Positions 1 through 52,866 of a stretch of 52,866 bases of DNA are shown in pieces (position 1 is the stretch's first letter; every line of letters begins with the position of its first letter). The position numbers and the translations under genes were made by a program. Source of the DNA: Candidatus Bathyarchaeota archaeon RBG_13_38_9. Lineage in GTDB: Archaea > Thermoproteota > Bathyarchaeia > 40CM-2-53-6 > RBG-13-38-9. The DNA lies in NCBI GenBank assembly GCA_001775955.1, contig MEZD01000001.1, positions 18,483 to 71,348 on the forward strand. The letters run 5' to 3'. The notes below the pieces were generated by a model that was given only the letters and a program-made list of their open reading frames with translations, did not search any database and was not told the origin of the DNA.

Positions 1-398
1 GAGTCTCTTAGATAATTCAAAGCCCAGCTAATATACCAACCAAAATCACATTGTCCTTCCCCACATGAGAAAATATGTTGCTCTGAAAGATCGAGATTCC
101 AGTTAGGGTTATTAGCATCTATTCTAAGCATCGCTTCGAATGCGCCTATTGTACCGAATGCAACGCAGCTTCCACATCCACCCTGATCTCGTATTGGCGT
201 CATCCAATTAACTCCACCCACATTTCTCCAATCAAGATAATCAGGAAGCGGATCTCTAACAATAACTGGCGCGGAACGCTCTGAGATATCTTCCCTCTGC
301 CAACCTAAACCATACTCACCTTCAATATTTGTAAAAGTGGTATTGTCTGACCCGTAGCCTACACTGCAAGCAATCGAAATTAACAAGACAGAAATCAT
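1..398 (-). CDS. Papain-family (C1A) cysteine peptidase, probably secreted. Only the N-terminal part is present because the 3' end runs off the window.
   Basis: Manual minus-strand translation from ATG 398 gives MISVLLISIACSVGYG (signal-like), then LDWRNVGGVNWMTPIRDQGGCGSCVAFGTIGAFEAM and LSEQHIFSCG. Q-x5-CGSC-x-AF is the catalytic-Cys signature of family C1. It is absent from the ORF track because it is truncated. In-frame TTG/GTG codons up to about 535 could extend the N-terminus. Confidence 0.75.
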   Translation of the reverse strand, partial: MISVLLISIACSVGYGSDNTTFTNIEGEYGLGWQREDISERSAPVIVRDPLPDYLDWRNVGGVNWMTPIRDQGGCGSCVAFGTIGAFEAMLRIDANNPNWNLDLSEQHIFSCGEGQCDFGWYISWALNYLRD

Positions 399-454
399 AG
401 CGTAGGGAATAATGAACCTTTTATATTCAATATTATCAAGATCTAATTGCAAGT

Positions 455-530
455 ATTCCACCCGGGGTACTTGTCCGGATCTGGGTGGTCTCCCCTCGCC
501 GAAGGTATGAGATACCCAGGTCCATGACTT
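455..530. other. GC-rich island with nested, mutually exclusive hairpins. It is a candidate structured RNA or leader element and is not tRNA-like.
   Basis: CCACCC (458-463), CTGGGTGG (481-488) and ACCCAG (514-519) are present. The middle element can pair with either flank. There are further short stems at GGTAT-GAG-ATACC (504-516) and ATCCGG/CCGGGT. The island stands out against very AT-rich flanks and lies just upstream of the peptidase ATG on the minus strand. Confidence 0.2.
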
Positions 531-867
531 AACCACTTAACTAATTCATTGTCCATCTTTTTCACTTAAAACAGTTGTCACACGTGATCCACGATCTTGG
601 GTGATGAAAATTCATTATTTTACCTTAATATCATAAAACAATAATTCTATACGTGCGTCATCTCCACCTGAAATAATAAATTACTTTAATGAGATTATTC
701 TTTTACTTTATCTCATCATTTTTTGATATTGTAATAATTCTTTTAATCCATAATTTCTCTAAAAATTACATATCATGCCTAAATTATTATTTAATTTAAT
801 TCAATTTTTACTAATTTTACATTTTTAATTAAAATAATAATATGGTATTACTGTATCCTTCTTTTAT

Positions 868-945
868 TTTTAAGAATTTGAATTCTTTGATTAGAATTCA
901 TTTGTCTTTTAAGAATATTTTTGAATATAATTCATTTTAAAATTT
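868..945. repeat. Imperfect tandem duplication of about 39 bp in a long AT-rich intergenic region.
   Basis: Unit 1 (868-906) and unit 2 (907-945) both begin TTTTAAGAAT, contain TTGAAT and end AATTCATTT. The octamer AATTCATT occurs four times on the + strand (543, 609, 895, 929). Confidence 0.35.
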
Positions 946-1077
946 ATCAAAAAATTAGATGACATAGATGATCTGTATTTCTGTCACTTGCTTCATTTTC
1001 TAGAAGTTAAAGAATCTATAAATGTGATACCTATGGTACAGATTGTAAATCGAAAATAAAATAGGAAAAAATGGAAC

Positions 1078-1329
1078 GTGATATATTTGCCAAGAACAAT
1101 AAGCAGCATTTCACCATTATCAAGCAATAAGAGAGTACCTATTCGTATTCCTGGAACAATGATGAATGAAGTAGATCGAATTGTACGTGACCATCCCGAA
1201 TTAGATTATAATAGACAACAATTTGTTGAATCAGCAGTAAGAGAAAAGATAGAACGTATTGTTATACTTGCTAGTGCGAGAGCCAACAACTCTTTCATAA
1301 GAGTTGGTGACCACCTCAAACCACTATAA
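1078..1329 (+). CDS. Ribbon-helix-helix (CopG/Arc-like) DNA-binding protein.
   Basis: KRVPIRIPGTMMNEVDRIVRDHPELDYNRQQFVESAVREKIERI fits the RHH beta-strand plus two helices. The start is uncertain (GTG 1078 or TTG 1087), and no ATG precedes the beta-strand. Confidence 0.55.
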   Translation: MIYLPRTISSISPLSSNKRVPIRIPGTMMNEVDRIVRDHPELDYNRQQFVESAVREKIERIVILASARANNSFIRVGDHLKPL

Positions 1330-1446
1330 CATTACATCAATTTCCAGTCTATCAAGTGCTTGCTATAGAGTAAGGAATGGTTGCTATTAGCATCTATTCA
1401 TTAACTGAAAAAGTTATCAATCAAAAATATTCATTAAAAACTTCTC

Positions 1447-1474
1447 AGCTGGCGGGAGTTTGACCCCGTCAGCT
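1447..1474. terminator. 10-bp inverted repeat between convergent genes.
   Basis: AGCTGGCGGG (1447-1456), loop AGTTTGAC, CCCGTCAGCT (1465-1474), with one G-T pair. It sits between the RHH gene and the korB 3' end. Archaeal termination usually relies on oligo-T, so its function is uncertain. Confidence 0.3.
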
Positions 1475-1485
1475 TCTCCCATCAA

Positions 1486-2340
1486 TCAAATTTTAAAGTC
1501 ATCTAAAATCTTGTTAAAATTTTCAGGATTGTGTTTTTGCTCGATTATTGGATTTCTTTCTATTTCTGGATCATGTTCTATGTAAGTCAGTCTATCTTGA
1601 GCGTAGATTTTACCAATGGGAATCCTCTCTCCCCATTCCTGAGCTTTCTGGAATGCAGCATTTCTATCTTTCGGATCATAAGAATTGTCAAGCTTGTAGA
1701 CTCGTTTTCTATACCATTGATATGTATTTACATTATTGAATGTCACACATGGTTGAAGGATATCTACTAGACTGAATCCTCTATTCTCGATTGCTTCGGT
1801 AATTAGAGTAGAGAGATGTTCTATGTCCCCAGAGAATCCGCGTCCCACAAATGAAATACCCTGTGATATTGCGAGCGCAATAGGATTAAGAGGTTTAGAA
1901 AATGCTCCCATCGGGGTAGTCTTTGTGACAAATCCTTCTGCACTAGTAGCTGAAGCTTGACCTTTAGTCAATCCATAGATTTGATTGTCATGCACGAGAT
2001 AAGTAATATCGATATTTCTCCTTATCGCATGTATAAAGTGATTTCCACCTTCACTATAACCATCTCCATCTCCACCAACAGCGATTACCGTTAGTTTCGG
2101 ATTGACTATTTTCGCACCAGTGGCAACAGGCAATGTTCTCCCATGTAAACCATTGAAAAGATTACATTTCAGGTAGTGTGGTAGTTTCGCTGCTTGACCA
2201 ATACCCGAAACCATGAGAACCTGATGCGGCTCCAGATTGACTTTCACCAAAGCCTTCTTAACAGCTTGAAGTATACCAAAGTTTCCACATCCTGGACACC
2301 AGGCCGTATCACCATTCTCATAATCTTTTAACGACACCAC
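1486..2340 (-). CDS. korB: 2-oxoacid:ferredoxin oxidoreductase, beta (TPP-binding) subunit.
   Basis: N-terminal WCPGCGNFGIL, TPP motif GGDGDGYSEGGNHF, and a 6-nt gap to the alpha subunit gene. Confidence 0.9.
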   Translation of the reverse strand: MVSLKDYENGDTAWCPGCGNFGILQAVKKALVKVNLEPHQVLMVSGIGQAAKLPHYLKCNLFNGLHGRTLPVATGAKIVNPKLTVIAVGGDGDGYSEGGNHFIHAIRRNIDITYLVHDNQIYGLTKGQASATSAEGFVTKTTPMGAFSKPLNPIALAISQGISFVGRGFSGDIEHLSTLITEAIENRGFSLVDILQPCVTFNNVNTYQWYRKRVYKLDNSYDPKDRNAAFQKAQEWGERIPIGKIYAQDRLTYIEHDPEIERNPIIEQKHNPENFNKILDDFKI

Positions 2341-2346
2341 AGTTAT

Positions 2347-4071
2347 TCATCTACCTTTCCAGAATTCTCTAAGTATATACTGAGGTGTGAGTGGCCTTCC
2401 ATCAAATCTCAAAATCTTCTTGTTAACCTCGATTCCCGTTTCAGCCCGTATTAGATGCGCCATTTGTCCCGTCGAATTACTCTCGACAGATATCGAATTG
2501 TCTAAAATTTTTAACTCATTACTCACTGCTTCAACTGGGAATGGCCATATTTCGTTAAGATGCAGCATCTTCACATTAGATCCTTGATCATTCAAGATCT
2601 TTGTAGCCTCCTTTAAGGCTCCATAAGTTGAGCCCCAACCAATCAAAAGAGTATCTGCATCCTTCGAACCATAAACAAATGGAGTTCCAATATCTTTCTT
2701 TAAAAGTTCTAATTTTCTAAAACGTTTATTGACATTATTTATCTTCACATCTGCAAGTTCTGTTATGTGACCGTCTTCAGTATGTTCATCACTGTCTGTC
2801 ACAACTAAACCTAATTTCTGACCTGGAAAGAGTCGAGGAGAAATTCCTGATTCTGTAATCAGGTGTCTTTTGTATGCTCCAAACTTCTTAACTTGAGATT
2901 CAGTGAAGAACTCGCCTCTATCGACCTTTATAGATGAAGTATCGAATTTTTCTGTCGTAAAGTACGAGTCGGCTAGATATTGATCTGATAGTATGATCAC
3001 TGGTATCTGATATTTCTCTGCCAAATTGAAAGCCTTCGAAGTCAGATAGAAAGCTTGTTCAACGTTTCCAGGTGCAAAAACGGCTCTTGGAAATTCTCCA
3101 TGACCAGCATAGATCGCAAACTCAAGTTCACCCTGCTCAGTTCGAGTAGGAAAGCCTGTAGCAGGACCTGGCCTTTCACAAATAACAATAACAATAGGTG
3201 TCTCAGTCATCCCGGCAAGGCTTAATCCTTCAACCATTAAAGAAAATCCACCACCCGACGTGGCGGTCATAGACCTGGCCCCAGCAAATGAAGCCCCAAT
3301 GATCATATTGATAGCAGATATCTCATCTTCAGCCTGCTCAAAAACCACACAATAATCTTTCATCTTTGATGCAAAGAATTGTTGGATAGAAGTTGATGGA
3401 CTCATTGGATAAGCTGAAACAAATTTGCAGCCTGATAACAATGCAGCTGAGGCTATAGCTTCATTTCCGTTAAGAAATATGAAATCTTGACTATCACCAA
3501 TTTTTTTAATTCTATATGGGAATTTATCAATTCCATTTTCTGAAACATAGTTGAAACCTGCTCTTGAGGCTTGGATATTTTTATCGGAAATTTCAGCTCC
3601 TTTTGAGTCAAATTCGTCCTTTAAAACACTCTCCAAAAGATCGAAATCGTAGCCCACTAAACTGATTGCAGCTCCTATAGCAACTGAATTAGCCATCTTC
3701 GTTGAGTCCGCTTTCTCTTTGGCAATTCTCTCAAATGGGACATTCAATAAATTCTCGTCAAAATCTGTTACACTGATTTTATCTCCATCAAATATTATTA
3801 CTCCATTTTTGACCAATTCATCTTTATGTTCGATAATCGTTTTTTTATCCAGAGCAATTATGACATGAATTTCCTCTGTCAAGTTCTCAACTTTATTATT
3901 GCTAATTCTAATTTGATAAAAATTATGACCACCTCTGATTCTGGATTCATTATCTTGATTTGTAAAGACGCAGAGACCACCTCTAGCCATGCTTTTGGCA
4001 AGAATGTATCCAATAGTTTGAAGCCCTTGACCAGCCTCTCCACCTATCTTGAAAGAAATGTCAATTGACAT
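2347..4071 (-). CDS. korA: 2-oxoacid:ferredoxin oxidoreductase, fused gamma-alpha subunit (two-subunit OFOR type).
   Basis: The N-terminus IGGEAGQGLQTIGYILAK is a gamma-domain motif. It is followed by the alpha domain (GNEAIASAALLSGCKFVSAYPMSPST). The 574-aa length fits a fusion. Confidence 0.9.
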   Translation of the reverse strand: MSIDISFKIGGEAGQGLQTIGYILAKSMARGGLCVFTNQDNESRIRGGHNFYQIRISNNKVENLTEEIHVIIALDKKTIIEHKDELVKNGVIIFDGDKISVTDFDENLLNVPFERIAKEKADSTKMANSVAIGAAISLVGYDFDLLESVLKDEFDSKGAEISDKNIQASRAGFNYVSENGIDKFPYRIKKIGDSQDFIFLNGNEAIASAALLSGCKFVSAYPMSPSTSIQQFFASKMKDYCVVFEQAEDEISAINMIIGASFAGARSMTATSGGGFSLMVEGLSLAGMTETPIVIVICERPGPATGFPTRTEQGELEFAIYAGHGEFPRAVFAPGNVEQAFYLTSKAFNLAEKYQIPVIILSDQYLADSYFTTEKFDTSSIKVDRGEFFTESQVKKFGAYKRHLITESGISPRLFPGQKLGLVVTDSDEHTEDGHITELADVKINNVNKRFRKLELLKKDIGTPFVYGSKDADTLLIGWGSTYGALKEATKILNDQGSNVKMLHLNEIWPFPVEAVSNELKILDNSISVESNSTGQMAHLIRAETGIEVNKKILRFDGRPLTPQYILREFWKGR

Positions 4072-4130
4072 ATTAATTCTAAACGAGTTACGCTACTTAA
4101 AATCTTTAGGCGCCTACGAATAACATTACA

Positions 4131-5387
4131 CTATTTTAACCGAACAGTAAAAGTTCTGATAACATAAATCCATCCTCCAACTTGCCAAGCAACAACTAAG
4201 ATAAATTTCAACATCAATCGCGGAATCCTATATGATATATCGAATTCTTTTATGAATTCAATAGGTTTAGAAGAGATCAAGAAAAACATCTGAAAAGGAC
4301 TCGTGTTCACAAAAGAGAAAAATAGTGGCGTTATCCAAATAAAATGTGCCATAGACCAATTGTTGTTTGATACTGTCGTTAGTAAGACTAATGGAATAAG
4401 TAATACAATATTCTGTTCAGATACCCAACTTCTAGTCAGCATTAATACAAAAAATAAAGAAGAAGCCCATCTCACCAGATCCAAATGATTATCAAGTTTA
4501 GTCTTATGTAACTGAAATAGAGTCAATATTAATGCGGGAATCCATAAGTAACCTAGAAACTCTAAATTTTTAAAAAGAAATGTTTGATCATATATTAAAT
4601 CAAAAATATTGAAAAGAGTAAACCCACCTGCTCTGATAAAATGGAAATCTGCATTATTGAAAAGTATTGATGTATCCCATTTGAACATTAAAAATGGAGA
4701 ATAGGCAAGTAAAATAAAAACTGAAAAGAACATTGTAATGAATTTGAAATTTGATTTCAGATCATAATTTCTTTTGATAAAGATAATAAACATTGGAAGG
4801 AGGATCAATGGAAGAATTTTTAAAGCTGAAGAAAGTCCTATCAGAAACGCAGAAGTAAATAGTTTATGATTATATAACTCGTTAAGTGCTAAAATGGTAG
4901 TCAAGATAACAAGAGATTCAAATTGACCCCAAATCGCTGAAACATAAATTATGAAAGGATTGAAAAGAAGAAAATAAAATATCTTATTGCATGTTTCTCT
5001 CTTCATATTTTGAGCAAAAGCTATTCTCTCAACAATGAAAGCCAATCCAATATTACTAAGTATAATTGGAAGTTTGATTGCCAGATTATAGACAAATATG
5101 TTCTTTGTCGTTTGATAGACTAGCGAATATACTAAACCAAGATATAGTGCCCAAGGTGGAGGGTAACCTATTCCCGGCAGTTCCTCAAAGAAAGCTGGAT
5201 TGTTAAAAATTATACTTGCAGGAAAGAGACCATAAGGTGAATTCCCATTCGATACAGCATAACCTACAGTAAAGAAGATACCCATATCATAATGATGACC
5301 TAGAAATCCAGCGAGAGTAAATTGGAGAATTATACTTAGAGTTACTAGAATGAATCTACGATTTCTAATGATATTGATAGTTCTCAT
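4131..5387 (-). CDS. Polytopic membrane protein, possibly a GT-C-fold glycosyltransferase (DUF2029/PMT-like).
   Basis: At least 10 hydrophobic segments. An acidic motif HHYDMGIFF follows TM1 and GYPPPWALYLG occurs in the next loop/TM, a pattern reminiscent of GT-C enzymes. The family assignment is tentative. Confidence 0.45.
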   Translation of the reverse strand: MRTINIIRNRRFILVTLSIILQFTLAGFLGHHYDMGIFFTVGYAVSNGNSPYGLFPASIIFNNPAFFEELPGIGYPPPWALYLGLVYSLVYQTTKNIFVYNLAIKLPIILSNIGLAFIVERIAFAQNMKRETCNKIFYFLLFNPFIIYVSAIWGQFESLVILTTILALNELYNHKLFTSAFLIGLSSALKILPLILLPMFIIFIKRNYDLKSNFKFITMFFSVFILLAYSPFLMFKWDTSILFNNADFHFIRAGGFTLFNIFDLIYDQTFLFKNLEFLGYLWIPALILTLFQLHKTKLDNHLDLVRWASSLFFVLMLTRSWVSEQNIVLLIPLVLLTTVSNNNWSMAHFIWITPLFFSFVNTSPFQMFFLISSKPIEFIKEFDISYRIPRLMLKFILVVAWQVGGWIYVIRTFTVRLK

Positions 5388-5403
5388 CCAGCCACTGAAT
5401 TTC

Positions 5404-6753
5404 TTATTTCATTATCCTAAAAAGTAGATCAGTAATCTTTTCAAATGGTCTTCCAAATAATTTGTAGCCAATCTGTCCGAAATGTTTTCTAATTCTAAAT
5501 TGTACAGTTCCCTTGAATATTGCAAATTTTAATTTAAATTCTGAAAATTGAGATTTAAATTCAAGAGTCTGTTCAATAAGTTTTATTCTACTTTTTCTTG
5601 GTTCGATCAGATCGTCTTTTACTTTTTCGTATAAACCCGTTCCAGGTATAGGATAGGGAAGTGTGAATGATAGATAATCAAGAGGTAAAGTGGTTCCAAA
5701 ATGTATGGTATTAAGAATCATCTCTTCATTCTCTCCAGGATAACCTATTATAAGAAACGCTCCAGTCTCAATTCCTGCTTTGTTAGCGTTATAAACTGCG
5801 CTTCTAGCTGTTTGTAGATCAATATCTTTTTTCATTAAATGTAAGGTTCTTTGATCTCCAGATTCTATACCAAAATATACTCTCTGACAACCCGCTTCCT
5901 TCATTCTAGTAGCCATCTCTGGGTCCATAGCATCAACCCTAGAAAGACATTGCCACTTCACATTCAATTTACGTCTAATTATTTCGTCACATATTTTTAC
6001 TACTCTCTCTTTTGAAATTGTAAAGCAATCATCAGCAAACCATATTAGATCATATCCCATATCGATTATTGACTGCATTTCGTCTACTATGTTTTCATGA
6101 GATCTTGATCTGAAACCTTCTTTGAAGATCGGTCTGCTACAAAAATCACAGCGGAATGGGCACCCTCTTGAAGAGATCATGGAGGTCATGGTATAACCGA
6201 ATTTATTTTGGTAATATTGTTTATAGGAATCATTGTCGAATAGTTCTCTTGCAGGAAAAGGTATAGAGTCGAGATTTTCGATAGTGTTTCTTCTACCTGT
6301 ATGATATGTGTTTGAACCTTCTTTGAAGATTATCCCTGGAACCGTTTTTGGGTCTTTATTTTCGAAGAAAGTTTTTGCGATCTCAAGCATTGTATTCTCA
6401 GCTTCTCCGACAACCACAAGATCGAAATCGTCAAGAAAGCTTGAGGGTTTAGCTGTGGGTAGCGGTCCACCTGTAATCAGAAGATCAGTTACTTTTCGTA
6501 TACTCCTTGCAAGTTCAATACTATCTTGTTCCATGGAATACATAGAATAAATTCCAACAATTCTGGGTCTTAATTCCATAATCTCCTTAAGAACACTTTT
6601 TCGATCACGAAACGTGCAATCAATTAGTTTGACTGTCAAATTCGCCTTTCGCAGAAATGAAGCTATATAGCCCATTCCTAACGGTTGAAATCTAAACGGA
6701 GATCGATCAAGTCGTGATTTAAAGAACGGATATACAAGAACAATTTCAACCAA
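5404..6753 (-). CDS. Cobalamin-binding (class B) radical SAM enzyme.
   Basis: N-terminal B12-binding-like domain (PLGMGYIASFLRKANLTVKLIDC ... IVGIYSM) followed by the radical-SAM CxxxCxxC motif (SSRGCPFRCDFCS). Confidence 0.85.
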   Translation of the reverse strand: MVEIVLVYPFFKSRLDRSPFRFQPLGMGYIASFLRKANLTVKLIDCTFRDRKSVLKEIMELRPRIVGIYSMYSMEQDSIELARSIRKVTDLLITGGPLPTAKPSSFLDDFDLVVVGEAENTMLEIAKTFFENKDPKTVPGIIFKEGSNTYHTGRRNTIENLDSIPFPARELFDNDSYKQYYQNKFGYTMTSMISSRGCPFRCDFCSRPIFKEGFRSRSHENIVDEMQSIIDMGYDLIWFADDCFTISKERVVKICDEIIRRKLNVKWQCLSRVDAMDPEMATRMKEAGCQRVYFGIESGDQRTLHLMKKDIDLQTARSAVYNANKAGIETGAFLIIGYPGENEEMILNTIHFGTTLPLDYLSFTLPYPIPGTGLYEKVKDDLIEPRKSRIKLIEQTLEFKSQFSEFKLKFAIFKGTVQFRIRKHFGQIGYKLFGRPFEKITDLLFRIMK

Positions 6754-6763
6754 CCTGATCTCC

Positions 6764-7570
6764 TTATTTTATCTGTATAATATACTGATGATTTTCTATT
6801 TTTGATGAGGTCATATAACAGAATCCGGCCCAGTTTAAACGTGGTTGAAGGAGTTCACGTCCTCTATATAATTTTGTCTCGTCAAGTTTTTTTAGACAAA
6901 ACGTAATTTTTGCGGATTCATTTGTTAAACATACTTTTTGACAGTTTGTCTCTTCCCATACACCTATGTCGTCTTTCCTTAATTGAGTAAAATCATCTCT
7001 ATAAAGATCAAAATCTGCTGATTGCTCATTGAAAATTAGTAATCTATTGAAATTCTTGTCAAGAATGTGCAAAGTATTGACTGTAATAACCAAATTATCT
7101 CTTGATACCGCATAGGTGATATCTACAAATCCTTTTGAACGAGTTTTCTGAGTTGATATTCTAAGCCCCAGAATTGTTATGAACTTCATGAGATATTTTA
7201 TGAGTTTCCGATATTTTTCGTCTCGCTTGTACGTTTGACTTAATTTATTTGAAATAGTTGAATAAAACCTATCATTAATATTGAATTTATGCATCCAAGT
7301 CTTTCTATGGGAGGCATCCATAGAAAAAGACTTAACTAATGTTCCATTTTCATTCTTGATTTTCGCTGAAGTAGAGAAAATTATATTTCCTGGATATTCT
7401 AATGCAGGTACTCCAAAGCCTACTCCCTCACCACATAAAGAATCATTCTCAATAATCATCTTCAATCCTTTTTCTAGGGTTGAGGAATCACCTTGACTGC
7501 TGTCAGGTCCTTCGTCAAGAACAAATTTGATACGATTATTTAGTTTAAGAAAATATTTTTCCTGTGCCAA
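6764..7570 (-). CDS. Hypothetical soluble protein with no recognised family.
   Basis: 268-aa ORF lying 10 nt upstream of the radical SAM gene on the same strand. No motif recognised. Confidence 0.55.
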   Translation of the reverse strand: MAQEKYFLKLNNRIKFVLDEGPDSSQGDSSTLEKGLKMIIENDSLCGEGVGFGVPALEYPGNIIFSTSAKIKNENGTLVKSFSMDASHRKTWMHKFNINDRFYSTISNKLSQTYKRDEKYRKLIKYLMKFITILGLRISTQKTRSKGFVDITYAVSRDNLVITVNTLHILDKNFNRLLIFNEQSADFDLYRDDFTQLRKDDIGVWEETNCQKVCLTNESAKITFCLKKLDETKLYRGRELLQPRLNWAGFCYMTSSKIENHQYIIQIK

Positions 7571-7690
7571 TTATGTTCCCAATATTCAATAGTTACTAAT
7601 AACCGCATTATTATCAAATTTCATTTTCTTTATGATTTTTAATAGCGTACGCTATTCCCTTGAATATGATATATACTATATTTTAGAAAT

Positions 7691-8353
7691 TTATTCCCCA
7701 AGTAGGATTATCGAGATCATAGGAAATATTATCATCAATATTGTCCAGACGAATACTATCCTTGGCACACTGAAGTTTCCGATTTTTTTAACATATCTTT
7801 CCATGGTTGCAAGAGGAACTAGTATTAGTAATGTTATGTTGAATATGCTTGTGGACATTTCATGTTCCACTAGCAGAAATGGAGATGTATCTGTAAGTCC
7901 CCATCTTACTAGGAAGAAGATCAATGGCATGTGCGCTAATCCAAGATATGCAAAATTCAAGAAATGGATCTTCTCCCAAGCTTTCAATCTAGGATTTGGT
8001 TGCAGAATTTTGAATTTTCCTGTCCTCTCCAGAAGATAGAATATGATTAAGATTGCCAGAAGTGCGATAGATATGTACAGTACATCAGCATACCACCATA
8101 TAGCTAGAAATAAAGGAACTGTAAGAAATGAAGAGATTACAGCAAAAAATTGGCATACTAGACATCTGGAATAGTATGCAATTCCAACAGTTATGAAGAG
8201 AATAGGCATAACAAAATTATGACCCCACCGGATATCAGCTTCATAAAGTGGCATTGCTGGCCCTAGCCAAAAAAGGATCCATAATATTCCTAATATGAGA
8301 AGACCAGTTCCCACATTCATGTATTTTGACATCTTCTCATTCAAAGACTTCAC
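7691..8353 (-). CDS. Polytopic membrane protein, paralogous to the C-terminal domain of the 13675-14841 product.
   Basis: Collinear motif matches: MNVGTGLLILGILWILFW vs MDIGSGLILTGLFWLYFW; DIRWGHNFVMPILFITVGIAYY vs DARWAHNFAYPLILLTIGVAYK; LLERTGKFKIL vs VTERGKKQELL; LGLAHMPLIFFLVRW vs LFLLHMPFLYWVTRV; PLATMERYVKK vs ALIGMAERFRGT. Confidence 0.7.
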   Translation of the reverse strand: MKSLNEKMSKYMNVGTGLLILGILWILFWLGPAMPLYEADIRWGHNFVMPILFITVGIAYYSRCLVCQFFAVISSFLTVPLFLAIWWYADVLYISIALLAILIIFYLLERTGKFKILQPNPRLKAWEKIHFLNFAYLGLAHMPLIFFLVRWGLTDTSPFLLVEHEMSTSIFNITLLILVPLATMERYVKKIGNFSVPRIVFVWTILMIIFPMISIILLGE

Positions 8354-8404
8354 CAGATTTTCTTCTTTTAGTACAGACTATATTAATCTAAGGAGATGAA
8401 GCTT

Positions 8405-8761
8405 TCATTCTTTATATTCATTTTTCGACATTAGCCAGAGCACATTTCCAGATAGATCTTTGAATTTCGCAATTGTGCCACCAGCTTTCTTCGAAGGTTC
8501 TTGAGTGAACTCGACACCCTTATCCTTCAATTCTTTGCAAGTATCTTCAAGATTATCAGCTAAAAGGAGAATTCCAGTATTACCAGGTTCCAATTCATCC
8601 ATCTTACAGAGATGAATCTCAGACGTCCATCCTTCAGGTGCAACTGTGACCCAATGACCATCTCTTTCCCGAACCTCAAAACCAAGCTTTTCTTGATACC
8701 ACGATATCGCTTCTTCTAGATCGGAAACAATTACCGGAATACTTCTTATTTCATTTATCAC
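8405..8761 (-). CDS. VOC-family (glyoxalase/bleomycin-resistance/dioxygenase fold) protein.
   Basis: 118 aa. PVIVSDLEEAISWYQEKLGFEV plus a C-terminal FKDLSGNVLWL pattern is typical of single-module VOC proteins. Confidence 0.7.
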   Translation of the reverse strand: MINEIRSIPVIVSDLEEAISWYQEKLGFEVRERDGHWVTVAPEGWTSEIHLCKMDELEPGNTGILLLADNLEDTCKELKDKGVEFTQEPSKKAGGTIAKFKDLSGNVLWLMSKNEYKE

Positions 8762-8928
8762 GTTTCAATCCCCTCTAACATCTATTGATCTTTATCAGAT
8801 AGAAATTATAATGATAATAGCACATTTCCTGATTTCAATATTACTCGATACAATTGATCTCTTGATGTAGAATCAAGAGCTACATTTAAGTATAGAAAAA
8901 TCTTCCATGAATCTTAAGGTGAAATAAT

Positions 8929-9096
8929 ATGAAATTACCACACGTTGGACATGAAAAACACTTATGCAAAATATGGGCAGATACTTATGATGTTGATGAG
9001 GTAAAAGGAATCATAAAGGACGCCCAGTTCGTTTGTAAGGTTTGTGGAAGAGCCGCAGCAAAAAAAGAAAACCTATGCGATCCTGCTCCACTTTAA
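8929..9096 (+). CDS. Small (55 aa) His/Cys-rich protein, putative metal-binding, family unknown.
   Basis: Manual translation: MKLPHVGHEKHLCKIWADTYDVDEVKGIIKDAQFVCKVCGRAAAKKENLCDPAPL. An AAGGTGA Shine-Dalgarno-like site lies 7 nt upstream (8916-8922), a TTTAAGTATA TATA-like box at about 8885-8894, and an oligo-T tract follows the stop. It is below the ORF-track size cutoff. Confidence 0.55.
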   Translation: MKLPHVGHEKHLCKIWADTYDVDEVKGIIKDAQFVCKVCGRAAAKKENLCDPAPL

Positions 9097-9109
9097 ATTC
9101 TAAATCATA

Positions 9110-9128
9110 TTTTTTTTTTGAAAAAAAA
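9110..9128. terminator. T10-G-A8 tract, a candidate bidirectional oligo-T terminator between convergent genes.
   Basis: TTTTTTTTTTGAAAAAAAA reads as an oligo-T run on both strands. It lies between the 3' ends of 8929-9096 (+) and 9229-10239 (-). Confidence 0.4.
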
Positions 9129-9228
9129 TAGAACACTAATTTCTTTATGAAAAAATAATCAGTGTGTATTAATTATTTTAGAAAATTAAATTTTTTCCAG
9201 TTAATTTACTCGTGACGGTTTAAATCTA

Positions 9229-10239
9229 CTATTTGCTTGTCTCTAAAATTTTTGTCGCTACTTCTTGAGCCTTTAAAGCATCATCTGTTGTAATATCAGG
9301 TTGTTTATTCTGAAGAATAGATTGTATGAAATGTTCATCTTCTTGGTAATGCCCCCAAACTTTTGCTCCGCTCTCTCTAAATATCCACATTTGCTTCTGA
9401 GGATCCGAACCAAAAAGAGTTACTCTATCATTTTCTTCTGACAAAATACTATTTGTATTATCTCCAAGAACTTCCAGTCTCACCATGCTCATCGCATGTC
9501 TGACAAGTCCACTGAATTCTAGTGTCACAACTGTATTGTTAGAGAATTCAAGAACTGCAAGAGAGGCGTATCCATTTGTTCCACCGAGCTCCTGGAGAAT
9601 TGTATCTTTTGATACTGCGTGTACTTTTCTGACTTCAGCATTTAGAAGCCATCGTAGAAGATCGATAGACCACACAGATAATGTAAATGCTGGACCGCCT
9701 CCACTTTTCTCCTTATTCCATGCCCATGATGTAGGAGGCCATTGCCTTGCAAGGTCTACAGCAGGTATAAACTCTCGATAAAAGATTGCCGCCGGTTTTC
9801 CAATTGACCCTTTATCAATTAGCTCCTTTGTCTTAACATAATTCGGTGTAAATCTGAAATTGAGACTGGGCATTAAAATCACGCCAGCTTTCTTCGCCTC
9901 ATCAACTATTTCTTGAGCATCTTTCATGTTCGGTGCTAAAGGCATCTCACATAAGACATGCTTTCCAGCTTTGAGAGCATCGATAGCTATCTTCTTATGC
10001 AAAAAAGTTGGAACTGATATGACCACAGCACCAACATTTGGATCATTGATCAGATCCTCATGAGTAGAATATACAGACTTTATTTTTGATTTGTCTGCTG
10101 CCTTCTGCAAACGTTTCTGATCAACATCAGCTATAGCCACTAATCTAGAGCCGAGTATTCTTCGAAAAGCTGATAGATGCGCCTTTTCTCCGACAAAACC
10201 TAGACCTATAATTCCAATACCAACTTCAGTCTTAGTCAA
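9229..10239 (-). CDS. Gfo/Idh/MocA-family NAD(P)-dependent oxidoreductase.
   Basis: N-terminal Rossmann motif VGIGIIGLGFVGEKAH, the EMPLA motif (HVLCEMPLA), and a typical 336-aa length. Confidence 0.85.
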   Translation of the reverse strand: MTKTEVGIGIIGLGFVGEKAHLSAFRRILGSRLVAIADVDQKRLQKAADKSKIKSVYSTHEDLINDPNVGAVVISVPTFLHKKIAIDALKAGKHVLCEMPLAPNMKDAQEIVDEAKKAGVILMPSLNFRFTPNYVKTKELIDKGSIGKPAAIFYREFIPAVDLARQWPPTSWAWNKEKSGGGPAFTLSVWSIDLLRWLLNAEVRKVHAVSKDTILQELGGTNGYASLAVLEFSNNTVVTLEFSGLVRHAMSMVRLEVLGDNTNSILSEENDRVTLFGSDPQKQMWIFRESGAKVWGHYQEDEHFIQSILQNKQPDITTDDALKAQEVATKILETSK

Positions 10240-10378
10240 GAATCATCATTTATAGCGGAAATATCCACATATAAAAATCTGAGTCTTTTTAGATATGACA
10301 AATACGAGTTTCTCTCATCTGCCAGCCATAACTGATTAGTGAATGGTTTTGAAAAAGCTCAAATATTAAGTGGCAGTT

Positions 10379-10394
10379 GGTAGGTAGGTAGGTA
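10379..10394. repeat. (GGTA)4 tetranucleotide microsatellite.
   Basis: GGTAGGTAGGTAGGTA lies 10 nt upstream of the ATG at 10405. Confidence 0.6.
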
Positions 10395-10404
10395 GTATTT
10401 TATC

Positions 10405-11052
10405 ATGGTCAAACTATCCTGCCATCATTGTGGCCACTATTGGGACTACCAAGGCAAAACAAAATATTATGCAACATGTCCAAATTGCCGATATAAAGTC
10501 AGAATCCAACCAGAAGAATCAATTAAACCAGAATTGAAAAGAAGAGACTTAGACTCCCGGAAAATATTAACCAAAGAGAAAAAACCGAAGAAACTAATCG
10601 GTATCGCCGCTATAGTCAGCAGAGTTATTGAAAAACACCAACAGAACAAGAGTATGTTAATTCAGATATTGCTTCAGCTACAAAATGACTTTGGATGGCT
10701 TCCAAGAGAAATGCTCACTGAGGTTAGCAAACAATTAGAAATACCATTAAATCGCGTATATCAGATTGCAACATTCTACAAGGCTTTTTCATTGGCCCCC
10801 AGAGGCAGACATCTGATTAGAGTCTGTATGGGAACATCATGTAAAGTAAGAGGCGCTACAACCATTCTAGATAAATTACAAAGCACATTAGAAATTGAAA
10901 AAGACCAAACAACACCAGACGGCAGATTCAGTCTTGAAACAGTGAATTGTGCAGGTTGTTGCGCATTGGGTCCTGTAATAACTATTGATGGCGACTATCA
11001 TGGAAATCTGAAGGTAGTGGATACTGAGAAGATATTGGCGAAATACAAGTGA
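10405..11052 (+). CDS. NuoE/HoxE-type [2Fe-2S] (24-kDa-like) subunit with an N-terminal zinc-ribbon extension.
   Basis: The C-terminal two-thirds carry NuoE cluster ligands (RVCMGTSCKVRG ... VNCAGCCALGP). The first about 35 aa (CHHCGHYW...CPNCRYKV) are a CxxC...CxxC ribbon followed by a Lys-rich linker. Confidence 0.85.
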   Translation: MVKLSCHHCGHYWDYQGKTKYYATCPNCRYKVRIQPEESIKPELKRRDLDSRKILTKEKKPKKLIGIAAIVSRVIEKHQQNKSMLIQILLQLQNDFGWLPREMLTEVSKQLEIPLNRVYQIATFYKAFSLAPRGRHLIRVCMGTSCKVRGATTILDKLQSTLEIEKDQTTPDGRFSLETVNCAGCCALGPVITIDGDYHGNLKVVDTEKILAKYK

Positions 11053-11059
11053 GCAGATA

Positions 11060-12988
11060 TTGGAGTCAATAAAACCAGTAAGAAATCCAGAAGAATTGGA
11101 AAAACTCCATCAAAAGATTGAAAGTGAACGTGGAAATGAAAAACCAATCGTCTCAATATGTATTAGTACAGGATGTGTCGCACTGGGTGCCACCTCAGTT
11201 CTTGAGGCTTTCAAAAATGGTATAAAGAAGACAAAATTAGAAAAAGAAGTGGAGATCAAAGAAACAGGTTGCCTAGGTTTCTGCGAACAAGGACCGCGAG
11301 TAACAATTTACCCAGATGAAATATGCTACTTCAAAGTCAAGCCTGATGATGTTCAGGAAATTATTTCTCAGACCATCAAAGAGAATAAGATTGTTGAACA
11401 TTTACTGTATACGGATCCTATAACCAGAAAAAAAGTACGAAGACTAGATGAAATTCCTTTCTATAAAGATCAGCTTAGACCACTTTTAGAAAATAATGCA
11501 AGAATAGATCCGAAAAATATACTGGATTATATCCATTTAGATGGATACAAGGCCCTAGCAAAGGCCATCACCCAAATGACCCCTCAACAAATCATCGAAG
11601 AGATCAAGAAATCTAAATTACGTGGCAGAGGTGGAGGTGGATTTCCAACCGGAATAAAATGGGAAACCACACGAAACGCCGCAGAACAAACAAAGTATGT
11701 AATTGTGAATTGTGACGAAGGAGATCCAGGTGCCTTCATGGACAGATCACTAATGGATGGCAATCCTCACAGTGTTCTGGAAGGACTTATCATAGGTGCC
11801 TTCGCCATAGGTGCAAAAGAAGGTTATGTATACGTAAGAGAGGAATACCCACTTGCAACAGAGAACATTACGACTGCAATTGACCAAGCTAAACAGTATG
11901 GATTTCTTGGTGAAGACATTTTAGGGTCAGGATTCAATTTCAACGTTAAAGTTCACAAGGGTGCAGGAGCATTTGTTTCAGGGGAATCCAGCGCCCTTAT
12001 GACAGCAATTGAGGGGAAAACAGGTGAACCCAGACCAAAATATATTCGCACAGCTGTCAAAGGACTCTGGAATAAACCTACCTGCCTAAATAACGTCAAA
12101 ACATGGGCAAACATACCACTCATAATAATGAAAGGGGCAGAGTGGTTCAAGAACATAGGCACTGAAGGTAGTAGTGGAACTGCAATTTTCTCTCTTGTTG
12201 GTAAAATCAAAAATACAGGGTTAGTAGAGGTTCCTATGGGCATCACTCTTCGAGACCTGATCTATAAGATCGGTGGAGGCATCAAAGACGATAATAAGTT
12301 CAAGGCCGTTCAAACCGGTGGCCCATCTGGAGGATTCATTCCCGAAGAGTATCTCGACCTCCAAGTAGATTTTGACGAGTTAGACAAGGTCGGCTCCATG
12401 ATGGGTTCTGGAGGCTTAGTTGTTATGGATGAGGATACTTGCATGGTAGATTCCGCAAGATATTTTGTAGATTTCTTATTAGAGGAATCCTGTGGAAAAT
12501 GTATTCCTTGCCGTGAGGGATTGAGAGTTCTATCTAAGATTCTTGGTAATATTTGTGAAGGAAAAGGAGAACATGTTGATATTGGAATAGTTGAAGATAT
12601 TGCTTTTACAATGGAGAATGCTTCACTATGTGCGTTGGGCACAACTGCCACTAACCCTGTTTTAACATCTCTGAAATATTTTAGAGAAGAATGGGATCAA
12701 CATATCAAAGATAAGAGATGTATAGCAAAAGTCTGTAAATCTCTTACCAACTTTTACATTGATCCAAAAGAATGCCAAGCTTGTCTAATCTGTCTTCGAG
12801 AGTGCCCAACAAAAGCGATCGAAGGTGAAAAAGATCAAGTCCACTGGATCAATCAGGAAAAATGTGAGAAATGCGGAATATGTTATGAAGTATGCAAATT
12901 TGATGCCGTCAAGAAACTTTCAGGTGAACCTATTCCCTCAAAACCAGCTAATGGAATGAAACCAATCCGTAAGGGTGTAAAACAATGA
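11060..12988 (+). CDS. NuoF/HydB/HoxF-type NAD(P)H-binding FMN/FeS subunit.
   Basis: N-terminal thioredoxin-like [2Fe-2S] domain (ICISTGCVALG ... GCLGFCEQGP), FMN/NADH motifs (GRGGGGFPTG, CDEGDPGAF), the N3 cluster (ESCGKCIPCREG) and a C-terminal 2x[4Fe-4S] domain (CQACLICLRECP, CEKCGICYEVC). TTG start. Confidence 0.9.
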   Translation: MESIKPVRNPEELEKLHQKIESERGNEKPIVSICISTGCVALGATSVLEAFKNGIKKTKLEKEVEIKETGCLGFCEQGPRVTIYPDEICYFKVKPDDVQEIISQTIKENKIVEHLLYTDPITRKKVRRLDEIPFYKDQLRPLLENNARIDPKNILDYIHLDGYKALAKAITQMTPQQIIEEIKKSKLRGRGGGGFPTGIKWETTRNAAEQTKYVIVNCDEGDPGAFMDRSLMDGNPHSVLEGLIIGAFAIGAKEGYVYVREEYPLATENITTAIDQAKQYGFLGEDILGSGFNFNVKVHKGAGAFVSGESSALMTAIEGKTGEPRPKYIRTAVKGLWNKPTCLNNVKTWANIPLIIMKGAEWFKNIGTEGSSGTAIFSLVGKIKNTGLVEVPMGITLRDLIYKIGGGIKDDNKFKAVQTGGPSGGFIPEEYLDLQVDFDELDKVGSMMGSGGLVVMDEDTCMVDSARYFVDFLLEESCGKCIPCREGLRVLSKILGNICEGKGEHVDIGIVEDIAFTMENASLCALGTTATNPVLTSLKYFREEWDQHIKDKRCIAKVCKSLTNFYIDPKECQACLICLRECPTKAIEGEKDQVHWINQEKCEKCGICYEVCKFDAVKKLSGEPIPSKPANGMKPIRKGVKQ

Positions 12989-13605
12989 AGACCCTAACCT
13001 TGAAGATCGATGGTAAAGAGATTGAAGCAAAAGAAGATATGACGATTCTCGAAGCAGCTGAGAAACTAGGGATCCAGATACCTACACTCTGTCACCATAA
13101 AAAATTAGAACCTTACGGAGCTTGCCGCATCTGCAGTGTTGAAATCGAAACAAGAGGAAAATCTCGGATTGTAGCTGCATGCTGTTATCCAGTCAAAAAC
13201 AATCTTAACGTAACTACTAGATCCACCCAAATAGACAAGATAAGAAAAACAATACTTGAACTCGCCGCGGTTACTGCTGGAGAAGATGCTATGGGTGAAA
13301 TGCGTAAACTAGCAAGTGAATATAACGCTGACCTATCCCACTTACGCTCAAAAACACCAATCGAACCAACAAGATGTATACTCTGCGGCCTATGTGTACG
13401 TCGCTGTATTGAGGCCACATGGGACAGTGTAATTGGATTCATTGGAAGAGGAACAAAAAGACAGATCGCACTTTATCCTGAAAAAGCATCGATATGCACG
13501 ATCTGCGACTATTGCCATGATGTCTGCCCTACAGGAAAAATAACATCAACTGGACCCGATCCTCCATTTCCTCAAATAGATGACGTTCTCGCAGGAAGGG
13601 AATAA
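12985..13605 (+). CDS. Short FeS protein equal to the N-terminal cluster domains of NuoG/HydA/FdhA, with no catalytic domain.
   Basis: MKTLTLKIDGKEIEAKEDMTILEAAEKLGIQIPTLCHH...GACRIC is the [2Fe-2S] domain, followed by CILCGLCVRRC and CTICDYCHDVCPTG. The protein ends at 206 aa. An ATGA overlap links it to the preceding gene. Confidence 0.8.
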   Translation: MKTLTLKIDGKEIEAKEDMTILEAAEKLGIQIPTLCHHKKLEPYGACRICSVEIETRGKSRIVAACCYPVKNNLNVTTRSTQIDKIRKTILELAAVTAGEDAMGEMRKLASEYNADLSHLRSKTPIEPTRCILCGLCVRRCIEATWDSVIGFIGRGTKRQIALYPEKASICTICDYCHDVCPTGKITSTGPDPPFPQIDDVLAGRE

Positions 13606-13674
13606 TTAAAATTAAATATGTTATCAACTGCGATATCATCTAAGAAGAATTTTCCTTTGGGGGCCTTATGAAAA

Positions 13675-14841
13675 TTGGCGAAAGAACGACTTATTGAAGC
13701 ATTAAATGATCTTGTAGCTGTAGAGATTGCAGCTGTGACTGAGTATCAACAACACGCCTACCTGATTGACGATCCGAAAATGATCGACCTTCTTGAAGAT
13801 TTCTCAATGGATGAAATGGCCCATATCGAATATTTTTCCAGGGAAGTTGCTCGTTTAGGCGGAATTCCCACAGTCATCCCCAAACAAATCAAACACGCCG
13901 GAGAAACCGATAATGAATTATTGCAACGCGATGTACACGTAGAGGCTGACGCAATCAAACGTCTAACTGAATATATGAAACTCGCTGAAGAAGAAGGAGC
14001 CCCCAGAATAAAGAAACTTCTTGAAGACGTTAGAGCTGATGAGATAGTCCATCATGATATGCTTGAAGCTCAACTGAACCCGCCCAAAGATTTCTGGGGT
14101 AAGATGAGGAATTCTATGGATATCGGTTCAGGCTTGATACTGACTGGATTATTTTGGCTATACTTCTGGGTATTTCAATGGTATGTATTCTTCTTGTTTG
14201 ATGCTCGATGGGCACACAATTTTGCTTATCCACTTATCCTACTGACTATAGGAGTAGCATACAAAGGAAAAAAAATGTCCACAGACCTTTTAGCATCAAT
14301 CTCAGCATTTATGATAATTCCAACTGAAACTGGATTAATTTCAGGTACACATAGCACCTACATAGTCAGCATAATACTTTTGATCATACTAGTATTGCTA
14401 GTGACTGAGCGAGGAAAAAAACAAGAATTACTATTCTTCCAGCACCGCTCTAGGCGATGGCTCAAAAAACACCTATTGACTTTTGCTTTTCTATTCCTAT
14501 TGCATATGCCATTTCTATACTGGGTCACTAGAGTAATCTTTGGAGAACCTGCTGAGTTAAATATGCCACCTGAGCCACCATGGGAAAGGGCATACTGGGG
14601 TACAGCGTCATACAATATTCTAGTAATTCCATTCGCTCTCATAGGAATGGCGGAAAGGTTCAGGGGAACTCTCAGAAGAAGAATATCAATATCAAAAATT
14701 GGTTATTGGTGGTCCCTTCTCATAATAATCGCAGGAGTCATCACTATAGGTGCAACATCTGGAGATTGGTTGAGATATTCAGCACCCCTTGTGATAGCAG
14801 TAATTATACTCATATTATCAATAGTAGCCCACAAGAAATAG
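13675..14841 (+). CDS. Bacterioferritin-like diiron domain fused to a polytopic membrane domain of unrecognised family.
   Basis: aa 1-135 form a four-helix-bundle pattern with E17, E47-x2-H50, E90 and E123-x2-H126 at Bfr-like ligand spacing. aa ~140-388 are multi-TM and paralogous to 7691-8353. TTG start with a GGGGG tract 12 nt upstream. Confidence 0.75.
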   Translation: MAKERLIEALNDLVAVEIAAVTEYQQHAYLIDDPKMIDLLEDFSMDEMAHIEYFSREVARLGGIPTVIPKQIKHAGETDNELLQRDVHVEADAIKRLTEYMKLAEEEGAPRIKKLLEDVRADEIVHHDMLEAQLNPPKDFWGKMRNSMDIGSGLILTGLFWLYFWVFQWYVFFLFDARWAHNFAYPLILLTIGVAYKGKKMSTDLLASISAFMIIPTETGLISGTHSTYIVSIILLIILVLLVTERGKKQELLFFQHRSRRWLKKHLLTFAFLFLLHMPFLYWVTRVIFGEPAELNMPPEPPWERAYWGTASYNILVIPFALIGMAERFRGTLRRRISISKIGYWWSLLIIIAGVITIGATSGDWLRYSAPLVIAVIILILSIVAHKK

Positions 14842-14859
14842 TCTCAAACTAACCTCTTC

Positions 14860-15417
14860 CTATTTTTTCTTTAAACACACTCGTTCAATAAATAGAGAAG
14901 TGACAATTGAAAAAGTAGCAATCTTGGTAATGTAGTTAAGAATTAGACTTGAAAATCCTAATAATATAGGAAAACCAATCATTATCCAGATTACGAATCC
15001 TACGATAAAAACTGTAATGGAACCATATAGAATTCTGTTTCTGGACCAAAATCCTATTCCACAAATGGGCATAATCAACCAAGAAACTCCAAGAGCAATA
15101 TAGTAAGGATTACCTTGGAGAATATGGTGCCCATGGACTATTAACGCAATTATGCTGAATATGAATTCGAATAGAAAAGCTGCACCAAATGGACAAGCTG
15201 AAGCTATCATAAAAGAATTCAATTTAGAAGTTCTCTTGGAAAGTAATAGAAAAATTATAAAAAAGGAAAAAACTGCACTGATCCATGTAATAGGAAAAAT
15301 CATATTCAAATCAGTTGTTGGACCACCAAGAAGTTGTTTTAGAACAGTTGGTCCAATCCAAGATCCTGGACCTGCAAAGTTAAGAATTAACCATTGGATC
15401 CATAATGGAACATACAT
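14860..15417 (-). CDS. Hypothetical integral membrane protein (about 6 TM).
   Basis: 185-aa hydrophobic ORF convergent with the ferritin-membrane fusion gene. No motif recognised. Confidence 0.55.
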   Translation of the reverse strand: MYVPLWIQWLILNFAGPGSWIGPTVLKQLLGGPTTDLNMIFPITWISAVFSFFIIFLLLSKRTSKLNSFMIASACPFGAAFLFEFIFSIIALIVHGHHILQGNPYYIALGVSWLIMPICGIGFWSRNRILYGSITVFIVGFVIWIMIGFPILLGFSSLILNYITKIATFSIVTSLFIERVCLKKK

Positions 15418-15495
15418 TATCCATGGTTTTTTCTGAAAAAAATGGAGACCATACAGTTTCGAATTTGCACCAGCAATTTTGATAAGTTACAATTC

Positions 15496-16323
15496 TTAAT
15501 AAAAGCGGGCTTGTTTATCAGATTTTTTGCCTATGAGTCTGCCACGCCCGACTTTTCCTTCATCAGCTGCTTTTACCCACATTGATAAGCCGTCATCAGC
15601 AGCTTGAAAGAGTTCAGCTCCATATTGTTTCAGTATTCCGTCCTTTAATTTCTCTTGGAGCCTCTTCTGGTAAAGGTGGCAATGTTCGGTGAAATCTTTG
15701 CTTAAATCTTCTTTCTCTAATACTTGTAAACCTGTATTTTTCATTAGCCCTTCATAGCCTTCTAAGGTTTCCATGTAAGGGAACGCCATGAAACTGTTAA
15801 GAGATTCCCACTCTTCAGCAGACATGTTTCCTACTTGAAGCCAGTCTGTAAAAGCTACGATTCCTTGAGGTTTTAAAACTCGGTATGATTCCTGCATTAG
15901 TTTATTTTTATCAGTGACATAACACCAGGCATCTTGACCCCAGACTATATCGAAACTTCCTGCTTTAAATGGCATATCTAAGGCATTGCCTAATTTGTAA
16001 GTAATCGAATCAGTTAGACCTTCTTTTTCAGTTCTTCTTATCGCTTCATTAATCATCTTTTCAGTGGCGTCTAATCCTGTCACTTGACATCCATATCTTT
16101 TTACAAGATATCGTGCTGGACCTCCAAGAGCGCTACAAACATCTAATACTACATTATCTTTCGCGATTCCTGCTTTTTGTGCAAGTATATCAGTTTCTTT
16201 ATCTCCACCGACGTGGATTTGTTCTCCCATTAGCATTTCCCATAGAATACCTACAGGACCTGTATAGACCTCATTTACATCCCCAATGGTGAAGTCTAAC
16301 CGTTTACCTTTTTCTAAACTCAT
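15496..16323 (-). CDS. Class I SAM-dependent methyltransferase.
   Basis: SAM motif I VLDVCSALGGPARYL, an acidic motif-II residue (GLDATEKM) and post-I FDIVWGQDA. The N-terminal LWEMLMGEQIHVGG resembles the WGxxxHxG block of the sarcosine/dimethylglycine, gamma-tocopherol and sterol methyltransferase group. The substrate is unknown. Confidence 0.8.
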   Translation of the reverse strand: MSLEKGKRLDFTIGDVNEVYTGPVGILWEMLMGEQIHVGGDKETDILAQKAGIAKDNVVLDVCSALGGPARYLVKRYGCQVTGLDATEKMINEAIRRTEKEGLTDSITYKLGNALDMPFKAGSFDIVWGQDAWCYVTDKNKLMQESYRVLKPQGIVAFTDWLQVGNMSAEEWESLNSFMAFPYMETLEGYEGLMKNTGLQVLEKEDLSKDFTEHCHLYQKRLQEKLKDGILKQYGAELFQAADDGLSMWVKAADEGKVGRGRLIGKKSDKQARFY

Positions 16324-16371
16324 TTTTTTCCTTCCATATTATTAATGAGAACAATAAGAAAATGGAAATAT

Positions 16372-17436
16372 CTATCTTAGGTTATCTGGATTTATCCAGC
16401 ATCTTGGATCTGGTGCTAACATATCTCCTGTATCATAATATGCTGTTGCTCTGCATCCCCAACAAACTGAATTATGCTCACAACTGTTGCAATGTCCCGG
16501 CATATTTTTCTGATTTCTCAAATGAGTTAGAAGCAGTTGATCCTTATTTTCTTCAATTATTTTTTCTAGAGGTTTCTCACTAATATTGCCAAATCCTTTT
16601 CTAATTACAGAACATGGTGTTAAATCGCCATCTATTGTTACACAAATCATTCCACCGCAGTAGAACTTATTGACGTCCATTGTGCTCATAGAAGGTTGAG
16701 ATTTTGAATAGTTGCTCACATCCCTTGAATCGCATGCTTCTTTTATCTCCTCAATTGTAGGGATCCATTCTGAATGTTCTTTAGCAAGACCAGTTTCGCA
16801 CATTTGTGTTAAGCAGGTTCTCATACCTTTCTTTTCAAAAAAATAGTTAATCGTATTTTTTACATCCTTGCCTGCAACGAGTTTAGTGAAAGTTATGCAG
16901 TTTATCATATTCTCAGGTTTTTTGCCCAGTGACTGAACATTATCAACTCCTTTTAATATAGTCTCAATCTTCTGTCGAGCATCACCAGTGTGTAATTTTT
17001 TGTAGATATTTTCATTTAGACTATCCAAATGTACTGAAACAAATCCACCTTCAGTAACTTTAACAACTTTCTTGGCTATCTCTACATCTGCCAGTGGAAG
17101 CCCACTTGTCCAGACGTTATTTTTTAAGCCTTTTTTGGTGGCGTATTCGACCAGATCATACCAATCTTTTCTAAGCAGTGGATCTCCTCCTAACCAATCT
17201 ATGGCTCGGACTTCCATTTTCGCAGCAGAATCTAAGACGCTTAATATCTGTTCTTTTGGAAGTTCTTTCATTGGAGTATTTTCATCTGATGCATAACAGT
17301 ATAGACAGCCTTGTTGACATTGTAAAGTGGATTCTATCTGGATGCTATAGACTTTGCATTGCTTGAAATATTCTATCTCTTCAGCATAATTAGGATGAAA
17401 GCATCCATAAACTACCACTGATTTATTTTCAGTCAA
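16372..17436 (-). CDS. Radical SAM enzyme with a C-terminal SPASM/twitch auxiliary-cluster domain.
   Basis: CxxxCxxC motif (CQQGCLYCYA). The C-terminal Cys-rich region (YCGGMICVTIDGDLTPCS ... GHCNSCEHNSVCWGCRATAY ... DPRCW) is typical of SPASM maturases. Confidence 0.85.
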   Translation of the reverse strand: MTENKSVVVYGCFHPNYAEEIEYFKQCKVYSIQIESTLQCQQGCLYCYASDENTPMKELPKEQILSVLDSAAKMEVRAIDWLGGDPLLRKDWYDLVEYATKKGLKNNVWTSGLPLADVEIAKKVVKVTEGGFVSVHLDSLNENIYKKLHTGDARQKIETILKGVDNVQSLGKKPENMINCITFTKLVAGKDVKNTINYFFEKKGMRTCLTQMCETGLAKEHSEWIPTIEEIKEACDSRDVSNYSKSQPSMSTMDVNKFYCGGMICVTIDGDLTPCSVIRKGFGNISEKPLEKIIEENKDQLLLTHLRNQKNMPGHCNSCEHNSVCWGCRATAYYDTGDMLAPDPRCWINPDNLR

Positions 17437-17518
17437 AGCATATACCCTGTAATCTTGGATTAATGCCGTCGCTAGCCGTTCTTGATTGATATAAAGATAA
17501 CGTTGTTATATAATTGAT

Positions 17519-17992
17519 TTATTTAATTTCCTCTAGCTCACTCAGGATGTCATCGTAATTTGGCTCTACTGTAGGATCTTCTGTAATCCATTTGTAGCGT
17601 ATTATACCTTTGTCGTCTATAATGAAAATCGAACGTTTCGCTGCAGTATAACCTTTTAATCCAGCGAAATCTTCAACTGCTACTCCATAAATTTTTACAA
17701 CCTCTCGAGAATAGTCACTTAAAAGATTAAAATTGAGACCGTTTATTTCCGAAAAAGCCTTGTTGCAGAATGGATCATTAACGCTTATTCCAATCACCTG
17801 TGCCTTCATATCGTTGAGTTTTGTGAGCGAATCTCGTAAGGTACACATTTCCTTTGTACAAACACTCGTGAATGCACCAGGATAAAAAGCTAAGACAATC
17901 TTGTTATCGAAATTTGTTAGTGATATCTTTTTTAAATTAATATCTGTCAAAGTGAAAATTGGTGCATTATTACCAATTTCAATTTCTACCAT
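17519..17992 (-). CDS. Peroxiredoxin (AhpC/TSA, Bcp/PrxQ-like).
   Basis: Peroxidatic-Cys motif PGAFTSVCTKEMC. 157 aa with a thioredoxin-fold pattern. Confidence 0.9.
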   Translation of the reverse strand: MVEIEIGNNAPIFTLTDINLKKISLTNFDNKIVLAFYPGAFTSVCTKEMCTLRDSLTKLNDMKAQVIGISVNDPFCNKAFSEINGLNFNLLSDYSREVVKIYGVAVEDFAGLKGYTAAKRSIFIIDDKGIIRYKWITEDPTVEPNYDDILSELEEIK

Positions 17993-18160
17993 GATAAACC
18001 CCGAATATTAATTTCTATCGTGTGATTGACTTTTATTTGAAATAAATAAATTTCGCTTTAGTACACTACGCTGAAAATATCTTTATCAACCATTAGCACG
18101 CACACTTCAATCATTAATGCTCGATATCCTTTTATTCATGAATTTTGGAAAAGGGCTAAG

Positions 18161-18667
18161 GTGTTTTTCATGGGAAAAAAGGCAAGAGATATAGTAAAAA
18201 TAGGAATTCAAGAATTACTTAAAGATCTCAATAGCTTATATGCAGATGAGTGGATAGCTTTTTACTATTACACGTGGGCTGCAAGTTATGCAGAAGGCCC
18301 ATTTTCTCCATCAATAACAAGTGAAATTGAAAAAATATCAAAAGATGAATTCGAGCATTCATCTGAACTTGCAGATAGAATATATGAGTTGGGTGGAGAA
18401 CCAGAGAAAGAACTAGAGAATCTTCAAAAATTAGCGAACTGTAAGAAAATCACATTCCCAAAAGACGAAAGAGATATCGATGGTATACTTAATGCTCTTA
18501 CTGCTGCAGAAGCATGTGCCATAGATGGGTATAATAAACTTCTACTCAAAATATCATCGTGTTATACAAATGATGTACGAACATTTCACCTCATTCAACA
18601 TATACTTTCAGAAGAAATCGAACATGAAGAAGCTTTTGAAAATCTACTAGAAAAGAAGAGACAATAA
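18161..18667 (+). CDS. Ferritin-like diiron protein (Dps-like/DPSL or bacterioferritin-like).
   Basis: Four-helix-bundle pattern with ExxH pairs (KDEFEHSSE, SEEIEHEEA). It is divergent from the peroxiredoxin gene. The start is GTG 18161 or ATG 18170. Confidence 0.75.
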   Translation: MFFMGKKARDIVKIGIQELLKDLNSLYADEWIAFYYYTWAASYAEGPFSPSITSEIEKISKDEFEHSSELADRIYELGGEPEKELENLQKLANCKKITFPKDERDIDGILNALTAAEACAIDGYNKLLLKISSCYTNDVRTFHLIQHILSEEIEHEEAFENLLEKKRQ

Positions 18668-18675
18668 GAACTTAG

Positions 18676-18711
18676 TTTTTTTTAAAATCTCTTCTTTCTT
18701 TTGTTTTTTTT
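18676..18711 (+). terminator. Two T8 runs after the ferritin-like gene, candidate archaeal oligo-T terminators.
   Basis: T8 at 18676-18683 and T8 at 18704-18711, immediately downstream of the stop at 18667. Confidence 0.4.
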
Positions 18712-18872
18712 AGAAACAAGAAAACTGGTCTCTAAATTATTAAAAATAATTGAATATTATACAAATTTTTACGCATTTATTATTTATTTAAAATTCACAT
18801 CATAACATAATATACGACAAAAAAGATGCATAGAAAACTAAATTATTATGGTTAACATGGTGTCCAAAATAT

Positions 18873-19751
18873 TTGCCTAAGAAGAAAAAACGTATTTCCA
18901 AGACTGAAATGAATAAATTACAAAATAAGATAGATGAAATCCGTGAGAATCTTAGAAGAAATGATAAAGTACTTGTCGCCATGTCTGGTGGAATAGATAG
19001 TTCCTTAGTCGCTTTATTAGCAAAGAAAGCAGTAGGTAAAAATGCCATAGCTGTAACAGTCGATTCAATAGCATTACCTAGAGAAGAAATCGAGGACGCA
19101 AAAAGAATATCTAAGAAAATTGGGATAAAACACATAACATTGAATATGAATAAAATTCCTAACCTAATTTTTTCTCAGAATCCCCCTGACCGATGTTATT
19201 ATTGCAAAAAAAGTATTATCAAAAAACTCAAACAAATTGCAAAAAAGCATGATATAAAAACAATAGCAGATGGAACAAATCTTGATGATTTAAAAACACA
19301 TAGACCAGGGGCCTTAGCACTCAGTGAAGAAAAAATTCTTAGTCCTCTAGCTGAAGCGGGTTTAACAAAAAAAGATATAAGAGAAATTTCTAAATTTTTC
19401 AATTTACCCAACGTAGAGAAACCTTCCATGGCATGCTTATTGTCTCGATTTCCATATGGACAAAAGATCACAAAGGAGAAGATCCATCGAGTTGCTGAAG
19501 CAGAAAAATTCATAAGAAGAATTCTTGATGCTAAAGAAGTTAGAGTACGATATCATGAAGATATTGCCCGAATAGAATTAGGGAGAGACGAAAGAAAACT
19601 CATTTTCGATGAAAAAAAGATGGATACAATATATAAAAAATTAAAAGAGTTAGGCTTCAATTATATAACAATCGATCTTCTAGGGTATAGAAGCGGAAGT
19701 TTAGATGAAACTCTAAAACGGAAAATTATTCCGAATAAATTGAATAAATAA
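18873..19751 (+). CDS. larE: LarE-type ATP-dependent sulfur transferase (PP-loop ATP pyrophosphatase, NPN cofactor biosynthesis).
   Basis: PP-loop VAMSGGIDSSLVA, the conserved CYYCK Cys region and the C-terminal VRVRYHEDIARIE pattern of the TIGR00268/LarE family. The start is TTG 18873 or ATG 18909. Confidence 0.8.
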   Translation: MPKKKKRISKTEMNKLQNKIDEIRENLRRNDKVLVAMSGGIDSSLVALLAKKAVGKNAIAVTVDSIALPREEIEDAKRISKKIGIKHITLNMNKIPNLIFSQNPPDRCYYCKKSIIKKLKQIAKKHDIKTIADGTNLDDLKTHRPGALALSEEKILSPLAEAGLTKKDIREISKFFNLPNVEKPSMACLLSRFPYGQKITKEKIHRVAEAEKFIRRILDAKEVRVRYHEDIARIELGRDERKLIFDEKKMDTIYKKLKELGFNYITIDLLGYRSGSLDETLKRKIIPNKLNK

Positions 19752-19886
19752 TAGGATCTAAAATATCGTTTAGTAAGAATCATCGAACATTAATGATATT
19801 AAACACAACCTTAAGACATTTATTCAACTAATCAAAATCAGTAAAAGCAAGAATATTTCAAATTATTAGATTAGTTACCAATATTT

Positions 19887-20699
19887 ATGCACGATGAGGC
19901 ATTATTGTTGAGAGATATTTTAGAGAGACTAATCAAAGGTTCGATTTCTATAGATGATGCCGAAAAACTGCTTAGAACACATACAATAGACGAAATTAGT
20001 AATATTGCCAAACTGGATATCAATAGAGACCTAAGGGGCGGAATACCTGAAATAATTCTTGCTGAAGGTAAGACCAACGAAGATCTATCAGATATCACTA
20101 AAAGCATGTTGAAAGAGAAAGGGAGAACAATAATTAGTCGAGCCAATAAAGAACAACTTGAATTTGTGCGAAAAACGGCCCCTAGAAATTCAGTCATCAA
20201 TATAAATCAGAAGGCCGGAATGTGCATTCTAAAAATGAAGGATTTTCAAATTTATGCTACTGGAGGCAAGATCGGTATCTTGGCAGCCGGAACTGCCGAT
20301 ATTCCAATCGCAGAAGAATCAAAAATTATTTCGGAAGAGATGGGTTGTCAAACAATTACCGCTTATGATGTAGGAGTAGCGGGTATTCACAGACTTTTTC
20401 CTCCTTTGAAAAGTATGATTGACAAGGATGTGGATGTCATTATTGTCATTGCAGGCCGGGAAGGTGCTCTACCATCTGTTGTCTCAGGTCTGGTTAATAT
20501 TCCAGTAATAGGTGTACCAACCTCAGTCGGATATGGCTTTGGGGAAAAAGGTATTGCATCCCTTATGGCTATGCTTCAAGCATGCTCGCTCGGACTATCT
20601 GTCGTGAACATCAACGGTGGAGTTGCAGCAGGTGTTATTGCAGTTCTTATTGCAAATAGAGTAGCCAAATTTAGAAACAAAACTTCAAAGATGAAATAA
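19887..20699 (+). CDS. larB: LarB-type nicotinic acid adenine dinucleotide carboxylase/hydrolase (PurE-like).
   Basis: N-terminal helical region plus a PurE-like domain (GILAAGTADIPIAEES ... DVGVAGIHRL ... VIAGREGALPSVVSGL ... PVIGVPTSVGYG). Confidence 0.85.
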   Translation: MHDEALLLRDILERLIKGSISIDDAEKLLRTHTIDEISNIAKLDINRDLRGGIPEIILAEGKTNEDLSDITKSMLKEKGRTIISRANKEQLEFVRKTAPRNSVININQKAGMCILKMKDFQIYATGGKIGILAAGTADIPIAEESKIISEEMGCQTITAYDVGVAGIHRLFPPLKSMIDKDVDVIIVIAGREGALPSVVSGLVNIPVIGVPTSVGYGFGEKGIASLMAMLQACSLGLSVVNINGGVAAGVIAVLIANRVAKFRNKTSKMK

Positions 20700-20712
20700 T
20701 ATTTGAGCTGAA

Positions 20713-21345
20713 ATGAACTCAAAAATCGATAATATTCAACTCTATTTGAAAAATATAATCGATAAAAGAGTAAGCACTCAAAAATATAAAATAATAATTA
20801 TCAAGAATTCCTATTTTTTTGTTATTCATAAAGGATATGAAGAAAAATTCTATACATCCGGGCATAAAGATATTAAAGGATGGTATAGTGGAATATTATC
20901 GTTCAGCAAAGCAGATCCAGATTTATTTCATATTTTTATTTCTGACATTTATTATAATCAGTTAAGTACTGAAGACCTTTTTCTAAAAATAGTATATCAA
21001 ATTATAATGCATCTCAATTTTGATTATTTAAAATTGAAATATAAAAAATCAAGAAAACAACTTTATAACTATCTAAAAAATAATCTTCCTAAAAATATTG
21101 AAATCAATGATTTAGCAATTGATAACCTATTAAACAGCAAAGAGGATCTAACTCTTTTTCATAAAGCAGGAATTATTATTCCACATATGAGCCTTTTTAC
21201 GTTGTTGGATAGACTTCCTGCTTCCGATAAAGATATAATTTATTTGAATGAGATTCAAACCCATTTAGAACCATTTGAATATATGATCGAAGACCATGAA
21301 GAACATCAATTAGAACATCATCATGAAACTCATGAGCATTACTAA
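20713..21345 (+). CDS. Hypothetical protein with a His-rich acidic C-terminal tail.
   Basis: 210-aa ORF 13 nt downstream of larB, visibly more AT-rich than its neighbours. It ends HEEHQLEHHHETHEHY (7 His in the last 16 residues). No family recognised. Confidence 0.5.
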   Translation: MNSKIDNIQLYLKNIIDKRVSTQKYKIIIIKNSYFFVIHKGYEEKFYTSGHKDIKGWYSGILSFSKADPDLFHIFISDIYYNQLSTEDLFLKIVYQIIMHLNFDYLKLKYKKSRKQLYNYLKNNLPKNIEINDLAIDNLLNSKEDLTLFHKAGIIIPHMSLFTLLDRLPASDKDIIYLNEIQTHLEPFEYMIEDHEEHQLEHHHETHEHY

Positions 21346-21387
21346 TCATAACATGTTCAGGTAATTTATGACGAAATTAAAATTATT

Positions 21388-22332
21388 ATGAAAATATGTA
21401 AGACTGAATCCAACCCAAATGAGGAGACAATTCTCTTGAGTAGACAACACATTAAGTTTGCAGACAAAGTAGAATTGATTAACAATAGAATGCATGAAAT
21501 ATTATCAGAGGAATCTATTCGTCTAAATCAGGTAGACTTAGTTGATGATCAAATAAGTACAATGGGTAAAAGATACAGACCAACCCTCCTTCTAGTGACT
21601 GGTGAAAGCATTGGGTTAGACTTGACCGAATTGATCAATGCAGCTGTTGGTATCGAATTAGTTCATGATTCTTCTTTAATTTTTGATGACATAATAGACG
21701 AAGAATATACGCGAAGAGAAAAACTATCATTACATAGGAGTTATGGAACTGGATTAGCTATCGGAATAGGGCTTACATTATCAGCAATTGGTATCAAATT
21801 ACTATTAAGTTACGAAAAAAAAGAAATCAAAGAACTTGTCTCTCAGATGTTAGTGGATCTTTCTGAGGGATCAACTCTCGAGAATAAGCATGATACTGAG
21901 ATGGGTATGGATGATTATCTAATTGTAAGTACACTAAAAAGCGGATCACTATTTGGAACAGCAACATCAATTGCTGCTGCACTTGCCAATAAGTCTCCTT
22001 ACGAAATCAATAGATTTCTTGATTTAGGAAGACTCATTGGATTATGCTACCAATTGATGGACGATATTGTTGACAAAAGATTTGATAAAAAAAGATTAAA
22101 CTATCAATCCAAATTAAAAATATCCAATAATATTCCGATCCACTCAGAGCTTTCATATTTACTTGAATCCAATTACTCAAATTCAGGTTCGAGTGATTCT
22201 TCTTTAATTCTTAGACATATGCTAAGAAGAGCTCTTAAAAGAATCTCTGAACTTGAAAATGAACTTATTTCAGAAAAACATCTTCATACTTTTCAAAGTT
22301 TTACAGAATATGTTTTTAAAAAAGTAATTTGA
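21388..22332 (+). CDS. trans-Polyprenyl diphosphate synthase (GGPP/FPP synthase family).
   Basis: First Asp-rich motif LIFDDIIDEEYTRR, second Asp-rich motif YQLMDDIVD, and the upstream GKRYRP motif. Confidence 0.85.
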   Translation: MKICKTESNPNEETILLSRQHIKFADKVELINNRMHEILSEESIRLNQVDLVDDQISTMGKRYRPTLLLVTGESIGLDLTELINAAVGIELVHDSSLIFDDIIDEEYTRREKLSLHRSYGTGLAIGIGLTLSAIGIKLLLSYEKKEIKELVSQMLVDLSEGSTLENKHDTEMGMDDYLIVSTLKSGSLFGTATSIAAALANKSPYEINRFLDLGRLIGLCYQLMDDIVDKRFDKKRLNYQSKLKISNNIPIHSELSYLLESNYSNSGSSDSSLILRHMLRRALKRISELENELISEKHLHTFQSFTEYVFKKVI

Positions 22333-22466
22333 TTTTTTTATATTTCTGTGATTATCAATTCTAAAAAAAGTTAGAGTTGAAAAAGGGAAAAATAACGCAC
22401 ACATGTTTTACACATAGAATAGTTACAAATTCAGAACAAGAAGGGTAATAAATAAAAAAAGAAGTT

Positions 22467-22494
22467 GTGAACATCATATACTTCAGATGTTCAC
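22467..22494. terminator. Perfect 9-bp inverted repeat between convergent genes.
   Basis: GTGAACATC (22467-22475), 10-nt loop, GATGTTCAC (22486-22494). It lies between the 3' ends of 21388-22332 (+) and 22505-23821 (-). Confidence 0.35.
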
Positions 22495-22504
22495 GCTGAG
22501 ATAC

Positions 22505-23821
22505 CTATATTATTTTTAATTCTTTTCCTACTCTTTCGAATCCCCCAACTGCATAATCCAATTGTTCTTTAGTATGATGGGAATTGACTATCGATCTTAT
22601 TCTATCGGTACCTTTAGGCACAACCGGATAGCTAATAGCTCCGCAGAATATTTTCTCCTTCTCGTAAAGTAGTTTGCTTAATAATTGTGCTTTCTCAGGA
22701 GTTCCCACTATTACAGGAGTTATAGGTGTTTGACTGACACCCGTATTGAAGCCCAAGTCTTGTAACTCTTTCTTGAAATATTTTGTATTATCACGTAGTC
22801 TCTCAACACGTTCTGGTTCTCGTTTGAGTATTTCTACAGCTTTCAATGCGGCTCCACATTCTCCTGGTGAAAGGAATCCCGTTGAGAAACAAAAAGGTCT
22901 AGAACGACGATAAAGGTAGTATCTTAGTTCTTCACTTCCAGCAATATATCCGCCAACAGTTGCTAATGCCTTTGACAGAGTACCCATTTGAACTTCTACT
23001 TTCCCTTCAACATTGAAATGTTCGCATGTTCCTCTTCCGTTCTTTCCGAGTACACCTGAAGCATGAGCTTCATCAATAAATGTAAACGCATCATATTTTT
23101 CGGCTAATTCTATAATTTCTGGAAGAGGACAAATATCACCATCCATGCTGAAAACTGCATCAGTGATTATCATAGTTTTACCGGTCTCACGTGTTTTCGT
23201 ACTTTCTTTCAGTTTCTTTTCAAGATCCTCCATATCATTATGTTTGTAGATTATGCGATTAGTTTTTCTCGCCATTCTGCATCCGTCTATTATACTTGCG
23301 TGATTCAGTTCATCACTTACTATCGTATCGCCTTCTGCCATAACACACCAGATTGAACCCAGATTAGCTGTATAACCCGTTGGGTAAACTAAAGCAGCAT
23401 CAGCCGACTTAAATTCCGCTAATTTCTCATCAAGTTCCTCTTGCATATCATAGGTCATGATCATGCGTCCAGTGCCCATCCCAGCTCCATATTTTTTAAT
23501 TGCAGCTATCGCAGCTTCTTTCATTTCAGGGTGATTGGCCAGTCCTAAGTAGTTGTTAGCACAAAGAATTAGAATTTCTTGGCCGTCTAGATTTGATTTT
23601 GTATCGTCTGGACCAGCTAGAACTCTAAAATGAGGAAAGTAATTTATTCTTTTGAGTTCGTCGAATTGTTCTCTGATAAATATTTCATATTTTTCATTTA
23701 CCAAGCTAGATCTACCTGTAAACCAGAAAGAAACGTTAGGTCCTTTAAAAGATTTTTCTAACCTCTGTTTTTTCATTAAGTGATTGAAGTTTCTCATCCA
23801 GCCATAGTTTCTTGGCAACAA
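22505..23821 (-). CDS. PLP-dependent alpha-oxoamine synthase (2-amino-3-ketobutyrate CoA ligase / 8-amino-7-oxononanoate synthase family).
   Basis: CANNYLGLANHP, DEAHASGVLG, FSMDGD and the PLP-Lys block GTLSKA. The ORF-track start probably over-extends the N-terminus by about 15-30 aa. Confidence 0.85.
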   Translation of the reverse strand: MLPRNYGWMRNFNHLMKKQRLEKSFKGPNVSFWFTGRSSLVNEKYEIFIREQFDELKRINYFPHFRVLAGPDDTKSNLDGQEILILCANNYLGLANHPEMKEAAIAAIKKYGAGMGTGRMIMTYDMQEELDEKLAEFKSADAALVYPTGYTANLGSIWCVMAEGDTIVSDELNHASIIDGCRMARKTNRIIYKHNDMEDLEKKLKESTKTRETGKTMIITDAVFSMDGDICPLPEIIELAEKYDAFTFIDEAHASGVLGKNGRGTCEHFNVEGKVEVQMGTLSKALATVGGYIAGSEELRYYLYRRSRPFCFSTGFLSPGECGAALKAVEILKREPERVERLRDNTKYFKKELQDLGFNTGVSQTPITPVIVGTPEKAQLLSKLLYEKEKIFCGAISYPVVPKGTDRIRSIVNSHHTKEQLDYAVGGFERVGKELKII

Positions 23822-23963
23822 TAAATCTGGTTAAAGATTGGATCAAGAGCAGACTAATTTACAAAGTTAATCTGATAAAAAATTTGCAAACAATTTAAGT
23901 ATGAATGAAATCATTATTAGAAAAATAATTCCGTTTTATAAAATACACATTTTGTTGATTCAA

Positions 23964-24617
23964 ATGTCTGAAACTGCACGTGAGATCAAAGAAGCTTTAC
24001 TAACACTTGATCGAGAGAAACTAATCCAGACTACTAAAACAAGCCTTGACAAGGGTGAAAATCCCCAAGAACTTCTCTCTGCGATAACAGCTGCCCTTCG
24101 TGAGGTAGGAGACAAATTTGAGAGTGGAGAATTCTTTCTTGTAGAATTAGTGAGTGCTGGCGAAGCTGCGAAGACAGTGATATCGGAGTATCTTAAACCT
24201 GTATTGAAAAAAATTGGTTCTGAAGGAAAACACCTTGGAGTAATTGCCATAGGAACAGTAGCTGGAGACATACATGATATTGGAAAAAGCATAGTTGCTT
24301 CGATGCTTTTCACAGCCGGATTTGAAATATTGGATCTTGGTGTTGATGTTACTGTTGAGAAATTCATCGAAACGGTAAAGAACGGTAATGTTGATGTTGT
24401 CGCAATGTCAGCTTTACTAAGTACAACTTTGCCAATGCAACGAGAAACTATTGAAGCTCTTAAAAAGAAAGACCTGCGCGACAAAGTCAAAGTGATAGTT
24501 GGAGGATCACCTGTCACTGAAGAGTGGGCTAAGGAAATAGGTGCAGACGGTTTTGCCGATAATGCATCTGAAGCTGTTAGACTTGTGAAGAAAATACTAG
24601 ATATTAGTGAGCGATGA
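23964..24617 (+). CDS. Methyltransferase-cognate corrinoid (B12-binding) protein, MttC/MtbC-like.
   Basis: N-terminal helical cap plus a Rossmann B12 domain with the DxHxxG motif (GDIHDIGKSIV) and SALLSTT. ATG 23964 (MSETAREIKEAL) is preferred over the track start 23901, whose extra 21 aa are Ile-rich and look non-coding. Confidence 0.85.
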   Translation: MSETAREIKEALLTLDREKLIQTTKTSLDKGENPQELLSAITAALREVGDKFESGEFFLVELVSAGEAAKTVISEYLKPVLKKIGSEGKHLGVIAIGTVAGDIHDIGKSIVASMLFTAGFEILDLGVDVTVEKFIETVKNGNVDVVAMSALLSTTLPMQRETIEALKKKDLRDKVKVIVGGSPVTEEWAKEIGADGFADNASEAVRLVKKILDISER

Positions 24618-24620
24618 AAA

Positions 24621-26072
24621 ATGATAGAATCGCCTAAAATTGGAATTTTCGAAATATTCTCTAGAGATGAACTTTATCGTATTCACACAGCCACTTTAGA
24701 GGTTCTTGAGAGAACTGGCGTTAGGGTAGAAGAGGAAAAAGCTCTAGAATTATTGAACAGTATTGGTGCTGATGTTAATTTTTCAACAAAAATCGTAAAA
24801 ATACCAAAACATATCGTGGAAGATGCAATAAAATATTCTGCAAGAACAGTACAATTTGCAGGTCGTAACAAGAAATTTGATTTAAAACTTGAAGGAAAAA
24901 GAGTGAATTTTGGTCTCGGAGAAGGCGCTATAAACATTCTTGATTATAAAACAGGATCGATAAGACCTTCAACGAAGACTGATATTATTAATGCAACCAA
25001 ACTTGCCGATGCACTATCCAATATAGATTTTGTAATGCCTCTCTTCACAGCCCAAGACGTGCCCAAACCAGTCATGCCCTTACACGACCTTCATGCATCA
25101 CTAAAAAACACAGAAAAACCAATTATGGTTGTGGACTTTGGTTTAGATGCAACTCATTTGATTAACATGGCAGCCTCAGTAGTCGGTGGACGAGATAAAC
25201 TGAAAGATAGACCGATTTTAGGAATGTATAGTGAGCCTATCTCACCTTTAACGCATGGCAGAGAACATACACGAAATCTTATAGAATTTGCAAAAGCAGA
25301 ACTACCCATAGTATATATTCCATCACCAGCATCATGCTCAACAGCACCAGCAACTATGGCAGGGGCTATAGTTCAATCCAACGCCGAAACTCTAAGCGGG
25401 AATGTAATTGCACAGTTCAGTAAGAAAGGTGCCCGATTCATTTATGGTGCAGATACAACAAACATGGATCAAAGAACTGGAGTTTTTTCTTATGGAGCTC
25501 CAGAATGGATGATTGTTAACTTAGCAATGGCTCAGCTTGGGAGGCACTATGAACTTCCAATTTGGAGCACAGGAGGATGTTCAGATTCAAAAGTTTTAGA
25601 TGGTCAAGCCACACTAGAGGCGAGTCTAAGTCTTTTTGCAGCAGCATCTAGTGGAGCAAATTTAATACATGATGTTGGCTCTTTCCTGAATTTTGGTCTA
25701 ACGGGAAGCCTAGAGCTAATCACTATCTGCGACGAAATCATCTCCATGATTTCCTACATATTGAAAGGAGTAGAAGTAACAGATGAAACACTAGCTCTAG
25801 ACGTTATAGACAAAGTAGGACCTGGCGGACAATTTATGACACAAGAACATACCTTGAAGTTCTTTAAGAAAGAACATTGGATGCCTAAACTTCTAGATAG
25901 GCAAACTAGAAGCACTTGGGAGAAAACAGGGTCAAAAGACTTAGCAACAAGAGCTAATGAAAGAACAAAAGAGATCTTAGCAAAACATCAACCAACTCCA
26001 CTTTCAAAAGATATAGAAAACGATCTCGACAATGAATTAAGAAAAGCTGAAAAGAAAATATTACAAAAATAA
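24621..26072 (+). CDS. MttB-superfamily methyltransferase (trimethylamine methyltransferase family) with no in-frame amber codon.
   Basis: 483-aa uninterrupted ORF starting 3 nt after the corrinoid protein gene. N-terminal IHTATLEVLERTGV and the overall length are typical of the MttB family. Confidence 0.85.
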   Translation: MIESPKIGIFEIFSRDELYRIHTATLEVLERTGVRVEEEKALELLNSIGADVNFSTKIVKIPKHIVEDAIKYSARTVQFAGRNKKFDLKLEGKRVNFGLGEGAINILDYKTGSIRPSTKTDIINATKLADALSNIDFVMPLFTAQDVPKPVMPLHDLHASLKNTEKPIMVVDFGLDATHLINMAASVVGGRDKLKDRPILGMYSEPISPLTHGREHTRNLIEFAKAELPIVYIPSPASCSTAPATMAGAIVQSNAETLSGNVIAQFSKKGARFIYGADTTNMDQRTGVFSYGAPEWMIVNLAMAQLGRHYELPIWSTGGCSDSKVLDGQATLEASLSLFAAASSGANLIHDVGSFLNFGLTGSLELITICDEIISMISYILKGVEVTDETLALDVIDKVGPGGQFMTQEHTLKFFKKEHWMPKLLDRQTRSTWEKTGSKDLATRANERTKEILAKHQPTPLSKDIENDLDNELRKAEKKILQK

Positions 26073-26095
26073 AAAAATAGAGCACCCTGATATTC

Positions 26096-26455
26096 ATGCT
26101 GAATGTAAATCTGAGGAAGACTGTCACATCAGATAATATTGAACTCAGTACTGTGGTGAAAAAATCGTCAAAACGCCCTAAATTAAAAAAATACAAACCT
26201 GGAACCTTCGACAAATATGTCGCCTATGGTCAACGACATAGGAAACTCATGCTGGTTTCCAAAGGAATCCTTAACGGATTCCAAGTCAAATGTAAATCTG
26301 AAAAAAAAGCAAATAATCTTGCACACTCTTTCCGTACAAGACGCCCGAAAATAGAAAACAGCAAAGATGGCCGTTACAAACTAATAATAAAACAAAAAGA
26401 AAATAAAATTTATGTAATAAAAAGTCATCTACTCAGAAAAGAATTAAAATCATAA
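26096..26455 (+). CDS. Hypothetical, strongly basic (Lys/Arg-rich) protein.
   Basis: 119-aa ORF 23 nt downstream of the MttB-family gene. No motif recognised, and whether it is coding is uncertain. Confidence 0.35.
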   Translation: MLNVNLRKTVTSDNIELSTVVKKSSKRPKLKKYKPGTFDKYVAYGQRHRKLMLVSKGILNGFQVKCKSEKKANNLAHSFRTRRPKIENSKDGRYKLIIKQKENKIYVIKSHLLRKELKS

Positions 26456-26544
26456 ATCCTAACAAAAATTTAAGAAATTTAGATACTATCAAGAATTTAC
26501 TTTGATTAATTATAATTCTATAATTTCCGTGTTCATATTGATTA

Positions 26545-27867
26545 TTATCTTTCCGACCATTTGGGCATCGGATAGAGTAATTCAGCATTCTTTACTTCTG
26601 GAGGCCACACACATTTCTTTATCCCATTCTGCCATTGCATAACAGCAACTTGATGCCCAATCTGAATTCCATATTCATCGGTCTTAAAATGTCCGTAGAA
26701 CCCTTTGAATTCAACCTCTTTTCTTACAGTTTCTCTTAGACTTTTAGGATTCATAGGTTCAGCGCATTTCTCCATGGCCATTTGTATTGCCAAACCTTGA
26801 GTGAACCCAATCGCAGAACTATATTCTGGTTCATAACCATACTCAGCTACATAGGCGGCTATGTACTCATCGTGTGTAGGTCCATAATCTACATCATAAA
26901 TTACACCAATCTCCCATTGAGTATTAGTTAATATATAATCACCATATGGAGAGACCGCATCATACCATTCAGAAGTAACAGTACCTGTACCTGGATAGAG
27001 TAGTTTTACGTTTATATCGAGTTCTTCACATTGCCTTGTTATTAGTATCGCGTCTCCGTAACCAGAACCAGCTAATAATATCGAAACCTCTGGGTCCGAA
27101 GCTTTGACCTTGCTCAATAAAGGCGAGAGATCTGTTGTATCAGTATGATATTTCTCATATACGAGGAGATTCACTCCTCTTTCCTTAGCATATTCATATC
27201 CACCTACTCCAGCGGTATTACGGAAAATATCATCTCCATGAATTATCGCCATATTTTTTGCATTTGGATCAAGTTCTGGTACTATGTAATCCATAGTCAT
27301 ATCAATCATTGATCTTAGGTACGCGTTACCGTTCGTGCAAACGTGAACTACATATTCACCATATTCGCTTTTCCATTGAGCTGGATCATAACTAGCCGTA
27401 CCATAAAACTCAAGCTTGTTATACCTCATAACAACTGGAACCGTCGCCATACCTAGAGGGCCAGATACCGGTCCAAAAAGGTAATCCACCTTATCCTCAA
27501 CAATAAGCTTCTCAAAAAATCTTCCAACATTTTCGGGCTTGGATTCATCATTATAATGAATTAGTTCAACTTCGTATGTGTTTCCGTCTCCAGCCTTAAT
27601 GCCACCAGCCTCATTAATCATCTTGACCCAAAGCATTGTTCCATTAAGTTCGTTTCTTCCGTAGATGGCATCTCGTCCAGTCAACGGTCTAGTAGTTCCA
27701 ATCTTAACTTTTCTTTTTTCCCCAACTGGAGTTGTCATTGACGGAATTTGGTCAGATGGTGTGTAATAATTAGACAGACCGTAACCAGCGGCTGCAATTG
27801 CTCCTACTGCTACTGCAGCTCCAGCATACTTGAGATACTTCCTTCGACCAATCTTGTCATCACTCAA
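26545..27867 (-). CDS. Type I periplasmic-binding-fold solute-binding protein (LivJ/Peripla_BP_6-like) with a twin-arginine signal.
   Basis: N-terminus GRRKYLKYAGAAVAVGAIAAAGYG is a Tat-like RR signal plus hydrophobic region. The body is collinear with the paralogue at 31683-33020 (for example GGIKAGDGNTYEVELI.YNDESKPENV in both). Confidence 0.8.
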   Translation of the reverse strand: MSDDKIGRRKYLKYAGAAVAVGAIAAAGYGLSNYYTPSDQIPSMTTPVGEKRKVKIGTTRPLTGRDAIYGRNELNGTMLWVKMINEAGGIKAGDGNTYEVELIHYNDESKPENVGRFFEKLIVEDKVDYLFGPVSGPLGMATVPVVMRYNKLEFYGTASYDPAQWKSEYGEYVVHVCTNGNAYLRSMIDMTMDYIVPELDPNAKNMAIIHGDDIFRNTAGVGGYEYAKERGVNLLVYEKYHTDTTDLSPLLSKVKASDPEVSILLAGSGYGDAILITRQCEELDINVKLLYPGTGTVTSEWYDAVSPYGDYILTNTQWEIGVIYDVDYGPTHDEYIAAYVAEYGYEPEYSSAIGFTQGLAIQMAMEKCAEPMNPKSLRETVRKEVEFKGFYGHFKTDEYGIQIGHQVAVMQWQNGIKKCVWPPEVKNAELLYPMPKWSER

Positions 27868-27964
27868 TGAAAATAACCTCTTGATTCTTCCATATTATCA
27901 ACTAAAATACATATTAACATTAGGGAATCCTAAGATGACACTATTCAAAATTTCTAATGCATTC

Positions 27965-28378
27965 TTATGGATATTGAACTTGAGACTCTGGAAGCTTAAT
28001 AATTCGTCCACTACGTTCAAGTCGAATCTCAAGAATCCCAGCATATACCCGTCCATGACATTTCTGCACTCGAATCCGATCTCCGATAGCTAAAGAATCT
28101 GCTAAATCTCTCGATCGGTATCTTACAAATATTTTTCCAGTTTCATCATCTAGAAGGATCATGAAAGCATTCATGTCGACAATCTTTCCTTGTATACTGA
28201 CATTTCTAATACCGTCACTGATGTCTTTGATCTTCACTCTTAATCCACCAAATTTCAACAAATTATGAAAGTAATCATTTACAATATATTTTTGTGACTT
28301 TGAAGATGGAACAATCTTCCTATTAATAATATACCTCGCTTTCCAATTAAATCTGTTTAAAAAGTATTTCTCTGACAC
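27965..28378 (-). CDS. Hypothetical protein, possibly with an OB-fold.
   Basis: 137 aa. The C-terminal half (VSIQGKIVDM...ILLDDETGKIFVRY...GDRIRVQKCHGRVYAGILEIRL) has the beta-rich pattern of single-OB nucleic-acid-binding domains. Tentative. Confidence 0.4.
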   Translation of the reverse strand: MSEKYFLNRFNWKARYIINRKIVPSSKSQKYIVNDYFHNLLKFGGLRVKIKDISDGIRNVSIQGKIVDMNAFMILLDDETGKIFVRYRSRDLADSLAIGDRIRVQKCHGRVYAGILEIRLERSGRIIKLPESQVQYP

Positions 28379-28463
28379 ATTCTACCTCTAAATAGAGTCC
28401 GCACTATTTCTGTTGAACTAAAGGTAGTTGCATAAATTAGAATTGGAGAAAGCATAATATTTT

Positions 28464-28904
28464 TTACCTATTTGGTGATCCGGATTTTTGAGCTGTGATT
28501 GTTGTTACAACTAGCCTATTCTGTCTAACTCCTCTTTTTTTCATTATTTCTTCAGATAACTTCCTTGCTAATTTCGCATCACCTTTTACAGCAATAATTT
28601 CTAGACAATGGTTTTTATCAAGATGAAGATGAGTCGTAGAGCTGATTATGTTCTGGTAAATATGTTGAATATCAGTAAGACCCTCTTCCAATCCTCTAAC
28701 GTTGTGGTCATAGATTATCACTAATCCACCCGCAACGTCTTCCTTGACATCATGACTCAATTTATAATCATCTAGAAAACTTCTCATCGCTGTCTGTATA
28801 GCTTTTGATCTATCATAACCAATTTTCTTGATAGTAGTATCAAACTCCTCAACAAGTTTTTGCGGAGCAGAGACGCTGATTCTAAAGACGTTCTCGGATC
28901 TCAA
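28464..28904 (-). CDS. nikR: Nickel-responsive regulator NikR (RHH plus a C-terminal metal-binding ACT-like domain).
   Basis: N-terminal RHH (FRISVSAPQKLVEEFDTTIKKIGYDRSKAIQTAMRSFL). The C-terminal domain carries conserved His/Cys (TTHLHLDKNHCLEIIAVKG). It is divergent from the cbiM-like gene. TTG start. Confidence 0.85.
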   Translation of the reverse strand: MRSENVFRISVSAPQKLVEEFDTTIKKIGYDRSKAIQTAMRSFLDDYKLSHDVKEDVAGGLVIIYDHNVRGLEEGLTDIQHIYQNIISSTTHLHLDKNHCLEIIAVKGDAKLARKLSEEIMKKRGVRQNRLVVTTITAQKSGSPNR

Positions 28905-28921
28905 AATGATTACCTGAACAC

Positions 28922-28950
28922 ATTATTAATGCCGATAAACCTTTAATACT
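28922..28950. promoter_or_regulatory. Candidate operator, an imperfect inverted repeat in the nikR/cbiM divergent intergenic region.
   Basis: ATTATTAA-N13-TTAATACT with 7/8 complementarity. This is weak evidence because the region is very AT-rich. Confidence 0.2.
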
Positions 28951-28995
28951 GCTATTATTACTAATTTGAAAAAAAGTATTACTGACGGGACATCT

Positions 28996-29646
28996 ATGCA
29001 CATACCTGACGGATTTCTCGACATTACAACGGCAACTGTTACTTACATCATATTCATCGTGTTTGGATACTATGCACTTAGAAAAATCAGAGGAATGATG
29101 GAATCTGAAATGATCTCTTTCGTATCTATCCTTGCGGCAGGAATCTTTGCTGTACAAATGTTGAATTGGCCGCTTCCAGGAGGAACAAGTCTGCATTTTG
29201 TTGGAGGAGCATTAGCTGGTATCTTATTAGGACCATGGCTCGGATTCCTAACAATATGCTCAGTTGTACTTGTACAGGCCTTTATATTTCATGATGGTGG
29301 AATAACTACCCTCGGAGCAAACGCACTTAATATGGCCATAATTGCCGTCCTCATTGGACATTTCAGTTATGAATTTCTAATTAGAAATTTTGGGAATCGA
29401 GATTCTATTCGATTCCTTGGAGCATTCTTGGGAGGATGGTTAGGAATAGTAATTGCTGGAGCCGCGGTAGCCATTCAGATAGGCTACTCACAATCATTTC
29501 CATACGGAATTGCCATCACCATCCCTGTCATGGTTGGATGGCATGCAGTACTTGGAATAATAGAGGGAATCATAACAGGATTAACCATCATCTACCTATC
29601 GCGAAGAGCACCTCAGTTACTATCAATCAGAGGAGACGTCAAATAA
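28996..29646 (+). CDS. cbiM: ECF transporter substrate-capture component CbiM/NikM (Ni/Co).
   Basis: The start is placed at ATG 28996 to give the family-defining N-terminus MHIPDGFLD, in which Met1-His2 ligate the metal. The track start 28966 adds 10 aa. The protein is polytopic. Confidence 0.9.
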   Translation: MHIPDGFLDITTATVTYIIFIVFGYYALRKIRGMMESEMISFVSILAAGIFAVQMLNWPLPGGTSLHFVGGALAGILLGPWLGFLTICSVVLVQAFIFHDGGITTLGANALNMAIIAVLIGHFSYEFLIRNFGNRDSIRFLGAFLGGWLGIVIAGAAVAIQIGYSQSFPYGIAITIPVMVGWHAVLGIIEGIITGLTIIYLSRRAPQLLSIRGDVK

Positions 29647-29669
29647 TTTTTCTTAAAACGAAAACTCTG

Positions 29670-29933
29670 ATGTTTCTAGCAATCATAGTTCTTGTAAGCC
29701 CAATTTTTGGAATAATACTAGCTGACATAGTAGGATTTCATGAACCCCTTGATATTGCAGCTGAAAGACTTGAACTTCAGGATTTATCCAAAAACATGAA
29801 TTGGACACCACTATTCAAGTACAATATACCCGGTATTTCCCCAGAAATTGGATACATAATCTCTGGCTTACTAGGAATCGCTATAATATTAGGTGCAGGT
29901 CTCATCTTCAAAGGGTTTGTGAAACAACACTGA
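29670..29933 (+). CDS. Small two-TM ECF accessory component in the CbiN/NikN position (PDGLE-domain-like).
   Basis: ATG 29670 gives an 87-aa protein: TM, then HEPLDIAAERLEL (PDGLE-like position), then a C-terminal TM. The 5' part of track ORF 29436-29933 overlaps cbiM out of frame and is rejected. Confidence 0.65.
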   Translation: MFLAIIVLVSPIFGIILADIVGFHEPLDIAAERLELQDLSKNMNWTPLFKYNIPGISPEIGYIISGLLGIAIILGAGLIFKGFVKQH

Positions 29934-29968
29934 AAATAAAAACACTCACCATCAAATTTCTTGAAGGG

Positions 29969-30649
29969 TTGGCAGAAACAATTGACTCCTTAAATACTGA
30001 GGCGAGAGTTCCTCTAAATAGGCCTTTAGCCACAGCTTCTGCTTTGATTCTTACCAGTGCAGTTGCTTTTAGTCACAATTTCGAATTTCCTTTGCTAATA
30101 TTATTATTAAGTATAGGAATCATGATTTTGACTAATACACCTCTCCGGTCGTGGATGAGAATCATAACATTGACTCTAGCTTGGGTAATCCTAGTTTCAA
30201 TTCCCTTACCCTTCATAACTCCTGGGGAACCAGTTATGAGTTTTACATTCAATTCAATGGTTCTAAATGTCACTGAAGAAGGCTTTCACATAATGATTAT
30301 ATTCATATTAAGAATCGTTTCCGCTTCATCAATATTCACAGCTTTCGTATTGATCATTGGCTGGAGAGGAATAATTAGAGGACTGGAGTTTTTCCGCATC
30401 CCCAGAGAACTGACACTCTTGTTGAAACTATCAGTCATACATATACCATTGACAATTCGTGAAGCTGCAAAGATAATATCTGCGAGAGATGCACGAATCA
30501 TGAAAGATATCGGAGTCAAGAAACTTTGGATAACTCTAGCCAGTGTTGTTGGAGAACTTTTTCTAAGAAGTTATGAGCGTGCTTGGAGAGTTGACAAAGC
30601 AATTAAAGCTCGAAGCTTCGAGTCGACAAATAATTTTTCGAGGTTTTAA
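29969..30649 (+). CDS. cbiQ: ECF transporter transmembrane (T) component CbiQ.
   Basis: Polytopic protein with a C-terminal R-rich coupling region (ISARDARIM ... SYERAWRVDKAIKARS) typical of CbiQ/EcfT. The start is uncertain. TTG 29969 is chosen to avoid overlap with the preceding gene, whereas the track ORF opens at 29801. Confidence 0.7.
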   Translation: MAETIDSLNTEARVPLNRPLATASALILTSAVAFSHNFEFPLLILLLSIGIMILTNTPLRSWMRIITLTLAWVILVSIPLPFITPGEPVMSFTFNSMVLNVTEEGFHIMIIFILRIVSASSIFTAFVLIIGWRGIIRGLEFFRIPRELTLLLKLSVIHIPLTIREAAKIISARDARIMKDIGVKKLWITLASVVGELFLRSYERAWRVDKAIKARSFESTNNFSRF

Positions 30650-30717
30650 ATTGATTAGAATTTTACAATTTCAAAAGACGACGTCTAATTTTAGTAATTC
30701 AAAATTGAAAACCTGAG

Positions 30718-31551
30718 ATGCGTTCAGTCATGCTACTAAGAGTGGATAACATCGGATTCGAATATCCTGGAGGACCCGAGATCCTGAAGGAAGCGACTTT
30801 TAACGCCGATAAAGGAGAGATAGTTGCCATAATTGGTCCAAATGGAAGCGGCAAAACTACATTACTCATGGTAGCGGCTGGACTTTTGGATCCCAGTAAG
30901 GGTATTGTCTACGTAGAAGACAAACCGTTAAGAGAACAGCTTCCTAAAATTCGCAGTAGAATAGGTTTAGTCTTCCAAGAGCCCGATGATCAACTCTTCA
31001 ATCCAACAGTCTATGAAGAGTTAGCATTTGCCCTTCGACAGCTTTTAAATTCTGTAGAAGAAGTTGATGAAAAAGTTAAAAAGATCACTAAAAAATTTGA
31101 TCTAAAAGAAATTATTAACAAGCCTCCTTACAAACTTAGTATAGGAGAGAAACGCATAGTTGCTTTAGCTTCAATTATCGCTTACGACCCCGATATTCTT
31201 TTACTTGATGAACCAACCGCCAACCTGAGCTCCAGGCCAGTAAAAACGATTGAAGAAATACTTCAAGAAGCAAAGAAATCAGGAAAAGTCGTTGTTATTG
31301 CTTCACATGACGTTGAATTCGTAGCTTCCGTATCAGACCGTATTTACGTTATTGATAGAGGCTCAATTATTGGAGGTATTAATGCCAGATCTATATTATC
31401 AGATGATAGTATGCTTGCTATAGCTGATATGAATCCACCTCTTGTTCTTCAAACTTTAAGAGAACTTGGACTTGAATCAGAAAATACTCCCATGACCATC
31501 AGAGAATTATCCAAAAAAGCATGTAGTGAAAAGACTTCTAAATTTACATAG
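30718..31551 (+). CDS. cbiO: ECF transporter ATPase component CbiO.
   Basis: Walker A GPNGSGKTT, signature LSIGEKR, Walker B ILLLDEPT and the H-loop SHD. Confidence 0.9.
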   Translation: MRSVMLLRVDNIGFEYPGGPEILKEATFNADKGEIVAIIGPNGSGKTTLLMVAAGLLDPSKGIVYVEDKPLREQLPKIRSRIGLVFQEPDDQLFNPTVYEELAFALRQLLNSVEEVDEKVKKITKKFDLKEIINKPPYKLSIGEKRIVALASIIAYDPDILLLDEPTANLSSRPVKTIEEILQEAKKSGKVVVIASHDVEFVASVSDRIYVIDRGSIIGGINARSILSDDSMLAIADMNPPLVLQTLRELGLESENTPMTIRELSKKACSEKTSKFT

Positions 31552-31682
31552 TTAATTACTAAGACTGGACATTTTCATTAGTGATATTATTTCACTGATT
31601 AAGATGTCAGCGTGTATATTCTATATATGCAAAAGATTATGTACCTTCAAAATACACTTTTCAGAGAACTAAAAAAAGGGGC

Positions 31683-33020
31683 TTGGTGAAAAAACGTTTG
31701 AGCGAAAATAAAATCAGCCGAAGAAAATATTTGAAATATGCTGGGGCTGCAGTAGCGGTAGGAGCAATCGCCGCCACAGGATATGGCATATCTCAATACT
31801 ACCAGCCGTCTAAACCAACAACACCAATACCCACAACCCCAACACCGACGGTAACTACAAATGGAAAGAGAAAAGTCAAGATCGGAGGCACTAAACCTCT
31901 TACTGGAATAGAATCATATACAGGCAGGCAAGAGCATAATGGAAATGTACTTTGGGCTAATACGGTTAATGAGGCTGGTGGCATTAAGGCTGGAGACGGA
32001 AACACATACGAAGTTGAACTAATCACTTATAATGATGAATCCAAACCCGAAAATGTGCCTAGACTATATGAGAAACTGATTGTCGAAGATCAAGTAGACT
32101 TTTTATTTGGACCGGCGTGGGGGCCACTCGGCATGGCGACAGTTCCTATTGTTGAGAAATATCGTAAGTTCGAAGTATATGGCACATGCTCTTTTGATCC
32201 AAGAGATTATAGAGATTGGAAATACATCGTTCACACTATTACTAATGGACCAGGATACATGCCTGGCATCTTGGACATGATCTGGGAACGTATTGTTCCT
32301 TATGATCCTGAAGCAAAGAATGTTGCAATAATTCATGGTGACGATGCTTTCCGAATGACTGCTGGTTCATATGGTAAGGAATATGCTGATGAAAAAGGCT
32401 TCAATGTGGTTTTTTATGATTCATATGGTTCAGGCACCACAGACCTGACTCCAATACTGACTAAAGCTAAAGCTGCTGAACCTGCCATATTTCTTAATCC
32501 TGGATCCTTTGTCGATGCTATGCTACTCATGAAACAAATGCGTGAACTTGATTTCAACATAAAACTCATCTGGCCAGGTACAGGTGCCGTTCTAGGAGAA
32601 TTTTATGATTCTAATGGAAAATATGCTGAAGGCTGTGTAACTTGTACTCAATGGGAGGAGGGTTTCCTCTACAGACAAGATTTTGGTCCAAGCCATGATG
32701 AATTCATAGCTGCATATCAGAAAAATTATGAGATGACAAATTATACCGCAGCAACCGGATATCAGCAAGGATTAGTTGTACAGAAAGCTATGGAGCACTC
32801 TAGTGATCCGCTGGACTCCGATTCTGTAAGAAAGGCAGCTGGTGAGATAGAGATGACAACATTCTACGGTAAATACAAAGTTGACCCAGTAACAGGTTGG
32901 CAAATAGGACATCAGATGGGTGTTGTTCAATGGCAAAATGGAAAGAAGATGGTCGTATGGCCATTGGAAGCTGGTGCCAAGGAAGTTTGGTATCCTTTAA
33001 AAAAATGGTCTGAAATGTAG
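31683..33020 (+). CDS. Type I periplasmic-binding-fold solute-binding protein (LivJ/Peripla_BP_6-like) with a twin-arginine signal, paralogue of 26545-27867.
   Basis: SRRKYLKYAGAAVAVGAIAATGYG signal and a Thr/Pro-rich linker (PTTPIPTTPTPTVTT), with a body collinear with the paralogue. Confidence 0.8.
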   Translation: MVKKRLSENKISRRKYLKYAGAAVAVGAIAATGYGISQYYQPSKPTTPIPTTPTPTVTTNGKRKVKIGGTKPLTGIESYTGRQEHNGNVLWANTVNEAGGIKAGDGNTYEVELITYNDESKPENVPRLYEKLIVEDQVDFLFGPAWGPLGMATVPIVEKYRKFEVYGTCSFDPRDYRDWKYIVHTITNGPGYMPGILDMIWERIVPYDPEAKNVAIIHGDDAFRMTAGSYGKEYADEKGFNVVFYDSYGSGTTDLTPILTKAKAAEPAIFLNPGSFVDAMLLMKQMRELDFNIKLIWPGTGAVLGEFYDSNGKYAEGCVTCTQWEEGFLYRQDFGPSHDEFIAAYQKNYEMTNYTAATGYQQGLVVQKAMEHSSDPLDSDSVRKAAGEIEMTTFYGKYKVDPVTGWQIGHQMGVVQWQNGKKMVVWPLEAGAKEVWYPLKKWSEM

Positions 33021-33066
33021 AACACGTGCATCATAAGAAGAAAAGTAATATGTGAAATAATATATC

Positions 33067-33948
33067 TTAACCTTTTACAGCACCGAAAGTAAGACCTCTA
33101 ACTAGATATCGCTGAATAGCTAGGCCGAATGCAAGAGTAGGAATAACTGCTATACATCCTAAAGCTGCCATTACTCCGTACATATGCCCTGCATCAGATT
33201 CGAAAAGACCTATCTGAACAGGTATAGTGACTGCATACCTATGGGATATAGTTAATGCGACTATTAGATCACTCCAGTTTAGTATGAATATGAATAGAGC
33301 TGTTACTGCAAGACCCCCTCTGACAAGCGGCAATACGACTCTCACAAAAGTCATTGCTGGACTACATCCGTCCATAATAGCTGCCTCGTCTATCTCACGT
33401 GGTAGATCATCGAAGAAACTTCTCATTAGCCAAATCACGAAGGGTACTGGAAATAATCCGTATAACAAAATCATACCTATTGCACTGTCCAACAGACGAA
33501 TAGTAGAAAACCAGATGACTATTGGCATTAGAATTGCAATTGGAGGTAGCATCCTAAAGGTTAAAAACATATAATCGCCCGAAGCTCTATATCTAGACAT
33601 TGCGTATGCAGCTGTTGTCCCGATAAAAACTGAGAGAAGAGTCCCAAAAGTACTAAAAATGATACTGTTCATAATTGCTCTAGTCGCAGTATCATGGATA
33701 ATCGGATCCGTTGCTGGATTCACTAAACCCCACTCAGCCAAAGTCTCAACAGGAATAAATAATTGGAGATAGTTTAGCGTAGTTGGATTATTAGGCCACC
33801 ATAGAACCACACTAGGACTCCATTCAAAGAAGGGTTTTATTGACATCGTAAACATCCAATATAACGGGAATAACGCAAAGAAAACTACGCCTAATCCAAA
33901 AGAATACCGAATAATTGAAGAGATTATTTTCTCATAACGGGGATCCAT
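33067..33948 (-). CDS. ABC transporter permease (MalG/UgpE-like, carbohydrate-uptake type).
   Basis: Six-TM pattern. EAA loop: IDEAAIMDGCSPAMTFVRVVLPLVRGG. Confidence 0.85.
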   Translation of the reverse strand: MDPRYEKIISSIIRYSFGLGVVFFALFPLYWMFTMSIKPFFEWSPSVVLWWPNNPTTLNYLQLFIPVETLAEWGLVNPATDPIIHDTATRAIMNSIIFSTFGTLLSVFIGTTAAYAMSRYRASGDYMFLTFRMLPPIAILMPIVIWFSTIRLLDSAIGMILLYGLFPVPFVIWLMRSFFDDLPREIDEAAIMDGCSPAMTFVRVVLPLVRGGLAVTALFIFILNWSDLIVALTISHRYAVTIPVQIGLFESDAGHMYGVMAALGCIAVIPTLAFGLAIQRYLVRGLTFGAVKG

Positions 33949-33954
33949 AATGCA

Positions 33955-34854
33955 TCATTCTCCCCTTTGGGCAGCCCTCAGCGGCTTAACTGCGTACCAA
34001 GCTACAATAATACAAGCTATGAATATTATAAGACTCTGTGTCGCGGTTTTACCATATTTCAAATATTTAAAACCTGATTCGTAAAGATTCATAGTAATTG
34101 TCTGCGTTGCATATCCAGGACCGCCTTGTGTCATCATATAAGGATAATCAAAGATCTTGAGACTTTCAATAGCTCTAAGGAGTAATGCGATCATCATCGG
34201 TCTTTTCAACATTGGAATTATAACTCTCCGGAAAGCATACCACTTTGAAGCGCCCAAAACATATGCTGCGTTTATTGGCTCTTGAGGAAGAGACAATAAC
34301 GCTGCCGACATGATTAAGAAAATAAACGGAGTCCACTGCCAAATATCAGCAAGCATAATCGAGATGAGAGCCCAAGTTGGATTAGATAGGAAAGAAATCG
34401 ATATGCCTGTAAAAATTTGTAATAGGCCATTTACTGGACCACTTTCAACAAACATTAAGTAGAATACATAACCGCCAGCGGCTGGAACCACCATCATAGG
34501 AACTACCGCCACCAGAGTGACGAATTTTCTTCCAATGAATTTTCCCAGAAAAACATAGGCCAACAGGAATCCGAGCAGAAATTCGATTGGAACAACTACT
34601 GCACCTATAAAAAGTGTTCGTGCAACAGCGGCCAAGAATATCTGGTCATTGATGGCATATACGAAAGCGATTGGACCGATGAACTGTGCTCGCCACCAAT
34701 CGATAGTAAGTTGTGGTACCCAATTGGTCATACCAACATACCATGTTAGCGCGAAAGGGATAATTGCTATAAAATTCATAACTATTTGTACGGGCAAGAT
34801 CAGTAGAATCTTAAACTTTTCTGGTATTCTGAACCAGCTACTTAGACCTGCCAT
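33955..34854 (-). CDS. ABC transporter permease (MalF/UgpA-like).
   Basis: EAA loop INAAYVLGASKWYAFRRVIIPMLKRP. A 6-nt gap separates it from the partner permease gene. Confidence 0.85.
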   Translation of the reverse strand: MAGLSSWFRIPEKFKILLILPVQIVMNFIAIIPFALTWYVGMTNWVPQLTIDWWRAQFIGPIAFVYAINDQIFLAAVARTLFIGAVVVPIEFLLGFLLAYVFLGKFIGRKFVTLVAVVPMMVVPAAGGYVFYLMFVESGPVNGLLQIFTGISISFLSNPTWALISIMLADIWQWTPFIFLIMSAALLSLPQEPINAAYVLGASKWYAFRRVIIPMLKRPMMIALLLRAIESLKIFDYPYMMTQGGPGYATQTITMNLYESGFKYLKYGKTATQSLIIFIACIIVAWYAVKPLRAAQRGE

Positions 34855-35057
34855 ATTGAATGTTCACCTTTATTGAATATGACATTATCACCCACTATTA
34901 CATGTAGATAAAGATTTGCAACATACTTATAGTCTCAAAGTGCGTGCCAGTGTCAAAAAATTATTGTATGATATAGTTACGAGTTATTTCTGAATCACTA
35001 GATCATCCATATAGTTTTATAACTAATCTCTAACATAAACAAAATCAGTGCAACATT

Positions 35058-36668
35058 ATGTCTGAGCAAAACAAAGTTTCAAAGCAAAATAAAGTTTCAA
35101 GACGAGGATTCATGAAGACTGCAGCGACAGGTATTGTCGGTCTAGCAGTTGGTGCTGGAATAGGGTATAGTGCTGGATCGTCAATGGTTCCAGGAGGAGG
35201 CCCAGGTGCAACTGTTACCGTAACCGGGCCAGGATCTGCGGATTTTCCATTCAATCTGCCAAGAGAGGGATCAACAGTCGCAGAGAGAGCAATAAACGCG
35301 GCTAAGAGTTTGTTGGAGCAACACCCTGAATGGAAAGGTACAGAGCTGGTTTTAGCTTGCGTCGGAGGATACGAACCTGGTTTCAACGCCATGAAAAAAA
35401 GGTGGGAAAGCGAAACAGGTCTAAAAGTAACGGTCGCAACAACACCTATCCCAGAATTCTTTGAAAAGATGATGATTGAAGCAGTTAGTAAAACTGGAAA
35501 TATAGATTTGATTAACGCACAGACTATGTTTCTTTCAGACCTTGCTGAAGCAAGATTACTCTATGATTTAGGCGATGCAGCAATGTGGATAGATATAAGG
35601 GAACACGGTAGACCAGACGGATACATCTATCCTCTTGACTACTCTATACCATATTATAAAGGAAATCTTTACGGATTCCTCCAAGATGGAGACGTACAGC
35701 TTCTGTACTACCGGACAGACTACTTCGAAGACCCAAAAGAGAAAGACGACTTTGAGAGCCAATATGGCTACACTCTAGAACCTCCAAAGACTATGTTTGA
35801 ATATCGAGATATATCCGAATTCTTCACCAGACCCCCAGATCTATATGGCACCGCTGAATTTAGAGAACTAACACGAAACTCATTCACTTATTATCTCTAT
35901 GTTACTGCAAAAAAGTGGCCAAACTGGTACTACTTCGATGACAACATGAAACCACAGCTGACTGTGAGAGAGGCAATTGAAGGTGGAGAATTATATGTAG
36001 AGAATCTAAAGAATATGCCTCCAAATCAGGCTGAGTTAACAGGCCTCTCATCCATCCAAGCATTTGGTGAAGGAAAAGTCGTTCTTTGTATAGGTGCACC
36101 TTCTACTGCACGTGTAGCAGAAGACCCACAAGCAGTATCTAGAGGAAAATGGAATACATATCCCATTCCCGGATATCGGATAGCTGGACCTGACGGAAAA
36201 GAAGTACTTAACAGGAGAAGTGTCAACTTAGCAAGTTGGAGCATTTGTGTCAGTAATTATAGTAGAAAGAAGGAACTTGGAGTCTGCTTGGCAAGTTTCT
36301 TTTCTGACCCAGATGTACTAGTAGACGCCATGATAGCACCAGGGACTTGGCATGATCCTACAAGGTATAGTCATGTTGGCCCTAATGCCCCAGCAAGACT
36401 GAAAGACGTAAGGGGCCCTGTGTTGAATGCTTTCCTAGATAACGCGGAGATATTGGCTCCTATGCTTGCAGGTATTAGAGGCTCTACCGAATACAACACC
36501 ACCCTAAGTAAAAACTTACATGCGGCACAAGTTGGCTCAATGGACATTATGACTGCCTTACAAGCCACAGAACAACAATGGGAAGAGATCACAGACCGTC
36601 TAGGTAGAGATCTACAGATCGAAGGATGGGAAGAAATCAAAAAGTTCTATCCAACAATTACAATATAG
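35058..36668 (+). CDS. Large extracellular solute-binding protein (family-1/sugar type) with a Tat-like signal.
   Basis: SRRGFMKTAATGIVGLAVGAG signal. It is divergent from the two permease genes. The 536-aa length is large for this family. Confidence 0.75.
   Translation: MSEQNKVSKQNKVSRRGFMKTAATGIVGLAVGAGIGYSAGSSMVPGGGPGATVTVTGPGSADFPFNLPREGSTVAERAINAAKSLLEQHPEWKGTELVLACVGGYEPGFNAMKKRWESETGLKVTVATTPIPEFFEKMMIEAVSKTGNIDLINAQTMFLSDLAEARLLYDLGDAAMWIDIREHGRPDGYIYPLDYSIPYYKGNLYGFLQDGDVQLLYYRTDYFEDPKEKDDFESQYGYTLEPPKTMFEYRDISEFFTRPPDLYGTAEFRELTRNSFTYYLYVTAKKWPNWYYFDDNMKPQLTVREAIEGGELYVENLKNMPPNQAELTGLSSIQAFGEGKVVLCIGAPSTARVAEDPQAVSRGKWNTYPIPGYRIAGPDGKEVLNRRSVNLASWSICVSNYSRKKELGVCLASFFSDPDVLVDAMIAPGTWHDPTRYSHVGPNAPARLKDVRGPVLNAFLDNAEILAPMLAGIRGSTEYNTTLSKNLHAAQVGSMDIMTALQATEQQWEEITDRLGRDLQIEGWEEIKKFYPTITI
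35067..35102 (+). repeat. 18-bp imperfect tandem duplication inside the signal-peptide n-region.
   Basis: CAAAACAAAGTTTCAAAG / CAAAATAAAGTTTCAAGA (15/18 identical) encodes QNKVSKQNKVS. Confidence 0.7.
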
Positions 36669-36727
36669 CCAAGGAAGAAATCTGAAAAACTTTTCTTTTT
36701 CCCTTTTTTTATTCAAGCGGGCGCACT

Positions 36728-37654
36728 TTAAGTAATCTTTTCGCCTGCTAGCCTTAATATCTTCTTATAATGTTTTTCAGTATCTTTCTTTATCTCTTCA
36801 ACCTCATTCTTCCATTCAGGTTTCATTAGATGTTGGAATCTTCCTTGAAGCTTGAAATATTCTTCAATTGGTAATAGTCTTCCTAGCTTCATGCTCATCT
36901 TGTAAATTCCATCATTAACTTCGTATATTGGAAATAATCCTGTCAGTACAGCCATTTTAGCCAATTTTACTGTTTCGGTGGGATTTGAACGCCAACCGAG
37001 AGGACAGGGTGCGATAACGTGTACGACTGCTGGTCCGTCAACCTCTATTGCTTTCTTCATTTTATCAATATAATCGCTGAAGAAACCTATTGAAGCGGTT
37101 GCGGCGTAACTTATTCCGTGTGCAGCACATATTCCTATAAAGTCTTTTTTCTTGCCTCTTTTGCCCGGAATTACTTTTCCTGCTGGGCTTGTAGTTGTTG
37201 CAGCACCTCTTGGTGTTGCTCCGGAACGTTGTATTCCAGTGTTCATGTAGGCTTCATTATCATAACATAAGTAGACAATGTCGTGACCTCTCTCAAGCAT
37301 CCCTGAAATAGCTTGGATGCCAATATCAAAGGTGCCACCATCACCTCCCACTGCGATTATATCGACTTTTCCTTTTCGTTTACCTTTTTCTTCTAATGAT
37401 TGATATGCAGCTTCAAGACCGCTTGCCACAGCAGCTTGATTTTCAAATAGTGCGTGTACCCAAGGAATTCTCCAGGCCGTGTATGGGAAGATAGTGGTTG
37501 AAACCTCGACACAGCCGGTAGCGTTAACAACTGCAATTGGTCCTCTTGCGGCTTTAAGTGCCATTCTTATAGAAATGGAGGGCCCACATCCAGCACAGAG
37601 TCTATGTCCTGGTGCATACAATTCTTCTGTTGAAAGATTTTTTAGAACTACCAT
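36728..37654 (-). CDS. porB: Pyruvate/2-oxoacid:ferredoxin oxidoreductase beta subunit.
   Basis: LCAGCGPS N-terminus and TPP motif GGDGGTFDIG. A TAATG overlap links it to the alpha subunit gene. Confidence 0.9.
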   Translation of the reverse strand: MVVLKNLSTEELYAPGHRLCAGCGPSISIRMALKAARGPIAVVNATGCVEVSTTIFPYTAWRIPWVHALFENQAAVASGLEAAYQSLEEKGKRKGKVDIIAVGGDGGTFDIGIQAISGMLERGHDIVYLCYDNEAYMNTGIQRSGATPRGAATTTSPAGKVIPGKRGKKKDFIGICAAHGISYAATASIGFFSDYIDKMKKAIEVDGPAVVHVIAPCPLGWRSNPTETVKLAKMAVLTGLFPIYEVNDGIYKMSMKLGRLLPIEEYFKLQGRFQHLMKPEWKNEVEEIKKDTEKHYKKILRLAGEKIT

Positions 37655-38940
37655 TATTCTCTCATATCCAGAAATTTAATTCTCTGTTTTACCTCTCCAG
37701 TTTTTGCTGTATGAAGAGATTCTTCGAAGACTTGTTGTATGGTTGTTGTAGGTATGTCTCGTCCTCCGAGTCCATATATCATGTTGAGTACTTTGACTTC
37801 GCTATCTCTATTCTGTAGGATTGATGAAATGTCACTACAAAGTGCTCCATAGGGAGCCCCGAAACTAATTGCTCGGTCCATAACGACTAAGACTTTCAGG
37901 TCTTTTATTATGGAGAATAATTCTTCTGTTGGGAAAGGCCTGTACATCCATAACTTTATCGCTCCGACTTTCTCACCGTTAGCTCTCAATTTCTTCGCGA
38001 CAGATCTAACACTACCACTTGTACTTCCCAGAGAGATTATCGCTACGTCAGCGTCATTCATCTCGTAGGCTTCAAAAAATCCATATTTTCTTCCAGTCAT
38101 TTCTCCGAACTCATTACCCACGTTTTTTACTACAGGTTTTGCGCTATTGATAGCTTCCTCTTGTTGACGTTTGAATTCATAATAATACTCTGGAAGTGCC
38201 ATGCCGCCGATTGATATTGGGGAATCATGATCCAGTTTATAGATTGGAGTTCTTGGAGGTAAGAATTTATTTATATCTTCATCAGCGATGCTCTTCATGC
38301 TCTCGGTCGAGTGTGAGATGAAAAAACCGTCAAGATTTACTGTTATTGGAAGTTGGACGTTCTTGTCTTCTGCTATTTTAAAACTTTGAATGGTTAGATC
38401 GTAGGCTTCCTGGGCATTCTCAGTATATAATTGGATCCAACCACAGTCCCTTGAGCCCATCATATCACTATGGTCACCATGTATGTTTATTGGTGCTGAT
38501 AGAGCTCTGTTGACAACAGCCATTACGATAGGGCATCTAAGGCCTGACGCCAAGTACAAGACCTCATGCATCAAAGCGAGACCTTGACTTGCACTTGATG
38601 TGAATACTCTTGCTCCACCAATACTTGCACCTACACAAGCTGACATCGCGGAGTGTTCTGATTCTACTGGCAGATACTTTGTGGATACTTCACCATTAGC
38701 AACATATTCACTGAATCTTTCCACAATTATTGTTTGAGGTGTGATTGGGTAGGCTGCGACGACATCTACATTGCTCTGTTTTGCTGCATATGCGACTGCT
38801 TCGTCACCATTATATGCACATCCTAACTGTGTGCAGACGGCTCCTCCTTCGATCGTTATGGTGCTTCCTTCACCAGAATATGGAATTATTCCTTCAATTG
38901 ATGATTCTACTTTTTTACGGGACATCTGTTGATTCCTCAA
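37654..38940 (-). CDS. porA: Pyruvate/2-oxoacid:ferredoxin oxidoreductase alpha subunit.
   Basis: GDEAVAYAAKQSNVDVVAAYPITPQT and the overall pattern. The N-terminus is about 30 aa longer than usual and overlaps the porD 3' end. Confidence 0.9.
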   Translation of the reverse strand: MRNQQMSRKKVESSIEGIIPYSGEGSTITIEGGAVCTQLGCAYNGDEAVAYAAKQSNVDVVAAYPITPQTIIVERFSEYVANGEVSTKYLPVESEHSAMSACVGASIGGARVFTSSASQGLALMHEVLYLASGLRCPIVMAVVNRALSAPINIHGDHSDMMGSRDCGWIQLYTENAQEAYDLTIQSFKIAEDKNVQLPITVNLDGFFISHSTESMKSIADEDINKFLPPRTPIYKLDHDSPISIGGMALPEYYYEFKRQQEEAINSAKPVVKNVGNEFGEMTGRKYGFFEAYEMNDADVAIISLGSTSGSVRSVAKKLRANGEKVGAIKLWMYRPFPTEELFSIIKDLKVLVVMDRAISFGAPYGALCSDISSILQNRDSEVKVLNMIYGLGGRDIPTTTIQQVFEESLHTAKTGEVKQRIKFLDMRE

Positions 38941-39253
38941 TCATTTCTATTGCATTTACTGGACATTCTGCTGCACATATGCCACAACCTTTGCAATGGT
39001 AGTAATCTACTTCAACACTTTCAATGTGTTTTTTATACGGTTTGGGTACTCTTTTTATTGATACGTCCGGACAGAAAATCCAACAAATAAAACATCTTAT
39101 GCATTTTTCTCCATCTATCTGGGGTTTCCTCTCGATTCTCCAGTCTCCGGTTTTATATTCAACTGATGAGCCTGGTTCGAACATTATGCCTGCAAACGGC
39201 ATCTCTCTCCAACTGAGTTTCATTCTTTTACTCAGAGGTTCTTTCTGATTCAT
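38915..39253 (-). CDS. porD: POR delta subunit (2x[4Fe-4S] ferredoxin-like).
   Basis: CIRCFICWIFCPD and CKGCGICAAECP motifs. Confidence 0.9.
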   Translation of the reverse strand: MNQKEPLSKRMKLSWREMPFAGIMFEPGSSVEYKTGDWRIERKPQIDGEKCIRCFICWIFCPDVSIKRVPKPYKKHIESVEVDYYHCKGCGICAAECPVNAIEMIEESTDVP

Positions 39254-39804
39254 TCAGCTATGACCCCCTTGCCACCTGTCTCCAATAACTTGAGGTTTTT
39301 TTCCAGTAATTGTCCTGCAAATCTTGATCTTACTGCTTCTTGTGCAGATTTCATTGAGATGATTTTGCTTGATTTAGTTAGCGCACCTAACATTACAGTA
39401 TTAAAGCCTCTAGAGCTTTCTAGAATTTTAAGAGAAATTCCTGTAGCATCAACACAGTAACTTGAAGGACCTTTAAGTCCTAATCTGTTTGTGATCTCCT
39501 TGGGAGACTTTTTCGAATTCACGATCAAGCTACCATCAGATTTTAGACCCTCACTCACATTAATAATAGGTAATAATGTTTCATCTAAAACAACAACAAG
39601 ATCTGGTTGGTAGATCTTACTATGAATCTCTATAGGTTTCTCTGAAATCCTAGTGAAACCTGCCATTGGTGCCCCCAATCTCTCTGGTCCAAACTCTGGA
39701 AAAGCCTGAATGTGTTTACCCTCTATCATTGCAGCCAAACCCAAAAGTCGACTCACAGTAATTACACCTTGACCTGCTCTGCCATGCCATCTAACTTCGA
39801 ACAT
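39250..39804 (-). CDS. porG: POR gamma subunit.
   Basis: MFEVRWHGRAGQGVIT... matches the GRGGQG-type gamma motif. A 4-nt overlap links it to porD. Confidence 0.9.
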   Translation of the reverse strand: MFEVRWHGRAGQGVITVSRLLGLAAMIEGKHIQAFPEFGPERLGAPMAGFTRISEKPIEIHSKIYQPDLVVVLDETLLPIINVSEGLKSDGSLIVNSKKSPKEITNRLGLKGPSSYCVDATGISLKILESSRGFNTVMLGALTKSSKIISMKSAQEAVRSRFAGQLLEKNLKLLETGGKGVIAE

Positions 39805-39914
39805 TTAGCCCATATCCTTAGAGCATATTCCTAGTTTCACGATAATTTGTGAAAGTGAGTTGGGAAATACACATATAGGTTTAGTGGTTAAAACCTAGGA
39901 CTTCATTCAAATTT

Positions 39915-40085
39915 TCAATCCTGAGACTCGAACTGGTCTTTTGGAGCTCCACATAAAGGGCAGACCCAATCATCAGGTATTTCTTCGAAAGGTGTTCCTG
40001 CTTTTATTTCCCCATCTTCATCTCCAACATCTGGATCGTAAACATATCCACAAAGTATACATTTGAATTTCTTGCTCAATTCCAT
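39915..40085 (-). CDS. Rubredoxin.
   Basis: Manual translation: [56 protein letters not shown]. It has the two canonical CxxCG knuckles and the DDW-x-CP motif. At 56 aa it is below the ORF-track cutoff. Confidence 0.9.
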
Positions 40086-40221
40086 TACTCCTCAAGTATA
40101 CGGCTACCCAAAATATAACCTAAAGTTAAGTGTTGTTAAAAGAAACAAAGTGTGTTTGAATATTTTCTAAGAAATTGTGACTGAAAATCATCATATATAA
40201 CATCTTATCGAGAGCATAGTT

Positions 40222-41454
40222 ATGTCATCTTTGGAGATTACCAAGATAAAAAGACTGGTTGATAAAAAGATAGAACATCTATCTCAACGTATTAGAGAGA
40301 TAAGTCATACAATATATGAAAATCCAGAACTGGGTCTCTCTGAATTCAAAGCCGCTGATCTTCTTATAAAGGAACTTGAGAGTCATGGTTATTCGATTGA
40401 AAGGAATGTAGCGGGTCTGTCTACAGCATTTAAAGCATCTAAGGGTAATCTTGGAGAACCAACAGTCGGTTTGATCGCTGAGTATGATGCTTTGCCAGAT
40501 CTTGGCCACGCTTGTGGTCACAACATAATATCAGCAAGTGCAGTCGGAGCAGCAATGGGACTTGCTGATTTTCTTAACATTACTGGAGGGAGAGTTGTTG
40601 TTTTTGGTACACCGAATGAAGAAGGAGCCACAGCTGAAGGAGGAAAGCTGACCGATGTAGAGTCTCAGGTTAGAGGAAAGGTGAAGATGGTTGAGTCTGG
40701 TATCTTCAAAGATATAGACGCAGTTATGGAGATCCATCCATATGTTAAAACAACTCTTACCCCAGACTTTTTAGCATTAATTCCAGTCAAGATAAGTTTC
40801 ACTGGAAAGCCAGCTCACGCCGCGGCTGCTCCCGAGATGGGAGTAAATGCCTTAGAGGCGATAATTCTCACTTTTAACTCAATAAATTCACTAAGACAAC
40901 ACCTTCGAAGCGATACTCGCATTCATGGCATAATAACTGAAGGAGGAGAAGCCCCTAACATTGTTCCTGAGAAGACTTCTGCTCTTTTCTATTTGAGAGC
41001 TTCAGATAAGAAGTATCTAGAGGAGGTGCTTATGAAAGTGAAGAAATGTGCTGAAGGAGCATCGATTGCAACAGGCGCCATATTAGACTTTCATCCAAGC
41101 TCATATAGTCTTACGAACATGATAAACAACAAAACTCTCTGCAAATTTTTCGAGAAAAATTTGATTGAGTTAGGAATGGAAATCGATGAACTTGAAAGAC
41201 ATGAACATCTTGGATCCTCAGATATCGGTAATGTCAGCTATGTTGTCCCAGCAATACAGCCTTTGATAGCAGTGGGAGAAAAAGACATTGCTATCCACTC
41301 TCGTGAATTTGGGAAAGCAACTATTTCTAAGAAAGGTGACCAATCATTAATTTTAGCCACCAAAGCATTAGCTTTCACGTTTCTTGATCTTATGGTAGAT
41401 AAAGAGATTTTTCATAAGATCAAGATGGAACACAAAGCATCTTTTCAATTCTGA
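40222..41454 (+). CDS. M20-family metallohydrolase (amidohydrolase/AbgB-like peptidase M20D).
   Basis: EISHTIYENPELGLSEFKA, LPDLGHACGHN, GTPNEEG and the dimerisation-insert pattern. Confidence 0.8.
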   Translation: MSSLEITKIKRLVDKKIEHLSQRIREISHTIYENPELGLSEFKAADLLIKELESHGYSIERNVAGLSTAFKASKGNLGEPTVGLIAEYDALPDLGHACGHNIISASAVGAAMGLADFLNITGGRVVVFGTPNEEGATAEGGKLTDVESQVRGKVKMVESGIFKDIDAVMEIHPYVKTTLTPDFLALIPVKISFTGKPAHAAAAPEMGVNALEAIILTFNSINSLRQHLRSDTRIHGIITEGGEAPNIVPEKTSALFYLRASDKKYLEEVLMKVKKCAEGASIATGAILDFHPSSYSLTNMINNKTLCKFFEKNLIELGMEIDELERHEHLGSSDIGNVSYVVPAIQPLIAVGEKDIAIHSREFGKATISKKGDQSLILATKALAFTFLDLMVDKEIFHKIKMEHKASFQF

Positions 41455-41461
41455 CCAGTTA

Positions 41462-42640
41462 TCAAATAATATCTTTTATTGTTTGACTTATTCGTTCAAG
41501 AGCTTCTTTGATATTCTCTTTGGAATTTGCAAAAGAAAATCTGATCTTGCCTTCACCTTGGGGTCCAAATGCTATTCCCGGTACTACAGCAACTTTAGCT
41601 TTTCTCAATAATATTTGTGCAAGCTCCATTGACGATGAGTTAATTTTTTCAGTGTTTGGAAAAACATAGAAGGCCCCTTTGGGGGCAGTACAAGAGAATC
41701 CGTCGATGTTATTTAGCCCCCCAGTTATGATGCTACGTCTTTTTCTAAATTCTTCTACCATCTCCCTCACGCAATCCTGTGATCCTTTTAATGCAGCAAT
41801 TGCCGCTTTTTGAGCGATTGAGTTTGGGGACCAACCTGTGTGTTCACTCAAGGCACAAATTTTTCCTATTAGTTCACTATTTCCAGCGGCATAACCGACA
41901 CGCCAACCAGTCATAGCATAAGTTTTTGAAAAAGAGTTTATCGTTAGAGTGCGTTCTTTCATACCTGGTATACTTGCAAAGCTGGTGTGAGTAAAATCAC
42001 CATAAAGAAATTTCTCATAGACCTCATCTGAGATCACAAAAAGATCATTACTCTCTACAATTTGTGCAATTGAATTCATATCTTCTTTCGTTAATATTGA
42101 ACCCGTAGGATTCTGTGGCGAGTTTAGTAGAACCATTTTAGTCTTCTTATTGACTTGGCTCTTAAGGTCATTAAGGTCAGGTTTGAATTGCTGGTTTTCC
42201 ATTAATCTAACAGGTGCCACAACTCCACCCGCTAGGGTAACGTCGCCCCAATATTGAGGCAAGCAAGGTTCTGGAATTAGAACTTCGTCTCCGGGATCTA
42301 TTAGCGCTTGGAATGCGCAATATAGAGCATTGTATCCTCCCGAGAGAACACATATTTCATCTGAGGGATCGCTATCGATATCGTTATCGTTTTTAAGTTT
42401 CTTTGAGATAGCCTCTCTTAATTCGAAAAGACCTCCAGGAGGAGTATAATGAGTGAACCCTTCCTCCATTGCTGTCTTAGCTGCTTCTATGATATGTTTT
42501 GGTGTTGTAGCATCAGGCTCACCGACGTGTAAATGAATTACATCCTCACCCGAACGTTGAAGTTCGACAGCTTCGGCAAAAAATTTAGCAAATGCAGAAG
42601 GTTGGAGTTGTATTGATCTCTCTGATAGATTTTTAGTCAT
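41462..42640 (-). CDS. Class I/II PLP-dependent aminotransferase (aspartate aminotransferase-like).
   Basis: LNSPQNPTG, and NSFSKTYAMTGWRVGY containing the PLP-Lys. Confidence 0.9.
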   Translation of the reverse strand: MTKNLSERSIQLQPSAFAKFFAEAVELQRSGEDVIHLHVGEPDATTPKHIIEAAKTAMEEGFTHYTPPGGLFELREAISKKLKNDNDIDSDPSDEICVLSGGYNALYCAFQALIDPGDEVLIPEPCLPQYWGDVTLAGGVVAPVRLMENQQFKPDLNDLKSQVNKKTKMVLLNSPQNPTGSILTKEDMNSIAQIVESNDLFVISDEVYEKFLYGDFTHTSFASIPGMKERTLTINSFSKTYAMTGWRVGYAAGNSELIGKICALSEHTGWSPNSIAQKAAIAALKGSQDCVREMVEEFRKRRSIITGGLNNIDGFSCTAPKGAFYVFPNTEKINSSSMELAQILLRKAKVAVVPGIAFGPQGEGKIRFSFANSKENIKEALERISQTIKDII

Positions 42641-42849
42641 TTCTGTATCCTACATTGGTATATTGATATCTAGTGCGCGTTATTTGATTGTATAACTGGC
42701 GATCTTTCCAAACAATTTTCCTCGATGATTATTGTTTATATAATAAATTATAAAATGGTTCTTTTCATAATTTTTACACTGTTCAGAGCGGCTATGAGAT
42801 AACACATGTCATATATATTACATGATCAGAAGTTTCTTGGCGGCAAACT

Positions 42850-43221
42850 TTGTCAGTTCCATGTGAAATATCTGTCAAGACCGTTGCTCCTGCTATAAGA
42901 GCAGTTCTTGCTAAGAAACTTTTAGATGAGCATGACCTGAAGCAAGAAGAGGCAGCGGAATTCCTTGGAATTTCTCAGGCAGCTATTAGCAAATATATTA
43001 GTAAAGTCCGAGGCAAGGCTCTGGATTTGGATGAAGTAGATGAGATTCAAGTCTGGGCTGAGAAAGTTGCTGCTGATCTCGTTAGTGGAAAGATGTCTCG
43101 ACCTCAACTCGTGAGCGCGTTATGTCAAGCATGCAAACTAATTAGAGATAAGGGATTAATCTGTCCGTTGTGTTGGCAAAGAGATAGTGCTTTGAAAGAA
43201 TGTAGTCACTGTCTGACATGA
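42850..43221 (+). CDS. HTH transcriptional regulator with a C-terminal Cys cluster.
   Basis: HTH LKQEEAAEFLGISQAAISKYIS and C-terminal CQACK...CPLCW...CSHC. TTG start. Confidence 0.55.
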   Translation: MSVPCEISVKTVAPAIRAVLAKKLLDEHDLKQEEAAEFLGISQAAISKYISKVRGKALDLDEVDEIQVWAEKVAADLVSGKMSRPQLVSALCQACKLIRDKGLICPLCWQRDSALKECSHCLT

Positions 43222-43295
43222 AACTTTTAGATTGAATTCAATAGCGAATATTCTGTTTTTTATAGGATCGAGAATAATTGTTTTTTAAGAGAATT

Positions 43296-44348
43296 TTATG
43301 TAAATTTTAATTTACCATTTTTTAGAACTATTCTATTGTCCATTTTAACAGTTGGTGATCGAATTACAAAATCTTGGTGTAGATCTGCTTTGTTCAATCC
43401 GCCCATATGTGAATTGTCACCAATAGCTATGTGTATCGTTCCTCTCATCTTCTCGGCTTCGAGAAGGTTATCTCGTTTTGTCGCTTTTGGATTCGTGCCA
43501 ATTCCAAACTCAGCAAGACATCTTCTAGTGAGATAAGGATTAGCTTTACTTTTGGACTGGATAAGATTCATGAGAATTTTACGAACCTCTCCTCCTCCAA
43601 CTATTTTTACCAAGTTACCCGATTCGAAGATCAAACTCATGTTTCTTTTCAAATTTGGAAACCATCCAGCTTCTATGATTACAATTCCATTTGCGGTTCC
43701 TTCTACAGGAGCAATGTAAGCTTCACCGGCAGGAAGGTTTCCCGAATCGCCTCGTGAATTTAGAATTCCTGTATCGGATAAGCCCTTCCTTCCCTTAATG
43801 CTAAAAAAAAAATCTGTTCCCGTTTTAGTACCTATTCTTATCATTGATGTATTATTGAGAATTTTTGTAAGTCTCATTGTTTCAGATGCAATTCTTACGT
43901 AATCGGCCGTCATCGAACCGCCATCATAAAACATATTTTCTAAAACAGATGGCATGCTAGCAATTCTCACTCCCATCTTTGTAGCCGATTGTCTTGCATC
44001 AGTATGACTTATCGAGTAAGTAGTAATCGCTAGAATGACGTCACACTTTTTTAAATTAGTTTCAACAGTTTTTTCTGGTTCCGCGGAATTTCTACCAGTG
44101 GACGGATATATTTTAAAACCAGTTTTACATTTAGGAAATCTCCTTTTTGCAATATCTGCTATACTTTTTGCAAGGAGATTTCTCTTCAGCATATCATCCA
44201 GACTTTTAATATTTAGAGTTCTCCAATCATGAGAGCTAGGGGAATCAGTAATAATAAGCAATCTCTCCCCATTACGCAAACCCATATTCCGAACTAGTAT
44301 TTGTTGAACTCCATTATCGATCTTAGAAGTATTGATCATAGGCGACAT
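43296..44348 (-). CDS. M29-like aminopeptidase (aminopeptidase T/PepS superfamily).
   Basis: The C-terminal block EFGIGTNPKA...LLEAEKMRGTIHIAIGDN...DLHQDFV resembles the M29 metal-binding region. Confidence 0.65.
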   Translation of the reverse strand: MSPMINTSKIDNGVQQILVRNMGLRNGERLLIITDSPSSHDWRTLNIKSLDDMLKRNLLAKSIADIAKRRFPKCKTGFKIYPSTGRNSAEPEKTVETNLKKCDVILAITTYSISHTDARQSATKMGVRIASMPSVLENMFYDGGSMTADYVRIASETMRLTKILNNTSMIRIGTKTGTDFFFSIKGRKGLSDTGILNSRGDSGNLPAGEAYIAPVEGTANGIVIIEAGWFPNLKRNMSLIFESGNLVKIVGGGEVRKILMNLIQSKSKANPYLTRRCLAEFGIGTNPKATKRDNLLEAEKMRGTIHIAIGDNSHMGGLNKADLHQDFVIRSPTVKMDNRIVLKNGKLKFT

Positions 44349-44552
44349 TCATCTTTTAGTAAGACATGTGCTTATTATTTGAAAAAACATAACTCTTGTT
44401 ATTCAAGTCACTAGTTCTAGTTTAGATATTTGTCCGAAATCTTTGAATTTGAGCATTTTTGATATGAAATCAGGTTAGAAAACTTTAATTCAAGTCCGTT
44501 AAAGTCTACTGGAATATTTCAAACAGTAATTCGATAGAATGTTGATGATCAC

Positions 44553-46328
44553 ATGTTCAAGCTTGGAAAAATAGAGAATGTTGCTGGACCGGTTATCGTC
44601 GGAAAGGACATGCTAGGTTCACAGATGTATGAACTTGTTAAGATTGGTGACGTCGGATTAATTGGAGAAATAATCAGGATTGAAGGTGCCAGAGCAACTA
44701 TACAGGTTTATGAAGAGACAACCGGCATCAAACCTGGAGAGAAGATAGAGAGAACAGGTAAACCTCTCTCAGTCGACCTCGGTCCTGGGATAATAGGTCA
44801 AACTTACGATGGAATACAGAGACCGCTTCCAGTCATCAAAGAGCTATACGGAGATTTTATAGAGAGAGGAATAAACGTATCAGCTTTAGACCGTAAGAAA
44901 AAATGGAAATTCATACCAACACAAAAGAAAAATTGGAAAGTTCAGTCTGGAGATATAATTGGTACTGTGGAAGAGACTTCTCTTGTGAAACATAGAATTC
45001 TGGTTCCTCCTGGAGTTGTAGGAACTATTCTAAGTATTGTAGATGAGGGAGAGTACACTGTTGATGATGAAATATGTATAATTGAGACCACATCTGGAAA
45101 AAAATCAGCTAAACTCGCTCATACTTGGCCTGTGAGAACATTAAGACCGTTTAAAAGAAAGATCCCTTCAGATACACCCCTTATCACAGGTCAAAGAATC
45201 ATAGATTTTCTTTTTCCTATTGCCAAAGGTGGAACAGCTGCTATTCCTGGCGGTTTTGGCACGGGTAAAACTGTTATGCAACATCAATTGGCTCAGTGGG
45301 CCGATGCAGACATAATAGTATATGTCGGATGTGGAGAGAGAGGCAATGAGATGGCTGAGGTTCTAGAACGTTTTCCTCAACTTAAAGACCCCCGTTCAGG
45401 GGAATCTCTTATGGCTCGAACAATTTTAATCGCAAACACTTCTAATATGCCAATTGCCGCACGTGAAGCCAGTGTCTATACAGGCATAACAATAAGCGAA
45501 TACTTCAGAGACATGGGTTATGATGTTGCTTTGATGGCTGACTCAACTTCTAGGTGGGCTGAGGCTTTGAGAGAGATCTCTGGAAGACTTGAGGAAATGC
45601 CTGGTGAAGAAGGATACCCCGCTTACTTGGCGTCTCGATTAGCAGAATTCTATGAGAGGTCTGGAAGAGTTGATGTATTGGGAAGCGAATCTAAGCTTGG
45701 CTCTGTGTCAGTTGTCGGCGCTGTCTCGCCTCCAGGGTCAGACTTTTCGGAACCAGTCACACAAAATACTTTACGTATAGTCAAGGTTTTTTGGGCTCTG
45801 GATAAAGCACTGGCTGAGAGAAGACATTTTCCAGCAATAAGTTGGCTAACAAGTTACTCATTGTATTTCGACTCCTTACAGCAATGGTATCAGAAAAATA
45901 TTGCAGAAGATTGGGTGGAACTTCGCCGTGAGGCAATGCAGATTCTTCAAAGAGATGAAGAATTAAGAGAAATAGTAATGCTTGTCGGTCCCGATGCCCT
46001 CTCTGAGAGCCAGCGAGTAACTCTAGAAGCGGCTAGAATGTTAAAGGAAGATTTTCTGGTTCAGAGTGCTGTGCATCCAATTGATAGTTATTGTCCATTA
46101 AACAAAAGTTACAATATGATTAAGATAATAATGAGATTCTATCGAGGGATGTTAGGAGCTATTGAAAAAGGGATACCTCTTCAAAGAGTGATTGAGTTGC
46201 CAGTTAAGGATGAGATAGCAAGAATGAAGATACAAGCTCCAGAAGATTTCGATTCTTTCTCCAGTGAATTCCTGCAGAAAATAGATGTTGAGTTCACCGA
46301 ATTAACATCTCAAATAATTTCTGCGTGA
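44553..46328 (+). CDS. atpA: A1Ao/V-type ATP synthase catalytic subunit A.
   Basis: Walker [10 protein letters not shown] and the non-homologous region typical of A subunits. The 591-aa length leaves no room for an intein. Confidence 0.95.
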
Positions 46329-46340
46329 GAGGGATAATAG

Positions 46341-47738
46341 ATGTCAACGATTGTTGGGAGAGAGTATAGTACTATAAGCAAAATTGCTGGACCATTGCTT
46401 TTTGTCAATGCTATTAAGGGAGTTGGCTATGGTGAAGTTGCAAAGATAACTACTCCTGATGGTGATGAAAGACGAGGACAAGTTCTTGAAGTTGGTGAAA
46501 ACATTGCTGTCGTCCAGGTTTTCGAAGGAACATCAGGTTTAGATGTTACTGCGACAAGCGTTTCCTTCAGCGGTGAGACTGTTAGACTGCCAGTTTCGTC
46601 TGATATGCTTGGCCGTGTATTCGACGGTAGTGGAGAACCAATCGATGGTGGCCCTAAGATAATTCCAGAAGAGTATCTCGATGTTCATGGTGCACCTATC
46701 AATCCATATTCTAGAGATTACCCTAGAGATTTCATTCAAACAGGCATTTCAACGGTAGATGGAATGAATACTCTAGTCAGAGGACAGAAACTACCTATCT
46801 TTTCTGGATCAGGCTTACCCCATAACACCATAGTTGCACAGATTGCACGTCAAGCGAAAGTGCGAGGTACGGATGAACCTTTCACGACTGTGTTCGGAGC
46901 TATGGGTATAACGGCCGATGAGGCACAATTTTTTAAAGAAGATTTTGAAAAGCAGGGCGCTTTCGAACATGTTACCTTGTTCGTGAACCTTGCTGAAGAT
47001 CCAGCAATTGAGAGAATTCTAACGCCAAGGATCGCATTGACTGCCGCCGAATTTTTTGCTCATAAACTAGGAATGCATGTTCTAGTAATATTAACCGACA
47101 TGACAAACTATTGCGAAGCCTTAAGAGAGATATCTGCTGCAAGAGAAGAAGTTCCAGGTCGTCGTGGATATCCAGGCTATATGTATACAGATCTATCAAC
47201 AATTTATGAACGCGCAGGAAGAACTCATGGAAGCAAGGGATCGGTCACTCAAATGCCGATTCTAACAATGCCCCATGATGACATGACACACCCTATACCA
47301 GATCTGACTGGGTATATCACTGAGGGACAGATTATTGTTGATAGAGGCCTGTATAGAAGAGGGCTTTATCCACCAATAGACGTTTCACCGTCTCTATCAA
47401 GATTAATGAAAGAAGGGATAGGCAAGGAAAGAACACGCGAAGATCATAGAGAAGTCGCAGACCAACTGTATTATGCATATGCTGAAGGTAGAGGATTTAG
47501 AGATCTAGTTGCTGTCGTGGGTGAAGAGGCTTTATCCTCAAGGGATAGAATGTATCTCAGATTTGCCGATACTTTCGAGACAAAATTCGTTTCCCAAGGA
47601 TTGTATGAGGATAGATCTATCGAAGAGACTCTAGATTTAGGTTGGGAACTACTCGCTAATCTTCCAGAAAGTGAACTGAAGAGAATCGATCCAGAAACAA
47701 TCAAGATCTACCATCCGAGATATAAAGGAAAAACTTAG
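46341..47738 (+). CDS. atpB: A1Ao/V-type ATP synthase subunit B.
   Basis: [17 protein letters not shown]-terminus and the [21 protein letters not shown] block. Confidence 0.95.
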
Positions 47739-47747
47739 TGACAAACT

Positions 47748-48374
47748 ATGTCAGAGCAGCTAATGAATGTCCATCCTACAAGAATGGAGTTACTAGCACT
47801 AAGAAAAAGAATGAACATTGCCGAACGTGGAAGAGAACTGCTTAGAGAAAAACTTGATGCGTTGATGATAGAGTTTTTTGAATTTGCCAGAGAGATATCT
47901 GACCTTAGAAGAAAAGCACAAGAATCACTTACTATAGCTTACATGGCATATTCTGAAGCTCAGATGATCATGGGTTATTCAAAGCTTGAGGAATTAGCCT
48001 ATGTTACAGAAGAAAAATTCGATGTTATCACCAAAACTCGGAGTATAATAGGAGTATCAATTCCAACTGTTCAAATAGATGTGAAGCCTATGAGCGATTA
48101 TCCATACAATCTCACAGAGACATCTGCAAGGCTTGACGAAGCTTCAATGGCAATGATTGATGCAGTAAAAATCCTTGCTGAACTATCAGGAATTGAAGCT
48201 GCTCTAACAAAACTTGCCGAGGCAATAGCATCTGTCAAAAGAAGAGTCAACAGCTTAGAATATGTCATAATACCAAGAATGGATAATACGATACGTTTCA
48301 TCAGAATGTATCTTGAGGAGCGAGAAAGAGAAGACTTCTTTCGTCTGAAAAGAATAAAAGGACGTTCGATTTAA
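47748..48374 (+). CDS. atpD: A1Ao/V-type ATP synthase subunit D (central stalk).
   Basis: VHPTRMELLALRKRMNIAERGRELLREKLDAL is the canonical subunit D N-terminus. Confidence 0.9.
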   Translation: MSEQLMNVHPTRMELLALRKRMNIAERGRELLREKLDALMIEFFEFAREISDLRRKAQESLTIAYMAYSEAQMIMGYSKLEELAYVTEEKFDVITKTRSIIGVSIPTVQIDVKPMSDYPYNLTETSARLDEASMAMIDAVKILAELSGIEAALTKLAEAIASVKRRVNSLEYVIIPRMDNTIRFIRMYLEEREREDFFRLKRIKGRSI

Positions 48375-48376
48375 CA

Positions 48377-48772
48377 CTAAACCTTCTTTTTTAATGACAC
48401 TATAGCTTCAGCTAAATCTCCACCTGATCCTTCTAGAGCCTTTTTCCCTTCATCCATTGAAACGTTAGCCTGTTCTGCGACCATTTTCACATCTTCTTCA
48501 GGTATCGTAACTTTTGTTTCAGATGTAATTGTCTCCTCTCTAATAGTTCCACCAGTTACCTGATACATATTCTGACCTTGCATAGCAATGGACATAACTG
48601 AAGGCTCTTCAATGATTATCTTTCTATCAGATGTCCTTATTGTCACATCATGTACATCATCTAATGATTTTGTATCCATCCCCATTTTTTGCATCATGCG
48701 AAGAGCATCTCTACCAGAGGGCATTCCCTTCAAAGATCGGAAGGCTTTGTGTGCCATACATACAAACCTCAA
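48377..48772 (-). CDS. nac: Archaeal nascent polypeptide-associated complex protein (NAC domain plus UBA).
   Basis: MMQKMGMDTKSLDDVHDVTIRTSDRKIIIEEPSVMSIAMQGQNMYQV is the NAC domain and the C-terminus is UBA-like (EGKKALEGSGGDLAEAI). The true start is probably the internal Met near 48724. Confidence 0.85.
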   Translation of the reverse strand: MRFVCMAHKAFRSLKGMPSGRDALRMMQKMGMDTKSLDDVHDVTIRTSDRKIIIEEPSVMSIAMQGQNMYQVTGGTIREETITSETKVTIPEEDVKMVAEQANVSMDEGKKALEGSGGDLAEAIVSLKKKV

Positions 48773-48874
48773 ACTAAATCATTTGACTATTTCCTTGAGG
48801 AAAATAAGTTATCTTGCTGAAAAAGGTTGTTTCATGAGAAATTCCCTAATGTTCATCTTGAATTCAAAAATTAT

Positions 48875-49360
48875 CTAATTATTCTCATCAACACCTCTTC
48901 GCACTTTAGCAGCAACACCCAACTTGAAAGATAACATTTCATCACCACTTAGAACAGCCTTTCCAACAGCAACAAGATTTCCCTTTTGATCTACTATAAC
49001 CACTTCATTTTGCGACCTTATCGCTAGGTCTGCTTTTGCAACATGTTTTGCAAACAGATTTCTTCCAGATTTAATAAAATCCTGATAGCCATCCTTGACG
49101 GTTACTCTTAGAGGAGCTTTATTTCCTAATTTTCTTAGAATTCTCTTTGCTCCTGGAATATTAAGGCTGAGAAGTCCGTCTGTATTCCTCAAAGTCGCCA
49201 AGAGCTGTTGTCTGAAAAATATTAGTTTGATTTTTCCGGTTCTGGGAGATCTTGTAATCTTAATACCTTCTGGAAACAGAGCTTCGCCTGCAAATCTACC
49301 TAATTGATAGTTGGCGACTCCTCTAAGTTTTCTTAGATCCCATAGGTTAGCTCGTTCCAT
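48875..49360 (-). CDS. PUA-domain RNA-binding protein.
   Basis: C-terminal PUA pattern (NLFAKHVAKADLAIRSQNEVVIVDQKGNLVAVGKAVLSGDEM). Confidence 0.7.
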   Translation of the reverse strand: MERANLWDLRKLRGVANYQLGRFAGEALFPEGIKITRSPRTGKIKLIFFRQQLLATLRNTDGLLSLNIPGAKRILRKLGNKAPLRVTVKDGYQDFIKSGRNLFAKHVAKADLAIRSQNEVVIVDQKGNLVAVGKAVLSGDEMLSFKLGVAAKVRRGVDENN

Positions 49361-49436
49361 TACTGACTCGTAAAGCTAATAGCTTCCTTTCTGATTTAAA
49401 CTTCCATTACCTAGCTTTAGGATGGTTTAAAAAGAA

Positions 49437-49928
49437 TTGAATTGTGAGATTTGTGGCTCAAAGATCTATGGTCCTAGCAAGAGGATAATCCTCGAAGGTT
49501 CAAAACTTCTCGTTTGCATGAAATGTTCAAACCTTGGTGAACCGGATATTAATACAGAGCGATATCCATCACGAACAAAACGAAGAACCTTAGGAACTCC
49601 AGTAAGAAAGAGGACCGGCGAAAGTAGACTACCTAGAGAAGTTGAGGAAATGGAAGTTGCTGAAAATTTTCCGAAAATAATTAAGGAAGCTAGGGAAAAG
49701 AAGAAGATGTCACAACAAGATTTAGCTAGAACTGTGAAAGAGAGACTTTCAATAATTCAAAAAATCGAACTGGGAAAGATGACCCCAGACTTGAGAATTA
49801 GTCGGGCATTAGAACACACATTGAGAATCAAACTTCTTCTTCCCAGGAGTGAAATTCCGGTTGAAACAGGCAAGCCTGACCAAACCGGACTTACATTAGG
49901 AGATGTAATCCAGTACAAAAAGAAATAA
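49437..49928 (+). CDS. Archaeal multiprotein-bridging factor 1 (Zn-ribbon plus Cro/C1 HTH).
   Basis: CEICGSKI...CMKCSNLG ribbon and the HTH KKMSQQDLARTVKERLSIIQKIELGK. TTG start. Confidence 0.85.
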   Translation: MNCEICGSKIYGPSKRIILEGSKLLVCMKCSNLGEPDINTERYPSRTKRRTLGTPVRKRTGESRLPREVEEMEVAENFPKIIKEAREKKKMSQQDLARTVKERLSIIQKIELGKMTPDLRISRALEHTLRIKLLLPRSEIPVETGKPDQTGLTLGDVIQYKKK

Positions 49929-50003
49929 TTAGAGTTTAACCTATTCACGTTTTCATCAACAATAAATCTATATGGATTTTTATTTGTTGGAGAAAAATTA
50001 AGC

Positions 50004-50543
50004 TTGAAAGTTATAATCCTTCGCTGGGGACACAGACATAGGGATATTAGGGTTACCAGCCATGTTGCACTAACAGCACGAGCTTTCGGCGCTTCAGGTC
50101 TTGTCTTAGCTGACTCTGAAGATAAAACTGTTGAGAGAACTATAAAACTAGTCATCGATAAATGGGGCGGTAACTTCAAAATAGAAATGGGGGTCTCATG
50201 GCGAAATTATATTAAATCTTGGAAAGATAAAGGCGGAATCACCGTGCATCTCACGATGTACGGAGAAAATATTAAAATAAGTGATGTAATGCAACGAATA
50301 AAATTCTCCAAAAAAAATATCCTGGTTTTAGTTGGAAGTCAGAAAGTACCTTCCGAATTCTATCACAGTGATGTTTCAGATTTCAATGTTGCAATTGGAA
50401 ACCAACCACATTCTGAGGTAGCTGCTATAGCAGTATTTCTAGATCGATTATTCGAAGATGATAAATTCAGCGATACACCAAAAGGAAAATTCAAAATATT
50501 GCCATCCGACCGAAAAAAGATAGTAATCTCGACTGAGCGATAA
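50004..50543 (+). CDS. trm56: tRNA (cytidine56-2'-O)-methyltransferase aTrm56 (SPOUT).
   Basis: The N-terminus KVIILRWGHRHRDIRVTSHVALTARAFGA matches the aTrm56 hallmark. TTG start. Confidence 0.85.
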   Translation: MKVIILRWGHRHRDIRVTSHVALTARAFGASGLVLADSEDKTVERTIKLVIDKWGGNFKIEMGVSWRNYIKSWKDKGGITVHLTMYGENIKISDVMQRIKFSKKNILVLVGSQKVPSEFYHSDVSDFNVAIGNQPHSEVAAIAVFLDRLFEDDKFSDTPKGKFKILPSDRKKIVISTER

Positions 50544-50741
50544 ACTAGGTTAAGGCTCAAAATCATCTGATATTTAAACCAACGAGGTTTAAAGTAACAA
50601 AAACAGCATTAGAAGCATATAAGAGCAGGACTATTCAAGAAATATAAAACACACTAAATTAAGTGAGTTGATAGAAACCAGGAAATCAGAAGTATCGTTC
50701 CCAGTTTACTGATTAGGTTATATGATTCAGAGGACCCAAGA

Positions 50742-51248
50742 TTGTCACTTATAGACGATGAATTAATTAAAGTAGCCAGTCTCTTAGGAGAAGATGAGGC
50801 TGTAAAGATAGTTAGATCCTTAGTCAAGTTAAAAGAAGCTACAGATGATGCTATTGCAAACGATACCGGTGTGCGTATAAATATTGTTAGAAAAGTTCTG
50901 TACAAACTCTATGACAAAACCTTGGTCGCATGTACCAGAATTAGAGACGAAAAAACCGGCTGGTATATTTTCTACTGGAAACTTCAGCCCGATCAATTAG
51001 ATGCATTCGTTCGAAGTCGTAAAAAGAGAACGGTTGAAAAACTGAGAACCCGACTTGAGTATGAAAACGCTCATAACTTCTTTGTCTGCAATAAATGTGG
51101 AGATATACGTCTCCCATTCGAAGAAGCTATCGAATCAGCATTTCGATGTTCTAAATGTAATAGTCAATTAACAGATAGTGATAATAGTAAAATAGTCGAT
51201 GAGCTCTCTAAAATGATTCAGAAACTCGAAAGTGAACTCATGGAATGA
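50742..51248 (+). CDS. tfe: Transcription factor E (TFE-alpha, TFIIE-alpha homologue).
   Basis: Winged-helix N-domain plus Zn ribbon (CNKCGDIRLPFEEAIESAFRCSKC). TTG start, with no in-frame ATG before the conserved N-terminus. Confidence 0.85.
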   Translation: MSLIDDELIKVASLLGEDEAVKIVRSLVKLKEATDDAIANDTGVRINIVRKVLYKLYDKTLVACTRIRDEKTGWYIFYWKLQPDQLDAFVRSRKKRTVEKLRTRLEYENAHNFFVCNKCGDIRLPFEEAIESAFRCSKCNSQLTDSDNSKIVDELSKMIQKLESELME

Positions 51249-51454
51249 CTTATTTTTTTAAGATAAAGTAAGCCATAAATTACTGTCAAACGATTTTAAT
51301 AGAGCACGTTTCAGAATAAGACATGCAATAACCTTAGCGCCCATTTTAAAAAAAATAATTTGATATAATAAAATTATTGAAACATAGAACATATTAACAA
51401 TGTCTTTCCATTTACGAAAATAATCATTGAGGTTCTCAGAATAGGGCGAAAAAA

Positions 51455-52099
51455 TTGGATAAACAAGAAACTCTTGCCAAGATTGCTAATAGTCTTGCAG
51501 AATTGGATTCTGAAACGCTTAAAAAATCTTTGGAAAATGCTCTCCACAATAAAATTTCAGTTCAAGAGATTATCAGAGAGGGATTGGGCAAAGGAATGCA
51601 AGTTGTAGGAGAAAGATATGAGAAAGGGGAATATTTCCTTTCGGAACTAATAATGGCAGGAGTCACAATGAGAGAAGGAATGGTGCTTATGGAACCATAT
51701 TTCAAAGGACAAACGAGTGAGACTAGAGGAAAGATATTAATCGGAACGGTAGAAGGAGATCTGCATGATATTGGTAAGAATATAGTTGCAACAATGTTTA
51801 GATCGGCTGAATTTGAAGTACATGACCTGGGGGTGGATGTACCGCCAGAGACTTTTGTTAAAAAGACCGAAGAAATCAAACCAGATATAGTTGCGCTTTC
51901 TGCACTGCTGAGTGTCACTTTAGGAAAAGTGAAGGAAACAATTAGAGCACTTTCAGACTCATCTCTGAGAAAAGATCTTAAGATAATTATTGGTGGAAGT
52001 TGTCTAAACCTTAAGATTGCAAAAGAATTAGGGGCTGACGCATTCGGTCGAGATGCTTGGGATGGAGTGAACCAAGCCAAACATCTCATTTCAAGCTAA
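51455..52099 (+). CDS. Second methyltransferase-cognate corrinoid (B12-binding) protein.
   Basis: DxHxxG motif GDLHDIGKNIV, SALLSVT, and collinearity with the 23964-24617 product. TTG start. Confidence 0.85.
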   Translation: MDKQETLAKIANSLAELDSETLKKSLENALHNKISVQEIIREGLGKGMQVVGERYEKGEYFLSELIMAGVTMREGMVLMEPYFKGQTSETRGKILIGTVEGDLHDIGKNIVATMFRSAEFEVHDLGVDVPPETFVKKTEEIKPDIVALSALLSVTLGKVKETIRALSDSSLRKDLKIIIGGSCLNLKIAKELGADAFGRDAWDGVNQAKHLISS

Positions 52100-52220
52100 G
52101 AAAGTTATTAAATTTTAAAAAATCCGATTCCAGCGCCTTATCTAATCCTATGAGGCACAATTACTTTAAATTCTTAGGTCCTCAAGATTTCAAGATCTCC
52201 AAACAAAGTAGGGAGTAATT

Positions 52221-52866
52221 ATGTCAAAAGAACTATCAATTGTGCTTGAGACTCCAAGAAGAGTTAAGTCTCAATATTTTGATTTGCCTTCTATTGGTTC
52301 ACAAGAGATGCTTCTGAAAATTGAGGCAGTTAGCATTTGTGGATCCGATGCAGAGAGATATATCGGTGTAAAATTTGTCGGTCCACTAGCGACTCCTTTT
52401 CCTATTATTATGGGTCATGAACTCGTTGGACAAGTCCATGAAGCTGGACAAGAGGCGTCTGATTATTATAAAGTGAATGTTGGAGAAAGAGTAGTAGTAG
52501 AACCTTACATTCCATGTGGCAAATGCAAATACTGCTTGACTGGTCATTATCCTTTATGCACTGGTAATCGATGTTATGGAGTAAATATCTCGTGTAAAGA
52601 TCCTCCTCATCTTTGGGGTGCTTATGGTCAATACATGTACGTAGCACCTCACTCTCGAGTGCATAAAGTATCACCCCAAGTTCCATCCGAGGAAGCATGT
52701 CTCTCTTCGGTGATTGGTAACGGTGTAAGATGGGCATCCATCAAAGGAAACGTTCAACCTGGTGAAACAGTCGTGGTCATAGGTCCGGGCTCCCAAGGAC
52801 TAGCAACAGTAATGGTTGCTGATCATGTTGGAGCCGGCCAAATTATTCTTGCAGGGACTTCCATTG
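52221..52866 (+). CDS. Zn-dependent medium-chain dehydrogenase/reductase (ADH/threonine-dehydrogenase-like). N-terminal part only, as it runs off the window.
   Basis: Manual translation from ATG 52221. Catalytic-Zn region CGSD...GHELVGQV, structural-Zn motif CGKCKYCLTGHYPLC, and a Rossmann start VVVIGPGSQG. Confidence 0.8.
   Translation, partial: MSKELSIVLETPRRVKSQYFDLPSIGSQEMLLKIEAVSICGSDAERYIGVKFVGPLATPFPIIMGHELVGQVHEAGQEASDYYKVNVGERVVVEPYIPCGKCKYCLTGHYPLCTGNRCYGVNISCKDPPHLWGAYGQYMYVAPHSRVHKVSPQVPSEEACLSSVIGNGVRWASIKGNVQPGETVVVIGPGSQGLATVMVADHVGAGQIILAGTSI

What the first reader, a model, noticed from the sequence alone, without database searches (positions are those of the whole stretch)
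10405..14841. NuoE/NuoF/truncated-NuoG electron-input module with no catalytic partner, followed by a membrane-anchored diiron ferritin-like protein
Four co-directional genes sit at minimal spacing: a 7-nt gap, an ATGA overlap at 12985-12988, and a 69-nt gap. Gene 1 is a NuoE-type [2Fe-2S] protein. Gene 2 is a NuoF/HydB-type FMN/NAD(P)H subunit with extra FeS domains. Gene 3 is only the N-terminal cluster-binding region of NuoG/HydA/FdhA and stops at 206 aa. No H-cluster, molybdopterin or [NiFe] catalytic domain occurs in the cluster or elsewhere in the window. Where a catalytic subunit would be expected there is a 388-aa protein. Its first ~135 aa form a bacterioferritin-like bundle with a complete diiron ligand set at Bfr-like spacing (E17, E47-x2-H50, E90, E123-x2-H126). 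Its last ~250 aa form a polytopic membrane domain that does not look like the VIT1/CCC1 domain known to be fused to ferritin-like modules. My inference is an NAD(P)H-driven, membrane-bound diiron oxidoreductase. It could detoxify O2 or H2O2, or mobilise or transport iron reductively, in a ferredoxin-based anaerobe. I do not recognise this combination as a described system.
Basis: partly seen in the sequence, partly recalled or inferred. Interest (0 to 1): 0.75.

Follow-up and report, generated by a model that had tools for sequence, protein, structure and literature searches.

The report
Bfu electron module beside membrane-anchored mini-bacterioferritin
A Bathyarchaeia genome places a self-contained NADH/ferredoxin electron-bifurcation-type module next to a rare, undescribed protein that tethers a bacterioferritin-like diiron domain to a membrane domain with no detectable relative outside its own small family, but comparison with relatives suggests the two are neighbours in some lineages, not an obligate machine.

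Summary
Four co-directional genes lie at 10405-14841 with the stated 7-nt gap, ATGA overlap and 69-nt gap, and the domain calls are correct. No hydrogenase, formate dehydrogenase or molybdopterin domain occurs in the window.

Genes 1-3 are a BfuC-BfuB-BfuA trio of the electron-bifurcating Bfu/HydABC family. The closest solved relative is WorABC of Acetomicrobium mobile. The 206-aa "truncated NuoG" is a conserved minimal BfuA ([2Fe-2S] plus two [4Fe-4S]). The trio is widespread in archaea with variable neighbours.

Gene 4 fuses a mini-bacterioferritin-type domain to an 8-TM domain. All six diiron ligands, Tyr24 and the Met at the haem-ligand position are invariant. The 8-TM domain has no Pfam, PDB-sequence or Foldseek match, so it is not VIT1. 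The family is small and Bathyarchaeia-only.

Linkage to the trio is kept in four g4 lineages and absent in about eight. A near relative has lost gene 4 and kept the trio. The gap carries a conserved TATA-like box. The steadier neighbours of gene 4 are a 185-aa membrane protein, a methyltransferase/radical-SAM pair, glycosyltransferases and peroxide/iron-stress genes.

Verdict: two units, with possible but unproven coupling. A Bfu-plus-diiron precedent (Rub-Bfu) was already predicted in 2022.

The parts
10405..11052 (+). g1: BfuC/HydC/NuoE-type thioredoxin-like [2Fe-2S] subunit (aa 72-215). It has a ~70-aa N-terminal CxxC...CxxC zinc-ribbon-like extension and a Lys-rich linker.
   Evidence: Pfam PF01257 E 2.6e-50. 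HoxE and NuoE NCBIfam models match below their cut-offs. The extension is read directly from the sequence.
11060..12988 (+). g2: BfuB/HydB-type FMN/NAD(H) subunit. It has an N-terminal trx-like [2Fe-2S], a NuoF core, SLBB, an N3-type [4Fe-4S] and a C-terminal 2x[4Fe-4S] ferredoxin domain.
   Evidence: Pfam. Best PDB hits are WorB 9mqx_B (E 7.6e-228, aligned 10-617), NiFe-HydB 7t2r_B and HydB 8a6t/7q4v/7p5h. Non-bifurcating NuoF/Nqo1 score only about 346 bits and cover only 155-551.
12985..13605 (+). g3: minimal BfuA (206 aa). [2Fe-2S] at C36/C47/C50/C66-67, plus two CxxCxxCxxxC [4Fe-4S] motifs at C131-C141 and C171-C181. There is no His-ligated cluster and no catalytic domain. The C-terminal tail PPFPxxDDxLAGR(E/K) is conserved.
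   Evidence: Pfam Fer2_4 plus Fer4_Nqo3. Best PDB hit is WorA 9mqx_A (E 6.2e-33, aligned 5-187). It belongs to a large family of conserved length. Tail conservation is shown.
13606..13674 (+). 69-nt g3-g4 spacer. It holds a TATA-like box ATTAAATA (13611-13618) and a G-rich Shine-Dalgarno-like run (13659-13663). It has no T-run of five or more.
   Evidence: Sequence. The ATTAAATA box is present in all 15 linked loci aligned, one of them (L029) with a single substitution, although the rest of the spacer has diverged. Unlinked loci instead carry a TCTTATAT-type box at about -70.
13675..14088 (+). g4 N-domain (aa 1-138): cytoplasmic four-helix mini-bacterioferritin-type diiron domain. Key residues are E17, Y24, E47, M48, H50, E90, E123 and H126.
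   Evidence: Pfam Ferritin. All listed residues are invariant. Foldseek gives 9qq4 mini-bacterioferritin at TMt 0.91 and 30% identity. phmmer gives 9qq4 at 6.9e-15, with E-M-x-H aligned to the Bfr E51-M52-x-H54 motif.
14089..14841 (+). g4 C-domain (aa 139-388): 8-TM domain with no detectable relative outside its own small family. Topology is N-in/C-in by the positive-inside rule. The invariant motifs D176-x-R-W-x-H-N-F, P216-T-E, N296-x-P-x-E and W308-x-T fall on the side opposite those Lys/Arg-rich loops (the outer face by inference); the invariant residues H277-M278 lie in the fifth TM helix (H257-288).
   Evidence: AF2 pLDDT 89.5, pTM 0.88. No Foldseek PDB hit at E<0.69. Only 27 representative clusters among 1.84 billion proteins. 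No Pfam hit at E<=10 apart from noise.
14860..15417 (-). mem185: 185-aa polytopic membrane protein of unknown family, tail-to-tail with g4 across 18 nt. It is the most constant neighbour of g4.
   Evidence: No Pfam or NCBIfam match. The family has 34 clusters, all >=60% identical; the few that a source names are Bathyarchaeota/Thermoproteota (one labelled [Eubacterium] cellulosolvens). It lies next to g4 in at least 15 loci of both arrangement classes. One exception, L052, shows no g4.
15496..17436 (-). Class I SAM methyltransferase (15496-16323) and radical-SAM/SPASM protein (16372-17436). They are co-directional with mem185 and recur near g4 in most relatives.
   Evidence: Pfam and NCBIfam. 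Recurrence is shown.
7691..8353 (-). Stand-alone paralogue (220 aa) of the g4 membrane domain. It is followed on the same strand by an unknown 268-aa protein, a B12-radical-SAM protein and a GT87-like glycosyltransferase (4131-7570).
   Evidence: BLASTP 28% identity, E 2e-22 over 216 aa. The same three-gene block precedes g4 itself in L001 and L036 and lies near it in L024.
17519..18667 (.). Thiol peroxidase/Prx (17519-17992, -) and a DPS-like ferritin (18161-18667, +). These form the oxidative-stress context.
   Evidence: Pfam AhpC-TSA and Ferritin; NCBIfam thiol peroxidase and archaeal DPS models match below their cut-offs.
9229..10239 (-). GFO/IDH/MocA NAD(P)-dependent oxidoreductase, transcribed divergently from g1. 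The pairing is conserved even where g4 is absent.
   Evidence: Pfam. It is conserved in L008, L011, L013, L027, L030, L041 and L048.

Best explanation
The interval holds two separable units that are neighbours in this lineage.

Unit 1 (10405-13605) is a cytoplasmic BfuC-BfuB-BfuA(minimal) module of the flavin/FeS electron-bifurcating Bfu (HydABC-like) family. BfuB binds NAD(H) at FMN. Its N-terminal [2Fe-2S] and C-terminal 2x[4Fe-4S] domains are the marks of the ferredoxin-interacting, bifurcating class. The minimal BfuA ([2Fe-2S] plus two [4Fe-4S], equivalent to clusters A1-A2-A4 of WorA) is an electron wire whose distal cluster must exchange electrons with a third partner. That partner is not encoded in cis. 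The module behaves as a generic 'plug', conserved as a stand-alone trio across Bathyarchaeia, Hadarchaeales and Heimdallarchaeota. These steps are inferred from homology.

Unit 2 (13675-14841, probably together with the 185-aa membrane protein at 14860-15417) is a membrane-anchored mini-bacterioferritin. A cytoplasmic four-helix diiron ferroxidase domain carries a complete ligand set, the ferritin Tyr, and a Met at the Bfr haem-ligand position. It is tethered to an 8-TM domain with no detectable relative outside its own small family. The most likely role is iron and peroxide handling at the membrane: Fe(II) is oxidised by H2O2 or O2 at the diiron site, and the membrane domain accepts or moves the iron. 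This is analogous in logic to MbfA (ferritin-like domain plus VIT1) but uses an unrelated membrane domain. The role is inferred from domain chemistry and from the recurrent Prx/AhpC, DPS/ferritin, rubrerythrin and hemerythrin neighbours.

The adjacency to Unit 1 is kept in four g4 lineages and may permit read-through co-expression. It is not required for either unit.
For: Unit 1:
- g2 matches bifurcating BfuB/HydB structures end-to-end at 630-761 bits, against about 346 bits and core-only coverage for NuoF.
- g3 is best matched by the small WorA, whose cluster set A1, A2, A4 is described in PMC12318220.
- The family definition in PMC9304861 is met by all three subunits.

Autonomy of the trio:
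- The same three-gene unit with unrelated downstream genes is seen in L012, L013/14, L015, L050 and L051.
- The g3 tail is conserved regardless of g4.
- L048 retains the trio but only 45 codons of g4.

Independence of g4:
- It is unlinked in L001, L002-7, L009, L022, L024, L025, L036, L038, L040 and L043.
- Linked loci are not monophyletic in an NJ tree.
- A TATA-like box is conserved in the spacer.

Unit 2:
- Ligands, Y24 and M48 are invariant.
- There is structural and sequence similarity to mini-Bfr and Bfr.
- The confident 8-TM model has no known relative.
- mem185 shares the same small distribution and is adjacent.
- Oxidative-stress genes lie near g4 in every arrangement class.
- The MbfA precedent is taken from PMC7762939.
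Against: - The g3-g4 adjacency is on the same strand with a constant spacer of about 70 nt. It persists across g4 identities from 95% down to 62% in 13 loci (15 if two loci with partial g4, L029 and L042, are counted), more than random juxtaposition predicts.
- The window's spacer has no oligo-T terminator, so co-transcription is possible.
- A minimal BfuA needs a partner, and none other is visible nearby.
- A Bfu-plus-diiron pairing (Rub-Bfu) has been proposed before.
- The iron-handling role for g4 has no direct evidence. The most conserved residues of the membrane-domain superfamily are predicted to lie on the outer face (by the inferred topology). Its paralogue sits inside glycosyltransferase/radical-SAM clusters, which fits an envelope-related function equally well.
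- The NJ tree is unrooted in effect and has no support values.
Confidence: 0.5

Rival explanations
1. In the linked lineages the Bfu trio and g4 form one membrane-associated complex. NADH and reduced ferredoxin are confurcated in BfuBC. Electrons leave through BfuA's distal [4Fe-4S] to the Bfr-like domain, either directly to the diiron site or via a Met48-ligated haem as in Bfd-to-Bfr transfer. There they reduce H2O2 or O2, or reduce Fe(III) for transport through the 8-TM domain. This would be a BfuA-containing, membrane-bound counterpart of the predicted Rub-Bfu.
For: - Same-strand adjacency with a constant spacer of about 70 nt occurs in four g4 lineages at 62-95% identity.
- The window's spacer has no strong terminator.
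- The minimal BfuA lacks any cis partner.
- The Rub-Bfu precedent is in PMC9304861.
- Met is invariant at the Bfr haem-ligand position.
Against: - The trio is far more widespread than g4 and occurs without it.
- g4 is unlinked in most lineages.
- g4 is deleted next to an intact trio in L048.
- The spacer carries a conserved promoter-like box.
- The g3 tail is unchanged by the presence or absence of g4.
- The co-distributed partner of g4 is mem185, not the trio.
Confidence: 0.2
2. g4 belongs to a cell-envelope or lipid-modification gene cluster. The 8-TM domain and its stand-alone paralogue would be a new membrane enzyme or transporter acting at the outer face on a polyprenyl-linked glycan or a lipid. 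The cytoplasmic diiron domain would act as an iron/O2/peroxide sensor, or provide oxidative chemistry, not as an iron store or exporter.
For: - The paralogue and g4 recur with GT2, GT87-like and MptA_B-type GT-C glycosyltransferases, a B12-radical-SAM protein, a radical-SAM/SPASM protein and a methyltransferase.
- In L001 the radical-SAM, methyltransferase, paralogue, GT-C and mem185 genes form one co-directional string that ends tail-to-tail with g4.
- The residues conserved across the fusion and the paralogues (R178, W179, H181, N182, R286, P298, T310) are predicted to lie on the outer face by the positive-inside topology.
Against: - The membrane domain has no homology to any known glycan or lipid enzyme or flippase.
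- A complete ferroxidase ligand set with the ferritin Tyr is typical of iron-oxidising ferritins.
- Peroxide and iron-stress genes are equally recurrent neighbours.
- Gene-neighbourhood conservation within one archaeal class may be plain synteny.
Confidence: 0.15
3. The trio is the diaphorase part of a bidirectional [NiFe] hydrogenase (HoxEFU) or of complex I (NuoEFG). The remaining subunits would be encoded elsewhere, and g4 would be irrelevant.
For: NCBIfam best names are HoxE, NuoF_fam and HoxU. Some termite-gut Bathyarchaeia carry hoxEFUYH (PMC7886697).
Against: - All of these NCBIfam scores are below the family cut-offs.
- g2 has the extra N- and C-terminal FeS domains of bifurcating BfuB and scores twice as high against HydB/WorB as against NuoF.
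- g3 lacks the His-ligated cluster (read directly from the sequence). Its match to the HoxU model is below cut-off, with its best stretch at residues 1-94.
- None of the five other trio loci carries hoxYH or nuo genes nearby.
Confidence: 0.05

Closest known systems
WorABC 'plug' of the electron-bifurcating tungsten aldehyde oxidoreductase WorABCSL (Acetomicrobium mobile, PDB 9MQX; Bfu family Type 2)
   Same: - Best solved homologue of both g2 (E 7.6e-228, near full length) and g3 (E 6.2e-33).
- The small BfuA has [2Fe-2S] plus two [4Fe-4S] and no A3 cluster.
- BfuB has an N-terminal [2Fe-2S] and C-terminal 2x[4Fe-4S].
- BfuC is NuoE-like.

   Different: - No WorS/WorL (AOR-family) genes are in the operon or the window.
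- g3 is 206 aa against 247 aa. It lacks WorA's C-terminal zinc finger and adaptor helix and ends instead in a conserved PPFPxxDDxLAGRE tail.
- Gene order is C-B-A.
- The host is archaeal.
Rub-Bfu (predicted Type 4 Bfu enzyme: BfuBC plus adjacent rubrerythrin; Schut et al. 2022, PMC9304861)
   Same: A Bfu core is followed on the same strand by a ferritin-superfamily diiron protein. The proposed role is NADH/Fd-driven peroxide detoxification.
   Different: - Here a BfuA is present.
- The diiron protein is bacterioferritin-like, not rubrerythrin. It has no rubredoxin-type domain, and its Rubrerythrin Pfam score is below threshold.
- It is fused to an 8-TM domain.
- The adjacency is not conserved across the family.
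MbfA, membrane-bound ferritin (erythrin-VIT1 fusion) of alpha-proteobacteria
   Same: An N-terminal cytoplasmic ferritin-like diiron domain is fused to a C-terminal polytopic membrane domain. It cannot form a cage. It is associated with peroxide and iron stress (PMC7762939).
   Different: - The membrane domain is not VIT1/CCC1 (no Pfam hit at E<=10; no Foldseek match). The model gives 8 TM helices.
- The N-domain is Bfr/mini-Bfr-type, not erythrin-type.
- The host is archaeal.
- Iron export is untested.
Mini-bacterioferritin (Ca. Methanoperedens, PDB 9QQ4; PMC13168243)
   Same: - Four-helix domain of about 137 aa without helix E.
- Same diiron ligands.
- Met at the haem-ligand position.
- 30% identity, TM-score 0.91.
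   Different: Mini-Bfr is a soluble 12-mer cage with six haems. g4 is membrane-tethered, so a closed cage is unlikely. Haem binding and oligomeric state are unknown.
HoxEFU diaphorase / NuoEFG N-module
   Same: The homologous E, F and G/U subunit folds bind NAD(H), FMN and FeS clusters.
   Different: - All equivalog scores are below cut-off.
- g2 carries the additional domains characteristic of Bfu.
- g3 lacks the His-ligated cluster and any C-terminal domain.
- No HoxYH or Nuo membrane-arm genes are nearby.

Membership tests
Bfu (BfuABC/HydABC-like) electron-bifurcating family, as defined in PMC9304861 | BfuB carries the NuoF FMN domain, SLBB, the NuoF [4Fe-4S] domain and a 4Fe-4S ferredoxin-type domain, plus the extra N-terminal [2Fe-2S]. 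| tested here: met
   Pfam PF01512, PF10531, PF10589, Fer4 dicluster (566-620) and PF01257 (28-104). There is an end-to-end match to WorB and HydB structures.
Bfu (BfuABC/HydABC-like) electron-bifurcating family, as defined in PMC9304861 | BfuC is a NuoE-like thioredoxin-fold [2Fe-2S] protein. | tested here: met
   PF01257 E 2.6e-50.
Bfu (BfuABC/HydABC-like) electron-bifurcating family, as defined in PMC9304861 | BfuA has at minimum a 2Fe-2S ferredoxin-type domain and a 4Fe-4S ferredoxin-type domain. | tested here: met
   PF13510 plus Fer4_Nqo3/Fer4_21. Cys motifs are read from the sequence.
Bfu (BfuABC/HydABC-like) electron-bifurcating family, as defined in PMC9304861 | A third-substrate module (a catalytic domain in BfuA or extra subunits) and tightly coupled NAD(H)/Fd/third-substrate bifurcation activity. 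| tested here: not met
   No catalytic domain is present in g3, and no recognised partner is present in the window or in five other trio loci. Activity is not testable with these tools.
Type 2 Bfu (small BfuA with A1, A2, A4; extra subunits feed A4) | BfuA lacks clusters A3 and A5. | tested here: met
   Only three Cys cluster motifs are present. There is no H-x3-C-x2-C motif and no C-terminal domain. The best match is WorA, which lacks A3.
Type 2 Bfu (small BfuA with A1, A2, A4; extra subunits feed A4) | Additional catalytic subunits (WorSL, Por, Bam and others) are encoded in the same cluster. | tested here: not met
   None is adjacent. The two-subunit OFOR at 1486-4071 lies 6 kb away on the opposite strand.
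Rub-Bfu (Type 4) | A BfuBC core without BfuA, with a rubrerythrin gene directly downstream of BfuB. | tested here: not met
   A BfuA is present between BfuB and the diiron protein. The Rubrerythrin Pfam score is 21.7 bits, below the 22.8 cut-off, and covers only aa 81-132. There is no rubredoxin-like domain.
HoxEFU(YH) bidirectional hydrogenase | HoxE, HoxF and HoxU equivalogs with adjacent HoxY and HoxH. | tested here: not met
   HoxE scores 147.6 bits against a 224 cut-off. HoxU scores 118.7 against 333. The window has no [NiFe] subunits.
Bacterioferritin / mini-bacterioferritin | Ferroxidase-centre ligands E, ExxH, E, ExxH plus the conserved Tyr. | tested here: met
   E17, Y24, E47, H50, E90, E123 and H126 are invariant in 19 sequences. 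They align to Bfr and mini-Bfr.
Bacterioferritin / mini-bacterioferritin | An axial Met ligand for inter-subunit haem. | tested here: inconclusive
   M48 is invariant and aligns with Bfr M52 and the mini-Bfr Met. Haem binding itself is not testable here.
Bacterioferritin / mini-bacterioferritin | A soluble 24-mer or 12-mer cage that stores an iron mineral. | not testable with these tools
   The domain is covalently tethered to an 8-TM domain, which argues against a closed cage. The bfr equivalog TIGR00754 scores 43.3 bits against a 125.55 cut-off.
MbfA (ferritin-like domain plus VIT1 iron exporter) | An N-terminal cytoplasmic ferritin-like diiron domain. | tested here: met
   Pfam Ferritin at 7-135. 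There is no signal peptide, and positive-inside loops place the N-terminus in the cytoplasm (sequence reading combined with the helices).
MbfA (ferritin-like domain plus VIT1 iron exporter) | A C-terminal VIT1/CCC1 (PF01988) membrane domain. | tested here: not met
   There is no VIT1 hit at E<=10. No PDB fold match is better than E 0.69, and no VIT1 entry appears among the 50 listed hits.

The most novel reading that the evidence does not exclude
In a subset of Bathyarchaeia, a Bfu-type bifurcating module uses its minimal BfuA to wire NADH and ferredoxin electrons into a membrane-anchored, possibly haem-bearing mini-bacterioferritin. With the 8-TM domain and the 185-aa partner, this would form a new membrane-bound Bfu enzyme. 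It would reduce H2O2 or O2, or drive reductive iron movement across the membrane. It would be the first Bfu complex whose third substrate is handled by a ferritin-fold protein on a membrane domain of unknown fold.
Probability: 0.17. Interest if true: 0.8.

Novelty: new variant of a known kind. Interest (0 to 1): 0.5.

Why it matters
- **A new membrane-anchored ferritin.** Gene 4 defines a small, lineage-restricted family: a bacterioferritin-type ferroxidase domain on a confidently modelled 8-TM domain with no relative in Pfam, in the PDB or among 1.84 billion representative proteins beyond its own small family. It would be a second, independent way of anchoring a ferritin-fold diiron site to a membrane, after MbfA. 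That gives a handle on how strictly anaerobic sediment archaea cope with iron and peroxide.
- **An orphan Bfu trio.** The stand-alone BfuCBA trio with a minimal BfuA is widespread in Bathyarchaeia, Hadarchaeales and Heimdallarchaeota and has no recognisable third-substrate partner. Identifying that partner would extend the Bfu 'plug' concept to archaea.
- **A possible coupling.** If the two units do couple in the linked lineages, this would be a testable version of the predicted Bfu-diiron peroxide reductase.

Tried and rejected
- **VIT1/CCC1 identity of the membrane domain.** Rejected. There is no Pfam hit at E<=10 and no Foldseek PDB match.
- **g3 as a truncated or pseudogenised NuoG.** Rejected. 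It belongs to a large family of conserved length, 198-217 aa, and matches the naturally small WorA.
- **HoxEFU or NuoEFG identity.** Rejected on sub-threshold NCBIfam scores and on the Bfu-specific extra domains.
- **A catalytic partner elsewhere in the window.** None was found in Pfam scans of 44 ORFs, which cover all the large non-overlapped ones.
- **RNA features.** There are no tRNAs and no Rfam hits in the window.
- **Full-length Foldseek search.** It returned only ferritin-domain hits, so the membrane domain was remodelled and searched alone.
- **Bacterial promoter/terminator scan.** Not run, because the tool does not model archaeal promoters. The spacer was compared across loci instead.
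- **Radical-SAM/SPASM neighbour as an AhbD/NirJ haem enzyme.** Only weak similarity was found, about 105 bits against cut-offs of 395-650. It is kept as a lead, not a finding.
- **mem185 as an obligate partner of g4.** One locus, L052, has mem185 without g4 in the 10.4 kb retrieved from the end of a 53.6-kb contig (only 864 nt lie upstream of mem185).
- **Limits.** No structure-prediction jobs remained after the two monomer models, so no g3-g4 or g4-mem185 complex was modelled. Whole-genome co-occurrence could not be computed because only loci, not genomes, can be fetched.

Full report
**Observation**

The four ORFs exist exactly as described: 10405-11052, 11060-12988, 12985-13605 and 13675-14841, all on the + strand. 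The gaps are 7 nt, an ATGA overlap and 69 nt.

Pfam and NCBIfam confirm the domain content:
- g1 is a NuoE/HydC-type thioredoxin-like [2Fe-2S] protein.
- g2 is a NuoF-type FMN subunit with an extra N-terminal trx-like [2Fe-2S] domain and a C-terminal 2x[4Fe-4S] ferredoxin domain.
- g3 is a 206-aa protein with an N-terminal [2Fe-2S] domain and two CxxCxxCxxxC motifs.
- g4 is a 388-aa protein whose residues 7-135 match Ferritin (E 4.9e-19) and whose remainder matches nothing.

Pfam scans of 44 ORFs, covering all the large non-overlapped ORFs of the window, found no hydrogenase, formate dehydrogenase or molybdopterin domain. The window is archaeal. It encodes A-type ATPase A/B/D, TFE-alpha, MttB/corrinoid pairs and OFORs. 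Every source name given for the near relatives is Bathyarchaeota/Bathyarchaeia, apart from several MAG proteins labelled [Eubacterium] cellulosolvens.

**Genes 1-3 are a Bfu module**

Against solved structures, g2 matches the B subunits of electron-bifurcating enzymes from end to end:

| Structure | Score |
|---|---|
| WorB 9MQX | 761 bits, residues 10-617 |
| NiFe-HydB 7T2R | 753 bits |
| HydB 8A6T / 7Q4V / 7P5H | 707 / 684 / 632 bits |
| NfnB 9N5U | 631 bits |
| Non-bifurcating NuoF/Nqo1 | about 346 bits, residues 155-551 only |

g3 is best matched by WorA, the naturally small (247-aa) BfuA of the A. mobile WorABCSL complex (E 6.2e-33). WorA carries A1 [2Fe-2S], A2 and A4 [4Fe-4S] and lacks A3 (PMC12318220). 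g3 has the same three motifs and no His-ligated cluster.

All three subunits satisfy the domain definition of the Bfu family given by Schut et al. 2022 (PMC9304861). The HoxE, HoxU, NuoE and NuoF NCBIfam models all score below their cut-offs. So g3 is not 'truncated'. Proteins of 198-217 aa with this architecture form a large family at 58-95% identity in Bathyarchaeia, Heimdallarchaeota and Hadarchaeales.

**The trio is autonomous**

Five look-ups anchored on g3 homologues from other lineages each found the same C-B-A trio. They included a 2.35-Mb contig and contigs of 460, 341, 183 and 162 kb. The downstream genes were unrelated in each case: CODH/ACS-associated genes, a Zn-ribbon/RDD/ferritin set, NfnAB-like genes, Rad50/Mre11, and unknowns. 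No gene 4 and no recognisable catalytic partner were present.

The divergently transcribed GFO/IDH/MocA gene upstream is conserved with the trio even where gene 4 is absent. g3 ends in a conserved tail, PPFPxxDDxLAGR(E/K), which is identical in character whether or not gene 4 follows. Compared with WorA, g3 lacks the Zn-finger and adaptor helix that recruits WorS. How it docks a partner is therefore unknown.

**Gene 4**

*N-domain.* The N-terminal 138 residues are a four-helix bundle.
- E17, Y24, E47, M48, H50, E90, E123 and H126 are invariant across 19 homologues.
- Foldseek places the domain closest to the recently described mini-bacterioferritin of Ca. Methanoperedens (9QQ4: TM 0.91, 30% identity), then to classical Bfr.
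- phmmer agrees, and aligns E47-M48-x-H50 with the Bfr E51-M52-x-H54 motif. The invariant Met therefore sits at the haem-ligand position.

*C-domain.* The C-terminal 250 residues were modelled with high confidence (pLDDT 89.5, pTM 0.88) as eight TM helices.
- Lys/Arg-rich loops at 196-202, 245-264 and 329-341 and the C-terminal HKK indicate an N-in/C-in topology, so the diiron domain is cytoplasmic. This is inferred from the sequence.
- Foldseek against the PDB found nothing better than E 0.69.
- Pfam gives no VIT1 even at E<=10.
- An exhaustive phmmer of 1.84 billion representative proteins found only 27 clusters, including stand-alone forms of 190-280 aa.
- One such paralogue lies in the window at 7691-8353 (28% identity, E 2e-22).

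*Family size.* The fusion family comprises 29 clusters at 90% identity, all >=60% identical to the query. It occurs in nine of 185,579 species genomes, all Bathyarchaeia.

**Is gene 4 coupled to the trio?**

Fifty-two loci were collected, and tblastn with the window's proteins was run on the 49 held at that point.

| Arrangement | Lineages or loci |
|---|---|
| g3 directly precedes g4 | window group (88-95% g4 identity; six loci plus the window); L020/L028/L029/L042 (about 70%); L011/L030/L041 (about 65%); L037 (62%) |
| g4 elsewhere | L001/L036 (after unknown-268, B12-radical-SAM, GT87); L002-4/L031 and L005-7/L023/L039 (after a GT2); L009/L021 (after AhpC, beside ferritin, rhodanese, OsmC); L022, L024, L025, L038/L040/L043 |

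Further points against obligate coupling:
- In an NJ tree of g4 the linked loci fall into two groups separated by unlinked ones. The tree is weak and has no support values.
- L048 is nearly identical to the linked locus L041. It retains GFO and the intact trio but only the first 45 codons of g4.
- The spacers of the linked loci have diverged except for an ATTAAATA box just after the g3 stop (13611-13618 in the window, about 57-64 nt before the start codon) and a G-rich ribosome-binding site.
- Unlinked loci carry a TCTTATAT-type box about 70 nt upstream. These boxes resemble archaeal TATA boxes, which I judge from general knowledge of archaeal promoters. They suggest that g4 has its own promoter wherever it sits.

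Points that keep coupling open:
- The window's spacer has no T-run of five or more, so read-through cannot be excluded.

**What gene 4 does keep as neighbours**

- The 185-aa membrane protein at 14860-15417 lies tail-to-tail with g4 across 18 nt in at least 15 loci of both arrangement classes. Its family has the same small, sparsely named distribution: 34 clusters, all >=60% identical. One locus has it without g4 in the 10.4 kb retrieved from the end of a 53.6-kb contig.
- A methyltransferase and a radical-SAM/SPASM protein, co-directional with mem185 in the window, recur in most loci.
- The stand-alone paralogue, an MptA_B-type GT-C, GT2s and the unknown-268/B12-radical-SAM/GT87 block recur as well.
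- Peroxide and iron-stress genes are present in every class:
  - Prx and a DPS-like ferritin here.
  - AhpC (two copies), ferritin and OsmC in L009.
  - Rubrerythrin in L001.
  - Hemerythrin-PAS in L002-7.

**Mechanism**

I favour two units.

*Unit 1* is a cytoplasmic Bfu 'plug'. It handles NAD(H) at FMN and ferredoxin at the BfuB C-terminal clusters. A minimal BfuA wire has a distal cluster that serves an unidentified partner encoded elsewhere. Its closest characterised relative plugs into a tungsten aldehyde oxidoreductase. AOR-family genes lie a few kb from the trio in L013 and near g4 in L005, but none is in an operon with it.

*Unit 2* is a membrane-anchored mini-bacterioferritin. It most likely oxidises Fe(II) with H2O2 or O2 at the cytoplasmic diiron site and hands iron to, or receives it from, the 8-TM domain and mem185. 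This follows the logic shown for MbfA (ferritin-like domain plus VIT1; PMC7762939), with an unrelated membrane part.

The domain chemistry is shown by sequence and structure comparison. The iron and peroxide role, and any transport, are inferences.

It has a published analogue in the predicted Rub-Bfu. A third reading has g4 serving an envelope or lipid-modification cluster with the diiron domain as sensor or oxidant. The glycosyltransferase/radical-SAM context and the predicted outer-face position of the superfamily's conserved residues keep it open.

**Novelty and verdict**

- The Bfu identity of genes 1-3 is a new member of a known family.
- A stand-alone archaeal trio with a minimal BfuA and no visible third-substrate module is not, to my knowledge, characterised. 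Schut et al. note many Bfu clusters of unknown third substrate.
- Gene 4 is a new variant of the 'membrane-bound ferritin' idea, with a membrane domain that has no detectable relative outside its own small family.
- As a whole the finding is real and moderately interesting. The claimed four-gene system is not established, and part of its rationale has already been anticipated in the literature.

Noticed in passing
window 14860-15417 (-): A 185-aa polytopic membrane protein has no family match. Its 34 known clusters are all >=60% identical, and the few that a source names are Bathyarchaeota/Thermoproteota (one labelled [Eubacterium] cellulosolvens). It lies tail-to-tail with the ferritin-membrane fusion in at least 15 loci. 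The two look like a co-inherited pair.
   Followed up: partly
window 4131-8353 (-): A stand-alone paralogue of the 8-TM domain (7691-8353) is followed by an unknown 268-aa protein, a B12-binding radical-SAM protein and a GT87-like GT-C glycosyltransferase. The same three-gene block sits directly upstream of the fusion gene in L001 and L036 and near it in L024.
   Followed up: partly
window 13611-13618; the equivalent position in 14 other linked loci: An ATTAAATA box immediately after the g3 stop codon is conserved although the rest of the spacer has diverged. Unlinked loci have a TCTTATAT-type box about 70 nt upstream of the fusion gene. These are candidate archaeal TATA boxes.
   Followed up: partly
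L048 10001-10183, compared with L041 10001-11167: A near-identical relative has lost residues 46-388 of the fusion gene, and the nearby Prx gene, while the GFO gene and the Bfu trio stay intact. This is a natural deletion showing that the trio does not need gene 4.
   Followed up: yes
window 10405-10620 (g1 aa 1-72): The NuoE/BfuC-like subunit has an N-terminal CxxC...CxxC zinc-ribbon-like segment and a Lys-rich linker. The extension is present in some lineages (214-215 aa in L013 and L051) and absent from the called genes of others (167-174 aa in L012, L015 and L050).
   Followed up: no
window 13546-13605 (g3 C-terminus): The tail PPFPxxDDxLAGR(E/K) is conserved in the minimal BfuA across lineages with and without gene 4. 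It may be a docking peptide replacing the Zn-finger and adaptor helix of WorA.
   Followed up: partly
window 16372-17436 (-) and g4 residue M48: The recurrent radical-SAM/SPASM neighbour is weakly most similar to the NirJ/AhbD/AhbC tetrapyrrole-modifying enzymes (E about 1e-30, far below cut-offs). The fusion protein keeps an invariant Met at the bacterioferritin haem-ligand position. A haem connection is possible but untested.
   Followed up: no
window 1486-4071 (-) and 36728-39804 (-): There are two 2-oxoacid:ferredoxin oxidoreductase gene sets. The first (alpha/beta type) also lies just beyond the GFO gene next to the trio in L041. Schut et al. list Por-Bfu enzymes, but here the genes are on the opposite strand and 6 kb away.
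   Followed up: no
window 23901-26072 (+) and 51455-52099 (+); 28464-31551: The window carries MttB-family methyltransferase and corrinoid-protein genes. It also carries a NikR regulator next to CbiM/CbiQ/ABC-ATPase Ni/Co uptake genes. Both are typical of methylotrophic or corrinoid-dependent Bathyarchaeia metabolism.
   Followed up: no
L051 7628-9779: In one lineage the trio is followed after a 3-nt gap by two unknown proteins of 193 and 464 aa with no Pfam match. They may be a lineage-specific partner of the minimal BfuA.
   Followed up: no
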